Assembly: GCA_964199315.1 (NCBI GenBank)
Contig: OZ116702.1
Location: 33,852,001 to 33,916,000, forward strand
DNA length: 64,000 bases
Direction: 5' to 3'
From: Orbicella franksi
Taxonomy: Eukaryota
In this document: piece after piece, positions 1 to 64,000 of the stretch
How positions within the stretch are numbered: position 1 is the first letter of the stretch
Layout: each line of letters opens with the position of its first letter
Program-made: the position numbers and the translations under genes
The notes under the pieces: generated by a model
Told to the model about the DNA's origin: nothing
The model's database searches: none
What the model saw: the letters and a program-made list of their open reading frames with translations, nothing else

Positions 1-160
1 AAGCGTTCGCCATGCATATGCATGGCGAAATGATTTGAACAAAATATTTGATAAAGAGAAAAAAAAAGACATTACACAAGACTGGGAATTCAGCAGTCTC
101 TAATATCACTTTGGAAGGGGAAGAAACAAAAAAAGGGAAAAGAAAAAAGAAAACACAAGT

Positions 161-289
161 TATTACAACACGGGGTTTACGTATTTGGTGACCCATCCAA
201 ACATGAACCCCGCCGAGCAGGGCTTAACTTTGTTGAGCCACTTGAGCGGACGAGACGCAGTGCTGTTCTTGCGGTATTATGACTCTACG
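161..289 (-). pseudogene. 5S rRNA-derived sequence (5S pseudogene or SINE3-type head)
   Basis: The reverse complement reads CGTAGAGTCATAATACCGCAAGAACAGCACTGCGTCTCGTCC...AAGTTAAGCCCTGCTCGGCGGGGTTCATGTTTGGATGGGTCACC...CCCCGTGTTGTAAT. It shows recognisable 5S box A (AAGTTAAGC) and box C (TGGATGGGT-ACC), is diverged, has a small GCTCAA duplication and is followed by a T-rich tail. Confidence 0.75.
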
Positions 290-1022
290 TTAGATATTTT
301 TTTCCCTCTCAATAGGTAACAAAGAAAAGAAAAAAAAACATTTTTATCGCCTGAGAAAATAAAAAAAACGAAAAAATAGAAATGAAAATGAGAATCCGAT
401 TATTCTTGCTTTGCTGATCGGACAAGAAGCGGTACTTTCTTTGTGTTAAAATGGAGAAAATCGACAGTAAAGAAGCTAGTGATCTATGAGAAGAAAAGAG
501 GGGGTCACCGACAATTAACTGAGAGTAAACTGCGAGTGAAGTTAACGCAACCGACCCCTGGAAAGAGTAGTGCTGTCTTAGATCTTTGCAGGACCGTTCT
601 GAGGTAATGTTAGCACGTGATCAGCAGAACCAGGCGGAGGTCTAGCGGAGCACCATAACTACAGGAACAGAACCACATGCATGCATAGAAATAAAAACCA
701 TGCAACTCTTTTTTCATGGTTAACATGGCTAGCGGCATGGATCGCGGGCGCGTGTTCCCTACGACGACGAAAAGCGACGACATCGCGCAACGTGGCGGCC
801 ATTCTCCAGCTAATACCAAATCATGTAGCCTTGGTTTACAGCGTAAATCTTTAATATTGTTATGGTCAATTGACACCTGTCAAATCAAGGTATCCGCTGA
901 CCAGTATCACATGACCATATCGCGGGCTCAGGCTTAGAGCTGATTGAGGTCACATGTTTTTTAGGGCGATCGCTGACCGAGTATTGGGTTTCCATTGGAT
1001 CGTGGGGTTAACTTCTTGTAAT

Positions 1023-1255
1023 CAGGGCGGAGCCGGTCAGCGCTAACCCAAGATCAAAAATCAACCGACGTTAACAAATTTTTCTTGCTTTTCACTGCTT
1101 ACGTTTTGTGTAGTTTGAAGTCATTCAAACTCAAAAGAGAAGGCCAAATATAATATTAACAGAAAAACTCATCCGGCAAAGTTACAAAACTCAAATCAAA
1201 ATTCTCGCTGATCCTGGGTTGACTTAATCGATAATCTGGCTTTAAACAACCCGCC
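1023..1255. mobile_element. MITE (about 235 bp), degenerate copy of the family also at 50125-50362
   Basis: Shares long internal blocks with the 50125-50362 copy (GCTTA(C/T)GTTTTGTGTAGTTTG, TTCAAACTCAAA, AAAGTTACAAAACTCAAAT). Terminal inverted repeats are eroded. Confidence 0.75.
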
Positions 1256-1285
1256 TCCGCTTTTAGGCTTGGCTAAATCTATGTA

Positions 1286-2526
1286 TTATTGGATGTTAAC
1301 ACTGAAGCCTGGCCTAGCTAGCAACTCCTGACCACTCCTCGACTTTCTCTTTCGGAGCGGTCTTGGTCCTGTCCATTTCTCTTCCACTGGATTTGTATCC
1401 GTGTGTAGTTTACAAAACTTGTCATCCGGCTGTGCCTTAACTTTGACAAGCTGCAAGGTTGCGTCCGTTTTGTAAGTAATAGGGCGGTTTTCAACAGCGT
1501 TAGGTTTTTTCATCTTTAGAAGCTCTAACACAGCGTTTCCGAAGTGACGGTTCCTGAAGCAGTAAACAAGAGGATTCGCTACAGAATTCAACTGGAGGAA
1601 GACCTGCGTCCAGAGGAAGAATACACTTTGGCGTAATGTCGGGTCGCGGTGACCTCAAACTCCGATAATAATCGATGGAGTGCACGAAGACATCACGACT
1701 GAAGTCTTAGCAATTTTTCTCTCTTGCTGAACCTTAACAAGGGCAGACACCTTGCTGATTTGCTCCGTCTAATTTAAGACTAAAGACTTCGAAGATGGAA
1801 TCTAATCGAAAATGGAAGGCAGAATATCATTATAGGCAATAAGTCCGGGATCTTGTAGTCGATGCGGGGTGTTTCAAGTAAACAAAATTGCACTATTACA
1901 GTGAATATTGTTATCAGCAAAGCTATTCTCGCATATCTCTCGACACGGCTTTTCGTAACTGTAACTGTGTGTTCAATCTATTTTGTTACTGCCATATATC
2001 GTTCCCAAGCGATTACAGTCAAAAGGAATAAAGAATATGTAAAAGTTAATTCTAAGACGAGTGCAGATATCAAGAATAATGTACAAAAATTCATGACATA
2101 TACCTTTTGGAGCACATTTACACCAAAAACGATCGTCAAAGGCATAGAAACAGTCCAAATTAACAGATCCGCTTCGGCTAAGCTACAGAACAGAATGTTG
2201 GAGCTCCTCTGCAACTCTTGCTTCTGTCGCATTGCGATGAGCACCAGGACGTTCAAAAGAATGGTAACCGGACAAGCAATGGATGTGACCACTACAGCGG
2301 ACTGTAGAGCGGAAGTCGCCTGCGAACAGGCTCCCGGAGAGGACGGAAAAAATTTCGGCGAGCGCGAAACAGAAGAATTCGGAGCCTGTTCGCAGGCTAG
2401 AGTGGAAGTGTCATTGAGGTGCAATATAAACCCTTGGGAGTATTGACAGCTAAACTGCGTCGACGACGCCTGATGATCCTGCCTTGAAAAATTACCGGAT
2501 CTTGCATCGTTGTCTTCTAATCTCAT
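1286..2526 (-). pseudogene. Rhodopsin-like (class A) single-exon GPCR pseudogene
   Basis: Motifs seen: TM1 ACPVTILLNVLV, TM2 SLAEADLL, TM3 end IAWERY, TM7 LNSVANPLVYCFRNRHF. Lesions: in-frame TAG at 1978-1980 where Trp is expected (TK*IEHTVTVTK); a frameshift/deletion around 1760-1800 that disrupts TM5; a shortened TM6 with another stop near 1650. ATG assumed at 2524-2526. Confidence 0.85.
2318..2397. mobile_element. 80-bp mini inverted-repeat element inside the GPCR N-terminal coding region
   Basis: Perfect 17-bp terminal inverted repeats: GCCTGCGAACAGGCTCC (2318-2334) and GGAGCCTGTTCGCAGGC (2381-2397). Confidence 0.8.
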
Positions 2527-3563
2527 TTTAATGCCGAATCTTCCTCTGAAATAATTAATTGCAGTTTCTCGAGGAGCTTTGGTCAAATTATTAACTTTCG
2601 CGCGTTTACTTTCTAGTTAACAAAAGTTCAACGAGCTCGAGCGACCCGCAGAGAAATACTGAGCTGAAGATGTACCCTTAAAACAGCTGCTGATTGGATA
2701 TCGTTATCAAGACGCAAACTGCTTCCAATGTGCACGATAAACAGAACATTATTTGTTTTGCTCCGTACGCGCCTGTACGCAACAGGTGTTTGTTTAGGAC
2801 TTAGTTTTGTCGTCCGAAGACAGGAAAAGAGAACATTAACGTGACATAAAACAGGATGACGGAATCTCAGTTGGAAGGGACCAAGACAGAAACCGAAATC
2901 AAGCCGCTGGATTCCAGTCGGTGTCATTTTACTTGCGTACTGATGAATTCTTTTCACGATTCCATGCGCGTAACAACGCAGCTGGAACTGGCTGTACGTT
3001 TTTCTCCCAATATTTACTATTTCACGGACCTAGGGCAAGATGAAATTCACTCTGTGGTATAAAAATTCATGAACTGTCCATCTTCTGTCCCCGTCAAAAA
3101 GGGAAAGGGGAAAGCGGCGCGGGCTCATTTTCCCCGAACAACGGTTGGTAAATCGAGCCCAACCTCAATCCAGGGTTAGAGACTGAAAAATTCCTTTTTA
3201 CGTTGTCATCTCCAATTAATGCCCTAAGTTTGCGAGATTTCACCATCTTATTATCTGAAACGAGACCCTCAAGAAGAATTACATGTTCAATTTAACGTGA
3301 CACAAATATAACGAGACCATACGCACGAAAATACGAAATAAACAAAAAACCTTTCCTGCGAAGTAATATATTTTAAAGAAACATCGTGCGTTTAGCCAGG
3401 CTGTGAAAGAGTCTCTTTTTAATTTTTTTCTCGAGATGTCCGTGCGGGAATTCACGGTGACACGAAGCTCGCGCGGCAGGGGCACGAAATTCTCACACTC
3501 GTTCCAGATCCCATTGGGATCGTGGTTTGCCCAAAGATCCGAGACCATTCCAGTGTAGCTGTC

Positions 3564-3620
3564 AACAAACAAACAAACAAACAAGCAAACAAGCAAACAA
3601 GCAAACAAACAAACAAACAA
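3564..3620. repeat. (AAAC)n-like microsatellite
   Basis: Direct reading: AAAC/AAGC tandem units. Confidence 0.9.
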
Positions 3621-4660
3621 TTTCCACGAGCAAAATCACTGATACACTAACACATTCAAGTTCCAGTGTTCATATCAAGCCCTCAACACTAACACTGTTT
3701 CGCGTGTATAATAACCCAGCGGTTCTCCTCACACCTTCTTTATTTATTAGTCCTAGGAAAATGAATTGACCACTACACGTTTTGTCAGTGTTCACCTTGT
3801 GAACAAGACGGTAGGAAAATTCCTGTCCGCTTTCAAGCCTTAAATACGGTTTATTGCCAGTTCCGCATTATCAAATAAGCGTCAACTTGGAAAGGTAAAC
3901 GGCAAGTACTTTTTGTGCTCTGAAATGACTGAAAGCGGAGCCTTTGAGAAAACGAGAAATTTACGAAACAAAAGCCCCGTCTAACACTTAGACAACTAAG
4001 GTCCTTTTTTTTTCACGATAGCTTCGAATGATGTTAAAGAAACATCACACGTGACTCGTCTAGAAAAAAACATTCGTTGTTCGTCATCCTTCTGAATCTT
4101 TCCCAATCTCATCCATTCTTGTTTCTTTTTGTTTTATTATTACTTCTTCGATGTTTTTCTACCTTAGTATAGTATTATTTTGAGGTGTCCTTCGATTTGA
4201 AACTAACTTTGTACATCGCAGAAAAGTGGCTTGATATATAGTGCCGGACATTGCTTCTTCTAAACCGAGCAAACACCGCATTGACAAAAATGCTATTCTT
4301 GTTCGAAAATATAAAATAAACTCGCGTATATAAAATTATCTTCTATAGTCCTTTTAACAGTTTAATTAAACAAATCAGCATCAGGGCTATTTTGGAAAAT
4401 TGGTGAAGTTTTTTCGTATAAAGTTTTCGACCAATCAGAAGGCGCGTCATATCACTGCGACGCCGTTAAGAGCAGTGGTTATCTGATAACGACTTTGAAC
4501 CAATCAGGAAGAGCAAAAGATTCCTGCTGTTCTCTTAAATCAACTGGCCAGTGCGCCTGAGTTCAAACCATTTACTGAATATGTCAGGTCCTTTGATCTG
4601 AATTAGACATGGCAATCCTAACTGAATTAGAGTTTAGTAACTAGCGTGTATCTTGATTCA

Positions 4661-7600
4661 CTACGTGTCGTCTTTTCTTTTACTCTTTAGTTTATCAAAT
4701 CTCTTTTGGAGGTGATCGTTAACGGTTTGCAATTCGCCTATTTCGTCTTGTGCTTTACGAAGCTGCAAAAGTAAAAGAATAAATTTAAATTAAATAAATA
4801 GCTTAAAAATAAAATAAAGTTAATGTCAGAGTGAACGTCAGCCAGTCGGTCGGTCGGTCCGTGCGTCCGTCAGGTCAGTCAGTCAGACGAATGGACGAGA
4901 CAAAAACGAAAAAAAGTTAGAACAAACCTCTCTTTGCAATTTTCTTTTTTCAGCCTTGAGTGAATCCTCCGTCGCTTCCTGTAAGAAGACAATTGTACTT
5001 GATTATCTTACTATGATAATCTATAAAAACCTAGGGTTTTTTGCATCTGAGCTTATTTGAAAATTAAGATAGCACTCTCGTTATCGACAGTTAAAGACAC
5101 CTCTGACGTTTTAAAACAGTGAGTATATTGACAAGTCAATTCTTACCGCCGCCTCCGCCTGGGTTTTGTACCGCTTCACTTGACTTTCCACTCTCGCCAC
5201 CTAAACAAGACAGTTATAAGCAAGTTGATAATTCACGTGCCATCAAGCTTGTCACGCAAACTACGTAACGCAACACGTTTACGGTAGCAAAAAAAGCAGG
5301 AAATGATCAGGAAAGTAAAATTGAACGCTTTTTAACATATAGGACTTCAAAGTTTCACAAAATATTAACTGAAGGGTATTTTCATTTGGTCAACAGTTAT
5401 CACATTCTCTTGTTCCAGTATCTTAGATTTCTATGTTGTAAAGGAATTTTAAAGACGCTCACAAAAGTATGACAGATGAGTGTAAACACTCCAACAAAGC
5501 TGTCAGAGAGAGACGGGATGAAAACATTTGTTTGAGCAATTTAAAATTTGATCTTTTTTTCATTTGCAATGAAACATTTTCCTCCATGCTGTCAACAATA
5601 ACACTTCAAAGAAGATTTTTGCTGAATAAATAATTTGTAACAGTTTACACTAAACTCTTCGCTGACCAAAACTTGCACAATTGAGATATGTTATGCCTTA
5701 AACAATAAGCATGTAAAACTGTATTTACATTAATCTGAAGAAGGCAACACATTTAATCAACCAGTCTCTCAAAATGTTTAGTGGATCAATCTTTCATATT
5801 GAACCTGATGTGACGGTATTTTGCTGTCATGCCAGCGCTAACCTGTTCCTCTGGTTACTGCACTCTTAAGAAAGATTGTTTAAGTTCCGTGACTTTATTT
5901 GTTAACTTGCCACTATAATGCAATAGATCAATAACTGAAGAGGTGATCAAGTTCCACGGACTGAAAAATTTGTGTCAAGATTCATCATTCTCCCGTAGGA
6001 AAGAACCCAGTCCTGCAATGTCCTGCAGTTCTTTGACAACCCCTCCCCCCCCCTCCCCCGTTTGTCCGTCTGACAGTGTGCACATCATCTCTTCCCTCAG
6101 ATCTCCATTCATGAGAGATTTCAGTTGTCAGCAATTAGCGCTATTCAACTCATTGAATGACCGACTGAATAATAACTGATAATTGACTGAATCAGCGACA
6201 TCTTTAACTATTATCTCAGTCCTTCAGTTCTACTTACAAGTCCTTCAAGTCGCGCATTGTCCTGCTCAGCTTTTTGTAGCTTTATTTTGAAATCATTTAT
6301 TTGCCTACTAAATTCTCCTGGAAAGCAAACGGAAACATAGCATTACCAAACATGAGCCACCACGTTGCTGTAAAGGGATTTCATTAGGGGCCGGGCACTG
6401 GGCAAATTGCCCAGCTTTGAGGATGATTTTGCCCGCCTGGTTTGACCATCTTGCGGAAAGCTTTCCTTATAAAGAAGTTCAGTTCAAAAAGTTTTGTCCC
6501 ACTGTGAAAACCAGTTGCTCTTCTGCTGAAAACATTAATGACACCCCTGACTACACTGCATGTGACTGATGGTTTAAATGTCTCAAGGTCTCCAGAGCAG
6601 TGTATGTTTAACACGGGTACAGAATGATCAAAGCTTTGGTTTGCTAGCACCAGGTGCACAATAAGGTTAGTAGTTAAACTGTTACAAATTTGTTACTCAG
6701 CACTCGGAAGATGTTGCATGATTATTTGTTATTTGACCACAGGTTTTAACATTAGTGGTTATTTTACACCTATTGAACTGCAACATGTGGTAAAGCATTA
6801 TAGTGCATAATTTAAATATAAAATCTTGTGTCAGAGCTAAAAAAATGTGTAAAATAATATGATAAACAAGAAATGCTTTTAACAGAGCAATGAAGATGAA
6901 ATGAGTGGGGTCAAAGAGTGGTGCCATTTTTTCTAGAAAATTGATGAAAATGAAAATTCTGAACAATAGTAATAATGATAATGATAATGATGACGATGAT
7001 AGTAATACAAAATAATGTAAACGCAATTTATTTTGCAAAGAGAGCTGTCACGAGCTTGTTATGAAGTGTTTATGAAAAGAGACTGATTTGGAGGGTGTTG
7101 GATTTTGTGGGGGGCAGATAACTGGAGAACCCACTTACAAAGGTGGGTCCAGATAAAGCACTGTGACATGTAACTGTATAGTCACATAAATTGCCTGTTT
7201 TATTTCGTACATTTTTCTTTTACTTTTGCAATGACTTGTGTAATTGTGTATGTGTCTGGCCATAATAAGTCTGGTTCATGATGTAACGACATAAAAACTC
7301 CACAATATGACAGAAAAAAATAATTTTTCTAGTAATGTTGTTATGCTTACGCCATTACATGTATGTATTAACACAAGGTGTTTGTGTTAATGCTCTGACC
7401 CTGCTGTTATGTCACTAGTGTTGACCAGGAATTACAGACAAGATGTAATGTTCTTGAAAGGATAAAGGAAAAGAACAAGCACAATCCAAGGTAACACATA
7501 CTTCTAAGTTCTTCTAAATCAGCTGTAATTGCCTTGGGTGTTTCAGTATCTTCTCTCTTCAGTGACACTACTTCAGCTTGAAGATTCTTAATCTGCAGAA

Positions 7601-10600
7601 AAAAAGAAACGTTATTACTGTATATTGATTAGAAATAATATTAAGAAAACCTTTGAACAAACTCGGAGGACTTGTTCTACTCAACGCTACAATAACTTAC
7701 AATGAGCTTCAAAATGCAGAAAAACAAATGCCATAACATGACCTGTCTTTTAAAACTTTGAGCTCCTAAATGGCATTTTTGTTGGGGGGGGGGGGGGGGT
7801 AGGCTTAACTAGATGCAGAACTTTTTACTAAACATTTAACCAATAAACCATTGTGCATAAACTGAAAACATCATGAAATACAGAATGAAACTTCATGTTT
7901 TGCTTTGGACAACTTGTGCTGGCAAAAGAAAAGAGATATGCACACAGTGCCTCTAGGATGAATTCATAACCAAAAGTTAGGAGAGTGATGTAGAAAATAA
8001 TAGTGAAAGATGTTCTCACCTGTAAAACTAATACATCCTTTTCATCTGATAAGGAAGGACGGCGACTGTTTGAACGACTCTTTGGTGGCTCTGACACACT
8101 GCTTCGGTCTAATATTATACAACAAGAAACTAAATACACTCACATAAATTATACTGTTAAGTAAAAATTTATCTTCAAAACTATACCTGCTTTATAATAC
8201 AACTTCTCCCACACTCAGATTTTAATTTATACAAACTTCTTCATTTCCCTCTTTTCACACAACTGCTTGGTAAATAGCCTAAGATGTTCTCATGATATGC
8301 CATGGATTGTCATCATCGATTCCTTCTCATCCCATGTGGAATAATGTTGTTGATGACTTAAATTTTTAAGATAGCTTCAGTTCTTGACTACTTTGAATTT
8401 GAATTGGGTGGGTTACCAGGGGTAGGACCATTCCATGGGCAGCACAATGCCTGCTTAACAAAACCTCCAAGGAGTTTGTGAGCCAAAACCCCCATTGAGG
8501 ATTTGTGTGTCGCATGATGCAATGAGAACTGATGATGATGACAACATGACTTGTATGTACCTGAAGAAGTTTCATCAGGGACAGCCAAACTAATAGCATC
8601 TCTAAGTGAAACTGTGCTTGCTTCTTGATCTTTGCAATCCTTCAATTCCTGGTCTTCATAAAGGGAAAGACCTCGCTCCTGAGAGAACAAGATTAGTTAC
8701 TAACTTAACATCAGAAATCTTCTGTTACACTCCAGGGAATGAAACAGTACAGCACAAGGAAGGGCTTCTTTCAATGTCCAAACGCTCTTTTCCTCAGCAA
8801 AAAAACAAAAAAACAAAAAAACAAAAAAACAAAAACAAATCTCTTCTGAATTTGTACATGCAAGGAAAAATAGCACTGTTGAAAAGAAGTGAGGGGGGGA
8901 TGAAAACCTATTTTAATGGTTCCCCTCTTGGCATTAAGGAGCAGTTGAAGTAAAAATTCAAAGACTTTTCAAGGACATTCCAGGCTAAATTCCAATTTTT
9001 CAAGGACTCTATCCAGTAGAATACCGTTACAATGTGACACTAGATGTTCGGGTTTAAGGGATAACTGCCTCATTTGTTCAAGTATAAATCTTTTTTTTTA
9101 GTTCTTCCACAACGTGGAAACAGTCAAACAACAAATCTCAAGGTTTCTCAAGGACCCAAAGTACTTTCCATGGACTTTCAAGGCCATAAATTCTAATTTT
9201 CAACTTCAAGGACTTCCAGGGAATGCACGCAGACCCTGTATATAAAATATAATTCAATCTCTATTCTTATTTCAGTCCATACAGCATATTCTTTTAAACA
9301 ACATTGGGACCCTAACCATCTGGACCTGGATCTGGATCTGGATCTGACACAGGGCTGACCGCAGTATTATTTTGTTCCTAAGCACAAACTTACCGCCAAG
9401 AAGTTATCTCTAAATTCAATGGCTTCATTTAGTCTCTTGATTTCTTCTTCATTCCCCTTTATGGTCTTTTGGTATTTACTGCATTCCTGAACAAACAAAA
9501 TACAGGTCATTACTTGCTACCAGTCACTTATATGCTGTGCAAAATGGCAGGTTTTTTATCTTAATTTTTGGTCACGAAAACAGCATTTACCTTTGTTTTC
9601 TCTTTAAATTCAGCCTTAACTTCACTTGAGATTTCTTCCTCTTCAGCCAGCCTATGACATGAAAATTCAACGTCATTAAAAACAGGAAATGTTCACACTA
9701 GTGAGTCTGAGCAGCGGGCAAGAGTTCACGTAAGGACTTTTGATAATGCCTGTACCATAACTTGATAATTTTCTTCATTCTCATGGCATGCCTATTAGAC
9801 TATGCATTGATATTGCTAGGAGAAATTCCTGGTTGATCATGTTTGCTTCACTGTACCTGTCCTTCAGACAGTCCACTTGATACAACAGTGCCTGCTTCTC
9901 GTTGTCTAGTTGAGCAATTGATACCATTGCTTTCCTGTACTTTTCTTCTGTTTCTTTCAAATTGTCCTGAGAATTGAAAAAAATATCATGTCAGTCACAC
10001 TTGAGACACTTACTTGACATCTGAATTGGTGCCAAATAATATTGTGTGGTTCCAGAAAATATCAATACCCTCACCACCGAGGGGATTGGAAATTCCAGAG
10101 GGAATTAGGGCTACTCCCTCCAGAGTTCCCACTACTTTTTATAGTTGAGGGTCATTGTAACCCCCAGTGATTTGGGGGTTCTTATGGCTTTTCAGGGTTC
10201 CTTTACCTATTACTAAAATTTTTGAAACTCTTATCCTGTATCCTTGGGATGCACTTTGCCAAAAAACTGTCTTTTTTTTGTGCGTACTAGACGCATAAGA
10301 TGCACACCAGTGCGTTAATGGGAACTCTGGCCTTGTGTGCCACTTTTTTTGTTGTTACCATACTTTGATGTCATCTGTGACCTATTACTGAACAGATGCA
10401 CTGCAACATGGAATCTTTTGTTAAATAAATGACACAAACCTGAATGCTCTTCAAGACCTTTTCAGGCACCAGTGGTCCATTCATGTCAATGTTCTGATCC
10501 TTAGTGGTGGTATTTATGCCTGATGATCCCGCAGAAATTGATCGTGCTACTGGAGCCTTCATGAAAACCACAAAGAAACTTGTGAATTTTTACAATAATA

Positions 10601-13600
10601 TGGTACAGAATAGCTGCAATGACAGGATTTCTTAACCCAATAAAATGTTCAACACATACTTTTAACAGGAGCTGGGCACAAGGACATTATGGATACAACA
10701 GTATGCTGCATAACTACCTGCCAGTAAATTATCTGATACAATATCATACATATGGACTGGACAGTCATTCCAAACAATGATGTTTGGTCTAAGACATTGG
10801 TGCTTTCAATAAAGACTGACAGCAGCAGGTGCTCCAGTGGGTCACCTTTTGAGCATCATCAACTATATGTATACAATATTAGTGGTTTTCACAAATTAGC
10901 CCTCAAGAGACCAAGTTGTTACGCTGCAGGGGTTTCATTAACATTTTAAGTAGGAGGGCAATGGGTTTTCACAGGCGAGCAAAACTTTTTGAACTGAACT
11001 TCCTTATAAGAAACATGGGCAAAATCATCCTAACAGCTGGTCAATTTGCCTTGTGCCTGGCCCTTGATGATACCCTGAGTTAACAATAATAAATAATGTC
11101 ATCCAGTAGCCATCTTACCTTCTGCTTTCTTGCTGGTGGGATTGGTGGCTCATCATTTATGCTCTGGTCATCATCATCAACCTAAAATATGACACCAGTA
11201 GGCCATGTTCTATGTATATCAATATTCTAGCATGGCTCCGAGGTCTTCAGGACAAACTTCTATATTATTTTAGTGGTGTTGACTTTGTATCCAAGTCTCT
11301 TTGGGGAATTGAGGGACAAAAGAAACTTAAAATTGGCAATTTTAACCTGAAAGCCTCAGAGCCATGTTAGAATATTGATATATCGAACGTGGCCTATTTG
11401 AACTTTTAAATTTACATGTACATGTACCTTTAGTCAGATTTTGCTGGAACATTCTTATAGACAACAATAAAGTACTGCAGATAGGTTGACACAAGCCAGT
11501 CCAGAAAAAGCTATAATTTTATGGCATTGCAGATGTACATTGCACACAATATTCATTTAGAATGTCTAATGTGTAGTTCCAGAAAATATCCAGACCTTCA
11601 CCAAGGCAGGGATTTTCTCTAAGAACCCCCTCCCCTCCACCCCTCTTGAAATCCCAATTGAGCTTGATACATTTCTTAAAATGTTTGGTCTTGGAGATCC
11701 CCCAACTCCCAAGAAATTCCAAACCCTTCTGTAGGGGGGGGGGGGGGGGGAAGAGGGGAAAGTATGGATATTTTCTGCAAATGCACAATACAGAATACAT
11801 GTGTAACAAGACATTTTTACAATTTTCCTACAAAATCAAGCTCAATAAAGGTGGTATGCTGAAATACTTATTGACTAAGTTACATGTAGATAACAGGACG
11901 ATTAACGATGTTAGTCATTATGCGTGGACCATGGGGGTACTTTGTCTGTATGCCATGACGCAAAACCAAATGTTTGTCCATCAGCCTTAGCATAGCACAT
12001 TTGTCTGAACTATTAATCACTCATATTGTGTGTGATTTGAAAAAATTCAAGAATGCAGTGCAGACAAATGTATGATCTGAAGCGTATCCAATCTGCTATG
12101 TCTGTGCTTTAAAATTGATGCCTTAACTTATATTTTTTTTCAAACTAGTGTATTTTCATCGAAGGGGAAGGGGGAGTCTAAAACCAATTGTTTATCTGAC
12201 TAACAAATATGGGGAAATTTCTTGCATAGCCTAATGCAGGGCTGTCATTCAGTTTTGATTCACCTTTAGCCTTGATCTTCAAACCTGTAACAAATTTGTT
12301 ACTTTATGGGTGAATTGTATCAACTACCAAGTTCACCCGTAACAAAAGAGGGCCATCAAGCATGCTCAGCTGTAACAGATGCTACAGGTTATGGCCCTCA
12401 TTGACAGCCCTGTAATGGAGATGAAGATGGACTATAAAGACAGAGACAGCAGGTATTTAAATCTAGGAGAGTGCAAAATAGATAAAATCTTGTTGAAGTA
12501 TGGTTAATGTGGGGGTAGTGAAGGGGTTGATACAGAATCCCGTTGGGGATATGGTAGGGTTAGAGACTGAGGGGAATGGGAATAAAGAGGTAACTTCATG
12601 AGTAACTCCCTGGGACTTGTGACTTGTACCTTCTTTGTAACTACTGGTTCTAGAGTGACCAAATTTACAGCACCTTTCTGCAGTAGATAATGTAAATAAA
12701 GCAACTAAACTCATTGTTGGCTATGTGGACATACATTTTCTCCTTCCTGTTGCTGGCGTTCAAGCTCTTTCAGACGAATACTTCTCGCCTCAGCTCTGGC
12801 TGCTCTCTTAGCGGCAAGACGTGCTTCAGCCTAAAGTACATAATTACAGCCATTATACACGACACAAACTTAAATCCAATCAAATCACATCTTTATTCAC
12901 ACTGTTTTAATCACAGAGGAAGAAAAAAATACAGAAAATAGTGGAAAACAAGTGAAGCTTATATAACTAACAAATATATCAGTTTTAAATGCGTCTAGCA
13001 TAATAAGAAGTGAGCTTCTGGGTTGGCTCAAAAGCCAACTCATCCAAACTGCTTAAATATTAATTTAGGCAAAGGAAACAGTTCACAGACAGGCAAAACA
13101 ATTCAAAGACAAAGGACACAAGATTCATGCAGCAAGTTTGCATGTATGTGTGCTTCCATACACTGGCAGAAAATACAAAGGGGCAATATATTACACTTAT
13201 TATTCTTTTTTTAAGAATTTGCCTATCAACAACTTCTCGAAAATCACAAGAAAATGAAATTACTGCCCATCAAAATACCATAGTTAAAGCACTGTGAAAT
13301 ATCTATGTCAGCCTATTTTGAAAATGACCAATCAATGAAGTGGTTTATGATAGCTTTCAGTTCCAGTTTGCAAACAGGCAAACATACTTTGCCTAACACC
13401 TAGAAAATACAAAGGGGCAATAGATTACAGTTAGTATTCTTATTTTAAGATTTGCTTAACAACAACTTCTCCAAAATCACAAGAAAATGAAATTGCCGCC
13501 CATCAAAATACCATAGTTAAAGCACTGTGAAATATTTATGTCTGCCTATTTTGAAAAAGACCGATTAATGAAGTGATTTATGATAGCTTTCAGTTTGGGT

Positions 13601-15323
13601 TTGCAAACCGGCAAGTCTATTTTGTGGAACACCTAGCGCCGAATCCAGAACACCTAATGACAAATGTACTATTCACTTGCAATTACTTTCACTTATGTTT
13701 GCTTGTGATTAGTTTTTGTTTGTCAGAATGAGCCAAATACAGTATAATGCTGTCTTTTCCAACAAATAAAAGCTAACTACAAGCAAAAATGAGTGAATGC
13801 AAGTAAACAGTGCATTTGGCTTCTGTGTTATGCATTGAGCATTCAGCAATATACCCTTGCCATTTGCAAACACAGAATACTTCATTTTGTAACGACTTGT
13901 TTTCAAGAGATCATAATTCAAATAGGTTGAGTAAATCACTTTGATATTGACTATATGTATCAATTATTGTCTGAAAATGAATTTTTAGCTCTAGCAGTTT
14001 GTACGAAACCATAAATAGACACAACCTTCAGATGAGATCAATGGCAAACTCAGAGATCTTATCCAGTTATCGGTAAAAATCAAAATTCATGGTTTACATT
14101 CTGAGAAACACTGCACTTGTACTTTGCTTCACAATATCTGAAGTTTAAACAATGAGAAATGTTGCAGAACTGAGATGTGTAGATATTAGGCAATATGATT
14201 ATCTGCTACATTGTATTTTCCACCAAAGGGAGCCATAATTACTGAAAAGAGGTTAGTTAATAGTGGGACGGAAGTCTTATTTCAGAGGAGTAAAATTCTA
14301 GATGAGTAAACTTAAAATCTGACTCTGGTTTCAAAATTACTAAAATGACAAATAAGAAAATGAAAATAAGAAATAAGATAAAGTACGAAATAAAAGTAAA
14401 TCGCACTGAGTGGATCTGGAATACTGCCTGTGATGGATAATCAAGAATGAATTATTTTCAGTAAAGTTTTACAAAATTAATTTCAGTGACACTGATTTTT
14501 CTTGCCATTTATTTAAAACTTATTGTGTTCAACTGCAAACGAAGTTTCAGTGCTGCTTGGAACGAAAGTTAATGTTTTTTTAGTATTGTATAGTGAGTAA
14601 AGTGAAGAGTATGGATTTTGGTGTTAATTGCCGTTAGAAGCAGCTGGAAGTCCCTCATAAACAGTTCAGAGAAGCCGAAATTTAACAGGAAATGGTTTAG
14701 GTGGCCGCCCACCAGAAAAGTCAGTTTGGCAACAATCGTAAATTATAAACAACGACACACGCCCCGGCAAAACGTCTCGCGCTGAAAATACTATCGACGT
14801 AAAGGAAAAACTTAGTACAACTAATTAGACCTGCCTAATGAAAAAAATTGAAGACGAAGCAGCAAGAAAAAAACTCGACTTAAACTAATCCAAAATAAGT
14901 GTTTATAAATTACTACCACAACATGAATCGTGACTTTGGCCCATTGATTGAAAAACTGCCACTAGAAATTGACAATTTGTACACGATATGTAACTTCCAT
15001 CCAGAAATAGACTGACAAGAAGTTTGAACACGAAAATACAATGTTATCCAACGCAAGCAGAACTTTTTCATTATAATTCTTCATCCAGACAAATGAATGT
15101 AGCCAAAGCATTAAATCATTCAGCAGTATACGAAGGCTGTATTTCTCAATAGTAAAATTTCTGGTCCGGTAATTGGGAAGGTTGCGACGAATCAAAATTA
15201 ACGATGTAAAGATTAACCACATGTACTGCTTACCTCTCGAGCAATTTGATTCAAAGCTTGGTCTTCCGACGAAGAGGTTGTCCTGGTAAGCGGCCTTCTT
15301 CTTCCTCCGTGGGCTGAGCTCAT
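4661..15323 (-). CDS. LRRFIP2: Leucine-rich repeat flightless-interacting protein 1/2-like (LRRFIP), 14 coding exons, about 404 aa
   Basis: Phase-consistent GT-AG exons: 15234-15323, 12735-12830, 11119-11181, 10440-10556, 9857-9966, 9591-9651, 9394-9486, 8561-8678, 8020-8108, 7502-7592, 6238-6317, 5147-5200, 4928-4978, 4661-4762. The translation contains family hallmarks: [68 protein letters not shown] and [14 protein letters not shown]. The gene is pre-duplication, so it is co-orthologous to LRRFIP1 and LRRFIP2. Confidence 0.93.
6387..6518 (+). repeat. Dispersed repeat (other copies at 19308-19437 on + and about 11003-11064 on -)
   Basis: GGGC(C/T)GGGCACTGGGCAAATTG...GTTCAGTTCAAAA...CTGTGAAAACCAGTTGC is shared between the copies. 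Confidence 0.75.
11199..11396. mobile_element. MITE with long TIRs and TA termini (Tc1/mariner-type, Stowaway-like)
   Basis: Left end TAGGCCATGTTCTATGTATATCAATATTCTAGCATGGCTCCGAGG; right end CCTCAGAGCCATGTTAGAATATTGATATATCGAACGTGGCCTA. It lies 17 nt from the acceptor of LRRFIP exon 3. Confidence 0.8.
11568..11789. mobile_element. MITE (TGTGTAGTTCCAGAAAATATCC...GGATATTTTCTGCAAATGCACA)
   Basis: Imperfect terminal inverted repeats. A related 5' fragment lies at about 10043-10100. Confidence 0.7.
13168..13636. repeat. Two-copy tandem duplication, period 234 bp, in LRRFIP intron 1
   Basis: AGAAAATACAAAGGGGCAATA starts at 13168 and again at 13402. Long identical blocks include CCCATCAAAATACCATAGTTAAAGCACTGTGAAATAT. 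Confidence 0.9.
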
Positions 15324-18300
15324 TTTGAACGATGAAGTCGCACAAACACACACCTTACGATTTTCGAGCAATCAGCCTGTCTCGCCGCAGACTTGAGCTT
15401 ACATCTGTTCTCACAAAACGTGCACAATGACTCCTAGCGTTTTATATTTTTTCTACGAAGAAGCCCGCAGAGCACAGACTGATTATCTGCTTTGCTTCGT
15501 TCAACACTGTTGGAATAATTCAAAAGCCAAGACAAATAATTTTCGCTTCGTAACACCACTTTTCCGCCATGGCCTGTAGCCCGTGGAATCTCCCGGATCA
15601 AAAGCAGCAGAAGACATGCGCCAACATTTTGCAATGGTGTCTCCCGCTGACCGCTAAAAGGTTATAAAGATCAAGGGCGGGGCGTGCCCCAAGAAAAGTG
15701 GTATGTAAGCGTTTTTTGGCAAGACAATCCAGTGATCCAGATTTCGCTATACGGGTACGGCTGCGCCTCGCGCGTCCACAACATTTTGACTACTGTGATG
15801 ACGCGTATCGTTGTCGATAAAAGTACAGACCACGCTAAACCACATTCGATTTGTTAACTTAAGTCGACGTCTTAAATTAGATTTAGAATAACAGGTACAT
15901 AAATTAAAATAAACAGAAAGTCAGTATTCGTCACGTATTGGTGCCAAAGTGGTCTTGAAAATTAATGTATCCAGTCCCGTTGATAAACAAAAGAAATGCT
16001 TTCTTTCTTTTCATTCTTTCCAACAAAAATTCGTTTTGAGCTGCTACTTTATTCAATATTACTTTTATCTTCAATTCCTTGTTCCTGGAAAGATTTTTGA
16101 GATGTGACAGGAAGAATTACTTTTTTCATCCACGGCAACAATCGAAAGCACAACATGTATATAATCTGTTGATCAATCGTGAAAATTTCCCTCCACCTAC
16201 CGAAAATCTCGGGTTTGTCAGAGTATGGTTATGACCCAACGCCGTAAAGTGCACGCTCTACTCTTTGGCAGTAACAAAAGAACTGAATAAAGTTGTCGAC
16301 TGTGTTTCAGTCCAAAATAATTTACAATATATTTCGCACCAGTAGCCTCCTTTATAAAATCACCAATAAACTAATAAGGCAGTAGATAAAAGAACGAGGA
16401 ATAATCTACATATGCCATTCGAAAAAAAAGCTAAGAAGGCAATGCGTTGTCCATTTCAACGATGCAAAAGACTACTATAACAAGAAAGTAACAAAACGAG
16501 CGCGCGGCAAACCGATTTGCCAGCTAATCTGATCATTTCACCTCTACTACTTTACTCGACTAGTTTATCTTTTTGTTGGTGGTGGCGAGTTCGTCGCCGT
16601 TGGTGGCGAAATTCCCTGGTGGCGAGATGACCGGATACCTCCCCGAGATACCATTAACTGTTTGTACCGTCATGATGCACTGCTTAATACCTCAGTGAGC
16701 CGGTTGAGTTTTCAATTTAGCATCTTCACTCTACATTCATATACGTAATCTGCAAAGGGATTTACCCATCGCCGCAGATGTCAAAGAGAAAAAAGGAAAT
16801 AAATGTAACTAAATCACTATTGAGATCAAAAAGAGACGAGACTCTAAACGCTTGTCACTTCAGCAGGAACTGAGTTCCACTCGGGTATAGTTCTTGCATA
16901 AAAACTACATTCGGGATTTATTAGCGGCCTCATTTTTTTGACGTTACTTTCGGGGGGTGGTTACTTTCGGAAGTTTACGGCAACAGAATATATAAATAAT
17001 AGCCTCCAGCAAAAAGATGTTAAAAACCGGACCTCTTGTTTTTTCTCTCCTGCCAATAATCCCAAAGCCCGTTCTGACTGAGTTTCTTCGATCCTCAATT
17101 GTCGAGCCTGCTACTACATTTTCAAAAAACCATTTAAACACAATTTCTCCCGGATTTTCCCTTATTCCCTTTGTTTATATAAACCGCCCAGTTCTCAATA
17201 GTGGATGATATTGTGTGACAGGAAGTGGCCTTTTGATCCCGGGCTTTTGATTCCTTTTCAAGCTTTTTCATTGCGCGCCTCTATGTCTCCTTTCGTTAAT
17301 TCTTCCTGTCTGCCAGTTCACAGTTTCTGAAAGAGCTGGCCAAAACCATGCTGAAGTTTTCACCACCACCCCTTCACCAATAACCAGGCAATATTATTTC
17401 TGCTGTGTTTATCTGTCTTTTTCGTCTGCGTGACCTGTACGTGACTACGGAAACACTTCTTCATTGACAAGGTGGGAAGAGGGATGAACTGGGGCGAGTG
17501 GATGTAAAACATCAAAGTGCCTCAAAATTGTCTAATTTTGTGCGTATTAGCGTGGGTTTCTCCAAATGATGAATACCAGATCCTAAACGAAGAGACAAGG
17601 AGAAGGTATTACTGTAGTTTCGCACTTTACATAGAGTAATCGAATGCTCGGGATTTTCATGTGACGCAGGGCACAGTTTCACATGAGAATCCCGTGAAAT
17701 GTGCACCTGAGAATCCCGTGAACATCTTGTCAAAATATTTGTTCGCCATATTTGTGCATTAGCGTTCTTTTCTTCGGGTTATTTTTCGATCTGTAGTCAT
17801 TTGCAAGAGAACGCGAGTGATAGATAAACATGATAAACAAGCTGACACGTTGTCTAAGTGTTAGAAAATGGTGTTTAACCGAATTTATCCATTGGATTTA
17901 CGGTATGCGCAAGCTTTTATTATGCTTACAAGCTTGGTATTGAAGTATTGCTGTAAATTCATAAGCTCAAATGTCGTGGGCAGCTGATAAAATCGCTAAC
18001 TTAGGCTTCCTGGCGACATCAACACAAACTTGACAGATGCCTGTCGTTTAATATCTGTTTTTGAATATTTCTCCCCTTTTATATCCTCTAGGAAGTGGCT
18101 AGGACACTTAATCTTGTGAATTAACTTCAGCACGGACAGGCAGATATTTCTCAAAGGACTTGCTTGAACACCTATCTCGTGTGGAACACTTAATCACGAA
18201 GAAATATATATTGTGCTGACCTACACAACTATGGATTCAAAAACTGTAAGTTTTGGCCGAGAAATTCTGTTTGAAGTTTGAAGAAATGTTCTTTGACGGA

Positions 18301-19762
18301 GTGTTTACATGGACGAAAATAACTCCCTCTTGGTATTTAGGCATGCATTGTGTGCTGAAATTGATTATGCTTTGAAGCTCTCCTGCCTTTGTTCTGGTTA
18401 AACTAGTTGTCAAGTAACCGTTTCTTTTCCGGTAGAAAATATCTTCATTTGACGCTGGCGAAACTTCCCAAAAATTCAAGTGGTTTCGCTTCTGGTGAGG
18501 GAAATGTCCCGTTAATTAGATATCTACTGAGACAATCGAAAAATAAGAACGGAAAGCTAAGGTCGGGGGGTTAGACTGTGTTTACCACATCATTGTGCTG
18601 GATAAGGTTTGACTTAGCGGGTTTCAGCGTATCAAACGAAACACGAACTGGTAGTGAAGAATTAATGCTAAATCATGATTATCAACAGGCTTTCTGCTCA
18701 ATTTGCATGATATATAGCTACAACCTTGAATGAAATATAGCGCAATCAAAATTTAATTACGGTTCCTTAGTTCAGTGCGGAAACAAGTTCTAACAAATTG
18801 TACGAGTCTTTGGGAAGACTTGAACCTAGTGCGAAAGTATAGGAGATAAGAAAATTCGAAAAGGAGTATATCTGCAAAGTTCGATCCCTTCAGAAAATCA
18901 TTGAATTCATTCAGTATTTTAACATGTATAAATGCCTCAATAATTATTATTACACATTAAACTAAAATTGCTTGTATGTCAGTTTTTCTGACCTATGTAG
19001 CTGTTGTTCTTGCAGGAATTTTTGTTTATTTCCTAACTACCTTTTTTCTGGATTTATACACCATTGGTTGATTTGTATTTGAAAAGTAGAGATTGAAGGG
19101 CAAATAAGATAACCATGTTGTGTTATTTCAGTTTTCAAATACTTCATGAAGGATAATTTGTTCTTGATGAGTCATTCTTTTGTTCCTTTCAGCTCAAATT
19201 AGTGTTACTACTATTTTGATGATTAGGCTTTGTTCTTAATTTTTTTTTCAATGAATAGGAATTTAGTCCACACCCAGACCCATGCCAGCCCTAAGGGTGT
19301 TTATTAAGGGCTGGGCACTGGGCAAATTGACTGGCTATGAGGATAATTTTGTCTGCTTGGTTTAACCATCTAGAAGAAAGTTTTTGTATAAAGATGTTCA
19401 GTTCAAAACATTTTTCCCACCTGTGAAAACCAGTTGCCACGCTGTTAATGAAATCCTTTAACCCTAATTGGGGCTGTATAGAATGTCAAGAAAATCCCAT
19501 TTTATTTTAACTTCTGGTTTCGTAATCCAAGTTTTTGTTCTTGGTCTCCGAGGATGCTTATAAAATAACAAACGTTGAAATAGTATCGTCAGTATTTAAT
19601 AACTTTCCTTGTCTTTGTTTTATCACCTTAAAGTAATTTTATTGTATTATGTCCTTTATTTTCCAGCTATCTGCTACAAGTTTGCCCTGTTTGAGCCAGA
19701 ACAGTGTTATTAGTTCCTGTTCAACAAGACGCAGCCATTGCAATATTAGTAACAAACTTGGT

Positions 19763-21316
19763 ATGGCCAGTGAACCACTTTTACTGTCAACAGAATCAGA
19801 TTCAGAAAAACTGGAAGCAGAAGATTTCAAATGTTCTAAGGACGTTCCGGAGAAAACTTCTGTCACTGAATGTCAAGGTCCTGGTATGTTAGTTATAGAG
19901 AGTGGTGCAAGTTCATCATCTGCAGGATACTGCTTCTTTTGCACGCAACAGGGGCCTGTCATAAAAGAGAATGTCAGTAACAGTCACAAGTCTAAAAAGA
20001 GAAAAAAGTCACAAAGTTTATTGGTATTGAATTCTGTTGGTTCAAAGAGCGAGAATACATCTCATTTATTACCTGACTCATGTAATAACTTGACCACGAT
20101 CAGGAGTAGTTCAGCATCCATTCTAAGGAGTGCTATTTTAAAGGTTAAGCAGCCCAGCAGGAACAGTTCAAAAGATCAAAGCATTTGTTCGTCACTCAGC
20201 AAGCTTACTGAATTGCGAGAAAGTTGTGGCCTGATGTGTCGCATTTGTCACAGTGGTGATGAAGATGAGGAGCTCATAAGACCTTGCAAATGCACTGGAA
20301 CTGTTAAGTATGCCCATCAGAGTTGTATATTGAACTGGGTTTCAAAATCTGGACATGAAAGCTGTGAGCTGTGCAAGTTCAAATTTAGGACAAAGAAGCA
20401 TAGTGTGAAGTGCTTCTGGAAGGTTTGTTCTGATTCATTATAATCCATCAAATGCTTTTGCTCACATGTGACTAGTCTAAGAGTGTCACATAAGTAAATG
20501 TTCTCCGGCTAAAAGTGTGGAATATGCGAGTGTTGCAAAAAATATTTGAAGGATAATAAACACCATAGCCCCCATTTGACGTAACAAATATGCCCAGATA
20601 TTTGTCCTGGGACATTATCATTCAGTGTTCCTTGAAGCTAGCAGTTTTCCTTGAGTATTTTCTCTCAGAAAGCTGTTCACTTCTCAGAATATGTCCTTTT
20701 GAGTGTCATTAACAGATGTACAAGTTAGAATCAACCATCTAGAATAGTAAATATTATATATTAACTGCTATTCGTGAGCTTCTGTTCATAATAGTTCATA
20801 ATAGTATGACAATTTCCTCACCTGCTGTTCTTTCCAAACTACTGATTTTTGCAGTGGAGTTTTCCTGAAGTAAGCACCAAAGGGTGGCTACACATTGGGC
20901 TTTTCATTGCTTTTGCAACAATGCTACTCACTTCCGTGACGTGGATTATCTGGTCACGTGTCAGTAGGACTCCTTCAGCAATCGCTGAGCGAACCACTGA
21001 GGAAGTGAAGTTTGCTTACATGGTCAATGGTTTGTTCATCGCTTTGGCTGTTGGTGGTTTGTACTTTGACAGTTTGAAACATTTTAAACAGTATTCAAAG
21101 AGATGGGCAGCACTGAACCAGAATGTGGTGGTGGAGTGTTATGAAGAAAATGGCAAAGTCGAAGGGGTAGATGTTAACTTACCCCAAAGGGTGTGTCCCA
21201 GACAGTCCTCTGTCAGCAAAGCCATGGAGGAGAGTGAACCAGAGAGACTTTCAGTAGCTGTTCATACAGAGCCAGATGAACGTGTTGGCAGAAATGATTC
21301 TACAGACTGGGTTTAA
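19763..21316 (+). CDS. Membrane-associated RING-CH (MARCH/MARCHF family) E3 ubiquitin ligase, about 373 aa
   Basis: Exons 19763-20422 (AAG|GTTTGT) and 20855-21316 (TTTGCAG|), phase 0. The C4HC3 RING-CH reads CRICH...PCKCTGTVKYAHQSCILNWVSKSGHESCELC and is followed by two hydrophobic TM segments (WLHIGLFIAFATMLLTSVTWIIW; FAYMVNGLFIALAVGGLYF). An acceptor at about 19666 implies an upstream non-coding exon. The paralogue group cannot be assigned from sequence alone. Confidence 0.9.
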
Positions 21317-21708
21317 TAGTCTAGCCAACAAAATAATAAGTGTTACTCTCTATTATTTTACTTGTGTTTGTAGCTGATATGATGCCTGCTCTGATTGGCT
21401 AAGACTAGGGCATTATTCTCATGTAATGTCCATGGGCCAATTACGGACCTGTAAAACCCCCCAAAAAGCTATATAATAAACTGCTTATTAATCTCAAATG
21501 TTCGATCTGGATGGGGAGATCTTAAACCTCAGCCCTGCCGTATTGACCTCACTATCACTTGGTCGCAAGGTTCCCGTTTGAGATTTTTCTGTTAAGACCT
21601 CACTCTCGGGTTAATAATAACTACGCAATAAATTGTTCATTGAATTATCTTGAGTATCAGTAATGGGAACTTTTAACACTGAGGTTTGTGTTATTGCTGG
21701 CATGTTTT

Positions 21709-21768
21709 TAGCCTGCAGGTGCAGACGTATTTGACAGCTGGAAATACATCTGTGTAATTTGCAGGCTA
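21709..21768. mobile_element. 60-bp mini inverted-repeat element (TAGCCTGCA...TGCAGGCTA)
   Basis: Termini resemble those of the element in the GPCR. Internal arms are CAGACGTATT / AATACATCTG. Confidence 0.6.
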
Positions 21769-23542
21769 ATTTTTTTTTAAAGAAAAACAAGTCCTTGACT
21801 GTTCATAAGTAAACTGAACTCCATTATTTGTTTTGTTATTAAGTTAATAAACCTCTATTGTGGATAAATAATTTTGAGCTTAACTTTGCAGTGTTAAGTT
21901 ATTATAACTTTTTTTCTGAGGAGTGTACATGGAATTTTGTAAATGTTTTACAGCAGATGCTGCCCTTCACTCAGGATCAGTAGATGAAGGCAGGGTTACA
22001 ACATCAAGCAGAGAGTCTGCTTCACCTTCCCCATCCACTACCTCTCAGAAACCTCATAAAGGGAGAGCATTGGTTAGTTTTAGCTGGTTTTCAAATAAAT
22101 GTGTACAAAAGTGAGATTTATGTTCAAATTACTGTAACTATATTAGGTGCAGTGGTTGTAGACTAGTGTTAGACTTGCTTTTTTAGATAAAAGGTAAATT
22201 AATATAAAGTAGGCGGACATCAATATGTTGGTACTAGCAAATTATGAAAACATCCACATTATGACGTTTGCAGTTAGGGGAGAACTGTTCTCTTGGTCAA
22301 ACTATGTTTAATTAAGCTAAATTTTCAATTGTAAGTCATTTGGGTTACAGTAGACTTTTTGCTTCAGTATTGGAAAGGTGTTCATAAAGGCAACAATGAG
22401 CATTAGAATCAACTGCATTCACAGCTTACTGCAGAGAATAATGCTTGCTAAGTGGAACGTAACATTGATGAATGCCAGACAAAGACCACATGCTGTTATG
22501 CTGTGTCTGAGTGTTTTTGATCATTTTTGCCATGACTTTTTTGGCATGGGTTATTAGTTTGGCTGAGGTAAAGACATCTTTTTGTGTCACGAAGTACATT
22601 TTTTTTGTTAAATAAAGATATGCCAGAAACCTCAAGAAATAATCAGCCTTAATATTTAGACTTTGCTTTACAAAGTATATCTGAAATGTTATTCTGGACA
22701 TTTTCAGTTTGTAGTGAAGGTATTTATGAACAGTTGCTTCCTATGCACAAGGGAATGGCATGTTAGAGTGAGAAAACAAAATATATTTGTTTGTCAAGAA
22801 ACATAGACATTTAATCAGACAGTGACGAGAGCTTCTTGGAAAAAAGTTTTTTTGAGTAGCAGATCTTTTCTTTCCTGCAGGGATACAATATGCTCTTTCC
22901 AAAACCACAAGAATATCTAGTACTCAGCAGCAACTTAATGAATACCAGTGCTACAGATTGGAAATGTATAATTTTGTAAATAAGAGTATTTTAAGTACTA
23001 AATTACTAAATATTGTTCAAAATTACACATGCTTGCTGATGTTGAAATATCAAAAGTCTGATTTTCAGTCTTGATCATGATCAATCAGGAAGCTGAAACA
23101 ATTATCCAGTAAAGGGAAATTATATCTGTTACGTGGCTGGTTCACTGGTTATATCATTACAAAGAAAGCTTCCCGTTGACTTCATTTACCCCTTCTCCAC
23201 CATGTCCTTGCCTTATACAAAATTTATTTTATAACGAGGATGAGATCGTTTGGTAATAAATCTTAGCCATCATTGGTTGAAGGTTTCTTATGGTAACCGT
23301 AATGAATTATAACTGGCTTTTGCCCAAAGGATCCTAGAAATCCTACACTATTGAGAGCTATTGGTCAATCCTAAAAGTTTCTGGAACGGCAACTTGTTCC
23401 TTTGCCGGTAAATTTTGGCGGGGGAAAATGCTTAATTGTAATCCAAAGAATATCTAGAAGAGAGAATGAAGAGAAAAATGACTTGGTAGGTTGGGCTCTC
23501 GCTCCTGTTTAGAGTTTGTCGCGTATTGGGTGATCCTTAAAA

Positions 23543-24039
23543 CCTGACGTTACTAATCGAACCAAATCGAACGTAATCACGCGATTGGGTTCGATTGAGT
23601 TCGGTAATCGAACAAAGTCGAACTCTCACAAAAAAATTTGACCAATCGAACGCAATCGAATGTTCGAGTGAGTTCGATTGGGCTCGATCAAGTTCGATTA
23701 GTACGATTGGGTTCGATTAGGTTCGATTTTACAGACAGTTTATTCTTTCAATGTATTTTCCATGCCAAAAGTCTATACATCAATAAAAATATCACTAGCT
23801 AATTATTCATTTGTAACTCTTACTTAGACAGACTGTCCAATTATCTGGTTGTAATAGGATGAATTTAAGATTTTCCTATTGTGTTCGATTGGGTTCGATT
23901 AGTTCGGAAATCGAACGCAATCGAACTCTCTCACACAAATTTTTGGATTCGATTTTGTTCGATTATCGAACTAATCGAACCCAATCGTTCGATTTATTTC
24001 GGTTGAGTTCGATTGAACGGTTCAATTAGTAACGTCAGG
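23543..24039. mobile_element. 497-bp non-autonomous DNA transposon with ATCGAAC/GTTCGAT subterminal arrays
   Basis: TIRs CCTGACGTTACTAAT(C)GAACC / GGTTCAATTAGTAACGTCAGG. TTAAAA flanks both sides (23537-23542, 24040-24045). Many TCGA-centred units lie near both ends. Confidence 0.85.
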
Positions 24040-24501
24040 TTAAAAAGAATAAAAAATCCTAGTGGTACGTGGGATTTATGATCAAGGTTTCGAACAACCC
24101 ACCCTCAAGAAGAAGAGACACATTGTTACGAATGTTATCTACCGGCATCTACCGGTATCGCGAAAGTATAAGCCCTCCGAAGGTAATAAACGAGGCTGTG
24201 AAAGTTGCGACCTCAGCGTAACCTGCCTGTTCCCGTAACCTCATTTTTGAGAGAGACAATGGTATTAATAGCAGAACATTATCAATCTTTAACGTGCGTG
24301 TCGCACTTAATAAAGACCGCAGTAACAGAACTACTGAATAAATGGTTTTCTCCTGCGTAAAATCGTATCAAAAACGATTTGTTTTGAATTAAAAAAAGCT
24401 TTTGTAATCACTAGCAGATGTCACGAATTTTTCGGTGCTCTACGTATTTGGGAACTAGCTACCGAAAGATATCGAGAAAACCTGGGAAGGAAAATCAGCA
24501 A

Positions 24502-24534
24502 CCAATCAGAGAACTGATTCATAAATTTGGCGCG
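24502..24534 (+). promoter_or_regulatory. Candidate RIF1 promoter elements: CCAAT box and E2F-type site
   Basis: CCAAT at 24502-24506 and TTTGGCGCG at 24526-24534 (E2F consensus TTTSSCGC), in a CpG-richer stretch about 350 nt upstream of the RIF1 ATG. This is a motif match only. Confidence 0.4.
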
Positions 24535-24884
24535 ATTTGCAGAGAATCCTTCGCGGCAGAACTGACCTGAAGACTCTTGAAAGTAGATTGGGAGGTGAAG
24601 AGTTTGACAATTTCCCTAGAATTTTCCTAGAATCTTATGAAGCAATCGCAGTATTAAGGTAAGAAGACGATTCACATTGAAGTCCGTGCGTGTTGTGGCT
24701 GTGCACGATCTAAATATTAGACTCGGTTTGCAGTTGAGATTCTCGACGCACGCAGCGTGCTGATCACTGTAAATTTCTGTGTAATATTGCATACATAAAC
24801 AGAAGACTTATGCCTGTTCCTTCATTATTTTCGCAGAATTTGATGAACTGATCGTTTGAAGACCATTCAGGGAAATAAAAAAAG

Positions 24885-27682
24885 ATGGTAACAATACCAG
24901 AATGCGAGGGACTAGTCGAACCTCTTCTTCGCGTTCTCGAAGACAACATGGCGGCTGGTGATGATCAAGTCGACGCGTATCTCAGAATGACCGAGTAAGT
25001 GGCAAGGAAAACTGCGTTAAACATATTTAGAGGGTTCAAAAGTGAAATCAGTAAGGTGGAATATAATTTCAACCGTTAGTTTTCTTTTCAAGAGCAGATT
25101 TTCTTTAGGTCCATGATCAGACCTATGAAGTCGAGATGATTCTAATTGGCGTAGCACCTGCATGGAAAGTGTGCTATGATTCGAATACTGTCTAGATAAT
25201 TATAATAATTGTTCTTCTACATAATTTCATGCCCCATTTTTTAGCTTGGTACGTTTAATATTTTCACCAAGCAATCGAGCAAAGCCCAGCTTTCAAGCTC
25301 AGTATAATGTGATTTCTTGACAGAGCATCGGGTGTTAGGTCTTAGGTCTTCATTTTAGAATCACCCCAATGCAATTAAGAGTGAGGAGAGGCCTAATTAT
25401 ACACTTCTTTATTTTTTTTCAGCCGATTAAGAGAGGAAGAGGATGTATTTGTAAATGAACTCCTAAATTTTTTTACAAGGGTTGTCGTAGTCCTAAAGGT
25501 GAGTTAATCCTGTAATTTCCAAAAGTGAAAACTGTACTCTCCTGTACAAATTACAGCAGCAAATAAATTCAGCAACCTGCCAGAGGGGATAGAGAATTTA
25601 TGATTGTGTATGAATTTAGTGTCCCAGATTAGTGCATGTACACTGAAAGACTTACATTATCAAGAATCAAGTTTGACCCATTAATTGATATTGTTGTGAC
25701 ATAGCTCCCAAATTAATAAGTTTATTCTCAAAACAGACATGGTATGGAATGAGCATAATATTTTGTAAGATAAAGTTGTACAGATTTACAGGTTAGAGGT
25801 TATGAGTGAGGATTTGAGCAGGGCTCGAAAAAAAGTGCTGTCCATTCAACGGGGACAAGTAGATTTTCTTGCTGGATGAGTTACATTTCATTCTCGTTTG
25901 CCTAATGGGCATGGGCCCAGGCAAGTTGTCCAACAACTAAAAAGAAATGATAAGCTAAGACTTGCCCAGGACAAGTAATATTTGAGAGCTACTTGTCAGA
26001 AGGGCAAGTGGAAGCTGGAATTCAAGACTTTTTTGAGCTCTGGACTGGAGGATGGACATCAGAAACCCCAGTACATGATGAGTCATGAATGCCCCTCAGT
26101 CTCGAGTTTTCAAGTTAGGGTCTCGCTGTCATGGAGAATCATGGATTTTTCTTCCAATTGTCATGCTCTTGACTGGATTGCTGGCAGTTTTTTTGCAAAT
26201 GTCCACTGTCCATTCATTTATACACCAAAGTTTATTTGGCACTGAAGGGGGATGGATATTCTGAGCTTAGAGGGAGAAGGTTCAGGGGGGTGTAGGGGGC
26301 TAGAATAATTATTATCATGGGTTGACAGTCATTGCTAAGTAGTAAATGTTGCAACATCATTTAGATGTGTAATATTCCTTTTTCTACAGAGAGATATTCA
26401 GTCTGATAAGTCAGATCTCTGCCAAGCATCTTTACAGACTCTTGGACATTGTCTGTATCAAGAGCAGATAGCTAGGTTGGTATACGGGAGCAATTAGTAT
26501 GTATTTAATGACTGGATGGAAATGAATGTAAAAGCTTCAATTTGCAATGTCTCTAGTTTTAATGAACCCTACATGTACATAAGTTGCTGCTATTTTTGTG
26601 CCATATTATTAGAAGGCAATTTAGCTCTGTTATCTTAGATCGATTTGTTGCTATTAGTTATCTTATGGAACTGTGATCTCTCACATAGTATTGTCAAATT
26701 AATGTTAATACCATTTGAATCCTTGTTTTTGGTTCAGATATTTGTCAGTTAATTAAATTGGTAGAAACACTAATTCAATTGCAAATGTCTTTCACAGTTC
26801 AATTTGTCTCTCAGATGGTCAGGACCTCCTTCAAGGTAAGATGTTTCTTGTCTTTTACTTGCTTAAGAATTCTAAACTTCAAAATTAAAAGGTGGGCATA
26901 TTCGCAAATTCTAAAAATTTAATTATTTGGTTTCTAAAATGTTCATGAACGCATTACCAAATAGAAAACTTTGGCTGAAGGAGCTCACTTTAGGGCACTT
27001 TTTTGGAAAACTGGAATACTTGCTAGAATTGTAGTTTAACCACCAGTTGTGCTTTGATGAAGTTCAGTATTATGCTGGATGATGCATTATTCTGATGGTA
27101 AGTGGAATAACCTGTGCTGTGCTCTTGGACAAGACTCTTCATCTTCACATTGCTTTTCTACCCCAGGGTATATTATTTAACAAATAAAGAAGCCTCGACT
27201 GTGCTCTGTTCTGTTCTAAAGCACGCAGGAAGCGATAGAGCACGAAAGAAGTGTAGGGGAAAACACGAGACGTAGTCAAGTGTTTTGTCGGCGGGAATCT
27301 AGCAAAACTTGTTATTTTAGTACAGTTTTAACACTACTGTTGCTAACATTGGTTTCTGTGAGCCATATTTATTACAGACAAATAGCTTGTTTCCATTGCG
27401 TTTGTCTGAATCACAGAGGATGTTTAATTTGGGCCAAATTTGTCAAAATTCCGAAGCAAAAATTTGAAAGCCAACTTACCGTCATCAACCCGTGCTCTGT
27501 TCTCTGATAAAGCACACTCTTTCAGCCAATCAGAGTGCGCGTTATATGGAAACTTTATTATAATCAAATATAATTTTGTAATTCAGATTTGAACAAATGA
27601 TTTTAATTAGGTTACTAGGTAGGTGTCCACGATTAGTAGAGGGGACTTCTCCTCTCGGCTACTGCCTTTTGACAATAATAAA

Positions 27683-27714
<32 letters not shown>

Positions 27715-30700
27715 GGATACTGAAAAGTTATTAAATAGTGAACTGACAAAACATGCCAAGGAGTAATGCAATGAACTACATATACCATGCCATCCAGGAA
27801 CTTTCATGTTATGGAGAAACCAGTGTCATGTTCTGGTAATGATGAGTCACCAGTAGCCCCAGTGACGGATACCTCATTAATTTAACCTCGATCATGACTA
27901 AATTCCTTGTCAAATATTTTATCCCCTGTAGGTCTTCTGACAAGAATTCAAGAGTCTGAAGATAAAGGAGTTTGTACTCGGGCATTATGGTGTCTTGCTA
28001 AGCAGAATTTAGACAGGGCAATAATAAACACCAAGGTATGGTAATATAGTAATGTTAATTTTTCATTTGTGAATTGCAGGGTGGGTGTTCTTGTATTAAG
28101 CCAAACTTAGCTTGTGGATAAGCTTTATTGAAAATTATATTCAAATTTTGAAAAAAATTAAAAAAAGTTACAATGAAGCTTGTAGTCCCATTTGTAAACA
28201 AGCATAACTGGTGAAGTTTCAAAACACTGAATGTTGCAGTTGTCATAGGAGGGAATAGACCTTTCCTGCATTCCAACAAACAATGGAGCCCAGTCTAGGT
28301 CAGGGTGGAGAAAATACTTGACGTCTATGAAAATACCCAGCCTGACCTCATTCTGGTGCTGTTTCTTGAATGCACCAAAGTGAAATATTTGAATATGTTT
28401 AACCAATTGATAATAGTTAGTCATCTCAAATTGCCAGGTGACTTCTCTGTTACAAGTTTTTATTTTATCCTCAGCTGGAATCCATTCTTATCACATTGGA
28501 ATCAGTTCTCACCAAGGATCTACAGTCGGTAACTGTTGACCATGAGGCTCTCAGTGTGATTGAAAGGTAGCAATTCTGCACTGTATATCATAGTTCTATT
28601 TCATTTTGTTGTGTAATGGTCGTTGTACACATGGAAGGTGCACAGGCCTAATGGTTAGGGTTGAGGGTTTCTAGGATGCTTATTTTTCTTATTATTTATT
28701 TAGGTTACTACAGCAACTTCCCAAATCTGAAATGATCAAGAGAGTTGAATGCTGGGCAAAGTTGGTGTTTCCTCTGCTTGTTAGCTCAGCCATCAAGGTA
28801 CAATGTAAATGTAGTTATAAGAAGATTTTTTAAAGAGAAAAAACAAATGTCAGGGAATCTTTGTACACATTGAGTACACATTGAGTATTCCATCCAATCC
28901 AAGAAAATCAGCTGCAACCAAGTTGGGATTACCTTGGTGGTATGGGGCAGGGAGGAAGTTCTGTTGGGTGGAGGGGAAGAGGGACTTGAGAGGTATGTTG
29001 GTTGAAATTCATGTAGCTGAAGTGAAATTTATTACTCTGTGTAATTTAGTAATTACATCAACAATTTGTCATAACAGGACCTATTAAACAGTCCATTCTT
29101 GCAGTAAATAGACATATACTGTAGATTGTGGGTCGTCAGAAAGTTGTTTACTATGCATTTTTAAGGATTCACTTTTCATTTTGTAGGTGCGAGAGAGGGC
29201 CTTAGCTGTAATGTCTGCTGGACTGGAACACATGATGTCTTCTCAAGAAAAAGTTGTAAAACTTCTTGTTCCACTTCTGAAAGGAGTAAGTTGGACAGTT
29301 AAAATCTCCTAACTGATCCCTTATATTCTCTTTATTGATAGCTCTGAAAGTCTGGTGTTGCATCAAAACAGTATTCCCAATATTCTTGAGTTTTCTTATT
29401 TGGAAAGTATTCTAATCAGGAGGTTCTCATGACTTAATGAATATATTAATCTTTCAGTGCTTGTTGAAGGAGTTTCCAAAATTGTTTTCTGAAAAGAAGG
29501 AGTTGTTTGTGCTCAAATGCTGGTGTTGCATTGTTCCTGTTTTAGGAGAGGTAAATGATATTTGGTTTTTGATGTGCTGATGCCAAGGTCGTATTACGAT
29601 GTAATTTCCTTGTCCTCTGCTGTAGTCCACTCCAGTTTACTTGTCCAACTTTGTTTTGTTTGTCATCCCTACATTATGCACACTACCGTTCCCTAGGAAC
29701 AGCAGTGTGCACGTGCATTGCAGTGTGCGGTGTAGTGTGCATTTAATAAATAAAATTAAGATAAATATATCAGTAACAGGCTTGGTATTTAACATCAGTT
29801 TCTCTTTTGCAGACTCTACACCGAGGAGGAAGTTTGATTAATGACTTATTAAAGCTTGTAGAGCAGGTACCCTCCAACATTGCACTTTGGTTATTATAAA
29901 AAAGCACGAGGCTCTATCTGAGAAACTTTGTTGACAAACAGTTAAGATGCCATGAAATTATTCCTATTTAATAGGCTTGAGTGCTTGCTTTTTGTATAGA
30001 CGGCTGAAATGTTTTATTGACTTGGTTCAAGTTAAGGGCTTTGACAGCAGGATTTTGTGTACATGTACATGTATCTGGGGTGGATCTAGGAGGATTTGGT
30101 CAAACCCCCTCAATTAAATATAATTAGACATTAGAACATGGTGACTTGACCTCAGAATGTTGGAAATCCCATTTCCGAGGACCTCAATTTTAAAAATTTT
30201 CCAGGGGAGGATGCCCTCAGACCCTCCCACAGGGGACAGCCTTCAGCATTCCATGTTTTGAACCCCCTTCTCTAAAATCCTGTATCCACCCTAGATGTAT
30301 GGAACTTGTCTTATCGAGCTTCCAGATCAAACGGCACTACTTAGAGTGCTGATTTGAATGTCTGACTCAAAATCAAAATCAGTTTTGATCTCTTAATTTA
30401 CATTGTTTTATTGCGTTTAGGGATTCCGCAATCCTTCACCAGAGGTCCAAGTGATGTCCTTTTCTGCATGGAATATCTTGATTGATAACTTTGCCCTCTC
30501 ACCAGGTACATGTCTATGTAAAGACAGCTTCAGTTTCTGCCATGATTTTCCCGGGTGTCCAGGCCAGTGGCTAGTCTCACTGCACTTACAGTATGATATG
30601 TGCCTATGCCTAGGTTCCATTAAAGAGCCTAGTAGCTTAAGGGTCATCACTGACCTCCGGTTTCCATAGCTACAATAATACAATGAATCCAATGTGACCA

Positions 30701-33700
30701 CTGTCATAATATAATTATTATTTTAGATGTCCTTTGCAGTCCGAGGAGGGTCAAACTCATTATGACTCCATTAAGGGTATGTTACATAATTTCTATTTTC
30801 NNNNNNNNNNNNNNNNNNNNNNNNNNNNNNNNNNNNNNNNNNNNNNNNNNNNNNNNNNNNNNNNNNNNNNNNNNNNNNNNNNNNNNNNNNNNNNNNNNNN
30901 NNNNNNNNNNNNNNNNNNNNNNNNNNNNNNNNNNNNNNNNNNNNNNNNNNNNNNNNNNNNNNNNNNNNNNNNNNNNNNNNNNNNNNNNNNNNNNNNNNNN
31001 ACATTTATTTGGAGACTCTAGGTATCCTGAGAGTTGAAGCACAAAATTGAATTCAATATTATGACATTTGTGTGTCATTTCAGAACCTTGCAGTCAAAGA
31101 GAGGAATGAGTCAGTTGAAGCAGCAAGACTTTCTGCTTGGTGGCATTTTGTCTGTTTGTTAGGCTCCAGAGTTCAAGAGCTATTTGATCAGGTATTATTT
31201 GTCACTACATGTAGTAACTGTCAGTTGCGGCAATTTTTTTTTCAATTGCGGCAATTGATACCACTACCGTCATCATAATAGTATTGTCAGTGTAGTCACT
31301 ATTATCATCATCGTTATCATGGATGTCAAAAACCCTATTATTGTATATTTTCCAAGGCTGCTGCCTAACGGGCGCCCAGTCGCCTGAGGCGCCTAACTTA
31401 CGAGTGCGGGCGACTAAAGTTTTGTTCAAGGAGCCCGAGTGGGTGCCTAAACATGGAGTTTTGTTTCCCATGTAATATGTCCAATGACTTCAATCTTCTC
31501 ATGAAATTGGTCAAAAAATCGTTCACACAATAAATTAAATGGAAAACAACAGCTACTCTGGTCCTGTTTTGCTTTTATCAAGAGAAATCTGGGCAAAAGC
31601 ACGGCAACAAAGTCTCTGTCCGCTCACGAAACAGCCAAAAACAGCCATGTTTGAAAATTGCCCTATAATGCATTGCAAGCTCAGTATTGAATAACTGTAC
31701 ATCATGTATGCCAATGGATTGTGTCTGTTGATGCCTTACTGATTCCAAGTTGCAAATTAACTACTTTGATAGCAAATATTTTTGGAATTGGAGTGATGAT
31801 CCTGCTGACATTATATTTACAGTTGAAAAAAGATAAATGTGTCTAAATATTTGTCTGATACTTCAGAAAACTTCACTTAGATGTACTGAATGAATTTCTT
31901 TAGGTTCTGAAAGGATAATTCAAGTAACTAGCCACCAAAAAGAACACATCATTGCAATTCTCTTTGCATACTAGGGTTCTATATTTTAAATTATCAAATC
32001 AATTGTCGCGACTCCACCCAATATACAAGAATTTATTTTCTCCAAAGAAGTGGCCAATATTGCTGTAATGTTGCCTCAAAATCACCTTTAGTTTATACTA
32101 ATGTCCCAAGCCCGGGGAAGGAACACACATTTCAGTGAGGCCAAATTCAACCCCCCCCCCCCCCCAAAAAGCCTCTTTCATTTTTGTTTGTTTTCATTTG
32201 TGGCTTGCATTTCATGATTTGTACAACATATTTTGTCTTTTTAAAATAGAATTGCAAAACTCAAAAACAAAAGCAGCAATATAAATGTTTATAAAAAAAA
32301 GCTGCAGCACCTGCATTGATACACCAATAATTGAGTTTGACCAGAAATAGTATTCTTTCTCAGTCATGACCTGATCACTTTGCTAAATGCTTTATTTATA
32401 AAATTTGATTGATATTAGACCATATTAGTGTCTCATGGAAAATCTCTGCCCCAGGACCCCTCCCCAAAATTTACACAATTAACTCCCCGCCATCTTCCTC
32501 AACCTCCTCAACCTCCCCCCCCCCCCCCCCCCCAGATTGACCATGGAGAATTTTACTTGGGCTCCTAAAAAAGTGGCTTGGGCTCCTAACTTTTGGTGGA
32601 AGAAGCCCAAAGGGTTCCTTAAAAATTTCCTTAGGCAACAGCCTTGTTTTCCATATCCACTGGTGAAGATACATGTATTGATGACAACATTTCCTGTCTT
32701 TTCGTAGTTGTTAGTGCAAACAGTCAGTTTGGTCAGTTTGTCTATGTATAAAAGAAAATAACACAGTGGCTTGAAAACACGAACATGATTTTCTTATGTA
32801 AAAAAAAAGAAAAATTGACCACTTGAAAATAAAATTCATATCTTCATGCCACTGTGTAATATCCTGTAGTTATCTTTGTTGTGGTCATCATTTTGATAAT
32901 TTATAACTGCCATCATCACCATAATCATTAATTAGTATTGCACTTGAGAAATTAACCTTGAGGCAAACGACACTGAAGTTGGATTTCATCTCGCAATAAT
33001 ATTGTTGTATCCACATAATTTCTTTTTTCCACTATTTTGTAAATTCCAGGTTTGTACCCCACTGCTTCAGTTTATATTTGGAGTAGCCATTGATCAAGTT
33101 AGCTTACTGAAGACCAAAGAAGGACTTGGTGATCTCAAATGTCCTCCAACACCAACGAACAGCAAACTCTTGGCAGACATGATGGCAGAAACACCCAAAT
33201 CAACCATCCGTAGATCTCTCAAGGAAATGGGTACCCCTAGAACTCCTACTGTGTTAAATGCAAGCTTTGCCAAAACAGCTAAACAGAAACTCCTTGCACA
33301 AGGATGTGAAATATTGCTAGAATTGCTTATGACAGATGACCAGGAGATCAATGGAAACTCGAGTTTAATAGTCACACTAGGTAAGAGATTTCTCTGTTAC
33401 TGTTGGACATTCATGGAAAAATTTGACTGTTTCTTTTTTTTAATTTCTCCTTTCGGTAAAACTGATCGACTTATAACTTATAACTCATATCCTAGCTGAA
33501 AGACTGCAGACAGTGATTTTCAAGAGACCAGAAGATTTTAAGAGATATGCTTGCTTATTGACAAATGCTATAAGAGAAGGATTCAGAGCTCTGAGTACTG
33601 ACCTTGCAGGTAAGAAACAGGATAATAGTTACCTGTACATGCAAGTCACAGCATAGCCAACACCATAAGAGTGTGATGCCACAGCATCCCCAACAGGTAT

Positions 33701-36700
33701 ATGGTTGAGTATGTGAGTCACAATCTACCCACACATTGAGGGTGTGATGCCACAGGTTTACCAATAGGAAGGTCATTCTCCTTTGTTTTATGCATGCACA
33801 CTTCTATATCTTACTTGCATTTCATTCTTTTCAACTGCAGAACCTTTAGGAATGAAAGTGTGGACCCTGCTTACTAAGAGAATACATGAACTACTAGAAA
33901 AAGGTGATAAAAGTTAAATGCAGTTGTTTAATCCTTTCGTGAGGCATTATCATAGAAATGCTTTTCTTTCCAAACTGACGACAATGAACTTTCAATTTTC
34001 TATGAAAGGCTCCTCGTCAGACTATGGAGAAACCTTACTGCCCTTGCTTGCCGTCATGCAGGACTTTGTGGACAATAGTCTATTGGCACCAAGTTTAGTT
34101 CTTGTAAGTTTTCAGTAAATTTTATCAATAAACAATAAGTAATAATACCATCTTGTATGGGAGATGCTTATATGGTTGGTGCACTGGTCAGACGTTTTTA
34201 CTTGTTCTAGTTATAACCCCAGTTCTACTAAACAACCAGTGTTTATGATAAACATGCAACAAGCTATTAATTTAGATGGAAAGTGCTACAAGATTGATTG
34301 TATTCCCACAGAAAATGCTACAAGAGCTGTGCAGTCTGCCTCCTGAAGTATTAAGCCATCACATGGCATCACTGCATTCTAAAGACAATCCACAAGGGTC
34401 GCCAGCTCTTCTTCTTCTTCAGCTGTTGTTGACACCACACTTGCTGTCAAATATCTGGCAAAATGAAAGGTTTGAAGAATTAATACGTCACAATAAATTC
34501 ATAAGCTTTCCTGTATTCAGTTAGATAATAATGGAATATCTATAGTTTTCAATCATCCAGCTTTTTTGTTCCCCAAATTACCTTCAGATGCTTGTAATAA
34601 TTATTTTTCTTATGCGACGACATGAAACAAAGGGGTCTTGACAGTTGCTTAATACATGTATGTAACACACAATTTTTCCCAGAATTGGGTCCAGATTGGG
34701 GCTCAAACAAAGATTCAGAATGGTGTCCAGAATGGAACTTAGATTGGAGTCCTGATTGGGTTCTAGATAAGAGAGTACCCAGAATGAAGGCTGCTTTTTG
34801 CACCTGGATTAAACAGAGTAGTGGCTTCATCTTATTTTTCAGCAGCCTCACTTTGCAGTTAACTCATCATGACTATTGCTTCATCTACAGGTTTCATGTG
34901 GCATTTGAACATCTCACTGCTTGTGGAATGTCAACAGCCTCTGGACAGTTGTTCTTCTTGCAGACTGTTTTAAATCTCCTTGTGAAAGCATCAAGGTACA
35001 GTGCAAGCAAAATTCAGGACACATGTGCTTACATTAAGGGTTCCAAAATTACTTGCCATGTAGTATGATTGTTAATATTTTATAGTAATAGCTCAAAGGA
35101 TTTTTTTGTGTTGCTTTTCAGTGTTGTCTTGAGCAAAGATGCTTTGTGGAGATTGTGGTGTTGTATTGTGGATCACCTCAATGAGCACATCCAAAAGGTA
35201 TCATCACTCTTATCTTGTACATTGAATGTCATTTGTCTGTGGCATGATATCTACAGTATTTAATGACTATGTTACATGCTCTACTGGTGTACGAACAACT
35301 GAACTAAATGGAAGATATGTCATCAAAAAAATCTGTGTGTGTGTGAACTGCAACCTAGTGGAGGGGTGGGGGTAGGTGAAAGATTTTGTTACCAGTGCTT
35401 GTCAGAAACTGTTTGGGGGTCTCCCACTTGGATCACATGACCTTCTGTAGGCTTCCATGTAAATTCAATCTAATTTACCTGCCACGTACAGTAATTGCCA
35501 TTTTTGTCATTGATCAATATACCTTGATAATTTTAGTCATCAATATGACTGTTTTGTTCATGTTGGTCATCATTGCTTATTTCAGACCAATGATGTCAAC
35601 CAAGGAGATGCTCTAGAACATGACTTCAGTACTCTATACTCAGCTCTAACATTTCCTGTTAAACATCTTCTGGATGCAAAGTTACCTCAGGTATTCTTAA
35701 ACTACGCTGGTACACATGTCCTGACCTTACTTCGTTTAGTTCTAACCCTCTCAATAGAGAGATCTCTCCCAATAGAGAGATCTCTCCCAATAGTGTAGCA
35801 TTGCGTGACAGGAAGAGCATATTTTTGTTTAATATTTTTTGTCTCCTACAGGAACTAGGCAAAGAGGTGAACAAGACTCTTGTGGAGTTGTACCGATCGT
35901 TCTCCCGAGCGGCTGCTCTTGTGCCCACAGCAGAAGCTAACATTTGCTGCGAGGAGCTGTGTACCAGAATTCTTTCTGTGGGCAGTGACTGGAAAAATAA
36001 GGTGAGCACAAATGTGGCAGACATGAGTATTTAATAAATTATAATAATTTTGTCCTTACTTCAATCCAATAAAAATAAGAAGAAACAATGGACATAAGCT
36101 AATAAAAGTCAACTGAATACATAACTGTATTTCTTGGTTTTTAAAGAGAGAACAAATTCCTCTTTTTTCCCCAGGATCTCATCTTTGTTGACACCCTAGT
36201 GAATCTTATAGTAGTGGCTATTGAATGCCTTGACTTCTCAATCCCTGGTTTATTTGCTATGGCAACCACAGTGGCAGGAAAATCACCCAACACCACCCCT
36301 ACTAAGTGGAATAAACGACTTCAAAAACCCATGGGAAATTTCACCAGTGTGGTAAACTTGGCAGCTAAGTTGCTCTCAGCATGCGAGAGAACAAGCGACA
36401 GTAAGGTAACCGTGTTGACATGTCACATAACCTCATGTTCCTTTTTTAAACTGCTTCCTCCAGTGCTCTACTCCTATAAAGAAGTGCTGTGGGAACACAG
36501 TGCAAAAATTTATTGGAGGTTTCTGAAAACTCCACGTTTTAATCTTGACCTTTACCTCAAAATTCCACAGCGTCATACAATTTTTCTTAGCCTTAATATG
36601 CGTTTCTATGCATCACATCTCAATCTACATTTGCTTCGAAATTCTCTGAACTTTCTTACGAAACTTTCTTCGCGAACTTCGCGAACTAACTTACATGCAC

Positions 36701-39700
36701 ATACTAATTCTCAAAAGAGTAAAGTTGAACTTACTTATTCAAAACAAAATGTCACGAGCACACGAAACTTATCACATCAGTCAGATTCTATTGATATTCT
36801 ATTCAATGGATGTTCATTTGGCTTGTCAATTATTCGAATTCACATGCTAGCAGGCATTCTTAAAATATTTTCGGTCGACACGCATACAAAAGACACAACA
36901 GTTTCCTTGCCTTATCTAAAATGTTTGTTATTGTATATATGTTTGTTTTTATTGTGGTAAATAAATGATGTTGATGCTGATGATGATGAAGTGCCAGTTT
37001 TCATAGCAGTAACACTAAACACTGTCAATATTATGCCAGTTACATATTTTGTTATTATAACAGGAGTCGATGCAGACGCTCGGTATCCTGACAGCTGTTC
37101 TTACAAACCTGATTGACAAGCTTTCATACCTGTTTGTTCATGTTAATGGGGCCATAACAATAACTGCTGTTCTCAAGGCGCTTGCCCCAGCTCTTGTACG
37201 TTTCATAGAGAATGCGCACACGAGGTACTGTAACTACAAGTTTGTCATACAATATTTGAGTAAACTGTCAACTGACTGATTGATTTAATTAGTGATAATT
37301 AATTTAGTACACATGTTACTTCACCGTGATTGGCTGAGAGTAGGAAAATATATCTAAAGGTTTTAAAATTTGCACTACGGTGCAAATTAAAACAGACATG
37401 TTCATTATAATAATTTTCTTTGGGAAATATTAAATGTACATCACATGAAAGCGCAAGCAATTTAAGGATTTATAGTACTTGTGATAATCATAATTTTTTG
37501 AAAATTCTTTCAAAATTCACTTGCCTAATCTGTAATTGCACTTGCATTTTGTTTTCAATTTTTTTTCTTTAAACAGTATAAAGATCACTGAAACCACTTT
37601 GGACAAGAGGCTTTTTACAACAAGGCTTATTCAAAAGGTAAATCACAATCAAAGATGATTCTGAGTGCCAAAATTTTCATTCATATACTGAGTGTGGTCT
37701 CATGTTTTGAATTTCAGCTTGAGAAACTGTGGGCAGACATTCTCACTTGTATTCAAAGTCGTCACTGTGGACCTTACAACTCTGATCTGTTGACCATCAT
37801 GTCTCCACTTTTGGTAAGGTGTAACACATTGCATTCTGGCTTCAGCCACTTTTTACAAACCTCTTACCACCCCCACCCCTCTCCTTCGATATCCACATTA
37901 TTTTTATTGTTGAATTCTACAACTGAGTCCTTAACTTGACAAATTATTTCCTTTTTACAGGAGGTGACGTTAGGTCATCCAAAAAGAAATATAAAGAACC
38001 ATGCCGTCATGTTCTGGAATGCCACGTTTGCTCACTCGCAAACCTTGAAGTACCCAGAAAATCTGAGGTACGTTTTAATTTATTTTCTTCTGCAATTGGC
38101 TTTTCTGGATGTACTTTTCAAGTTATAACCGGTTCACTATTTCCTTTTGCAGACCAGTTCTTCAGATTGCTAAAGACAAAGTGCCACTTACTCTGCCAGG
38201 CTGGGAAAACGTAAGGGTGTGATTGTTCACGCAGTTTTTTTCAAAGCAATCTTGTCCTTGTTGTTACTTGGTTAACTGGTACCTCATGCCTAATGTTTCC
38301 TTCAGCGAACACGTTTGTCTCAAACTTCAGCTTAACAAATCCAGGTCAGAAGTTTCAGGGTGTGTTCTTTCACTCTTGATCACTGTTTAATTATTATTTT
38401 TTTCAGATCTCAGTTAAAGAAACACAGCTGGACCTTGAGGCAAGTTACTTCATATAAGATATTTCTGATCTTTAAGAGAGTTCAGTATGTCTGTTCAATA
38501 CGTGAATCATTGCCTAGCATTAGCACTATGAACCTCTTGAAACAAACAATGCGTTCACAATTGATCAGTTTTTCATCAATTTTTGTTAATCTCCTAATGT
38601 GAAAAGTTTTGCTGCAAAATTATTGTAAATATACCAACAATTTTTTTTAGAAAAATCAATTTTTCATTTTCTCTCAGTCTGAGGAACTCACTCAGCATGA
38701 TGACCTCGTTAAACCGCTGCCATACGGTATCCTGGGCTCTCCTCAGAAGCGCAAGCAAATGGCTATTTCAGGGGGTTCCCCTCAGTTGAAAGGAAGTTTC
38801 TTACACAAAGCAGTGAGTGCCGAGAAAGCCGTGGAAAACGCGTCACCAAAAATGGTAAGAACTGCTGCGCATGTCACAGTTTGGCAGGCTTATGCAGGGG
38901 TGCCACAGGCCAGGAAATTGTCAGAGAAAAAAAAATTCTTCAAGGTCAGGGAAAAATCAGGCAATGTTATTTTGAGTGAGGGAAAATTTACATTTTGAAG
39001 AAAAGTCTGGAAAAATTGAAATAGTTTAAAACGGCTGCTTTAATACCATTAAAGGCTGGGGTCATTGTGATCTCAACGATATTTTCCCTTAATGAAGAAG
39101 GAAGATTTGTTGAAAATTATCACTCTTAATAAACGAGGGGAAGAAGAAGCCGCTTCTAGACCTGACATTTTGCATTTCGTTGGTCAGGGAAATTTTATTT
39201 TTATCACGGAAAAGTCAGGGAATTTTGAAAGGGATGTCTGTGGCAACCATGTAATGGCACCTCTTTTTTTTTCAGATTACACGATCACCAAAACTTGGAC
39301 GTCCTAGAAATTCCCCAGCTAATATGCATGTCAGGAGAAAATTACCACTGTCCAAGTTTGACGATGACGACGACCAGGTTAGTGCATTGTTTCGTAGGGT
39401 TAGGACGGGCGGAACTGATGCCTGGTGGTATGAAACAAGTTGTTAGAAAATGTCATTGAATTATTCTTTCAGCAAGAACTAGTTTGCTTAAGTGTATTTT
39501 TTTTTATATTAATTTTCTTGTTTGCAGGAATACGTTATGATCGCACCGTCACCGAAAAAGAAGAGAGTGTTGACGGAACATCAAAAAGAGATCATGCGCA
39601 GTAGAAGGTCAGGAAATCAACCTGTACTGCCTTTTCTTGTTTTTCCTGTTTGTTATTTTGGCCTGAAAGGAAAGGACTTTATAAACAATGTCGCTCATTA

Positions 39701-42700
39701 ACATACATAGAAGAGTTTAGAAAGCTAAAACCAAAAAAAAAAGCTTGAAAATCACCGAATGTTTTCGACTGTTGAGTCATCAAGGAGAATATAAAGAAGA
39801 TGAATCAGTAGTCGAAAACGATTGGCGTTTTTTGAAACTTGTTTTAGGTTCAGTCTGTTAAATTGTCAGATAAAAATAGAGAAAGTTGACTAGGATTTTG
39901 AACTGTGAAGGAACGTGAACTTATAAATTAACCCTAATTTACATGTTTCTGTTTACCGTGTGATAACTGATTCTCGTGTCTTGTTTCCTATTGCAGTGTT
40001 GTTCCTGCATTGTATAACGCGCTCGACCAATCACAAGACTGCACTCAGTTTTCTCAGTTCACTCTGACGTCACAAGGAGAAGTCACGTGAGTTTTCACGG
40101 TTTTTTTTATGTGTAAACTACTGTCATCTGTCCTTGCTAGTTAACCACGATTTTTTTTCTTTTCACAGCCCGGACGCGACACCAACCAGTACCCCTGGTG
40201 AGTTCTTTGTCAAGTCACTTCAAAGACAACGTTGATTTTTAAAAGAAGTGTCTTTATTTCATTTCGTAAACACATTCTCACGCGTAGCCTTCTCAGAAAG
40301 CGGAAAATCTAGAAAACTAAGCATAAATTATGCAGCTTATTTTATACAATATATCTTAACATTCCTCTTCATAACCGTTGCCGAGTTTAATAAATCGTTA
40401 TTTCATGTTCGTTAAATGAACGAGAAATTATCTGTTTAGTAACTTGTTTATTTCCTGTTGATATCTGCTCCTTTCAGTGGAACTGGTGTCATTCAAATTA
40501 GTTTTATGTTTGCTTTCTCATTGTTATTTTAGAAGAAGAAAAGGATCTCTCCCTGGTACGAAACAACAATGGCGACGAGTTAACGTTGAAGAACAAGAAA
40601 GAGCTTGAGGCTGACCCAGTTTCGTCAGGTGTAGAGAAGAGTGAAGTTAAAGATAGCAACGAAACAACAAAGAAGACAGTTAAAGAACTTAAAACTGTAG
40701 ACAGTGAAAAGGAAGTTGAGGAGGTGATGGAGTACGGTGCTGGCGAAATATCGCATGACGAAAGTGAAGACGATGCTGAAGAAAAAGTAAACGCTGCTAC
40801 CAATAAAACAGCAGAAACGGTTGAAGATGTAACCACAATTGAGAAAGAAATGCAGTGCGGTGATGACGAATGCGAAGTGACGTCACCTGACGTCATACCT
40901 TCGTCACAGACGCCAAGTTTTGAGTCTCCGTTCCAGTCCCTTAGACGAGTGATGATTCCGCTCGAGGCCATTTTGCCCAGTTCATTGGAAACAATGAGAA
41001 ACAAAGGGAATTCAGAAAGAAAGCAACTTGAAAAAACGGAAGGGATTAAAGAAGATGAAGCAGTGCTGGAAACAAAGATGGATGTATTAGAGACAAATGA
41101 GGTTGACGAATTGTCATCTGTGAAACCAGAGGAACCACCCGCTACTAAAATGAAGGTGTCCCCAATCGCCAGGCGAACAAGGAGAAGATTGCAACGGAAA
41201 ACCAACGTCGAAAAGAACCCTTCCCGCGAGGAACCCGAAGACGAACCCGGAGAACAAGAGGTCAGCGAACTTATGCACAAAGATCCTGAAAAGTCAAATG
41301 AACCAACCGTCACAATGAAACCCGCTGAACTAACTATCGCGGGCGTAACCAGAGATGCAACGTCGTCTCCAGTCCTCAGCGCCAAGAACAAGTTTCTGCG
41401 TCCGTTTGCAGCAGGTGGAAGTCCTTGTCGTGTGACATTACGCGGGAGAAATTCACCATGCGTTTCACCGACAACTGGAATTTTAAAGAAGTGGCCTGGT
41501 AGTAAGCAGGCAATTGACTCGCCCTCTCCTCCTGGAAAGGTATTTTTGCCGTTCTTGATTTAGAAAATCAAAAGTTCATTGCACGATTTGCAAAGAATCA
41601 ATGCATGAGCTCATTAGCGCTTTTGCCACCCAGAAATTTTACAGTTTTTGAAAGCCTTGAATAATATACCCAAAGATCCAAGAATTTCAACTATCACTAA
41701 GTTTCACAAGCTCTTTAAATTCGTACCTAGCATGATTCTTTCTCAGCTGCGCAAAGTGGTGTGTCAACTTAAACCATAACTGAAGCAACGATCGCTCCAT
41801 GTCGTCATCTCTATGGCAGTTGGTTCATGAACATTGGTTTTCTTTTCAGGTGCGGAGAGTGTCGTTTGCTCTTCCTGAAAAAGATGGCAGTTCTGAAGAG
41901 TCACAAGAAAAGTCCTTAGAAACAAATACCACTGCTTTTCAATTGAAGACGTCCAGCTCTTCTCCTTTTACGGCTATTAAGCAGGTATAAAAAATCAAAT
42001 AATTACACTGCTAGGTCTTCTAACCGAGCTAGTGAAAACCAGTCTTAAGCCACGTTAGTTTTAATTCCGGGAGCTGATGGGCGAAATAAAGTCTTTGTGG
42101 TCCGGAGAGTAAGATGTTTGACACTGAAGGAAGTTTGTTTTTCCCTTTACATTTCAGCGGCGACCTGTGCCTGTAAGCAGTGACCTTTGTACTCAAGACC
42201 TGACTGACTGTATGTTCCCGGATCTTGTGTCTTGCACTGCACCAGTTGAACAGATACTTCCTTCCATTCTCACCATGTCCTGGTCACGTGGTATGGGTCA
42301 CTTGGTACGCGCGCAGAATATTCACACCATTGGAAGCTTGTCAGCTCTCAAAGAGGAACAGGTAACTAGGGGCGATGGGATGTTTGGTGACTTTTGTCTA
42401 GGGCCAATTCTTCAATTAAAACAGGTTTTCGTTGAAAATATTGTGTTTATTCATTAAAGCAATTGTTTCCAAACGCAATAACAGATAGACGCTGATATCT
42501 AGTTTATAAAATTCAACAAAAGATCCTTTCATGAGACGGGCTTTAGTCGTTTTAGTTTCAGTAGGAAGGCTCATTGCGTGTCGCGAATATTTAGTCACGA
42601 AATTTCAAATCGCCACAGTATTTTAACCGTTTTGGTAAATATACACCTCATGATACACAAACCTTTCTAGTTGTGAAAATACTAATAATTTGTTTTAAAA

Positions 42701-44047
42701 AAACTGTTGTTTTTTAGGTGAGGAATTTGCCCATTAAATCGCCCAAGGTACCAACTCTGAAGAAGGCCTTAAGAAGATTTCACCAAAGTCAAAGAGGCAG
42801 AAATTCAAAACCACTCGCTGCGAAACTAACGGCGGAAGCTTCGCTGAAAGAGGAGAATAAAAATATAGAAGGTACGGTTGGTCATGTGACCTTTCCAATC
42901 AAAAGAAGAAAGTTAGCACTGAAATGGGTTGCCGGAAATAAAAAGAACGGGACCATTTTAGAAATCAATTTCGCCGTGTGTTCCAAAACTAGTTACAGAA
43001 TGACATCATTTCTCGATAATTTCCGTAACGTTTCTGTAACTGACCGTAAAATTTTGGGTACGCTCTTTCTCGTTTTACTTCAATGTCGCCGAACCTTACT
43101 CCTTTCTCGACCTGAGTGTAATTTGTCCTCCAAAAAAAGGTTTCAAATTTGAGTGTGAATTGCTGACCCGCTTGCTTTCTTTTATCACAGAGATTGATGC
43201 CTCTTCTGAGCGTGCCCAGCTCCCAAGCGAGGCCCACGTGGTGATGGAGCCAATCAGCATGAAGGATTCTGTTGGAGATAACCTGGAAGCGACATCCACG
43301 GGTGAAGAGTGCTTAGAGACAGCCGAGGAGTTGAGGGGTGAAGAAACTGGGTCTACTGACGAGTGCGACTCGAATGAACCCGACATTGAAAGCGTCGTTG
43401 ATGACGAGAAAGTGGGGTGCAACAAGGCCTTAGAGTCAAATGAACCCGAGATTATCACTATCACAGAGGGGGTGAATGTTTCTGGTGACGCCATGTGGGG
43501 CAGTAGTGAGGGAGGATCAGCGGACCATGTGAATGAACGCTCGGGCGATGAGGAGTCAGCCAGTCAAAACCGTACTACGCATGACTCCGACGCTATGGAA
43601 ACATCCGCTGACATCGCCACCCCACAGCGTGAAACTTGCGCCCAGCCGACTAAATTATTCTCATGCGAGAAATCGGTCGAGCAGAGTGCGAGAATTGATG
43701 AAACGTCGACTCACGAAGAGGATTTATCAGGAGAGGTCAATGACAAATCCAAGCAAAACGAACTTACTGAATCAACGAAGGCGGCCCAAGTTACTAGTGA
43801 AGAATCTGCTACGCTCCCCTCGACTGCAGGCACCGAAAGTAATTTAGCTGTCGAAGAAGAAGGCTGCAGGGAAAAGGAGAAATTCTGTGACTGTTTACGT
43901 TCCCTAAAGGATCTTGCGTTACCTGACGTCTTGCGTGATTTGTCCAGTGAGGAGATTTTCGAAGCGCATCACAACCTGACGGAAATTATGTCAGAGGTTG
44001 TCCAAGCTTTGAGGGGCCGCTGGCAATCTCCGAGATCCAAGAAATAA
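24885..44047 (+). CDS. RIF1: Telomere-associated / replication-timing protein RIF1, 39 coding exons, about 1955 aa
   Basis: Phase-consistent exons: 24885-24994, 25423-25498, 26390-26475, 26798-26835, 27932-28035, 28475-28566, 28704-28797, 29187-29285, 29458-29550, 29813-29866, 30421-30505, 30727-30776, 31084-31191, 33050-33380, 33496-33609, 33841-33903, 34009-34103, 34312-34469, 34891-34995, 35122-35197, 35586-35690, 35852-36001, 36175-36405, 37064-37224, 37577-37637, 37718-37813, 37961-38067, 38153-38210, 38407-38439, 38678-38854, 39276-39377, 39528-39607, 39997-40086, 40169-40197, 40533-41539, 41850-41984, 42158-42361, 42718-42871, 43191-44047. Hallmarks: QVDAYL, AWNILIDNFALSP, TNDVNQGDALEHDFS, AEANICCEEL, FWNATF, LTEHQKE, PP1 motifs GILK...VRRVSF, MFPDLVSC, LPIKSPKV and C-terminal RGRWQSP. 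Confidence 0.95.
25819..26042. mobile_element. 224-bp hAT-like MITE in RIF1 intron 2
   Basis: TIR CAGGGCTCGAAAAAA / TTTTTTGAGCTCTG. The flanking 8-mers GATTTGAG and GACTGGAG match at 6 of 8 positions (possible decayed 8-bp TSD). Confidence 0.65.
27684..27714. repeat. (ATT)n microsatellite (another at 61546-61585)
   Basis: Direct reading. Confidence 0.9.
30801..31000. other. Assembly gap (200 N) inside RIF1 intron 12
   Basis: Run of N. The flanking exons join in frame (…LIMTPLR|NLAVKERNES…) and are collinear with vertebrate RIF1, so no coding exon appears to be missing. Confidence 0.95.
31353..32646. mobile_element. About 1.3-kb non-autonomous TIR element in RIF1 intron 13
   Basis: TIR CAAGGCTGCTGCCTAA / TTAGGCAACAGCCTTG. 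Subterminal GG(C/T)(G/T)CCTAA motifs occur at both ends, and TTTTC flanks both sides. No transposase ORF. Confidence 0.7.
38895..39251. mobile_element. hAT-like MITE in RIF1 intron 30
   Basis: TIR CAGGGGTGCCACAG / CTGTGGCAACCATG with repeated internal TCAGGGAAA motifs. No clear TSD. Confidence 0.65.
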
Positions 44048-46344
44048 AGAGACTAAGCGTTAAAAACTACCATGTCAAATTATTTGTCGGTAGCTCTTAA
44101 AAACAGCGGGAGAGTGATTGAGAATTATTTCTACTGGATTTGAATTCTCAAGAGCAGGTCGTTTGAAAGAATACTTCACCATTTTGGATTATGTTGGATT
44201 TAAGATATTTTAAAAACAATGTCTGGCAGTGTAAAAATGTTGAAAGACTACGTATTTGTTTAGAAAAAGTTCAAGATTAGTTTTGAAACATATGCATATG
44301 TACAAAGAAATCTGCCAATGAGTTTTTCATTCCTATCAAATTGTAAAGTCGGGTTTAAGTAAGTTGTAATAAATGTCTTAGTCAAATATTTGTAAGTTGT
44401 CTTTCTGCGAAGCTCGGAAAAACTCGTGTACGACAGAAGAGCTTGAGGCGGCGGTATTCGAAGGGACGTTGCTAGACAACATGACGTAATGACGAAAACC
44501 TGACGAAGAGGTTTCCGGGTGGTTGGCGATTCTTATAATCCAATCAGAAACAGAGCGAGTACTCGGAAAATTAGAATTTCATGTCGCAGAGCAACGATCT
44601 TGCCCGATGCTGCGAGAGAAATCCATTGAAAACGAGTTTTTGAGCCTGCTGATATGGGAGCTGTGAAGAAGATAATGGAGGCTTCGACCGAAATGTAAAG
44701 TTTATTTTTATATCTCAATTACTACGCGCGCTGTGATTGGTCAGTTTAGTGGGCCGTTTTCTACTGTATACGGCCAGCTAAATTTTAAAGCTGTTTTTGT
44801 TGCCAAAATGTTTCGTGATTTATCGCTAGGTGTTCTTAAAACTCTCTATTCAAATTGTGTATTAAAACGTTCTAAGAACTCCACAACGGTTTCAAATTGA
44901 CTCGTGGACGTGCGTTAGAAATTTGAAGCTGTTCCGCATGAATAGAAATCACCCTCGAACCCGTCTGACACACTGGAGAGATACAGTAAATATCTTATTA
45001 ATCTCATCTGCTCGGTCTATACTGTAAGTTACCGATCCGCGCTCTTCCCCTTTCGATATTTGGCCCGCTCGCTTCGCGCTTGGACCATAAATCGAAGGGG
45101 GAAAAACTCGGTCCGTAGCTTACACTACGAACCGAGAAGACGAGGTTAGTAAGAGGTGTATAAATGAATTTTTGGAGTGGTGCCAAAACTTGGAATTTTG
45201 GGACATGGATGTTGCCCATCAAACGAGCTGAGCTTGCCGAAAACAAGTGAGAGTTGACGTCGTCTGTTGTATGAAACGGGAGACAACTCTCGTATCCTGC
45301 TCTTGTTGAATCACGTGAACATTACATCAGCTTTAACTTCGTTGATACCTCACAAGATTCTGAGAGAGCGCCACACTTGAATACAAAACGACAGTGCGAG
45401 TTTGAACTGTCGGGAGGTCGAAGCCGGGAACTTGGGTTTTCAAAAGCCCACTTCAAGTGTAAAACGGTATCAAGATTGAACATTTAGGTCATTTAGCTCC
45501 TTGCGTCTGCACAAGCGCGCCAAGCTTTTACGCCGCTCTCGCGCTCTCAGAAACGCCACTGCTACACAGCCTGAAAAAATAAAGGGGCTGTCAGTAAGAT
45601 ATGTGTAATGTTGAGGATCAGATAGCTTATTTACAAAATGTTGAAAGTGCAAAGACCAGCAATGATACCAAAGCAAATTCTAAGGACTACCAGCTGAGGA
45701 GAAATATGACAATTTTCATAAACTCCTCTGATTAAAATTTTGAACGATTGAAATCTGTCAGATGTTTTTTTTTTTTACTTCTTGTTGTGAGTTAAGGCTT
45801 CCAACAGATTTTCTTGACAGCCACCACCGGAGAAAAACTACGGGTAAAATGAAAAAATTCCTGGCGGGGGACGAGAATTGCACAGCGGGCTGCCAGATCA
45901 ACAATACATTTGTCTCTCAGACGAATCCGACTTTAAATCCTTTTCACTACAAAGCTGACTTAAGATTTTAAGAAGACAAGAGATATTTTACATCGGTTTT
46001 TTAATTTTTTTTAAAAAAAGCTCAAAATGTGGCGAGCTTCTGATGTAAAGTTCAAGCAATAATTTGATTGTAAATATCGGTTAATATTGAAGCAAGTTGA
46101 TCTTCCTGGATTTTCTGAGGATTTTAAAGCAGCAAGGGACATTTCACATGTCTGAATTAAACCACGCGTCTGAGGACATAGGTCTGCTGGTTCGGGTAAG
46201 TACAGCGCCCCTTTTACTAATTAGTTCATTAGTCAACCTCCAGATCTCGGTGATTTGGTTGTCTAACCAAAACAATGAATGAGTTATAACCTGCTTGATG
46301 AAAGGGATTTTTGCCTATGTTTATTTCTTATGTTTTCATTACAG

Positions 46345-46882
46345 TCCGAGGCGTCAAAACCTGTCAAAAAATTTGACTAGCAATTAGAGAAAATATTCGC
46401 GTCCGTGTTGGGAATGTACAGTTTTGTTCCTTTCGCGTTGAAATTTACCAAGCCAGATAGGTCGAGGTCTGTAAGTGGTTGGCCCTTGATAACAACGAGC
46501 TGGGCTCCCTGAACTCAAGGTTAACAAGATCAAAATAATATGTTGAGGTTTGGCAGCGGATTCAGGGCATTTGTATTTAGGTCATAATGCTTGAAGACGA
46601 TAGAAACGAGCCAGGGAAGGTGAGAACTTGTTTTTAATTCAGCCTTCTAATTTTGATTCCAACTCCAAGGAAATCAGTCACTTAGAATGATGGTATAAGC
46701 TATGTCGCAGACGGTAGTTTCATGGGGTAAAATTAATTAGATTAGATGTTAATCTAATCTTAAATTAAACGGAGGTAAACTTTGCAGTTATGCGACTAAA
46801 ACTAATCCCCAGGTTAAAGTTATTTTATTTTAGTTTGCATTACACTTATCTGACGACCCGCCTGTCAATTTTCTCGTTCAAC
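46345..46882 (+). CDS. Putative 5' exons of the ABCB-like gene (uncertain)
   Basis: Candidate non-coding exon ending at 46195 (GG|GTAAGT). Exon 46345-46470 has an ATG at 46414 (MYSFVPFALKFTKPDRSRS|GTAAGT). Exon 46581-46619 reads VIMLEDDRNEPGK|GTGAGA. Possible exon 46834-46882 reads FALHLSDDPPVNFLVQ, resembling the PPVSF motif before TM1. The junction to 47834/47844 is not resolved. Confidence 0.35.
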
Positions 46883-47843
46883 GTAACGTTTTTTTAAAAA
46901 AAAAAAAAAAACCTTGAACAAGAAAATTGACAGGCGAAGCTTCTAATTATTACGCCAGAAATTGTTTAATCAATAACCGGCTAATTCCACAATTGACATG
47001 TGTTTAGCTTGAAACCTGACCTAGTATCTAAACAATAAACTGTTAGTGAGCTTATCTTAAAAAATTTAACGCGCATTTTTAGTGATAAACTCGTCCGTAA
47101 TCTGTCTCTATAGGTCTCAATCTTAATCACCTTTGTTTCTTTGCTATTTTTCAGCTTACTTAACTGTAATTTAAAGATTACCTTAACTTTTCTCTAATTG
47201 TGTTGCATCGCAAAAGTGTCTTTAAAATATCTCAAGGCATATCTCATCGATTCTCACGTGATAAGGACGGAAGTTCGCGAAAGGACTAAAATTAGTGCCA
47301 GTCTCCGAAATTTACATGAGCGTGCGGTAGTTGCTAGCGTGGTTGCTATGTGCCAGAACCTCAAAAGAGAGTTTAAAAATACGTGTGGCAGTCTCTTGTC
47401 TCTATAATTTATTTAAGAACAACCAATTATCAAATTGCATATTTGAATATAATAACAAACGAAATTAACCAGTTGCAGTTTGTTCCATTGGAAAACAACA
47501 ACATCAACAATTTATTTAAATATAAGTTAAGTGGATGTCGAGCAGATGCCATTATCTTGTATCATTGAGCTTCATTGAGAGAGCGTCCAGAAAGTTTCCT
47601 TTAAATTGCTCATTTCCTCTTGTAAACTGTGTATTTAACTCAGTTTGAAGTTTGCACAGTTTCAGTATTTTTTTGCAGAAAACCAGCAGCAAACACTATT
47701 TCCCTTACTTCATTGATTCCCTCTGACTAGTTTTAAGGGAGACGAGGGTGCATTTTGATTTCAAAGTTCACGATTTAAAAGGAAGGGACTCTAATCGACG
47801 AAATACAGTATTTACCTGTTGGTGTTGATTTAGTTTGTTTCAG

Positions 47844-50800
47844 ATGTGGTCTCTCGTGTTTTAATGATTTGTGGGTCCCTCATGGCAATAGCTAATGGGC
47901 TGATTCCATCTCTGGGAGCCATGATCTACGGCAAGATGACGGATGAGCTTGTTATCCATGAAAACTACAGCTGTACGCTTAACGAGAGTATTACTTCTGT
48001 TAGATTAAGAAACCTGGTGACACTGGAGATGATTCATCCCCGGTTAGAAGGAATAAACGTTACGGAAACAAAATCGCTTGAAGTTACGGTAAACGAAACT
48101 GGAATACAGGTGAAAGTTGTCGGCTTGAACGGTGAGCTGCTAAACCAAACAGTTTTCGAGGGAAGGAACTCAACTCGTTATAATACAACATCAGTGTTTC
48201 TTAACGGGACAACTCTGAACGGAACAGAATTAACTGGAATTGAGGTAAACGGGACTCGTGTTGACACGGTGAAGTCAAAGGAGAGAATTTCTGTAAAGCA
48301 AAAAGATAGCATAGGTCCTGTTCAGAGTATTAAAATGTTACCTGTGACACCAACATCCAAAGTTCTGCCCGAAACAAATAATGTAAATTACACGCTGCGA
48401 AACATCACGGAAAACTGCCGCTTATCTCAAAACAGAATTGAGGAAAAGATGAGCAAATATGCCCTTTATTATGTGTATGCGGCCATTGGAACATTGCTTT
48501 TTGCGCTCGGACAGAATGTGATGTGGAACATTGCTTCAGAGAGGGCAGTTAAAAACTTGAGCGAAAATTTAACAGATGCAATGCTGGACAAAGATCCCGG
48601 ATTTTACGACACCAAGATACATGAGGGTGTGGTTAACTTGGAAAGTATTACGTAAGTATGACAAAAAAATTGTTGGTGAATAGAAACATGTTGCTTTGCT
48701 ACGAACAAATAAAGTAAACATTTCAATAGACAAAACGAAGCAAATAAATAAATAAATAAATAAATAAAAATAGCATTTGTGCATCAATCGGGACAAAAAG
48801 AAAAATAGAACTTCTTGCAGCCCCGTGAGAGATTTGAACTCTCGACCCCTGGTTTACAAGACCAGTGCTCTAACCACTGAGCTAACGAGGCTGGTACACT
48901 GGCCGTTGTCGTTTATTTTTATTGTTTTTAACGTACCTGTTTTTACGCGTCTGTGCAGTATTTTTTAACGCGCAAATATAAGACTCATCACATACTTGAG
49001 TGAGAACATAGGATAAATGTGTAATATGTGATAGTTCCCCTGGAAATGAACCAAAAGTTCAAAGTCTCATCCCAGAGAAGAAAAGTTTTAGGTGTAGTAA
49101 GATGTTATTGTCTCTGTGAGCCATGGTACACATCCAACAAGGTGGACAACTTTTTACGGCTTTTTACGGCTTGCAGTGTGACCTGAAATAAACTACTTCT
49201 ATCATTTTTTCGTACAATGATTTGAGACCCTTAATTTTAATTTTAGTTACACAGATAAAACTGTTAAAAGTTATGTGTAATAGCATGTCAGCCTCGTTAG
49301 CTCAGTGGATAGAGCACTGGTCTTGTAAACCAGGGGTCGAGAGTTCAATTCTCTCACGGGGCTTTTGCATTTTTTTGTAATTGTTTTTCTGCTTGATGCG
49401 AACTCCAATTCTCAGTTATACATCCTTAAATTGTATGTTATACATTTTATAGAGAATTTGTTGGTCCTTTTTTATTATAAATATCTACCTGTCTAATGGT
49501 GTAATGATCACCATTATCTGTTCTACCAAATCAAAACGTCTTTTTTTGTGTGTCAGAGATCCTCGAGAAGCTATCAGCCAACACGACCTCGACGCGCTGA
49601 GCGGGGGCCTGGGCGGAGAGATAGCGTACTTGATACAGAGTGTATCAAATGTGATGTCTGGATTTCTTGTCAGCTTCATTGAAAACTGGAAAATCACGCT
49701 ACTAATGATGGCTGCTGGGCCTGTCCTAGCGGTTGTTCAAGGTATCGCGCACAAGGTAAAGGTACAGCAGTTTTATCGTCTTTTAGAAATTAAGCAGGAT
49801 AAAAAACAACAACAACAACAACAACAACAAAAAACAAAAAAAACAAAAAACAAAAAAACATTGCAATCCCGTGAGAGATTTGAACTCTCGACCCCTGGTT
49901 TACGACCCCTGGTACGATGACATTCTGGTCGTACCTGCACGTGTAAATTAAAATTAATGATATGATGCCTCTGATCACTAAAGCTGTTTAGTGATTCTGC
50001 GCTCTTTCTAGCTTCACTTGCTCTAAAGCGACTGCGGAAAAAGTAAAGGTATACGTTTTTTCATCCATTTTACAGCGTTCAGGTGGTTCTCGCCACTATT
50101 TGTTGTAAACGTCATAGCCTCCAGGGCCGGAATGTTCGAAAGCCGGTTAACGCTAACCTAGGATAAAAAGTTAATCGAAGTATTCATTTTTCTTGTGTAA
50201 AAATGTTTTTCATTGCTTATGTTTTGTGTAGTTTGTGATTTTTCAAACTCAAACCTGAAGGGCAAACAATATAAACAGAAAACAGCACCCAAAAGTTACA
50301 AAACTCAAATAAAAATTTTCTCTAATCTAGGGTTAGCTTAATCGGGCTTTGAACAACCCGGCCAGTTGCTTCCCGCCATTTTTTCTTACCTACGTCATAG
50401 CTTCCAGTTGTTTCCCGGCTTTTTTTCTTGAGTGCGTCATAGTTTCTAGTTTCTCAGCTTTACGTGGTCCATACGTTACGTCTTCGCCACAATTTGCTGC
50501 GTAAGATACACTTTCTAGTTTTTGTTTCTAACTGACTAAGATTAAAATAATTCTGCATTGCCTTATGAGGATATTGATGATAAATCATGTGCGAACTCGC
50601 CTAAATATACCATGATGTGCAAACAAAATTACGAGTGCAACTGAAATTGACAACACTGGGAGCAACATACTCTATGTTACATGTAAACTCCTTCTCTATG
50701 CATATAATTATTTTTTACAGTTTGAACAAACATTTACACAAAAAAATCTCTTGACTTCTCAAATGGTGTATATTCTTCTGTGATTGTTGTCAGGTGCATG

Positions 50801-53800
50801 GCTTGTCAAGCAGCTCCTAAACGTGTACAATATTAACAAACAAACAACAACAAAACTTTATTCCTTTTTCATTAATTTACAGCCATGAATTTTACGTTAA
50901 TGATTTGTCTTACATCTACACTTTGTTGTAATATTCTTGTTAGGTTGAAAAATTTGTTATGAAACAAAAAGAGGAGTTGAAAAAGCGAGCCAGTGCAATG
51001 GCAAAAAAGAGCCTGGGATCGATAAAAACCGTGGCGTCATATGCTGGAGAGAAAATTGAGAAAGCACGGTAAGTCAGAAGTTTTCTTTTCACTTTGCTTA
51101 ATTCGCTTTAATAACAGTAACTTTGATCAGACCTCTTTCATCAACAGATACGCTAGCAAGATAGAGGCGAGCAACAATCTAAACAAACTAAGGAGCCTTG
51201 TTCTTGGCATACAGAGTGGAATCTCTACTGTCGTCACCTTCGGCTTCCTTGGTTTGGGCTTTTGGTGAGTTAACGTACATTTTATCTCCAGTAAAGGTTA
51301 AGGTTTGTTTCAACGCCAGTTTGGACCTTTGCTGTTCTTGATATCCAATCAGAAACTATCACGGGAAGTCGTTCACAACTCCTGAGGACAATCTAGGGGC
51401 ATCTCTGAAAATCTTGCTGAACCACTAAGGAACTTTTAAATTCTTCTCTGTTATCTTTATGATTGCGGTTACTCAGACTACAGAAATTCCTGACGAAAAA
51501 ATTACCCTCAACCAATTCTCTGAGACTTGTTTTCATCTAGACTGGCAGTTCATTATACGAAGTCGCTAATCAGTTCAGAGGTGAAAATAGCATGAAGTAA
51601 ATGAGTAAATGCATGAATGAGTGAAAGAATAAGAGATATATCTGAGAATTGGAGTTCGCATCAAGCACAAAAAAAAGAGAAAATACAAAAATTGCAGCAG
51701 CCCCGTGAGAGATTTGAACTCTCGACCCCTGGTTTACAAGACCAGTGCTCTAACCACTGAGCTAACGAGGCTGCCATGCCACATCAGTTAACTTTTAATA
51801 ATGTTGTTCTGTAACTATGTTTCACAGTTCAATTCTCTAATGTTTATGTGTTAGATACTAACGGAATCTCCGCTAAAATCTCATCTAGGTACAGTTCCAC
51901 TCTATTACCAGGAGGAAATGTGACTCCAGGAGCTTTGATGACGGTCAGTTCCTTTGCATGTTTGTTTTCTCTTTCGTTTGCTACTTTTGTTTTTTCGCTT
52001 ATTCAAGTTTTAATGATGAAGTACACATAGTATACCTCAAGTACTCTTTTTTCGCTGATTATTATACGCCAGACGTTGTTTTATCTCCCTAATTATATTG
52101 CGAAGTCATTTTAAATTCGACGGATTTTTTCCGAAATATTGCGTGGAAACGATGTTTTCGGTTAAGTCTGTGTTCTGGTAAAGTGACGCAACAGGTTGGC
52201 GGTTATTTCCTGTATCTCTACTCCCTCTTGGATGGGTGCTAGTCCATAAGAGGGTTACTTACGTTATACCCTGTATTAAATTCGCCGGTACCCATCTGTA
52301 CACCTGGGTGGAGAGAGGCACTTGTGTGTGAAAATGTCTTGCCCAAGAACAAAACAAAATATCCCCGGCCAGGGCGATGTCTTGAAGTGTTTAATGCGCA
52401 CTGCGGTCCTTATATTTCTGTTGACTTGTCCCTTTTGTTCAATAAAGATATTTATGGCGATCATTTCTGGAGTGATGCAAATGGCAGGAACCGGAGAGCA
52501 AGCGGAAGACGTCGGTGACGCCAGAACAGCGCTTTCATCTCTGCTCGGAGTCTCAGAGTCGGTAAGATCTTTTGTTTTATGGTATATTTTTTGATTCGAA
52601 ATGCTACTCTCCTGAGCGTTGTGCGGCAACCCGAAAACAGCAATGATGGAGCCAAAGATGCAACAGAGGCAACAAAGATATACATTTTTTTTCTCGTAGG
52701 CTGATGAAGACCCATTTGACAAGGCTACCAGTCAACTTGACACAGTGTTTGGTAAACTGGATGTTTTCAATGTTTACTTCCATTATCCCTCCCGACCCGA
52801 ATATCAGGTATGATGTTTAGACGCACAGTGGCACGTTTGGCTGCTTCACTTTACTTCCTATTGTTCAACTAAATGTTAAAGTTCGTCCTAATTTTGGTCT
52901 GTAATGAGGAACTTAAATATTGTAGTTTTTCTAGACAAGAAAACACTCATAAGAATTAAATCAATTTTGTTCTTATTTAGGCGAACTTTGAATAGAGAAT
53001 AATTCAGTCCTCTTTGTCTTTTTAACGAAATCAATACGTTGTATGTTTTCCATCTCACAGGTGTTGAAGTCGATTAACTTCACGGTAGAAGAAGGTCAGA
53101 CGATTGCCTTGTTGGGTGACAAGGGTAGCGGGAAAAGTGCACTTATAAAATTGCTGCAGAGAATTTATGATCCACAGACTGGGAAAGTAAGACTGTAAAA
53201 CTATAATGTATTCTCAACGGCTCTCTGCACGCATTGCATGCCTATGTCACGAGTTCACAAAAAAAGACTAAATTTCTCCTGACTTCAACCTTTCTTCCAT
53301 GCGGTGGCCTGATGCATCATTCCTATTTAATTTTCTCAGGGTATCGTGAATTTCTTTATTTTAAAGCACACGTACTTATGTTTGTCTTTATTTTTGACAC
53401 AAAGGTGAGGCTCGATGGACAAGACTTACGTTTCCTTGACCAGCGCTGGTTTCGTCAACAAACTGGGATAGTACACAAGAAACCCGAGTTCTTCAACACT
53501 TCAATAGCAGATAACATTGCATACGGAAAGGGTGACGCGACTTTTAAGGAAATAGTGCGTGCCGCAAAGGCTGCTGGGGCGCACGAGTTCATCACAGCAT
53601 TTCCAAAAGTAAGTTACAGTAGGAATTTTTGAATATTTTTACAGCAATCAACCAGCAGTGGAAATTCCTTTTTCTACGAGGCCTTACGACCTGCAGGGTA
53701 AATAACTTATATGGGTTGAAACTAAATATCTTGAAGGCTGTCTGTTTCATTGTCATGAAATAACGAAGTCGCAAATTTGAGGTGTAAATCTATAAGTATC

Positions 53801-56800
53801 TCCTACACTTTAGGGATACGCTACCGTGCTTTACGACGACGGATCGCCGCTGACATCCTACCAGAAACATTTGCTAGCGCTGGCGCGGGCAATGATCAGA
53901 AAGCCCCGGATACTGCTGTGGGAGGAAGACCTGTCAATCATGGACAACTCTGCTTTAAATGCTCTTACGAACTACTTAGATCAGGTGCGTGTCAATAAAA
54001 AAAAACGCTTTTATGACGGTGTAACCTTGAGAAGGCGATTTTACCTTTTGCTAAAGGATAATCGTAAGCTAAATACACTGATTAATCAATGCAAAGTTTT
54101 AAACTGCATCTGCTCCGTAACCATATTGTGTTTCAGGCTCGCCGAGGTCGCACCACAGTCATTTCAACTAGTCACGTGTCAGTAGCTCGTATTGCTGACG
54201 TCATTATTGTTCTTCACAATGGTGAAATAATTGAACAGGGGAGTCCTGAGGAACTGATGTTATCAGGAAGGGCATTCAGATACTTAGCTACACTTCAAGT
54301 GAGTTAAACCTGATTTCAAATAAGTAAGACTACGTCTATTCGTTCTTGACCTTGGGTTGGTTTAAATAGCAATAATTTTCGTCACATGATCTGAAACTTA
54401 AAGCAGCGAGCTCACACTTTGCCGATGAAGACTTCGAGAGCAGGCCACGTGCTTCGTTTACTTTGAATTTTAGACCCTGTGGGGAGAATTGTTTCATTTC
54501 AAATGATTTCTGGTTTTCTGCCGCCTTGGCAGGTGCCAACGTCTTCAGCGCTATCTAGTTAATTGTGGGAATTGCGGTGGCCTCTTGGTAAGCGTGCTGG
54601 ACGTCGGACGAGGTGATCCCAGTTTAAGCCCTTGCATGAACAAGGTTTATAAATAGAAAGCGACGAATTAGATGTTGGAGATCACTCTGTGGTGGTCTAG
54701 CATGCCATCCAAGGGGACTGGAAACTGTTAGCTGCTTCATGCTACTGAGACCTGAGATAAGAGCCGACCGGATGAGCCATTAAGTTCAAGAACAGACTTC
54801 ACCTACCTGCCGTTTCCTCACAGAAAGAGTTTATAATCGCTTGTTTTGTTTTTGTTTCAGTATTTTGAGTCTCAGACTGTACACCAAGAGAGGTTAATGA
54901 AAACTGGTGAGATTGACGGCTAGTATTGTACACTATAAATTTCTTAAAACAAAGTACTTTTAAGATCTTTATTGAAATTATTTGCTTTAATTCAGTTTCA
55001 GTCTTATTAGAGCCACCGCCGGTCAAAGACGGCATCGAAGAACTGGAGGCTAGTTTAAATCAGAGTCAGGAACAGACTAAAGAGCAAGTAAAAGGTTTCA
55101 TATCAAAAATCCGTCAGATAATCCAAGACAAGGTGACAAAAGCATTCAGCAATTGCTTGTTACTTGAACTAACACGACCATGAAGCATCATATGCATATA
55201 GTTAAATTTCGAAAAGGGTGGAAGAAATCAATTACATAACGCATAAGACTACTCTTCAGTGAGAGTACGATGGCCTCATGGTTAGTGCGCGCGACTCCGG
55301 CTCGAGTGGACCGGGTTCGGGGACATTGTGTTATGTTCTTGGGCAAGACACTTTACTCTCACAGTGCCTCTCTCCACCCAAGTGTATAAATGGGTACCGG
55401 CGAATTTCACTAACATTCCATACACGGGGGAGTAGAGAAATTCCTAGTCGCTTCACGCCACGGAAACCGGGATATGCTCCGGCCTAATGGGCCACTTGGC
55501 TCGTATGCAGACTTAACTTACAGTGAGAGTGTTGGGTTTGCAAGCTTATCGGTAATTTGACATAATATATACTTACGGATAGTGGGAATACCTTCGGCCG
55601 TATATATTTTTGTGGCGCTTTCCTTAGCCTCAATCAATGCTTTTTCAGGCATGACTAGCGGCAGCTGTCTGAAAACATTTCTCTGATAATCAGATATTCA
55701 TGGAATGGCTAGGAGGGAAATGTAGTTAGCATGAAAATGGTGTTGTGATACAATTTGTCCAGACATAACGTTTTAGTTACTTTTAAAAGTATTTCAAGGG
55801 ATTTTTGAAACATTTAATTGATTTCAGTTGAATGACGGAAAGTCCGCATACAACATGATAAGGATGCAGCTTCAGGACTTACCATTGTTGTTAACAGGAG
55901 CTCTGGGAGCTGCTATCACTGGAATGGTCGCCCCAGGTCTCTCTTTTCTTTTCGGCGAAATACAAAAGGTAACAACATTTATCAATTAAATTACATAAAT
56001 GGGGCTTTTCGCTCCGTGTACAGAAGAGTTTTCATTGCTATAAGAAAAACATACTTCTGTAACGCAAGGACCAGTTCTTGCAAGTGTTTTCGTTAATAAC
56101 TAAGCGGGGAAGGTTGACGAAAATAAATTCATCCTCAGAATAAAACATGACTGTTACTTGGTTGCCATAATTAATAAATATGTCCTGAAGAGTCAACATC
56201 GTATGAGTTCATGATTCACAAGTTATTCCCCGAACATCTTTCTCAGGTTTCAGTCCGCTAGGAAGGTTAATCGTAGAGTTTATTCCTTGCGCAAAACGAC
56301 AGTAAAGTAGGTTTCTTTTCTTCTTCACTACTGCTTCACAAAAGGTAGTAACTATATGGAATGTTTGTCTTCTTAGTTTATGAATGATCCTCTGAGGGTT
56401 GCACGTGAAGGGCCATTCTGGGCAAGCATGTTTGTTGTGTTAGGAGCCGTAGTTGGATTTGGTGGCACCATTGAGGTAAGAATTTATTTCCTCAGTGGAA
56501 TGCCCAGATGCATGCTGCGAGCCATCGTTTGTGTTTGCGACTGTATACTCAGCCGACTTTATGATCTCCATACTTAATGCGATCGATCTTCTAGAAATAT
56601 GGAGTCTATCGCCAGTTCATTTATAGGATATGTCTTGTTTTTGAATGCTATAGGTGATTTAGGCTAAAAAAATAGATGTGGATATTTATTATATTTTAGA
56701 AATTTATGCTCAGTTTCGCCACTGAGAAGTTGAGAACAAGACTGCAAAAAATGGCCTTTGATACATCAATAAACAAGGTTAGTGTCATTTTATTTCAATT

Positions 56801-59800
56801 GTCTTCATGGACAGATCTCATTAAAAGTTTAACTGATAAATTATATTGCGTTCAATCAGAACTCAGTTCCTCAAATTCCAGGGATAGGCGACTCACTTAC
56901 CGTATTCCCTGGAGCCGGAGGACAATTTCCTGGTGTACCTCACTCGATGAGGATGGGACTACCCACTGTTCCTGGTGCACCCACCGCGCAGTTACCATCC
57001 ATAGGTAATGCCCCTTCTCAAATGTTCCCTGCAGGAGTCACAGGGCTACCATCTGAACAAATACCAGCTTCTGGTCTGCACGCAGTTGGAAATTTAACAC
57101 CGCATTTGCCATCTGAAATTCCATCTTCTCCAGGATTTCCTAAAATGGTCTCAACAGGGTTACCAGAAATTGGAGCCATTTCCGCTGCACCTCAAACACC
57201 AGGCTTTCCCTCGGGTAGCTTTTCAGCAGGGATATCTACACCGGGATTAGCGCAACATGGTTTACCATCAAACATGGAAACGGCACAAGGCCTTCCCAGA
57301 ATGCCAACTAGTTTAACTCCATTGAACCTAGCAGGAACAGGGCAGATGTCATTGCCGGGATTTGCTGCCGGTCAAGTCCCATCTAATAGCGGATCTTTAT
57401 CTTTGGGATTACCCTCTAATTCAGAAACTACTCCAGGAATGACAGGGATATCTGTTGCTGGTCTACCTTCGGGTGTACCGTCAGTCCCTGGTCTGCCACA
57501 AATACCCGGTAGCGTTCCCACCGGAATCACCCCATCAGGTTTGAGAGCTGGAATAAGCCTTCCTAGTCTTCCAACACAGTCTAGTCAATCTGGAATAGCA
57601 GTATTTAGATTGAACCCTGGTCAATTACCAACTGGAACTCATGATTCATCATTTGGGGAAAGCGGAGGCAGTATGCCCCAGATTCCCGGACTGGGAACCA
57701 GAGTTCCTCTAGCAGTTCCTGAAATCAATTCTGGTATGTCACCACAGGTTTTAGGAATGCCTACAGATATAACATCAGCTGCGAGAATGGTGCCCCCTTC
57801 CACAGCGATAGATTTTCCTGGTACAGCTGGCCTTGGAATGGGAGGTTATGGGGCGGTGATTCCTGACCCACAAGTAAATTCTGGTACGTTGCCACCAGGG
57901 TCATCAGAGGTTGCAGGAATGCCTACAGATTTAACTCCAGCTGCTGGAATGGTGCCAACTTCCACGTCGATAGGTTTTTCCGGTAGGGCAATGATACCTG
58001 GCTCACAAGTTAATTTTGGTATGGTACCACAAGACGGATTATTTCCCAGCTCCACTGCAATACCGACTGGAGCACAACGCTTGGGTGATACCGTGATTCC
58101 TACCAATCCATATGCAGGATCAGTTGATGAAGTGGGAGTTACAAAGCTGCAGGAAATGGGACTCCCGACAAATATGCCGAACCAGGACCTTTTGGTAAGA
58201 ATAGATCTATGCGAATCGACACTGTAAAGCGATAAACTAAGTGTTGACGAGTTCTGGCTGCAAAAATCCTTGTGAATATAACTAAGGAAAAACCCTCAAT
58301 TATTCTTCTTCTTGCAAGTCACGTTGGATAGCAAGCGATTGTATTGAAGACTCCAACCTCGCTTTAAGATTTGATATCTTTGGTTTGATATGGCTTTTTT
58401 GTCTCAGGACTCTTTTAGGATTCTGAAATTGAACGCATATAGAAACAATTTTATGATTTTGAACTAAGAAGTTTTGCTTTACTTAAGGTTTTACCAGATC
58501 CACAAAAACAGGCGGACCTACTCATGAGCCAAGTTGAAAAGGATGTAGAAGCAGCTTTGCAAAACGTGAGTAGTGTTTATTTCCAGATTCGCTTTGTAGC
58601 TGGCTTATTCGTATATATCATAGCTCTCTCATCCTGTATGGAAATTGAACCTAACTCATTTTAGCATTAGAAGAATTGTTTTTAAGAGATAACTGATGTG
58701 CGCACGTTTTAAACGATTCTACTCCCTCAGTTTGCTTTTTCCTTACCAATCAGTCCATAGGCAAATATCTTGGCACCAGGGTCCAGGAGACCTTTTCGTC
58801 CGTATCCACACTTGGTATGGCTTTATACAATGGGTGGAAGATGACACTTGTCGTGTTAGCTGGACTTCCAGTCATTGGGCTGGCTAATCGTATTCAGCAG
58901 AATGAAGCCGATGCTACTGTTGAATCAGAAGGAGTTGAAGAAGTGAGTGTTTAATACATGTAACATGTAACAGTGTAGCCATCGCTAACGCGTCACACGA
59001 CGCTTTTTCGAATTAGTAGAGAGAATCGTCATTACAACAAATCGGTTCTGCCGTTTTGAAATTGTAATTTAATATTAATACAATTCTTTTCTGTTCATGC
59101 TAAGACACTTACCCTGTTCTAATTACACATTAAATTTTTGAGAGGCAAAAAGGTTAAGATAAGAGGTGATGTCCAAGAAAAAAATTATTCGGCTATTAAT
59201 AGATCGGCCAGCTTAAAAGCAATCATATTTTGGCTCTTTTTAGAAACAGCAGTTCTGTTAATGACCTTTACTACATTAATTATAGCTTCTCAAAACAAGC
59301 TTCAAGAAAATGGAAACAATTTCAGCCCTTGGAATGGAAAACAAGTTCGTCAAGAAGTATAAGGATGCTATCTTCGAAAAATACAAGTAAGAATTTATAT
59401 TTGTTTTATAATTAATTTCTACGTTAAATCTGGGAAAGCAACCACGTTTTTAGCAGATCTTATACTTAATGTATTATACATTTGTTATGCTCTTTTTTAC
59501 AGGCATGCGTTGAAGAAAGTCATCGCCAGTGGTTTTGCCTTCGCTGTTGGACAAGCTATGGTGTTTTTCATTTACGCAGGCGCACTGAGGTTCGGTTGCT
59601 ACCTTATCAGCATAGGAGATATGGCAGCTATTGAAGTCTTGGGGTAGGCAGCAGATTTCGTTTCCACTGTAGTTTGCCATTATGCATCCATTGCAGGAAA
59701 AAGAATCCTTCTTTGAAATTGAAATACAGTCGTACTTCCTATAATTAATGGTCCTAGTCAGGAAACCAATTGTGAAAAGAGAAGCTTTGTTGCAGACGGA

Positions 59801-61545
59801 CGCAAAGTGGACCAGGGTATCTAGCATTCAGCAACATTGAAGCCGGCCCATACCCAGTCGGTCGTATTAACGGAATATATTTGAATTATTACAGTAACCT
59901 AATCTTTCTTTAAAATGATGTCATTATGATTGATCCCAATCGATTCAAAACACAACTGACACACGATGTCCGCTGTCCCAACTGGTGATCGTTAGTTGTA
60001 TATTATGGGGTATTTTGGACGTAGTCGTGTTAACCGAGGTTTTCAGAAAATTGACTAAGCCGTCTTCGGGTCAAAAAAGAAATAACCGTAACGCAAGGTT
60101 CTCCGATTTACAAAGAAATAATTTAGTAGGCTTACAGCATAATTTATTTTCTTGTTTCAGTGTGTTAATGACAGTGTTGTTCGGTTCTTATGCTACGGCC
60201 AACTCGCGAGCACCGCCGCACGCGCATGAAGACACCGAAGAATCGCTGAACAGATTGTTCGAGTACGAGGCAGCAAACGTGGAAGATCACATAGGTGATA
60301 AGATGGTGAGCGACAATCTCCTCCTGGCTCTGTTCCACCAGCAGTAAAAGAAAAATTAATTACATTTAGAATTATTTTATGGCAACGTACACGATTAAAC
60401 GGAGCTCAGGGTCATCTCGAACTTGTTTTGAAGCCCTCATTGCACACAGTGGTAAACGTAAAATGGACGTGGAAACAAATAACAACTTAGTGACCCAGAT
60501 TCCTGCAAAAGTAGTTAGTTTTGTTGGATAACATTGCCATGTATCTCTCTCGGTCGATTTTCCTGCAGCCGGGCAATAAGAAAATTCCTAATATGAATAC
60601 GTCTCTAAATATTTGAAGTCACCATGTTGTAATTTATTTCTCAAAGGACGAAGTCGAAGGAAGCTTGGAATTTAAACATGTGGAACTGCCAGACCCTCTA
60701 CACAATGGCGCTCCATTGTTGAGCCAGTTAAACGTGAAGGTCAGCAGTGGACAAACATTAGCCATTGTACCGCTGGACAACGAAAAAATCAATCCATTTG
60801 AACTTTTGTTGGAACGTTTCTTTGATCCTTTCAAGGGTGCATTGGTAAGTAATGTAATTTCATTTTGCTTCAGGTTTTGAAAAAATAAAACCTGTTTATG
60901 AAACGCTAAAATTTGAACGCATATAACTTTGCATCACATTTCAGTTCTTGGATGGTGTGGACATACGCAGTTTGGAACTTTCTTGGTTGCGATCCCGGCA
61001 TGCAGTGGTGTCCCATCGCTCGTTTCTTCCACATTGTAGTATTGCCGAGAACATCGCTTATGGTGACAACAGCAGAGAAATAACGAGGCGCGAGATTGAA
61101 GACGCCGCGTACTCAGCTTATGCACATGAATTTATAACGGATCTAACAAAGGTGAGAAACTGGACCTTTGCTGCGGTCATAAAGGCTCTGCTACAATCTT
61201 AGGCAGTTTGCTGAAGCATTCAGGAATATTATTCCAGGGATATTTATGCTTTTGAATGTTTGTTTCAGGGCTATGACACAGTCCCCAATGAAGATCAAAT
61301 CCAGTTGACCGACAGTCAGAAACTCAGGATCGCTACAGCACGGGCTATTATCCGTGGACCAGCAATCGTTGTGATTGACGAGTTGGAACAGGAAGATCAG
61401 GTGAGTCTGTCAGTCAGTCGGTCAGCCGGATGGTCAGTCAATCATGTCGGTCAGTGAGTCAGTGAGTCAGTTGGTCCGACAATCAGTCAGACGGAAATTC
61501 ATAGATGTAGTGATCCATGCTATGCAGTGATTCATATAAATGAAC

Positions 61546-61587
<42 letters not shown>

Positions 61588-61974
61588 ATGTTGACCTTAA
61601 GATTCGTGCCGCCATTGATTGATTACGCTACTTTTACACAATTTAATACGATAGCAAGTTCTGTTGTATGACAGACTCTAGATGTTGCCGGCTAATATTG
61701 ACGGGGTAACTCAACATTAAAAATATGGACGTACACTATTTTATGAAATTAACTGTTTTTTTGTCCGCAGGCTGTAAATGACGCCATACACATCCTTTCT
61801 CGGAACAGAACTTGTCTTATACTCACTCGACGGCGACAAACAGTTGAAGCAGCTGACCAGATAGTTCTCATGTATCGCGGACGTGTTATTGAACAGGGAA
61901 CTCTTGATGAACTTCTGGAACAAGGACGCCTGTATCACTTGTTAACGAATTTAGAAGACGTGGAGGACCTTTAG
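47844..61974 (+). CDS. Highly divergent full-length ABCB (P-glycoprotein/MDR-like) protein with two degenerate NBDs and two large insertions, at least 26 exons, about 1800 aa
   Basis: Phase-consistent GT-AG exons: 47844(or 47834)-48651, 49557-49755, 50944-51068, 51148-51264, 51889-51943, 52448-52561, 52700-52807, 53061-53186, 53405-53608, 53814-53984, 54137-54298, 54861-54906, 55011(or 55002)-55132, 55828-55968, 56377-56475, 56700-56777, 56860-58194, 58488-58565, 58754-58942, 59286-59386, 59503-59643, 60161-60305, 60647-60844, 60945-61151, 61269-61400, 61771-61974 (TAG). TMD1-NBD1-TMD2-NBD2 landmarks: AIANGLIP…YGKMTD, ENWKITLLM, SIKTVASYAGE, FHYPSRPE, SIADNIAYG, GWKMTLVVL, GALRFGCYLI, LLERFFDP, SIAENIAYGDNSR. 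No stops or frameshifts. Confidence 0.88.
48819..48891 (-). tRNA. trnT-TGT: tRNA-Thr(UGU)
   Basis: The reverse complement is GCCTCGTTAGCTCAGTGGTTAGAGCACTGGTCTTGTAAACCAGGGGTCGAGAGTTCAAATCTCTCACGGGGCT: a full cloverleaf with anticodon TGT, A and B boxes, and a downstream T-run terminator. Confidence 0.95.
49291..49363 (+). tRNA. trnT-TGT: tRNA-Thr(UGU)
   Basis: GCCTCGTTAGCTCAGTGGATAGAGCACTGGTCTTGTAAACCAGGGGTCGAGAGTTCAATTCTCTCACGGGGCT followed by T-runs. It differs from the other two copies at two loop positions. Confidence 0.93.
49868..49903 (-). pseudogene. Truncated tRNA-Thr(UGU) 3' half
   Basis: CCCGTGAGAGATTTGAACTCTCGACCCCTGGTTTAC is followed by a duplicated GACCCCTGGT instead of the 5' half. 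Confidence 0.85.
50125..50362. mobile_element. MITE (PIF/Harbinger-like) inserted in a 42-bp tandem repeat
   Basis: TIRs GGCCGGAATGTTCGAAAGCCGGTTAACGCTAACC / GGTTAGCTTAATCGGGCTTTGAACAACCCGGC, with (C)AG on both flanks. Confidence 0.8.
51699..51771 (-). tRNA. trnT-TGT: tRNA-Thr(UGU)
   Basis: Identical to the 48819-48891 copy, with a downstream T-run terminator. Confidence 0.95.
52203..52373 (-). mobile_element. tRNA-derived SINE fragment
   Basis: The reverse complement contains GTTCTTGGGCAAGACA…GTGCCTCTCTCCACCCAGGTGTACAGATGGGTACCGGCGAATTT, the same family as 55267-55520. Confidence 0.75.
54566..54808 (+). mobile_element. Diverged tRNA-derived SINE
   Basis: 5' head GCGGTGGCCTCTTGGTAAGCGTGCTGGAC. 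The 3' tail GCTTCATGCTACTGAGACCTGAGATAAG…CAGACTTCACCTACCT matches the family tail. Confidence 0.65.
55267..55520 (+). mobile_element. tRNA-derived SINE with a CORE-like central motif and a 10-bp TSD
   Basis: Head TGGCCTCATGGTTAGTGCGCGCGACTCCGG…GGGTTCG. Central TTCTTGGGCAAGACACTTTACTCTC resembles the MIR/CORE motif. Tail CAGACTTAACTTA. The direct repeat CAGTGAGAGT occurs at 55257-55266 and 55521-55530. Confidence 0.85.
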
Positions 61975-63681
61975 CTTTCTTTTATAATAAGTAATTTTCG
62001 AAGCCATTTTCGGAAAGCATTTGTTATATTTTGGTTTCAGTTTTTGTACTTTTTGTTTATAAATATTTCTCTTTTATTTGTTATATATTCCTCTTTTTCT
62101 GAAATAAAACTCCCCTTGATTTTTATTGCTCTTTGATATCAGTTTAAAGTTTTAGTACTCAGTGTTACGGCCATTTTGAATCGGGTGATGGTAGAAATCT
62201 GCTAAGAGCATAATTTATACTTCAGGTGACCGCATGGATTTGCGTCTCGCTCCCTCGCTACTAGCTGATGAAGTAGTTGAAAAAGTAGTTTCTGTACAAC
62301 TACCTCCTTCCCTTCTTAAAAAGCTTTAAAAATAACGAAAACGAAACTGGTAATTCAGAAATCAGTACTTGTTCATATTTGCGAAAGTGTTCTAACTAAC
62401 ACTATCTAAATCAAAGTTCCTCGTGAGAGGCAATGTTCGTCTTGTTGTTTTCTGCCTTTGGTTTCTTTTGTCTCAATGACGGGACTCTGTTGCTTCTTGG
62501 CATCTCAATTTTAAGGCAGTCTGTGAACAAACAAGGCGGTATTGTTTTTAAAGAAGGGAACTGCTTACAATGTAAATAGAACGGGGTGGTCCTATATAGC
62601 TAGTCCTTTAAGAGTTTGTAAAGGTTAAGCATGGTTCGTTTACCGAGGGTCTAGATGGTGTTTAATTGATAGTTGAGAATTGGTCAGAAATGTCTACGGA
62701 GAGACCACCAATGGAAGCTTTTAGCTGATTGTCCAGTTCTGAGTTTGGCAAACGCTACGCATAGCTGGTGGAAATGGGCTGAACCTTAAACTGTTTTCCG
62801 ATAGCTGAGAAATTGCCAGAAATGTAACGGATTCTAGCATCCCCATTTAGACCTCCCTTGCATGGTTGCCAGTGACCTGCAACTGTGACTTGTAAAAGAA
62901 ACCGTTCTGTGTCATATAGATCTTGGAGCCCCTAAAAGCAAATAACACTTTTTTTTTTTTACTACCGTGTATAAACTATTACAGATAAAACGAGGGGAAC
63001 TGATAAGTGACTGACTGAAAAGAAACTTCATAACAGATAGAGAAAAGCAAAAATAAGGCAGATACCTTGATTGTCCTCAAGCAGTACTCTCTTAGCACAA
63101 AGCCACTTGGTTAGATCGCGTGACTGCGCTTTCATGAACCAATGAATGAGAAGTTTCTGTGTCTCCACCAGCATATCGTGACACTAAAATTACGAAAAAG
63201 CAGGTTGCTGATGATGTCATTCTGTCAACAACTTAATTATTTTTTCCATGAGAACTTTAAATACACATTTGCGCAGCATTAAAATTGCTTGGGAATCCAC
63301 CGTAGGAAAAAGATGGTAGCTGTACATTTTACCACAATGCCTTGCGAACCTAACAGAGCCTTCAAGGCACAAAGAAAGCCAAATATTTACAATATTTGTT
63401 CCTGCACTAAGTTCATTACGTAGCCTAAGGTTGAAGATTTTATAACGTTTCTGTACGTTTTTATGAACGTTGTTACGGTTTTCGTGCGCTGAGAACTACG
63501 GGTAAATGTACCAGTCGCCATCTTTTTTCCTACGGAGGATTAACATTTGGACGGTGAGAAGAGAAGAGACGAGAGAACTGTGGTAACCACGGCAACTCTT
63601 TTGCCCTGACGGTAACGGCTGACGCTCAAAATATCGGCTTCCGGCCTGCTCACTAAGGCGGTTATTATACCTTTATCAACT

Positions 63682-63987
63682 TCAAGTTGATAAAATAGCA
63701 ACTTTTACTTGCCTGCCAATGTAGCTCAGCAGTTTCTTTAGAAAACTGATATCTTCGTCAAATTTATTTTTTGTTGAGTCTGGTAGTAGGATAACAGTTT
63801 TTCGCTCTTCTCCGTCCTCAACCGGACTAGAGTTGACTGATAGAGAGGTCTTGTTTACCTGTTTTTTGAGTCTTCTTATTTCACCAGTTGGATCATCAAT
63901 CTCCACTTCCGGTGTCGCAAACACCCATTTCTGAATGCGAGAATCTTTTGTGAGTTCATCAATCTGTTTACGGTAAAGACTTTTCAC
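63682..63987 (-). CDS. Possible internal or terminal exon of an unidentified gene entering from beyond the window
   Basis: An acceptor-like TTTTTTTCGTAG precedes an open, charged, protein-like 101-codon frame (KSLYRKQIDELTKDSRIQKWVF…DISFLKKLLSY). No family was recognised. Confidence 0.4.
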   Translation of the reverse strand: MKSLYRKQIDELTKDSRIQKWVFATPEVEIDDPTGEIRRLKKQVNKTSLSVNSSPVEDGEERKTVILLPDSTKNKFDEDISFLKKLLSYIGRQVKVAILST

Positions 63988-64000
63988 TACGAAAAAAAAC

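Follow-up and report, generated by a model that had tools for sequence, protein, structure and literature searches.

The stretch of Orbicella franksi DNA that we analysed (64 kb, hereafter the window) carries a real, spliced, and evolutionarily constrained coral gene encoding a 1810-aa full-length ABCB (P-glycoprotein-type) protein. Rebuilding the gene model independently gave 27 stop-free, phase-consistent exons, all on the + strand (46587-61974), with GT-AG introns in every case and a coding sequence of 5433 nt (1810 codons), in agreement with a previous sequence-only reading that had counted at least 26 phase-consistent exons and approximately 1800 codons without a stop. Exon order and translation place the domains TMD1-NBD1-linker-TMD2-NBD2 along a single chain, and Pfam ABC_membrane and ABC_tran match exon pieces; this corresponds to the full-length ABCB layout, in which each of two type-IV exporter TMDs is followed by an NBD. 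No ABC paralogue was found elsewhere in the window.

Exon structure

Twenty-six exons span 47834-61974, and we added a tentative first coding exon of 11 codons (46587-46619; MLEDDRNEPGK; donor AAG/GTGAGA, phase 0). Its ATG, 11 codons, and donor are also kept in loci L001 and L006, and splicing to the acceptor at 47833/47834 keeps the frame; the exon has no RNA support, and a pattern search of the distant loci L007, L008, and L010 gave no match. This acceptor is most likely the true one for the following exon (47834-48651), which had earlier been started at 47844. That exon encodes TM1, extracellular loop 1 (ECL1), and TM2, matches Pfam ABC_membrane, and has ORF homologues in many coral contigs. 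The rest of TMD1 is encoded by exons for ICL1 and TM3 (49557-49755; Pfam ABC_membrane positions 107-162; 79-95% identity at the five loci L001-L005), TM4 and ICL2 (50944-51068; 85-100% identity in orthologues), TM5 (51148-51264), the start of TM6 (51889-51943, with conservation ending at GALMT in all orthologues), and TM6 with the link to NBD1 (52448-52561, where the block IFMAIISGVMQMAGTGEQ... is kept at all loci). An alternative for TM6, combining 51889-52006 with a 19-codon exon at 52525-52581, was also in frame but was rejected, given that orthologues conserve another frame, the one at 52448-52561.

NBD1 follows in five exons carrying the A-loop (52700-52807; FHYPSRPEYQ; 91-100% identity), Walker A (53061-53186; Pfam ABC_tran, E 2e-11), the Q-loop (53405-53608; IVHKKPEFF), the signature, Walker B, and D-loop SIMD (53814-53984), and the H-loop (54137-54298; STSH). 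Two linker exons come next: 54861-54906, encoding YFESQTVHQERLMKT, which ends in phase 1 and is kept in L004, L005, and L009, and 55002-55132, for which 54996 offers a second in-frame acceptor. TMD2 begins with TM7 (55828-55968; 89-94% identity), TM8 (56377-56475; 94-100% identity), and a cytoplasmic extension of TM8 (56700-56777; donor phase 0), after which a 445-codon exon rich in Pro, Gly, Ser, and Thr (56860-58194) lies just before the ICL3 coupling helix. Exons for ICL3 after the coupling helix (58512-58565; 89-100% identity), TM9 (58754-58942), TM10 with ICL4 (59286-59386), TM11 (59503-59643), and TM12 with the link to NBD2 (60161-60305) complete the domain. NBD2 is encoded by exons with the Walker A position (60647-60844), the Q-loop (60945-61151; VVSHRSF), and the signature and Walker B (61269-61400), and by the last exon (61771-61974; LTRRRQ at the H-loop), which closes with the stop codon at 61972-61974.

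Conservation, transcription, and ancestry

Orthologues occur in at least six other coral assemblies. At the six orthologous coral loci for which stretches were fetched (L002-L005, L009, and L010), all exons within those stretches were present, in the same order, and open. With dS of 0.17-0.81, dN/dS was 0.09-0.14 in the TMDs, 0.08-0.125 in NBD1, and 0.12-0.19 in NBD2, so that purifying selection on all of these domains is strong. The gene had been proposed to be maintained, and this is borne out by the open orthologue exons and by dN/dS of approximately 0.1 on TMDs and NBDs; dN/dS on these domains was not near 1, and no disabled exon was seen in the stretches of the six loci. Splicing was also observed: polyA RNA contigs of X10 and X25 contain both joints flanking the TM12 exon, 59643>60161 (in X10) and 60305>60647, exactly as modelled, and only two polyA RNA contigs enter intron sequence. 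Expression was very low, with the raw-read polyA runs X22 and X24 nearly empty over 53000-58999 except for a repeat at 55200-55600. The metatranscriptome contigs X1 and X3 were rejected as evidence of transcription, since they covered introns as well as exons and had no joints.

In phmmer searches of three NBD exons against the PDB, ABCB1/ABCB4 were the best matches for two and C. elegans pgp-1 for the third; ABCB11 and pgp-1 came next after ABCB1/ABCB4, and plant ABCB, Ste6, ABCB10, and MsbA scored below these full-length ABCB top matches. The NBD2 Q-loop exon scored 54 bits against NBD2 of ABCB1/ABCB4 vs. 31 bits against NBD1. Canonical ABCB exons have the same borders as this exon, on which family members share at least 60% identity and canonical exons reach at most 53%. 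The lineage-specific subfamily suggested before is thereby recovered as a distinct group on this exon, and our best reading of the sequences is a lineage-specific family derived from ABCB. Among 1.84 billion representatives searched with exon 1, the matches were ORF fragments only, with no annotated full-length protein, and no description of such a protein was found in the literature searched.

Departures from the ABCB plan

The core of ECL1, 152 aa between two conserved Cys (47963-48418) in a TM1-to-TM2 span of ∼175 aa, contains 12 N-x-S/T sequons, compared with 3.5 ± 1.6 expected, and none of 10,000 shuffles reached 12; the remaining 1658 residues of the protein have eight. The previous estimate of a loop of ∼170 aa that could be heavily glycosylated thus agrees with the count and the shuffling. 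Across orthologues, ECL1 always has exactly two Cys, measures 150-560 aa, and carries 6-26 sequons, with all indels in frame. Along the exon at 47834-48651, dN/dS was 0.02-0.15 in the TM parts, compared with 0.36-0.56 in the loop, and the AF2 model of TM1-ECL1-TM2 was strand-rich but of low confidence (pLDDT 44).

The second insertion is the exon at 56860-58194, exactly 445 codons long (15% Gly, 15% Pro, 12% Ser), between the TM8 extension and the coupling-helix region of ICL3, so that its size, low complexity, and location all match the initial description. Its ORF showed 31-75% identity in 18 other protein clusters, with dN/dS of 0.40-0.78, in-frame indels only, and lengths from ∼110 to 456 aa across orthologues, the distant locus L010 having ∼110 aa. 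It is predicted to be disordered (AF2 pLDDT 35), with structure limited to a C-terminal helix, and its last ∼25 residues are the best conserved. ECL1 and the ICL3 insert evolve fast in sequence and length, always in frame.

The third departure concerns the ATP sites, where motif losses were checked against alignments to ABCB1, ABCB4, and pgp-1. NBD1 keeps its Walker A (GDKGSGKS, 53115-53138) as well as the Tyr of the A-loop and the His of the H-loop (54173-54175), and its catalytic position is occupied by Glu (ILLWEE, 53910-53927). Walker A varies among orthologues (GNTGSGKS, GDKGCGKS, GEGGCGKS), while GxxGxGKS, found in all seven species seen, and the A-loop Tyr occur in every orthologue. On the other hand, His replaces the Q-loop Gln of NBD1 (53474-53476) in every orthologue, and LTSYQ (53850-53864) and ILLWEE align to LSGGQ and ILLLDE of pgp-1. 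In the distant L010, NBD1 reads LSPYQ and ILLWED, with the catalytic Glu changed to Asp and the H-loop His to Arg but Walker A intact, which fits binding without hydrolysis.

In NBD2, Walker A is erased, with PLDNEKINP (60770-60796) aligning to GSSGCGKST of ABCB4, and Leu and Arg (61828-61830) stand in place of the A-loop Tyr and H-loop His. The segment that replaces the P-loop, LAIVPLDNEKxNPFELLLERF, hardly varies among 14 orthologous clusters. Walker B reads IVVIDE (61365-61382), the signature is LTDSQ (61305-61319), and the Q-loop has His for Gln (61014-61016), as in 10 of the 11 orthologues; canonical exons that share its borders read VSQEP. Walker A is therefore intact in NBD1 but replaced in NBD2, and neither NBD has LSGGQ or a Q-loop Gln. 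The signatures are non-consensus in both NBDs of every orthologue and the Q-loop His is present in nearly all, so the sequences that replace the lost motifs are themselves conserved.

By its motifs, NBD2 is a pseudo-NBD, and one nucleotide-binding site probably survives at NBD1, given that its P-loop and A-loop are intact and strictly conserved. The sequence-only reading had both NBDs stripped of catalytic motifs and the ATPase dead. This stands for NBD2, which has lost the P-loop, A-loop Tyr, and H-loop His, and for the Q-loop Gln and signature, altered in both NBDs; it is too strong for NBD1, where the P-loop, A-loop Tyr, Glu, and H-loop His are kept. The co-occurrence of the three departures held up, and all three are conserved in orthologues.

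Comparison with known systems and proposed function

As in ABCB1 and ABCB4, which gave the best solved-structure matches and share exon borders with this gene, the coral protein is a single TMD1-NBD1-linker-TMD2-NBD2 chain. P-glycoprotein is glycosylated on its first extracellular loop (ABCB1 N91/N94/N99), and the same loop is predicted from its sequons to be glycosylated in the coral protein. Unlike ABCB1/ABCB4, the coral family lacks a P-loop in NBD2, has both signatures and Q-loops replaced, and carries an ECL1 of 150-560 aa with 6-26 sequons and a disordered ICL3 insert of 110-456 aa; in the tentative model, only a very short N-terminus precedes TM1. Asymmetric nucleotide sites with non-consensus residues conserved within a family are also found in TAP1/TAP2, ABCB11, ABCC proteins, and TM287/288. 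In such one-degenerate-site exporters, ATP still binds to the degenerate site, which keeps its P-loop, while catalysis takes place at a second, fully consensus site (PMC7544095); in the coral protein, by contrast, site 2 has no P-loop and would bind no nucleotide, and the other site is also non-consensus, so that a consensus site paired with an ATP-binding degenerate site was not what we found.

Non-pump use of the ABC exporter fold is exemplified by CFTR (ABCC7), a channel, and SUR1/2 (ABCC8/9), a channel regulator. CFTR likewise has a long disordered insert, which is regulatory, but its R domain lies between NBD1 and TMD2, whereas the coral NBD1-TMD2 linker is ∼60 aa and the insert sits inside ICL3. 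CFTR and SUR1/2 also differ in belonging to the ABCC subfamily, as opposed to ABCB ancestry, and in that one of their ATP sites works and neither NBD has lost its P-loop. ABCA transporters resemble the coral protein in their large, disulfide-closed, N-glycosylated ectodomain after the first TM helix, a likeness that for the coral loop is drawn from sequence; however, they belong to another fold class and subfamily, and their ectodomains are folded and conserved, while coral ECL1 is hypervariable with a low-confidence model.

We consider it fairly likely that the gene encodes a lineage-specific ABCB-derived protein that would bind no more than one ATP, through the P-loop of NBD1, and would not go through an ordinary pump cycle. 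It would be unable to form the two-ATP sandwich by which P-glycoprotein is driven, and therefore no normal ATP-hydrolysis transport cycle would be expected. The protein would most likely be a nucleotide-binding, essentially non-hydrolysing membrane module, in which the conserved TMD/NBD core would have a structural or ligand-binding role, the glycosylated ECL1 would point out of the cell, and the ICL3 loop may act as a cytosolic docking or regulatory region, sited where TMD-NBD coupling can be modulated. More tentatively, it could be a non-pumping, ATP-binding surface "pseudo-transporter" of corals (a receptor, an adhesion or glycocalyx component, or a gated pore) with two hypervariable working ends, the glycosylated ectodomain and a cytosolic disordered hub. 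These ends may possibly work at a coral-specific interface, e.g., with symbionts, microbes, or the skeleton. The loss of pumping and the receptor, adhesion, or scaffold roles put forward in the sequence-only reading are likewise inferences.

A still active exporter or flippase, in which site 1 (NBD1 Walker A/B with the NBD2 signature) slowly hydrolyses ATP, NBD2 is merely a structural partner, and the loops tune trafficking or regulation, seems rather unlikely to us. Slow single-site hydrolysis and some transport are conceivable because NBD1 of the O. franksi lineage keeps Walker A, the Glu after Walker B, and the H-loop His, along with the A-loop Tyr. Known ABC exporters function with one degenerate site. 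ABCB1 with an ABCB11-like degenerate site is reported to retain transport (PMC7544095). The TMD dN/dS of ∼0.1 is also as expected for a substrate-handling domain in a working transporter. However, known degenerate sites have a P-loop, bind ATP, and have a fully consensus partner, and the P-loop of coral site 2 is missing altogether; in site 1, the Q-loop Gln is lost and the opposing signature is LTDSQ, acidic where Gly contacts the gamma-phosphate; and in the distant L010 the NBD1 H-loop His and catalytic Glu are replaced as well.

Could the 445-codon exon be a cassette that the main isoform leaves out, or an independent unit within an intron? Both of its borders are in phase 0, so skipping preserves the frame, its dN/dS reaches 0.4-0.8, and no polyA RNA joint spans either border, with a single 151-nt contig running 25 nt beyond the donor. 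Against this, every orthologue has the CAG acceptor and the DLL/GT end and no own start codon is conserved; polyA RNA contigs from four runs lie on the exon, and the distant L010 has a shorter version in this position. Its last ∼25 residues match the coupling-helix stretch of ABCB1, which no other exon supplies, so that skipping would presumably delete that helix, and we regard a non-constitutive exon as improbable. Far less probable still is a decaying or recently inactivated P-glycoprotein copy whose open frame is a leftover. The lost catalytic motifs and very low RNA coverage are what such a copy might show, but the gene is complete and open here and its exons are open in six other assemblies, core dN/dS is ∼0.1 (0.08-0.19) at dS of up to 0.8, conservation extends to the degenerate motifs, every indel in the fast-evolving parts keeps the frame, and spliced polyA RNA is present. 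Divergence excludes that the orthologous loci are copies of one individual or species.

To our knowledge, conversion of ABC exporters to non-pump roles is known only in ABCC (CFTR, SUR), always with both P-loops. If the more tentative reading of a coral pseudo-transporter is true, this would be the first known ABCB-family protein with a P-loop-less pseudo-NBD and both ATP sites non-canonical. Given its P-glycoprotein descent, erased P-loop, and lack of any consensus ATP site, yet strong purifying selection, the family would be a natural experiment that shows the capabilities of an exporter fold deprived of its ATP cycle. The two fast-evolving appendages suggest interaction surfaces, one extracellular and one intracellular, so that the family may hint at a cell-surface role specific to corals. 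Automatic annotation likely mislabels the gene as "multidrug resistance" or "ABCB1-like" in coral genomes, which would mislead studies taking such genes as markers of xenobiotic stress. The A. digitifera gene LOC107340542, labelled "ABCB4-like", at which two Acropora species differ by 20 fixed non-synonymous changes (PMC6505131), might be a member of this family.

Gene structure and transcription

Public runs that contain the window carry the label coral metagenome or coded names of coral species. We rebuilt the ABCB-like gene from open segments of the three + frames, GT/AG site scoring and comparison with orthologous loci. The resulting + strand model has 27 coding exons, introns that are all GT-AG, and a CDS of 5433 nt (1810 codons) whose sole stop is the terminal one (61972–61974). 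Twenty-six exons fall within 47834–61974, in line with the sequence-only reading, which had counted at least 26. That reading began the TM1 exon at 47844; the start is most likely at 47834 instead, where the acceptor TAG/TTT (phase 0) joins an upstream exon in frame. This tentative first coding exon (46587–46619, + strand; MLEDDRNEPGK, donor AAG/GTGAGA) has an ATG, length and donor that are kept in two related species. The TM6 exon (52448–52561, +) has a reading frame conserved in all species; an alternative frame in the TM6 region, which also splices in frame, was rejected because the other frame of the same DNA is the conserved one. The linker between NBD1 and TMD2 is encoded by two small exons (54861–54906 and 55002–55132, both +).

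Expression of the gene was low in the sampled RNA. Two polyA raw-read runs had almost no reads on 53000–58999 outside a repeat, and in two metatranscriptomes coverage extended over exons and introns alike, a DNA-like pattern. Contigs from four polyA runs, chosen for containing the 445-codon large exon (56860–58194), were sparse and lay nearly all on exons, including six pieces on the large exon (57230–58219). Two of these polyA contigs, from two differently labelled organisms, were spliced from 59643 to 60161 and from 60305 to 60647, matching the modelled GT..AG borders exactly. Two others crossed an exon-intron border, one (58069–58219, 151 nt) running 25 nt beyond the large exon donor at 58194 and one (61687–61799) beginning in the last intron and entering the last exon; the samples therefore contained some unspliced RNA or DNA, which could reflect intron retention, pre-mRNA or DNA carry-over. 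Among the contigs of the four polyA runs, no record spanned the borders of the large exon.

An intronic repeat (55200–55600), with a related copy near 52182–52330, reached huge depth in the RNA libraries. Metatranscriptome contigs showed a word depth of up to ∼1e5 and polyA raw reads one of ∼85x; both strands were covered, and there were many loose ends. These features indicate a dispersed repeat with a high level of transcription.

Ancestry, constraint and the ATP sites

Exon pieces gave Pfam matches to ABC_membrane and ABC_tran. When three NBD exons were searched against all solved structures, the top matches were full-length ABCB proteins: ABCB1/ABCB4 led for two exons and C. elegans pgp-1 for the remaining one, ABCB11 followed closely, and plant ABCB, Ste6, ABCB10 and MsbA ranked lower. 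The NBD2 Q-loop exon scored 54 bits against the second NBD of P-glycoprotein vs. 31 bits against the first. Canonical ABCB exons, present as fragments in the protein database, have their borders in common with those of this gene. From the structure matches, the NBD2-specific score and the common exon borders, we infer descent from a P-glycoprotein-type full transporter.

A search with the large exon returned 18 related open frames (31–75% identity), several of them on 0.2–1 Mb contigs, and the surrounding 20 kb was taken for four of these and for two further relatives. At every locus, the exons inside the fetched stretch were open and in the same order, and TMD and NBD exons retained 80–100% protein identity even where the large exon retained only ∼30%. 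Pairwise dN/dS (Nei-Gojobori; dS from 0.17 to about 0.8 over comparisons) was 0.09–0.14 for the TMD exons, 0.08–0.125 for NBD1, 0.12–0.19 for NBD2, 0.19–0.60 for the linker, 0.36–0.56 for extracellular loop 1 (ECL1, TM1 to TM2) and 0.40–0.78 for the large exon. The open exons and the range of 0.08–0.19 over TMDs and NBDs bear out the earlier view that the gene is maintained.

Motif positions were set by alignment to solved ABCB proteins. NBD1 has an intact Walker A (GDKGSGKS), the A-loop Tyr, His in place of Gln in the Q-loop, the signature LTSYQ, a Walker B (ILLWEE) with Asp changed to Glu and the catalytic Glu kept, the D-loop SIMD, and the H-loop His. NBD2 has the nine residues PLDNEKINP at the Walker A position, Leu in place of the A-loop Tyr, His in place of the Q-loop Gln, the signature LTDSQ, the Walker B IVVIDE, and Arg in place of the H-loop His. 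The sequence-only reading had catalytic motifs lost in both NBDs, which is too strong for NBD1, given that its Walker A, A-loop Tyr, catalytic Glu and H-loop His are kept. Judging from the NBD2 motifs, site 2 (NBD2 Walker A with NBD1 signature) would be unable to bind nucleotide, while site 1 (NBD1 Walker A with NBD2 signature) probably binds it, albeit with non-consensus motifs.

These degenerate motifs are conserved as such in the orthologues. The segment substituting for the NBD2 P-loop is nearly invariant across 14 clusters, NBD1 Walker A reads GxxGxGKS in all seven species (7/7), and His occupies the NBD2 Q-loop position in all but one of 11 orthologues. The exception, protein P0096 (orthologous to exon 60945–61151), has Gln (VVSQRCFLP), which may represent either a reversion or an ancestral state retained in one lineage. 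Open ordered exons, low dN/dS of the core domains and conserved degenerate motifs exclude a young pseudogene.

With no P-loop at site 2, and with signatures and Q-loops that depart from consensus at both sites, the protein would be unable to form the two-ATP sandwich on which ABCB1 runs; going by the established roles of the motifs, at most one ATP would be bound per protein. We judge a non-pumping, ATP-binding module the most likely reading, and a reasonably probable one. At L010, the furthest relative whose locus includes NBD1, the H-loop His is Arg, the catalytic Glu is Asp, the signature is LSPYQ and Walker A is intact, a pattern that fits conserved nucleotide binding and unconserved catalysis. 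The main rival reading, a slow single-site transporter, would work from site 1, whose NBD1 in the window keeps the catalytic Glu, and we regard it as rather unlikely. The results show that the ATP machinery of a constrained P-glycoprotein-derived protein was remodelled and not simply lost, and strong TMD conservation shows that its membrane core has a specific task.

Fast-evolving loops and a distinct subgroup

The large exon was confirmed as exactly 445 codons, Pro/Gly/Ser-rich (15% Gly, 15% Pro, 12% Ser, few charges, recurrent GLP/PG motifs), and phase 0 at both ends. As had been proposed, it lies in the coupling-helix region of intracellular loop 3 (ICL3), flanked by the TM8 cytoplasmic extension (KMAFDTSINK) on one side and by ADLLMSQVEKD on the other. 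It presumably takes the place of about a dozen residues around the WFDD coupling helix of ABCB1. The last ∼25 residues (...LQEMGLPxNxPNxDLL) are the best conserved and the only predicted helical part, and they probably supply the coupling helix. Length differences between species are all in frame, and every copy ends DLL/GT. At L010 the exon at the equivalent place has only ∼110 codons, is Pro/Gly/Ser/Ala-rich and ends PAPDILL/GT; this shorter version argues for an old insert that has grown in the lineage of the window.

ECL1, described earlier as heavily glycosylatable, has 152 residues between two Cys and 12 sequons, vs. 3.5 ± 1.6 in shuffles of the same residues, none of which (0/10,000) reached 12; the remaining 1658 residues of the protein have 8. 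In eight orthologues the loop has 200–560 aa and 6–26 sequons, some copies being Thr-rich and mucin-like, and each has exactly two Cys at shared positions. The first ∼100 residues are alignable with predicted strands, although the model is poor (pLDDT 44). ECL1 and the ICL3 insert evolve fast and are always open, and they resemble interaction surfaces, one extracellular and the other intracellular.

Members of this group are at least 60% identical in the NBD2 Q-loop exon, vs. at most 53% for canonical ABCB exons, and our literature searches turned up no account of a protein of this kind. The undescribed subfamily suggested earlier is best described as a distinct, apparently coral-specific ABCB subgroup. 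Acropora LOC107340542 ("phosphatidylcholine translocator ABCB4-like"), for which 20 non-synonymous differences are reported as fixed between two sister species (PMC6505131), might be a member of this fast-loop family.

Neighbouring gene and intronic elements

Upstream, two long open exons (40502–41560 and 43040–44044, +) encode an acidic protein rich in Ser and Glu. The distant locus L008 shares the C-terminal block of this protein (...SSEEIFEAHHNLTEIMSEVVQALRGRWQSPR), again upstream of the ABCB-like gene, which argues that the gene order is old. A 200-N run at 30801–31000 is an assembly gap or masked stretch.

ARAGORN reported three tRNA-Thr(UGU)-like elements in introns of the ABCB-like gene (48817–48892, −; 49290–49364, +; 51697–51772, −), and a partial copy lies near 49838–49910. 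Introns of the orthologous locus L004 contain the element as well. These copies resemble a tRNA-derived SINE family more than functional tRNA genes. The intron after exon 61269–61400 is filled by a GTCAGTCAG-type microsatellite, which reads SVSQSVSQ in one frame, both in the window (61400–61500) and in the distant orthologue L005 (16700–17400).

Follow-up and report, generated by a model that had tools for sequence, protein, structure and literature searches.

The window analysed here, a stretch of 64,000 nucleotides from the stony coral Orbicella franksi (contig OZ116702.1, positions 33,852,001 to 33,916,000), contains an ABCB gene in which most of the catalytic motifs of NBD1 depart from the consensus. 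The question raised by this locus is whether such a domain can still bind or hydrolyse ATP, and what kind of protein it now belongs to. A preliminary description, confined to NBD1, held that the domain may bind nucleotide and probably cannot hydrolyse it, and regarded this as consistent with an ATP/ADP sensor site.

It is probable that the gene is a single-copy, intron-containing full transporter derived from ABCB1, with the organisation TMD-NBD-TMD-NBD, and that both major clades of stony corals possess it. The domain order, in one chain, was read from the open reading frames of the window, and Pfam identifies both ABC_membrane and ABC_tran domains in the orthologue from Oculina patagonica (P0074). 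With this orthologue as query, the best PDB matches of the gene's protein are ABCB1, ABCB4 and ABCB11. NBD1 is made up of five phase-0 exons between 52700 and 54298 on the + strand, with canonical AG/GT sites. The parts of the gene discussed here are as follows.

47834 to 48652, + strand: first large TMD1 exon, with TM1, a long N-glycosylated extracellular loop and TM2
52700 to 52807, + strand: NBD1 exon A, ending in FHYPSRPEYQ (AG acceptor, GT donor, phase 0)
53061 to 53186, + strand: NBD1 exon B, with Walker A GDKGSGKSA (from the ORF translation)
53405 to 53608, + strand: NBD1 exon C, with the Q-loop GIVHKKPEFF (from the ABCB1 alignment)
53814 to 53984, + strand: NBD1 exon D, with the signature and Walker B/D-loop (from alignment to ABCB1, ABCB4 and Pgp-1)
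54137 to 54298, + strand: NBD1 exon E, with the H-loop VISTSHVS (from the ORF translation and orthologues)
60617 to 61971, + strand: NBD2 of the gene, the partner of NBD1 in both composite sites (from motifs, orthologues and Pfam)

The range first given for the domain, 53061-54298, runs from the acceptor of exon B to the end of exon E, where the donor follows, and so ends on exact exon boundaries; the A-loop included in that description lies in the preceding exon. The TMD1 exon was used as the query for finding orthologues. It matched orthologous single-exon ORF fragments from many coral-derived contigs, which do not reach NBD1; the exon is therefore widespread, and the length of its extracellular loop is highly variable.

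The window exons of NBD1 match ABCB1 with E values of 2e-30 and 7e-12. Together with the Oculina patagonica orthologue they align with the solved ABCB1 and ABCB4 in a gap-free register. The orthologous NBD1 aligns without gaps to the solved NBD1 of ABCB1 (214 bits, E 1.5e-62), and when the entire chain, both NBDs included, is compared, the best sequence match is again ABCB1 (E ~1e-125). The Pfam domain ABC_tran (PF00005) is recognised in the Oculina patagonica NBD1 with 86.2 bits, where the curated cut-off is 25, and the match spans positions 1-134 of the 137 in the profile. AF2 and Foldseek were run on this NBD1 (P0074), which is approximately 90% identical to that of the window, rather than on the window protein itself. 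The AF2 model has a pLDDT of 88.5 and a pTM of 0.86, and its best fold match is mouse Pgp (TM 0.88, rmsd 1.9 A, probability 1.00). On this model NBD1 is predicted to keep the ABC-ATPase fold, with both the RecA-like and the helical subdomain.

The same genome contains two canonical ABCB paralogues (contig C9, at ~24.20 and 24.44 Mb), which have canonical motifs. They share with the altered gene the NBD1 exon lengths of 42, 68, 57 and 54 codons and the NBD1 intron positions, and the identity between the altered and a canonical NBD1 is 41%.

All six motif strings reported earlier are present in the + strand translation, at the following positions.

52778 to 52798, + strand: A-loop FHYPSRP in exon A, with the aromatic Tyr kept
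53115 to 53141, + strand: Walker A GDKGSGKSA in exon B, of which GDKGSGKS (53115-53138) is the GxxGxGK[ST] part
53468 to 53488, + strand: Q-loop IVHKKPE in exon C
53850 to 53864, + strand: signature LTSYQ in exon D
53910 to 53945, + strand: Walker B/D-loop ILLWEEDLSIMD in exon D
54158 to 54181, + strand: H-loop VISTSHVS in exon E

These were compared with 54 canonical ABCB NBD1s from animals, plants and protists. At the positions changed in the coral domain the canonical proteins are identical in 54/54 cases (Q, E, S-G-G, L-D, A-T, A-L, A-H), which means that the alterations are not due to chance; they are confirmed as real. In the Q-loop the canonical S-Q-E has become H-K-K (vSQEp in ABCB1, vHKKp here), with Gln replaced by Lys, and the signature has changed from LSGGQ to LTSYQ, with no Ser-Gly-Gly. 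Both changes had been noted before, and they hold in the ABCB1 alignment, in the orthologues and against the 54/54 canonical states elsewhere. For the other motifs the earlier account needs some adjustment. Walker A, described as intact, does satisfy the GxxGxGK[ST] consensus, but its third residue is Lys instead of Ser and GKS is followed by Ala instead of Thr, both at positions where all 54 canonical domains agree. The Walker B and D-loop, described as altered, have indeed exchanged the Walker B Asp for Glu (ILLWEE), but the catalytic Glu that follows is retained, as are the Ser and Asp of the D-loop (SIMD against the canonical SALD). Similarly, the switch-His position is occupied by Ser, but a His is found one residue downstream (S-H against the canonical H-R).

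NBD2 is altered as well. Its P-loop has been replaced by IVPLDNEKINPFELL, with IVPLD..NPFELL in all orthologues, the Q-loop is VVSHR (Q to H), the signature is LTDSQ, the Walker B/D-loop is IVVIDELEQEDQ, and the H-loop is LTRRRQT (H to R). These derived states are also found in the orthologues, including Porites lobata P0072 and Oculina patagonica P0074, with the signature varying around an L[TS][DEG]SQ-like, mostly acidic pattern. In P0074 the Pfam ABC_tran match to NBD2 reaches 40.6 bits and covers profile positions 31-134 only. Site 1 thus consists of the NBD1 pocket (Q to K, H to S) and the NBD2 signature LTDSQ, and site 2 of the NBD2 pocket with no P-loop (Q to H, H to R) and the NBD1 signature LTSYQ. 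Given the missing P-loop and the altered Q-loop, signature and H-loop of NBD2, neither composite site is canonical. It is worth adding that the preliminary description treated NBD1 by itself, whereas its signature serves the site from which the P-loop has been erased, and its pocket is closed by a non-canonical signature. A prediction of the complex of NBD1, NBD2, ATP and Mg scored 0.00, a result that bears neither way on dimerisation.

Hardly any variation in the altered NBD1 motifs is seen among 7-8 distinct contigs from corals and three proteins with annotation, P0072 of Porites lobata, P0074 of Oculina patagonica and P0201 of Desmophyllum pertusum. The A-loop is FHYPSRPE[YH]Q without exception in 7 orthologue contigs, and the other motifs read GDKG[SC]GK[ST]A (Walker A), GIVHK[KNRE]P[ED]FF (Q-loop), LT[SA][YF]Q (signature) and V[IV]STSHVS (H-loop), the Q-loop Lys and the Ser at the switch-His position being invariant. 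Across 23 coral-derived ORF fragments of the Walker B/D-loop, I-L-L-W, E-D-L-S and M do not vary, and the first Glu and the final Asp have one exception each. Every orthologue keeps the A-loop Tyr, GxxGxGK[ST] and the acidic Walker B pair with the catalytic Glu. The preliminary description expected Walker A to be conserved while the catalytic residues drift; instead the catalytic positions are fixed, with NBD1 dN/dS of 0.05-0.17 at dS of ~0.9-2 (NG86, pairs with dS of at least 0.9). In the alignment of NBD1 from 7 taxa, 133/221 positions are invariant, and 58 of these 133 differ from residues common to both canonical paralogues. The tree gives the derived clade a support of 100/100, with 1.0 changes per site on the stem and 0.02-0.17 on the tips. 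A long stem was followed by stasis, and the altered motifs are fixed in their new state by strong purifying selection.

It was also considered whether the gene is a pseudogene in decay, or a canonical P-glycoprotein gene with a local error of sequencing or assembly. In favour of this, many catalytic motifs are altered together, and spliced RNA was not found in the runs examined: the Logan contigs of three RNA runs contain no splice joints, with introns and exons covered alike at low depth, and one poly-A run gave zero raw reads on the gene. However, at least 8 independent assemblies and the three annotated proteins share these motifs, so that the orthologues carry the altered and not the canonical motifs that sequencing errors at this locus would imply. 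Their exons have identical lengths, every splice site is kept, there are no stops or frameshifts, and dN/dS stays low with dS near saturation. This explanation is rejected as extremely improbable. The retention of the altered motifs under strong selection in stony corals marks NBD1 as a repurposed domain, not one that is decaying or mis-sequenced.

On the basis of these motifs, NBD1 is probably a selected pseudo-ATPase domain, which may bind nucleotide but would not go through the normal hydrolysis cycle. In this reading a canonical P-glycoprotein-type gene was duplicated, after which both NBDs underwent a burst of substitution at nearly all catalytic-motif positions and were then frozen by purifying selection. 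NBD1 has retained the minimal elements for binding phosphate and adenine, namely the A-loop Tyr, GxxGxGKS and an acidic Walker B pair with the catalytic Glu, together with the D-loop Ser and Asp, and has given up the Q-loop Gln, the switch His in its canonical place and the LSGGQ signature. At site 1 its pocket is closed by the mostly acidic, non-canonical NBD2 signature, and at site 2 its own signature faces the pocket that has no P-loop. NBD1 would then at most bind nucleotide at site 1 as a structural or regulatory ligand, and a normal two-site hydrolysis cycle would not be powered. With the Gln, the switch His and the Ser-Gly-Gly gone and the minimal binding determinants kept, the original suggestion that binding may persist while hydrolysis is probably lost is a reasonable one. 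The more specific idea of an ATP/ADP sensor site is not borne out by retention of the binding residues: 6/8 invariant positions are retained, which is not significantly different from the stem-branch background of 53% (p ~0.19, hand calculation). In addition, the P-loop substitutions of Lys for Ser and Ala for Thr, at positions invariant in ABCBs, could themselves impair binding.

Two other readings differ from a pseudo-ATPase that may hold nucleotide. One is that NBD1 has kept ATPase activity in a rebuilt active site, where the catalytic Glu acts with the Glu that substitutes for the Walker B Asp, the adjacent His (S-H) and the Lys acquired by the Q-loop, and that slow single-site hydrolysis drives transport or gating. 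The retained catalytic Glu, the conservative change of Asp to Glu and a His only one residue out of place do make slow or unconventional hydrolysis possible, and no orthologue has lost the catalytic Glu, the acidic Walker B position, GK[ST] or the A-loop Tyr. Moreover, PMC7544095 gives the absence of the catalytic Glu as the hallmark of a degenerate site, and this residue is present here. Nevertheless, the Gln found in 54/54 canonical ABCBs has become Lys, Ser occupies the switch-His position, the NBD2 signature that would have to close over the gamma-phosphate varies and has an L[TS][DEG]SQ-like form, and the lack of a P-loop in the second site leaves no partner site, all of which makes a working ATPase unlikely.

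The other reading, slightly less unlikely, is that NBD1 binds no nucleotide and is a purely structural pseudo-NBD, assembled with NBD2 independently of nucleotide by salt bridges from the P-loop Lys, the Q-loop Lys and the acidic WEED of NBD1 to the acidic D-loop DELE.E.Q and the basic H-loop TRRRQ of NBD2. Both NBDs conserve charge changes that complement each other, the P-loop substitutions fall on positions invariant in 54/54 ABCBs, and NBD2 itself offers a precedent for a replaced P-loop whose replacement is conserved. The difficulty is that GxxGxGK[ST] and the A-loop Tyr came through unchanged, although 47% of otherwise invariant positions were substituted along the stem. A more far-reaching reading can be put forward tentatively, at somewhat less than even chances: that the protein has been an ABCB scaffold with no catalytic ATP site since before the two coral clades split, with NBD1 as a nucleotide sensor or latch, or salt-bridged to NBD2. 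Candidate co-evolved salt bridges in place of Mg-ATP, as far as the charges of the motifs suggest, are those of the NBD1 Lys with the acidic NBD2 D-loop and of NBD1 WEED with NBD2 TRRRQ.

The coral ABCB protein probably does not pump. The Desmophyllum pertusum orthologue is annotated as 'Multidrug resistance protein 1', and inventories of ABC pumps in coral 'chemical defence' would therefore count a probable non-pump. To our knowledge, degenerate ATP sites in ABC exporters occur only as one of two, the other being still catalytic, and our search of the literature found no described coral ABCB with dead NBDs and no ABC transporter with two degenerate sites. If the far-reaching reading is correct, a pump would have become a receptor, a regulator of channels or a scaffold, and the protein would be the first known ABC full transporter to function with no hydrolytic site at all. 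With both sites non-canonical and yet under strong purifying selection across stony corals, it would be a natural experiment, raising the question of whether an ABC scaffold with no ATPase cycle can serve in ligand sensing, in the regulation of partners as in SUR, or as a channel or receptor.

The protein resembles ABCB1/P-glycoprotein (MDR1) and the canonical paralogues in its domain order, its A-loop Tyr and its GxxGxGKS consensus. It differs from them in that the Q-loop Gln, the signature SGG, the Walker B Asp, the switch His and the D-loop A/T/A/L are replaced, and in that NBD2 has no P-loop, which leaves no canonical ATP site whatever. A parallel is offered by the asymmetric exporters (ABCB11/BSEP, TAP1/2, CFTR, SUR1/2, MRP1, TM287/288 and TmrAB), which have one degenerate site that binds ATP tightly and has a structural or regulatory role (reviewed in PMC7756269). 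The non-consensus residues in the catalytic motifs of coral NBD1 and in the NBD2 signature are shared with these proteins, and their degenerate site may, by analogy, be a model for the role of NBD1. In the asymmetric exporters, however, ATP is hydrolysed at a second site that is canonical throughout, whereas in the coral protein the P-loop of that site is missing and the NBD1 signature facing it is degenerate too. Their hallmark is the loss of the catalytic Glu (PMC7544095), whereas coral NBD1 keeps it and alters the Walker B Asp, the Q-loop Gln and the His.

A near-complete and conserved deviation of the catalytic motifs at a composite site is likewise seen in Pdr5. This fungal PDR pump, of the ABCG/PDR type with reverse topology, has one canonical, highly active site, and in its other composite site nearly all catalytic motifs deviate from the consensus, the deviations being conserved and including replacement of the Walker A Lys of NBD1. 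The coral protein, unlike Pdr5, belongs to subfamily ABCB, has the Walker A Lys in NBD1, and has no canonical site left.

The derived gene is an ABCB-type (P-glycoprotein-like) full transporter, and its first nucleotide-binding domain (NBD1) is encoded by five exons. The window lies within a 497-Mb genome, and the stretch is present in RNA and DNA runs labelled coral metagenome. The features, in window positions, are:

~47.8 to 62 kb, + strand: ABCB-type full transporter, intron-containing, TMD1-NBD1-linker-TMD2-NBD2
52700-52807, + strand: NBD1 exon 1 of 5 (exon A), phase 0, AG/GT flanks
53061-53186, + strand: NBD1 exon 2 of 5 (exon B), phase 0, AG/GT flanks
53405-53608, + strand: NBD1 exon 3 of 5 (exon C), phase 0, AG/GT flanks
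53814-53984, + strand: NBD1 exon 4 of 5 (exon D), phase 0, AG/GT flanks
54137-54298, + strand: NBD1 exon 5 of 5 (exon E), phase 0, AG/GT flanks

The range assigned to NBD1 in the preliminary description, 53061-54298, runs exactly from the start of the second exon to the end of the fifth. The A-loop, which was placed inside that range, is in fact at 52778-52798, in the previous exon. Every motif string quoted there is found in the window translation, and alignment to solved structures gives a gap-free register. In exon C, vHKKp lies opposite vSQEp of ABCB1; in exon D, LTSYQK lies opposite LSGGQK, and ILLWEEDLSIMD opposite ILLLDEATSALD, of Pgp-1 and ABCB4. The whole NBD1 of the Oculina patagonica orthologue aligns with that of ABCB1 at 214 bits.

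These motifs were compared with a non-redundant reference set of 54 canonical NBD1s, drawn from ABCBs of animals, plants and protists. The Q-loop Q and E, the signature S, G and G, the Walker B L and D, the D-loop A, T, A and L, and the H-loop A and H are each present in 54/54. Since the positions altered in the window are invariant in the reference set, the deviation is extreme and is not noise. The motif descriptions given earlier need some refinement. Walker A, described as intact, does keep GxxGxGK[ST], but its third residue is Lys (Ser in 54/54 canonical ABCBs) and the residue after GKS is Ala (Thr in 54/54). The Walker B Asp is indeed replaced by Glu, but the catalytic Glu is retained; the D-loop is altered only in part, keeping its own Ser and Asp; and the switch His is lost from its canonical position but is found one residue later. 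The fold is well supported: Pfam ABC_tran matches NBD1 with 86 bits (cut-off 25), and the Oculina NBD1 as modelled by AlphaFold2 (pLDDT 88.5, pTM 0.86) superimposes on mouse P-glycoprotein with TM 0.88 and rmsd 1.9 Å.

A word-indexed search with exon D as query identified 23 ORF fragments in coral-derived assemblies. Aligned with one another, these fragments show no variation at I-L-L-W, the second Glu, D-L-S and M, and conservation of at least 90% at the first Glu, the final Asp and G-S-P-L-T..Q. Contigs were retrieved for 7 of the 23, and the NBD1 exons located by tblastn. Exon lengths are identical throughout (contig L011 has exons C-E only), AG/GT is intact at all boundaries apart from the 5' end of exon A in contig L003, which is uncertain, and the NBD1 exons of the seven contigs contain no stops or frameshifts. 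The orthologue motifs read FHYPSRPE[YH]Q (A-loop), GDKG[SC]GK[ST]A (Walker A), GIVHK[KNRE]PEFF (Q-loop), LT[SA][YF]QK (signature), ILLWEEDLS[IVF]MD (Walker B/D-loop) and V[IV]STSHVS (H-loop). Over 257 NBD1 codons (fewer for L011), dN/dS is 0.05-0.17 by the Nei-Gojobori method for pairs with dS of 0.9-2.2, which indicates strong purifying selection. A pseudogene or a sequencing error is excluded by the shared motifs, the lack of stops and frameshifts, and the low dN/dS. In L003, an ORF of 1851 aa (1324-6879) from a Pao/BEL-type retrotransposon, in which integrase domains are present, lies directly upstream of the NBD1 exons, in the region where TMD1 exons are expected.

The same NBD1 is found in three annotated proteins, from Porites lobata, Oculina patagonica and Desmophyllum pertusum. 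The Oculina protein is a complete 1966-residue model, whose exon joins match those inferred in the window. The Desmophyllum protein (KAJ7390050.1) is publicly annotated as 'Multidrug resistance protein 1', although the motifs of its NBD1 are non-catalytic; its model is a truncated one that does not include NBD2. Among stony corals we place Porites in the complex clade, and Oculina, Desmophyllum and Orbicella in the robust clade, so that the gene would predate the complex/robust split.

The derived gene is single copy in the genome; contig C9 carries two other ABCB genes, both canonical. Both of their NBD1s have fully canonical motifs and the same 42/68/57/54-codon exons. The window NBD1 shares 41% identity with a canonical paralogue; any two derived orthologues share at least 73%. 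In a region-restricted protein search, identity falls from 85% (Oculina) directly to at most 49% (canonical ABCBs, coral ones included), with no intermediates. Among seven derived taxa 133/221 NBD1 positions are invariant, and 58 of these 133 differ from residues common to both canonical paralogues. In a maximum-likelihood tree the derived NBD1s form one clade (100/100 support), with a stem of approximately 1.0 change per site and tips of 0.02-0.17. This pattern is that of an early burst of substitutions and subsequent stasis. The canonical genes themselves (G000:C9:24194000-24204000 and G000:C9:24428000-24447000; L012-L014) are approximately 230 kb apart in opposite orientation, with NBD1s 90% identical, and look like a recent duplication.

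Other parts of the protein are much more variable. The first extracellular loop (window 47945-48450; P0001-P0010, P0031) is hypervariable among corals, both in its length and in its sequence, its exon ORFs being around 300 to 670 residues and rich in N-x-S/T sequons, with conserved flanking TM1 and TM2. Within TMD2, a Pro/Gly/Ser-rich exon of about 445 codons (56833-58224) is highly variable in size among corals: 410 codons in L009:6990-8222, and 1337 codons, Gly/Val/Ala-rich, in L007:8673-12686, a contig matching Porites lobata. This exon is inside the ABCB gene in the Oculina model, and the Desmophyllum model terminates within it. The introns carry a short repeated element (48774-48965, 49787-49948 and 51633-51788, + frames; translation ...NPVRDLNSRPLVYKTSALTTELTRL...) that looks like a tRNA-derived SINE, and a second repeat flanks NBD1 (52243-52600 and 55263-55484; translation ...VLGQD.L.SQCLSPP.C.NGYRRI...). 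Upstream of the gene, two long + strand open frames (40502-41560 and 43040-44044), rich in Glu/Asp/Ser/Lys, probably represent exons of an adjacent gene coding for a disordered, acidic protein. At 30801-31000 there are 200 consecutive N, either an assembly gap or a masked stretch.

Contigs from three RNA runs span the stretch, introns included, without any splice joints, and sampling of a poly-A raw-read run yielded zero reads for it. The only indication of exon joining comes from the annotated gene models in three other corals.

The ATP site of an ABC transporter is composite, formed by the Walker A, Walker B, Q-loop and H-loop of one NBD and the signature of the other. Site 1 is here the NBD1 pocket with the NBD2 signature, and site 2 the NBD2 pocket with the NBD1 LTSYQ. 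NBD2 has no P-loop, with IVPLD..NPFELL instead, and has Asp for Tyr in the A-loop, VVSHR as Q-loop, an L[TS][DEG]SQ-like signature, an acidic D-loop (DELE.E.Q) and a basic H-loop (TR[RH][RQ]QT), all conserved in orthologues; the Pfam match starts only at profile position 31. Site 2 therefore cannot bind nucleotide canonically, which leaves site 1 as the sole possible nucleotide site. In site 1 itself the Q-loop Gln is missing, no His stands at the canonical place and the signature departs from consensus.

On balance, NBD1 is probably a pseudo-ATPase module maintained by selection, which would not run a normal hydrolysis cycle and may hold nucleotide in a structural or regulatory role. The case for binding is no more than suggestive. 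The P-loop Gly, Lys and Ser, which are indispensable, and the A-loop Tyr survived the stem, where 47% of the positions that are otherwise invariant were substituted; retention of 6/8 binding positions is, however, not significant against the stem background (p ~0.19, hand calculation). The retained catalytic Glu and the His displaced by one residue would suit slow, unconventional hydrolysis, which we consider distinctly unlikely. It is also unlikely that NBD1 holds no nucleotide at all, the complementary charges of the two NBDs acting as a protein-protein zipper, as the conserved complementary charge changes in NBD1 and NBD2 might suggest.

Degeneracy of one site is well known in ABC transporters. 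A literature search found no description of such a coral ABCB, with both sites non-canonical, and a full ABCB that lacks any canonical site and is conserved throughout stony corals looks like an undescribed form of such degeneracy. The role proposed for the NBD1 pseudo-ATPase module resembles that of the degenerate sites of CFTR, SUR, MRP1 and TAP, in which bound nucleotide has a structural or regulatory function (PMC7756269).

Follow-up and report, generated by a model that had tools for sequence, protein, structure and literature searches.

The window, a 64,000-nt stretch of the genome of the coral Orbicella franksi, carries on its + strand, at ~47.8–62 kb, a gene that encodes two ABC_membrane domains and, after each of them, an ABC ATPase domain, the layout of an ABCB-type full transporter. 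Pieces of the host protein were searched one by one against solved structures: the TMD1 piece matched ABCB19 and ABCB1, and the NBD2 exon matched the NBDs of ABCB4 and ABCB1 with E values of ~1e-15. Pfam ABC_membrane matches lie on exons of both halves of the gene, on either side of a long exon rich in proline, glycine, serine and threonine, and the exon order of the gene is identical in five orthologous coral loci (L005–L009). By homology the host protein belongs to the ABCB family, yet its motifs make a working pump unlikely. In an alignment to ABCB4, PLDNEKINP stands in the place of the NBD2 Walker A motif GSSGCGKST, and in translation the signature motifs appear as LTSYQK and LTDSQK; these do not read as catalytic motifs. 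The features around the long exon are as follows.

56700–56777, + strand: upstream 26-codon exon KFMLSFATEKLRTRLQKMAFDTSINK, phase 0, bordered by AG and GTTAGT; cytoplasmic extension of TM8
56778–56859, + strand: 82-nt intron with a branch-point-like CTGAT/CTGAC (56833–56837) and a CAG acceptor
56860–58194, + strand: P/G/S/T-rich exon of 445 codons (1335 nt) for the predicted disordered loop, recognized by its open frame, GC3 and motif enrichment
56860–57039, + strand: conserved N-terminal module of the exon, NSVPQIPG.GD...FPGAGGQFPGVP...GLP.VPG...QLPSIG, among its better conserved parts in 9- and 20-sequence alignments
57722–58030, + strand: degenerate tandem units of ~45–54 codons, ..QVNSG..P....GMPTD.T.A.GMVP.ST.., from a repeat search
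58060–58194, + strand: conserved C-terminal module of the exon, ..P.YAG.VDE.G...LQEMGLPPNMPN.DLL, ending in D-L-L
56947–58227, + strand: publicly annotated stand-alone CDS (426 aa, protein P0025), from Met30 of the exon to a stop in the following intron
58195–58487, + strand: 293-nt intron with donor GTAAGA; a GTAAG or GTGAG donor is found in all loci
58488–58565, + strand: downstream 26-codon exon VLPDPQKQADLLMSQVEKDVEAALQN, phase 0, bordered by AAG and GTGAGT; remainder of the coupling-helix segment and first part of the TM9 extension

The long exon and its predicted disorder

The exon contains no stop codon and is phase 0 at both ends, with borders ttcaatcag/AAC on the 5' side and TTG/gtaaga on the 3' side. 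A first-pass annotation of the window had described just such an open, symmetric exon of 445 codons, and its borders agree exactly. The surrounding frame runs from stop to stop over 56833–58224, and at ~40–48% GC an open frame of 464 codons is much longer than chance would give. The GC content is 0.31 at third codon positions, vs. 0.58–0.59 at the first and second, a pattern that marks coding sequence. Glycine (15.1%), proline (14.8%), serine (11.9%), threonine (8.1%) and methionine (4.3%) contrast with 6.7% charged and 3.4% aromatic residues, and Cys and Trp are absent. GLP occurs nine times vs. 0.8 expected from shuffles, G[LIVMF]P 15 times vs. 2.6, and [LIVMF]P[ST] 23 times vs. 3.5, counts that were reached in none of 2000 shuffles; PQIPG is present in three copies. 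The counts and shuffles thus uphold the initial description of a sequence rich in P, G, S, T and M, poor in charges and aromatics, and marked by GLP and PQIPG.

A Pfam search of the exon returned no match; its two 26-codon neighbours are too short to be matched by Pfam. Tandem Repeats Finder reported no repeats in the exon, the units being too diverged for that program. Direct repeats at 57738–57823 and 57900–57985 are nevertheless 81% identical, and the members of a three-copy repeat family lie 150 and 135 nt apart. One orthologue, L009, lacks exactly 150 nt within the tandem-unit region.

AlphaFold2, run on the exon with a 20-sequence alignment, gave a mean pLDDT of 37.8 and no helices or strands; only in the C-terminal module is the pLDDT raised (54–57), with a helical turn. 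The same alignment shows no variation at P440, N441 and D443, and conservation of at least 90% at L444 and L445. The low pLDDT, the composition, and the indels with fast evolution are all those of a disordered region, so the large disordered cytoplasmic domain proposed at the outset stands as a prediction: the loop is predicted to be intrinsically disordered. Three other identities were considered and rejected. The highest 19-residue hydropathy, 0.99, is too low for an extra transmembrane segment, the cytoplasmic topology of the loop speaks against a mucin-like extracellular domain, and Arg, Tyr and Phe are too few for a FUS-like condensate driver. Neighbours of the exon in the ESM Atlas are low-scoring P/G-rich proteins (0.73–0.74), which we take as a lead only.

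Within the protein, the exon maps to the cytoplasmic loop that follows TM8, where the ICL3 coupling helix of TMD2 is expected and where it had first been assigned. Pairwise alignments of the coral ICL3 to reference loops are weak (scores 7–37), and a spacing count was used in their place. From the conserved Glu to the first aromatic residue of the coupling helix there are 21 residues in ICL1 and ICL3 of ABCB19 and in the coral's own ICL1. The upstream exon stops at position 18 after the conserved Glu; the coral ICL3 spacing is 21 when the D-L-L at the end of the long exon is counted and 18 when the exon is skipped, and the aromatics W-F are V-L there. Because the spacing of 21 is obtained only with D-L-L, the insert would lie just N-terminal of a retained helix-like segment, DLLVLPDP. 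On this count the loop would precede the ICL3 coupling helix and not replace it. The first-pass annotation had also held that TMD–NBD coupling is broken here. That claim finds no support, as D-L-L would restore the spacing and DLLVLPDP would be retained, and an accidental break in energy coupling is unlikely.

Conservation and selection across corals

At least 11 contigs from other corals carry an orthologous segment flanked by the same two 26-codon ABC exons, the same ORF being found between both exons in L001–L003, L005–L009 and L020–L022. In nine loci (the window, L001–L003 and L005–L009) the exon measures 1335, 1326, 1323, 1257, 1236, 1185, 888, 756 and 561 nt, each length divisible by 3, and it thus spans 187–445 codons, a 2.4-fold variation in length. 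The exception is the lineage L020–L022, in which the exon is in two frames and for which a new intron is proposed. The upstream exon is always 26 codons long and phase 0, with 85–100% identity across nine coral loci, and the downstream exon is 92–96% identical in the seven loci where it was recovered (L001, L002 and L005–L009). The long exon itself has the acceptor AG/AA(C/T)TC.G..CCTCAA and the donor TTG/gtaag in the same nine loci for which lengths are given. An acTGAy motif ~25 nt before the AG, and the AG itself, are retained in the window, L001, L002, L006, L007 and L009, even where the 82-nt intron is 42–50% diverged. In L002 and L009 this acceptor AG lies within an in-frame TAG, so that entry into the frame from upstream is impossible without splicing. 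Splice signals, phase and reading frame are therefore conserved between species as for an internal coding exon; the first-pass annotation had pointed to orthologues as a check, and there splice signals, frame and position are kept in at least 11 coral loci.

At the DNA level, all 21 gaps (21/21) between the exon and four of its orthologues are multiples of 3, whereas gaps in the flanking introns measure 1, 2, 4, 8 and 19 nt. Under neutrality 4–10 stops would be expected in the exon frame and none is kept; in a neutral simulation at the observed divergence, the probability of finding no stop was 0.014 to <0.0002 per pair. The dN/dS of the exon is 0.33–0.54 in distant pairs, with confidence intervals below 1, and 0.7–0.94 in close pairs, where the values for the nearest relatives (0.78 and 0.94) have confidence intervals that include 1. 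For the ABC exons of the host gene dN/dS is 0.04–0.22 overall and 0.18–0.22 against the two closest relatives, which argues that the gene is not a pseudogene. Composition and motif enrichment of the exon are retained in all nine orthologues, with z scores of 4.5–10.6.

We conclude from the sequence comparisons that the segment is probably a true coding exon, internal to a full transporter gene of ABCB (P-glycoprotein-like) type and conserved across stony corals, encoding a fast-evolving disordered loop before the ICL3 coupling helix. Several facts weigh against this reading: dN/dS is near 1 among the nearest relatives, the exon is in two frames in L020–L022, public annotation shows a separate 426-aa gene, no database protein links the exon to ABC sequence, and there is no spliced RNA among the available contigs.

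RNA, public annotation and alternative readings

Two poly(A) RNA-seq runs labelled with the same species gave 0 reads on the 4 kb at 55700–59700, and so provide no test of splicing. In two metatranscriptome runs the contigs extend over introns and exons of that interval alike, one of them passing unspliced through the 82-nt intron. Neither a skip junction (56777 to 58488) nor a join of the exon to its neighbours was seen in these data. Their exonic share of contig bases is ~52% (X2) and ~71% (X1), vs. 54% for the interval itself. Since the unspliced contigs also extend over other introns, in the proportions of the genome, they resemble DNA or pre-mRNA. In two large protein databases no protein joins the exon to ABC sequence, and all matches to the exon (10/10 in a representative search and 17/17 in a homology search) are ORF-sized calls on unspliced contigs. 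P0025 is listed in NCBI, UniRef and nr. It lies on the O. faveolata assembly GCA_002042975.1, which is 99.27% identical to the window, and stands beside a separate 417-aa model for the ABC C-terminus. Public coral annotation thus appears to split the gene, with the exon entered as an orphan protein, and coral ABC inventories and orphan-gene counts would need correction. Literature searches for this gene and for inserts in the intracellular loops of ABC proteins found nothing.

An unlikely alternative is that the exon is a regulated cassette, with both isoforms made, the skipped form being the main, canonical transporter and the long form being limited to a tissue, life stage or stress. The exon and both of its neighbours are phase 0, so skipping preserves the frame, but it would shorten the ICL3 loop by three residues and lose the invariant Asp. 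Alternative exons typically show high dN/dS and variable length, whereas the ends of this exon are its most conserved parts. The cassette would also suit a gene that was not detected in poly(A) RNA and whose spliced exon-bearing form is in no database; the flanking introns, at 82 and 293 nt, are short and so favour efficient intron-defined splicing instead.

It is highly improbable that the exon is an independent nested single-exon gene of 426 aa, running from Met30 to the intron stop with its own promoter and poly(A) site. Such a gene, which the first-pass annotation had named as a refutation of its reading, is what the O. faveolata annotation shows, with P0025 beside the ABC C-terminal model, and RNA-library contigs do span the exon without splicing, although these are the contigs that look like DNA or pre-mRNA. 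Neither a conserved start nor conservation limited to the annotated CDS was found. No start codon in the exon is conserved, Met30 being missing in four of nine orthologues (L002, L003, L005 and L008), and the first 29 codons, upstream of the annotated Met, are conserved with a dN/dS of 0.24–0.37 in distant pairs. Conservation begins exactly at the AG acceptor, with its branch-point motif, and ends exactly at the GT donor. Reading through into the 293-nt intron adds VRIDLCESTL before the stop codon at 58225–58227, a tail that varies in sequence and length between species and is not conserved in distant ones, and the intron holds neither AATAAA nor ATTAAA.

Least credible of all is a decaying or neutral relic, in which the exon or the whole gene has gone out of use in the Orbicella lineage, leaving the open frame behind: it would account for the exon's dN/dS of 0.78–0.94 against the two closest relatives, the zero poly(A) reads and the degenerate NBD motifs, but not for the lack of stops where neutrality predicts 4–10, the indels that are all multiples of 3, the purifying selection on the ABC exons against the same relatives, or the composition and motifs that are kept.

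The putative role of the loop and comparison with known proteins

As an internal exon spliced into the transporter mRNA, the segment would place ~442 disordered, uncharged, P/G-rich residues between the cytoplasmic extension of TM8 and the ICL3 coupling helix, with the invariant end P-N-x-D-L-L forming the first turn of the coupling-helix segment. The middle would be an array of ~50-residue degenerate units with many G-Phi-P-(S/T) motifs, which may lengthen and shorten by whole codons. Selection would maintain reading frame, composition and motif density with little constraint on the identity of residues, making this a case of an exon held by such selection while sequence and length drift. Given the degenerate ATP-binding motifs of the ABC core, we infer that the loop is most likely a flexible, multivalent docking or tethering arm, or a steric regulator, that would adjoin NBD2 on a non-pumping ABC scaffold. 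A more specific version is doubtful: in stony corals a catalytically dead P-glycoprotein homologue might serve as a membrane scaffold whose function lies in a repeat-built disordered arm of 190–445 residues, placed exactly at the TMD2–NBD2 joint. Through its G-Phi-P-(S/T) motifs the arm would attract partners from the cytoplasm or give rise to an elastin-like coacervate on the membrane, and because it is anchored at the coupling helix, the ABC core could gate this recruitment by its state. If true, this would be an ABC-based signalling device of a previously undescribed kind.

The best matches among solved structures are ABCB1 (P-glycoprotein), ABCB4 and plant ABCB19, with which the coral gene shares the order TMD1-NBD1-TMD2-NBD2, a long extracellular loop 1 and the ICL1 motif D-x-G-F-Y-D. 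It differs from them in the predicted disordered insert of 442 residues between the TM8 extension and the ICL3 coupling helix, in the V-L that replaces W-F in that helix, in the NBD2 Walker A, which reads PLDNEKINP, and in other altered ATPase motifs. Elastin-like and P/G-rich low-complexity regions (such as the 'DERPC proline and glycine rich' cluster) resemble the loop in having ~30% P+G, ~24% aliphatic residues and few charges; the coral loop, in contrast, has no detectable homology to them and no regular repeat of the VPGVG type, and it is an internal loop of a membrane protein. SUR1 and SUR2 (ABCC8/9) are ABC proteins that act as regulatory subunits and not as pumps, but they keep nucleotide binding and have no ICL insert. 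What they would have in common with the coral protein is an ABC fold under selection without transport-type catalysis, a likeness suggested on the coral side by the degenerate motifs and a dN/dS of 0.1–0.2.

A large disordered cytoplasmic segment in a full-length ABC protein would be shared with the R domain of CFTR (ABCC7) and the R regions of Ycf1 and MRP1. The R domain of CFTR is encoded largely by one big exon. R regions regulate by contacts with an NBD (PMC13257379, PMC11361370), and a 2026 survey places disorder in ABC proteins in linkers and flanks, not in cores (PMC13257379). The R regions of CFTR, Ycf1 and MRP1 lie in the NBD1–TMD2 linker, are charged and are under the control of PKA phosphorylation, whereas the coral insert lies inside TMD2 at ICL3 and is nearly uncharged and P/G-rich. 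Regulatory disorder is known in ABC proteins from linkers and termini, the R domain of CFTR being an example; large disorder inside a transmembrane domain, at the exact joint with an NBD, would be a new site, and one that would naturally test the tolerance of the coupling interface.

The open frame and its host gene

The first-pass annotation had described a 1335-nt Pro/Gly/Ser/Thr-rich open segment with few charged or aromatic residues, and its frame, boundaries, composition and recurring GLP and PQIPG motifs were all found again:

56860–58194, + strand, Pro/Gly-rich exon, 445 codons without a stop, with ttcaatcag directly before it and gtaaga directly after

The stop-to-stop frame around the exon is 56833–58224. 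Gly and Pro each make up 15% of the exon peptide, Ser 12% and Thr 8%; 6.7% of its residues are charged and 3.4% aromatic, and Cys and Trp are absent. Measured against shuffles of the same peptide, GLP occurs nine times (0.8 expected), [LIVMF]P[ST] 23 times (3.5 expected) and G[LIVMF]P 15 times (2.6 expected); PQIPG occurs three times. GC content is 31% at codon position 3 and 58–59% at positions 1 and 2. Given this motif excess and codon-position skew, the earlier observation was correct, and the open frame is not due to chance.

The host gene lies on the + strand at ~47.8–62 kb and comprises about two dozen short exons, whose translations match Pfam ABC_membrane in both gene halves and the solved structures of ABCB19, ABCB1 and ABCB4. 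Judged from the translations, its ATPase motifs are degenerate: PLDNEKINP takes the place of the Walker A motif of the second nucleotide-binding domain (NBD2; GSSGCGKST in ABCB4) at 60638–60877, within an NBD that otherwise aligns well, and the signature motifs read LTSYQK in NBD1 and LTDSQK in NBD2. Despite this, the ABC exons have dN/dS values of 0.04–0.22 against eight other corals, indicating purifying selection, and the gene is therefore maintained. Extracellular loop 1, encoded by its first large exon (47834–48652), is very long and has many N-x-S/T sequons; this exon evolves fastest among the ABC exons, with just 62% identity to the orthologous contigs L005 and L008 (dN 0.23–0.30). Short repeats scattered through the introns (48781–48893, 49244–49420, 49834–49903, 51637–51817; 52278–52367 and 55318–55407) share 84–97% identity, some of them in inverted orientation, and probably represent small mobile elements; an intron of L005 also matches one family.

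Elsewhere in the window we noted the following:

40502–41560 and 43040–44044, + strand, long Glu/Asp/Ser-rich open frames of 353 and 335 codons, which resemble large disordered exons belonging to a neighbouring gene
19637–21313, + strand, RING-CH (MARCH-like) zinc-finger gene, split over two open segments
1289–2616, − strand, GPCR-like gene, seen as two open frames next to each other (1289–1654 and 1981–2616)
~30.8–31.0 kb, a gap of 200 N

Conservation of the probable exon across corals

Protein searches with the exon returned exclusively ORF-sized matches (63–460 aa) predicted on unspliced contigs from other corals. The gene arrangement is identical in contigs L001–L003, L005–L009 and L020–L022, four of which cover the ABC gene completely or for the most part, and in all of them the Pro/Gly-rich frame is flanked by two 26-codon exons, one before it that ends in ..AFDT.INK and one after it that begins with VLPDP. 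In a nine-locus set (the window, L001–L003 and L005–L009), an AG acceptor is followed by AA(C/T)TC.G..CCTCAA at the frame start, and TTG is followed by gtaag at its end; a branch-point-like acTGAy lies ~25 nt upstream of the start in six of the nine. Exon lengths of 1335, 1326, 1323, 1257, 1236, 1185, 888, 756 and 561 nt are all multiples of three. When the window was aligned at the DNA level with four orthologues, so were 21 of 21 gaps within the exon, whereas gaps in the flanking introns measured 1, 2, 4, 8 and 19 nt. Random substitutions at the observed density would introduce 4–10 stops, and the probability of none ranges from 0.014 to <0.0002 per pair. The acceptor AG of L002 and L009 is itself part of an in-frame TAG codon, leaving splicing as the only entry to the frame. 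Conservation in orthologues, proposed earlier as a check, thus extends to position, splice signals and frame in the nine loci, and to position in L020–L022. We consider it likely that the segment is a real, conserved coding exon for a disordered loop at ICL3 (intracellular loop 3).

L020–L022, Tara Pacific metagenome contigs from one coral lineage, carry an orthologous exon of 1220 nt (L020:176–1395, L021:1–857) whose halves are open in different frames. A single frame can be restored in L020 (957–1054, 98 nt) and L021 (449–525, 77 nt) by removing a GT-AG interval, gtaaca...ccaacag, between CAAG and G; within it the two contigs differ by a 21-nt indel. Either an intron was gained inside the exon or a frameshift is shared.

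Public annotation would make the segment a stand-alone gene. P0025, a 426-aa protein annotated on GCA_002042975.1, a short-read Orbicella faveolata genome (PMC10905781), is listed in NCBI, UniRef and nr; that assembly is 99.27% identical to the window over 13.8 kb. The model corresponds to window 56947–58227, starting at Met30 of the exon, reading through the donor and ending at a stop in the intron. However, four of nine orthologues lack Met30, the 29 codons preceding it are conserved (dN/dS 0.24–0.37 in distant pairs), the read-through tail differs between species in sequence and length, and the downstream intron contains neither AATAAA nor ATTAAA. On these four points we read P0025 as a probable modelling artefact at a weakly expressed locus, with a stand-alone gene as a less likely rival. 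A separate 417-aa ABC C-terminal model, for the 3' half of the ABC gene, adjoins it within L010:10001–15030, the O. faveolata stretch, and the 5' half has no gene call; the annotation there seems to divide this gene and to omit part of it.

Over 55700–59700, two poly(A) runs with the same species label contribute no reads and are silent on inclusion versus skipping. In two metatranscriptome runs, the contigs represent intronic and exonic sequence at close to its genomic ratio, and one contig crosses the 82-nt intron unspliced. In none of these runs did a splice junction appear, whether one including the exon or one skipping it.

Exon dN/dS is 0.33–0.54 in distant pairs and 0.71 against L001 (bootstrap interval 0.55–0.94), with bootstrap intervals below 1 in both cases; against L006 (0.78) and L009 (0.94) the interval includes 1. 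The N-terminal ~60 and C-terminal ~45 residues belong to the better conserved regions, with the few invariant positions found at the C-terminus (P440, N441 and D443 in 20 sequences, with L444 and L445 nearly so). The middle is indel-rich and made of degenerate units of ~45–54 codons: the L009 exon lacks exactly one 150-nt unit, L008 has the N-terminal unit three times, and the L003 exon is reduced to 187 codons. Composition is nonetheless stable in all nine orthologues (Pro 13.5–19%, Gly 13–21%, aliphatic 21–25%, charged 3.6–8.9%), as is enrichment of [LIVMF]P[ST] and G[LIVMF]P (z 4.5–10.6). AlphaFold2, run with the 20-sequence alignment, gave a mean pLDDT of 37.8 and no secondary structure beyond one helical turn at the terminal DLL, agreeing with composition in predicting the disordered domain claimed earlier. 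These features match those of a disordered region under selection for its frame, composition and short motifs. A membrane-spanning segment was ruled out, no stretch being sufficiently hydrophobic.

Position at ICL3 and likely role

The first coupling-helix aromatic comes 21 residues after the conserved Glu that follows the TM helix in 3/3 reference loops (ABCB19 ICL1, ABCB19 ICL3 and the coral's own ICL1). In coral ICL3, the distance from this Glu to the V of VLPDP is 18 with the exon skipped and 21 once the three C-terminal residues of the exon are included. When the coral's own ICL1, ERAVKNLSENLTDAMLDKDPGFYDT, is aligned with ICL3 including DLL, EKLRTRLQKMAFDTSINKDLLVLPDP, the invariant Asp443 falls at the conserved acidic position; pairwise alignment scores of coral ICL3 against the reference loops are weak. 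The spacing therefore suggests that the TM8 extension is followed by the insert and then by a retained, non-aromatic coupling-helix segment, whose first turn may be supplied by the exon itself. Since skipping would leave the loop three residues shorter, inclusion is favoured as the native state. The exon had been placed at ICL3 of the second transmembrane domain in lieu of the coupling helix; the location holds, whereas replacement is not supported, a helix-like segment that starts with DLL apparently being retained, and the proposal that TMD-NBD coupling is broken is weakened accordingly.

By canonical topology, the loop would be cytoplasmic, emerging beside NBD2 of a core that lacks standard ATPase motifs. 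Most economically, it would serve as a flexible multivalent arm, either docking proline-motif-binding partners or adjusting the ICL3-NBD2 contact sterically. From its composition, a FUS-type condensate is unlikely because Arg, Tyr and Phe are few, and elastin-like coacervation driven by aliphatic residues within a Pro/Gly-rich chain is conceivable.

According to a 2026 survey, ABC proteins have ordered cores and carry their disorder in flanks and inter-domain linkers (PMC13257379), and the best-known examples, the R regions of CFTR and Ycf1, lie between NBD1 and TMD2 (PMC11361370). In contrast, the coral insert lies at ICL3. Our literature search turned up no other large disordered insert described at an ABC coupling helix.

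Follow-up and report, generated by a model that had tools for sequence, protein, structure and literature searches.

The question raised by this locus is what kind of domain remains when the P-loop of an ABC transporter appears to have been erased, and whether such a domain is decaying, still serves an ATP-driven pump or is retained for another role. The gene lies in a stretch of 64,000 nucleotides of Orbicella franksi (contig OZ116702.1, positions 33,852,001 to 33,916,000 of the forward strand), which was analysed as a whole and is referred to as the window; all coordinates are counted from its first letter. The original prediction, concerning the second nucleotide-binding domain (NBD2), had stated that the P-loop is erased while the surrounding fold is kept, that both nucleotide sites of the protein are defective and that NBD2 is maintained as a purely structural domain.

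Organisation and identity of the gene

NBD2 is an intact domain of 246 amino acids encoded by four GT-AG exons (60647-61974, + strand), with all spliced borders of the AG/GT type, a TAG stop at 61972-61974 and an AATAAA signal at 62103-62108, 3' of exon 4. The preceding exon ends in phase 0 at 60305 and joins NBD2 exon 1 in frame. The gene order is TMD1-NBD1-TMD2-NBD2, with NBD1 at 52.7-54.3 kb, and the order of the TMD2 exons upstream of NBD2 is conserved through to NBD2. The parts of the gene considered here are as follows.

52709..54298, + strand: NBD1 of the same gene, with the A-loop Tyr and the Walker A motif (GDKGSGKS) intact
60159..60305, + strand: preceding exon, end of TM12 and linker, conserved in the assemblies L012 and L014
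60647..60844, + strand: NBD2 exon 1, 66 codons, former A-loop and former Walker A, with no match to Pfam ABC_tran
60945..61151, + strand: NBD2 exon 2, 69 codons, Q-loop and the block CSIAENIAYGDNSRE
61269..61400, + strand: NBD2 exon 3, 44 codons, X-loop, signature, Walker B and remnant of the D-loop
61771..61974, + strand: NBD2 exon 4, 67 codons and the stop TAG, H-loop and C-terminal helices

A phmmer search against PDB chains aligns the 246 residues end to end with NBD2 of ABCB4 and ABCB1, which are the best matches (9ody_A residues 1027-1270, domain E-value 1e-50), and the fold of NBD2 is therefore predicted to be conserved. The gene order, the relationship to ABCB1/4 and the introns common with a canonical paralogue of the same genome place the gene among the ABCB full transporters. 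Exon borders and intron positions agree with those of this canonical ABCB paralogue, situated on contig C9; exon 1 has the same length of 198 nt in both genes, exon 3 is five codons shorter (44 codons as against 49) and the block CSIAENIAYGDNSRE (61035-61079) is identical in the two. This agreement of exon lengths and borders indicates that the gene arose by duplication and that its P-loop was altered by point substitution. A compensated frameshift was also considered as the cause of the P-loop change and was rejected, as the exon retains the canonical 198 nt and the other two frames of the P-loop stretch are devoid of a Walker A.

Motif states of the second nucleotide-binding domain

The state of each motif was scored across eight full-length orthologues with the canonical ABCB NBDs as the reference.

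60692..60694, + strand: A-loop position, Asp for the adenine-stacking Tyr (PDP, not YP), Asp in 8/8 orthologues
60770..60796, + strand: former Walker A, PLDNEKINP in place of GSSGCGKST, without indel
61014..61016, + strand: Q-loop position, His for Gln (VVSHRS), His in 6/8, Glu or Pro in the remaining two
61305..61319, + strand: signature, LTDSQ for LSGGQ, both Gly gone in 8/8
61365..61382, + strand: Walker B, IVVIDE, retained, Glu in 8/8 and Asp in 6/8 orthologues
61383..61400, + strand: D-loop remnant LEQEDQ, the ATSAL(D) segment gone by a deletion of 15 nt (5 codons)
61828..61830, + strand: switch (H-loop) position, Arg for His (LTRRRQT), Arg in 8/8 orthologues

The losses of the A-loop Tyr, Q-loop Gln, LSGGQ, D-loop and switch His claimed in the original prediction are each seen in the phmmer alignment to ABCB4/ABCB1 NBD2, where the D-loop falls in a gap of 4+1 residues. 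Every peptide quoted for the erased P-loop and the fold around it is present in the spliced exons, and the lost states recur in the eight full-length members. The replacements Y to D, S to N, F to P and H to R are fixed in all eight. The 15-nt deletion is common to six of the eight; L017 and L018 have an exon 3 of 46 codons from which the A-T-S-A-L residues are also absent. In the signature, Ser/Thr is retained in 8/8 orthologues and Gln in 7/8. The further claim that the nucleotide residues of NBD2 are lost holds for the A-loop, Walker A, Q-loop, signature, D-loop and H-loop and fails for Walker B; since this motif is retained with its catalytic Glu, not every motif of NBD2 is gone.

The Walker B Asp-Glu pair is the sole survivor among the nucleotide-site motifs of NBD2. 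Its retention is unexpected for a purely structural domain and counts against the explanation preferred below.

At the former P-loop position a Walker A of the form GxxxxGK[ST] is found in none of 42 orthologous exon-1 sequences. These comprise 24 distinct P-loop replacements, with Asn in 24/24 and Pro in 22/24, and the arrangement Asn-Pro then x-Glu at the end of the former motif is near-invariant over the 24 variants; the four central P-loop positions are variable. Columns at least 93% identical in 75 canonical ABCB NBDs were taken as near-invariant (n=54). All eight NBD2 members have lost the same 21 of these columns, while 23 are retained in at least seven members. The lost columns lie in or beside the A-loop, Walker A, Q-loop, signature, D-loop and H-loop, with the exception of one Gln a few residues past the D-loop. 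Going by this distribution, the motif loss is far from chance.

The same divergence is reflected in the profile scores. Scanned exon by exon with Pfam PF00005, so that all scores are single-exon scores, the Walker A exon has no match, where the corresponding exon of the canonical paralogue of this genome scores 42.1 bits, and the signature/Walker B exon scores 15.5 bits (cut-off 25) as against 45.9 bits for that of the paralogue. With an HMM of 74 canonical ABCB NBDs the NBD2 members score 177-212 bits, NBD2 of the present gene 197 and the canonical paralogue 391. The net charge of NBD2 ranges from -7 to -17 (-10 to -17 in most members), as against about -3. On the basis of the residues lost, NBD2 very probably cannot bind nucleotide.

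An alternative exon carrying a canonical Walker A was sought by a six-frame scan of the whole window with the pattern [GA]xxxxGK[ST], and was rejected: the scan yields only the Walker A of NBD1 and chance matches outside the gene, with no second Walker A downstream of NBD1 on the + strand of the window.

Conservation, selection and the case for decay

All four exons are intact in seven other assemblies (L012-L018), with identically placed introns and a matching stop, and partial copies only are found in L010, L011 and L019. Members of the family occur in many coral assemblies, with one copy in the O. franksi genome. The NBD2 sequences form one clade (SH-aLRT 100) with a stem of 1.16 substitutions per site and short internal branches. 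Pairwise dN/dS values in NBD2 fall within 0.09-0.19 at dS of up to about 1.4-1.6, and NBD1 of the same gene gives 0.07-0.13. The age of the family is estimated from dS only.

These data bear directly on the explanation that the gene is a decaying duplicate of a canonical ABCB gene, an unprocessed pseudogene in which the motifs were lost by neutral drift. Such decay would be in keeping with the failure of Pfam to recognise exon 1, with transmembrane domains that are barely detectable by tblastn and with the RNA data, in which no spliced RNA was found. It is at odds with the eight full-length copies, all of which are free of stops and frameshifts and retain their splice sites, with dN/dS far from 1 at this dS, with the conservation of the replacement residues and with the conserved order of the upstream exons. 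In the eight genomes neither disabling mutations nor a dN/dS near 1 is seen. The pseudogene explanation is already contradicted by these sequence comparisons, and we regard it as scarcely credible. The residues for ATP are lost, yet the domain is intact, under purifying selection and present in many coral genomes; on these grounds NBD2 is, as far as comparative sequence data can tell, a conserved "pseudo-ATPase" domain and not part of a decaying gene. The proposal that NBD2 is kept by selection is thus borne out; the purely structural role given to it in the original prediction is conjectural.

The RNA data comprise contigs from three RNA-library runs, in which no splice joints were seen over 56400-62399. 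The contigs are colinear through the introns and cross intron-exon borders, and about half of the bases they cover lie in exons, the share expected for DNA, with no enrichment of exons. One raw poly(A) run has 0 reads on 56400-62399, the presence of the organism in that run not being established. Searches of protein libraries for a spliced open reading frame (representative and word-index searches) recovered only genomic read-through fragments, and no annotated full-length orthologue was found. Two candidates for such an orthologue were rejected, namely P0011, an ankyrin-repeat protein of 1889 aa, and P0008, a canonical ABCB. A literature search found no description of an ABCB protein, coral or other, with an erased NBD2 Walker A.

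Nucleotide sites, proposed role and comparison with known systems

The claim that both nucleotide sites are defective stands for site 2, which is devoid of the Walker A of NBD2, but only in part for site 1, where the NBD1 A-loop Tyr and GxxGxGKS Walker A are strictly conserved in the 5/5 orthologues examined. As these two elements are retained, site 1 may still accommodate one ATP. The other motifs of NBD1 are altered (Q-loop Gln to His, signature LTSYQ, Walker B ILLWEE, switch His displaced by one position). Site 1 is without the Gln of the Q-loop, the Asp of Walker B and a switch His in register, and the signature glycines are missing from it too. Both NBDs keep the catalytic Glu. Judged by sequence, neither site has the canonical hydrolysis-competent form, of which at least one is expected in ABCB full transporters. 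The canonical NBS2 that characterises asymmetric exporters is also absent, the NBD2 Walker A and H-loop being lost and the NBD1 signature reading LTSYQ. Binding of ATP at site 1 is plausible, and normal hydrolysis there probably does not occur.

We consider it likely that NBD2 is a nucleotide-blind 'pseudo-NBD' of a divergent ABCB (P-glycoprotein-type) full-transporter paralogue, kept by purifying selection. After duplication from a canonical ABCB gene, a burst of change would have stripped NBD2 of the residues by which ATP, Mg2+ and the attacking water are held: the P-loop in full, the D-loop, the two glycines of the signature, the Gln of the Q-loop, the A-loop Tyr and the switch His. The hydrophobic core would have been spared, and with it the segment that follows the Q-loop, which in P-glycoprotein forms the groove for the coupling helices. 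Slow evolution under purifying selection, with the replacement residues fixed, would then have followed. NBD2 may remain docked against the transmembrane domain and paired with NBD1, with the consensus site 2 gone. The Asn-Pro-x-Glu at the position of the old GK-S/T-x-x resembles a helix N-capping box and may satisfy the end of the phosphate-binding helix. The protein would bind at most one ATP, at NBD1 and opposite the degenerate signature of NBD2, and would therefore serve as a membrane protein that senses ATP or works independently of nucleotide (as receptor, regulator or scaffold) and not as a pump driven by hydrolysis. For the broader proposal, that reef corals keep an ancient ABCB-derived 'pseudo-transporter' with NBS2 abolished, the P-loop turned into a self-capping Asn-Pro-x-Glu and no ATP-hydrolysis cycle, serving as receptor, scaffold or single-ATP sensor, we put the chances at even.

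It is alternatively conceivable that the protein is an ATP-driven exporter working on a single site, in which NBD1 hydrolyses ATP against the LTDSQ of NBD2 and NBD2 supplies the signature only. The strict conservation of the A-loop Tyr and Walker A of NBD1, the catalytic Glu of both domains and the Ser/Thr and Gln kept in the NBD2 signature would all suit such an exporter, and PMC4846820 carries a title to the effect that one active site can sustain transport by P-glycoprotein. The site concerned is, however, the one with His for the Q-loop Gln, Glu for the Walker B Asp and a switch His one residue off, and the signature opposite it is without its two Gly. ABCB1 is blocked when either of its Walker A motifs is mutated (PMC7756269), and the active site of the known asymmetric exporters is NBS2, the very one destroyed in the coral protein. 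A single-site exporter is on balance unlikely. Less probable still is the conversion of the ATP pocket into a new site, acidic and remodelled, for a cation, basic peptide or protein, with NBD2 in a regulatory role. The shift in net charge to -10 to -17 in most members and the newly fixed pocket residues (A-loop Asp, P-loop Leu-Asp and Asn-Pro, H-loop Arg cluster) point towards such a site, whereas the variability at the four central P-loop positions is better suited to a relaxed loop.

If the broader proposal of a pseudo-transporter is correct, no ABC full transporter before it would have shown the usual asymmetry of the sites inverted and no site competent. A full-length ABCB protein that has been under purifying selection since the loss of its NBD2 P-loop would offer a natural experiment on what an ABC exporter scaffold is capable of without a power stroke. 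Annotation based on motifs or Pfam will split or mislabel this paralogue, and studies of coral 'ABCB1/P-gp' expression or of the defensome could count a non-pump as a pump.

The closest known relatives are ABCB1 and ABCB4 (P-glycoprotein and MDR3), in whose NBD2 the coral domain has its best sequence match; Walker B and the CSIAENIAYGDNSRE block are retained. It differs from their NBD2 in that the A-loop, Walker A, Q-loop, signature glycines, D-loop and switch His are replaced or deleted, and in being strongly acidic.

Degenerate ABC sites still have a Walker A, and the ATP held there acts as a hinge. TAP1/2, CFTR, MRP1, SUR, ABCB11, TM287/288 and TmrAB resemble the coral protein in having two unequal sites, and coral site 1, with a Walker A and non-canonical catalytic residues, is similar to a degenerate NBS1. 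As the original prediction had correctly stated, the known asymmetric exporters have only one degenerate site; it is NBS1, in which ATP is bound and not hydrolysed, and their NBS2 is canonical (PMC7756269). In these exporters the cycle is driven by NBS2 and each Walker A is kept, whereas in the coral protein it is NBS2 that is devoid of its Walker A, and NBS1 too is degenerate.

Pseudoenzymes such as the pseudokinases keep a catalytic fold under selection after the loss of catalytic and nucleotide-binding residues, and the coral NBD2, in which the fold appears to be retained under selection after loss of the nucleotide site, would by analogy represent a pseudoenzyme built on the ABC fold. The fold of the pseudokinases differs from that of the ABC domain, and the role suggested here for the coral domain is a proposal.

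Exon organisation and motif state of NBD2

The second nucleotide-binding domain (NBD2) of the divergent ABCB full-transporter paralogue is encoded by the last four exons of the gene, all with AG/GT borders.

60647-60844, + strand: NBD2 exon 1
60945-61151, + strand: NBD2 exon 2
61269-61400, + strand: NBD2 exon 3
61771-61974, + strand: NBD2 exon 4, with the stop TAG at 61972-61974
62103-62108, + strand: AATAAA, 3' of NBD2

Splicing of these exons yields an open frame of 246 codons, in which every NBD2 peptide quoted in the original prediction is found. The conserved TM12/linker exon upstream ends at 60305 in phase 0, so that the frame is continuous from it into NBD2. A phmmer search of all PDB chains aligns the 246 residues over their full length to NBD2 of ABCB4 and ABCB1, the top chain being 9ody_A (residues 1027-1270; 175.7 bits, domain E-value 1e-50); the match to NBD1 of that chain is lower, at 143.6 bits.

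The motifs have been called from two alignments, one to this PDB chain and one, pairwise, to the genome's own canonical ABCB paralogue, which is 40% identical.

Nucleotide-site motifs of NBD2: canonical form and form in the window
A-loop: Tyr; here Asp (PDP)
Walker A: GSSGCGKST; here PLDNEKINP, with no indel
Q-loop: Gln; here His
Signature: LSGGQ; here LTDSQ
Walker B: hhhhDE; here IVVIDE, motif and catalytic Glu retained
D-loop: SALD; gone, the exon having 44 codons against 49 (5 shorter)
Switch: His; here Arg

The block CSIAENIAYGDNSRE does not differ from the canonical paralogue. An alignment of 75 canonical ABCB NBDs has 54 columns with an invariance of 93% or more; in NBD2 of eight family members 21 of these are lost in all eight, 23 are kept in at least seven and 10 are partly kept. 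All the lost columns but one, a Gln shortly after the D-loop, belong to or adjoin the A-loop, Walker A, Q-loop, signature, D-loop and H-loop. The Walker B Glu is among the kept ones, which are otherwise dispersed residues such as Gly, Leu, Arg, Ala and Phe. An exon by exon scan with Pfam ABC_tran, using homologous exons as controls, gives no hit for the Walker A exon of NBD2 (canonical paralogue 42.1 bits, NBD1 of the same gene 45.1 bits) and 15.5 bits for its signature/Walker B exon (paralogue 45.9 bits). The predicted loss of A-loop, Walker A, Q-loop, signature, D-loop and switch His is thus borne out by the alignments and the column count, and the losses are common to the family.

A six-frame scan of the 64-kb window finds a single genuine Walker A, that of NBD1 at 53115, and none on an alternative exon between NBD1 and the window end, which rules out an annotation artefact or a hidden Walker A exon.

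Several other features of the region have been observed. Intron 3 starts (61401-61590) with a run of GTCAGTCA-type tetranucleotide repeats, with an (ATT)n microsatellite 3' of them (about 61548-61585) and reported read cuts at 61538-61594. Four intronic short-repeat copies (48781-48893, 49289-49363 inverted, 49861-49903 and 51658-51773) are 89-97% identical, and their translations resemble tRNA-derived SINE sequence. A 445-codon Pro/Gly-rich exon (56860-58194) is matched in four orthologous loci by a long open exon of 348-456 residues, 3-4 kb upstream of NBD2 exon 1 (L013 5774-7066; L014 5764-6810; L015 4580-5947; L016 6146-7516), and is thus conserved as an open frame. An upstream gene has two large acidic Ser/Glu-rich open frames of 353 and 335 residues (40502-44044, + strand), and 200 N at 30801-31000 mark an assembly gap or masking.

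Conservation, residual character and origin

The four NBD2 exons are complete in seven further assemblies (L012-L018), with intact frames, splice sites at the same places and a stop at the position of the window's or within a few codons of it; partial copies are present at L010, L011 and L019. Seven NBD2 copies (those of the window and L012-L016, and the incomplete one of L010) have pairwise Nei-Gojobori dN/dS values of 0.09-0.19, at dS of 0.23 to about 1.6. The corresponding values for NBD1 of this gene are 0.07-0.13, which places the constraint on NBD2 only slightly below that on the P-loop-bearing domain.

When exon 1 was used in an exhaustive profile search, a series of short ORFs from genomic read-through was recovered; they are 47-87% identical to the query, and none has a Walker A. 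Word-index searches supplied further exon 1 sequences. In 42 exon 1 sequences the nonamer at the former P-loop occurs in 24 distinct versions of constant length, none with GxxxxGK[ST]. Variation is greater at its four central positions than on either side of them; positions 2-3 are near-fixed Leu-Asp, position 8 is Asn in all 24 versions, position 9 is Pro in 22, and a Glu two residues beyond is present in every matched sequence. The changes of Tyr to Asp, of Phe to Pro after the Q-loop and of His to Arg are fixed in all eight full-length copies. Such a conserved pattern of replacement does not fit drift and indicates that these residues are under a new constraint.

The invariant Asn-Pro-x-Glu with which NBD2 helix 1 starts is a putative helix N-capping box, which it resembles in form. 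Such a cap would take the place of the phosphates at the N-terminus of the helix and would thereby stabilise an empty site. Full-length family NBD2s score 177-212 bits against an HMM of 74 canonical ABCB NBDs, and the canonical paralogue 391 bits. The domain has turned strongly acidic, its net charge being -7 to -17 (references about -3 on average; paralogue +1), and Asp and Glu have built up where the P-loop, X-loop, signature and D-loop used to be. The best-conserved part is the stretch after the Q-loop, which in P-glycoprotein structures borders the groove that receives the intracellular coupling helices.

The family is single-copy in the whole assembly. The other search matches are to contig C9, which has two canonical ABCB full-transporter genes, and to C13, which has an apparently intronless half-transporter. 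The C9 genes (24.19-24.21 Mb, + strand, and 24.43-24.44 Mb, - strand; L002-L005 and L009) are oppositely oriented, separated by about 220 kb, and are likely the source lineage; the + strand copy has canonical motifs in both NBDs. At least one C9 gene has AHRLST, and this gene agrees with the divergent one in its exon borders and in how long exons 1 and 2 are. The divergent gene therefore arose through DNA-level duplication, with the P-loop changed by substitution. The C13 locus (G000:C13:8698375-8701578, L007) has an open frame of at least 728 residues extending past the locus start; it encodes a canonical ABCB-type half transporter (GPSGGGKST, LSGGQ, AHRLST) and appears to be intronless. In a maximum-likelihood tree the family NBD2s form one clade (SH-aLRT 100) among canonical NBD2s including the same-genome paralogue, a position with weak backbone support. 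The long stem (1.16 substitutions per site) and short internal branches point to a burst of change followed by stasis.

Transcript evidence

Parts of the stretch are present in 14 RNA-labelled runs, and the assignment to coral draws in part on run labels that read 'coral metagenome'. Contigs of three of them, compared over 56400-62399, cross intron-exon borders uninterrupted (e.g. 60313-60792 and 61046-61343) and contain no splice joints; about half of the bases covered are exonic, the share expected of unspliced RNA or DNA. Sampling 12% of a poly(A) raw-read run from 2026 yielded no reads, the organism's presence in that run not being established, and no spliced NBD2 ORF occurs in the protein libraries searched. 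The case for a presumably functional NBD2 is for these reasons built on comparative evidence. One RNA-library contig has G-to-A at 60744, which turns VKVSSGQ of exon 1 into VKVNSGQ (Ser to Asn); the variant also occurs in database fragments P0104 and P0118, and is therefore an allele or a sister-species difference.

Composite nucleotide sites and competing readings

Site 2 comprises Walker A/B, Q-loop and H-loop of NBD2 with the NBD1 signature; with no P-loop and with LTSYQ as that signature, it is abolished by all sequence criteria. In NBD1 (52709-54298, + strand) the A-loop Tyr (FHYPSRPE) and GxxGxGKS are intact, both in the window and in each of the five orthologues compared. The domain has His for Gln in the Q-loop, LTSYQ as signature, ILLWEE and then DLSIMD at Walker B, and its switch His one residue out of register, deviations strictly conserved in the five orthologues, and the signature facing it in site 1 is LTDSQ of NBD2. 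The original observation of an NBD2 with its P-loop erased is confirmed, and the interpretation put on it is partly supported. The claim that both sites are defective holds for canonical hydrolysis, but site 1, where NBD1 retains its A-loop Tyr and Walker A, may still bind ATP.

We consider it probable that this ABCB-derived coral protein has, as its NBD2, a conserved pseudo-NBD blind to nucleotide and would be unable to run the normal ATPase cycle. A pump working from a single site, which the intact A-loop Tyr and Walker A of NBD1 would permit, is unlikely, as mutation of either Walker A blocks ABCB1 (PMC7756269) and site 1 itself combines the Q-loop His, ILLWEE and the shifted His with LTDSQ. 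It is highly unlikely that NBD2 has become a new ligand or partner site. Decay to a pseudogene has the lowest probability, close to negligible, in view of the intact frames and splice sites of the eight full-length copies, their low dN/dS and the fixed replacements.

Literature searches returned no account of an ABCB protein, in corals or elsewhere, that has lost the NBD2 Walker A. One 'ABCB1' orthologue (LOC107340542) has 20 fixed non-synonymous differences between Acropora palmata and A. cervicornis, mostly in the NBDs (PMC6505131), and may be the Acropora member of the divergent family. Known asymmetric exporters retain ATP at a degenerate NBS1 and hydrolyse it at a canonical NBS2 (PMC7756269). 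Those exporters keep NBS2 canonical, whereas in the divergent coral gene it is at NBS2 that the Walker A has been lost.
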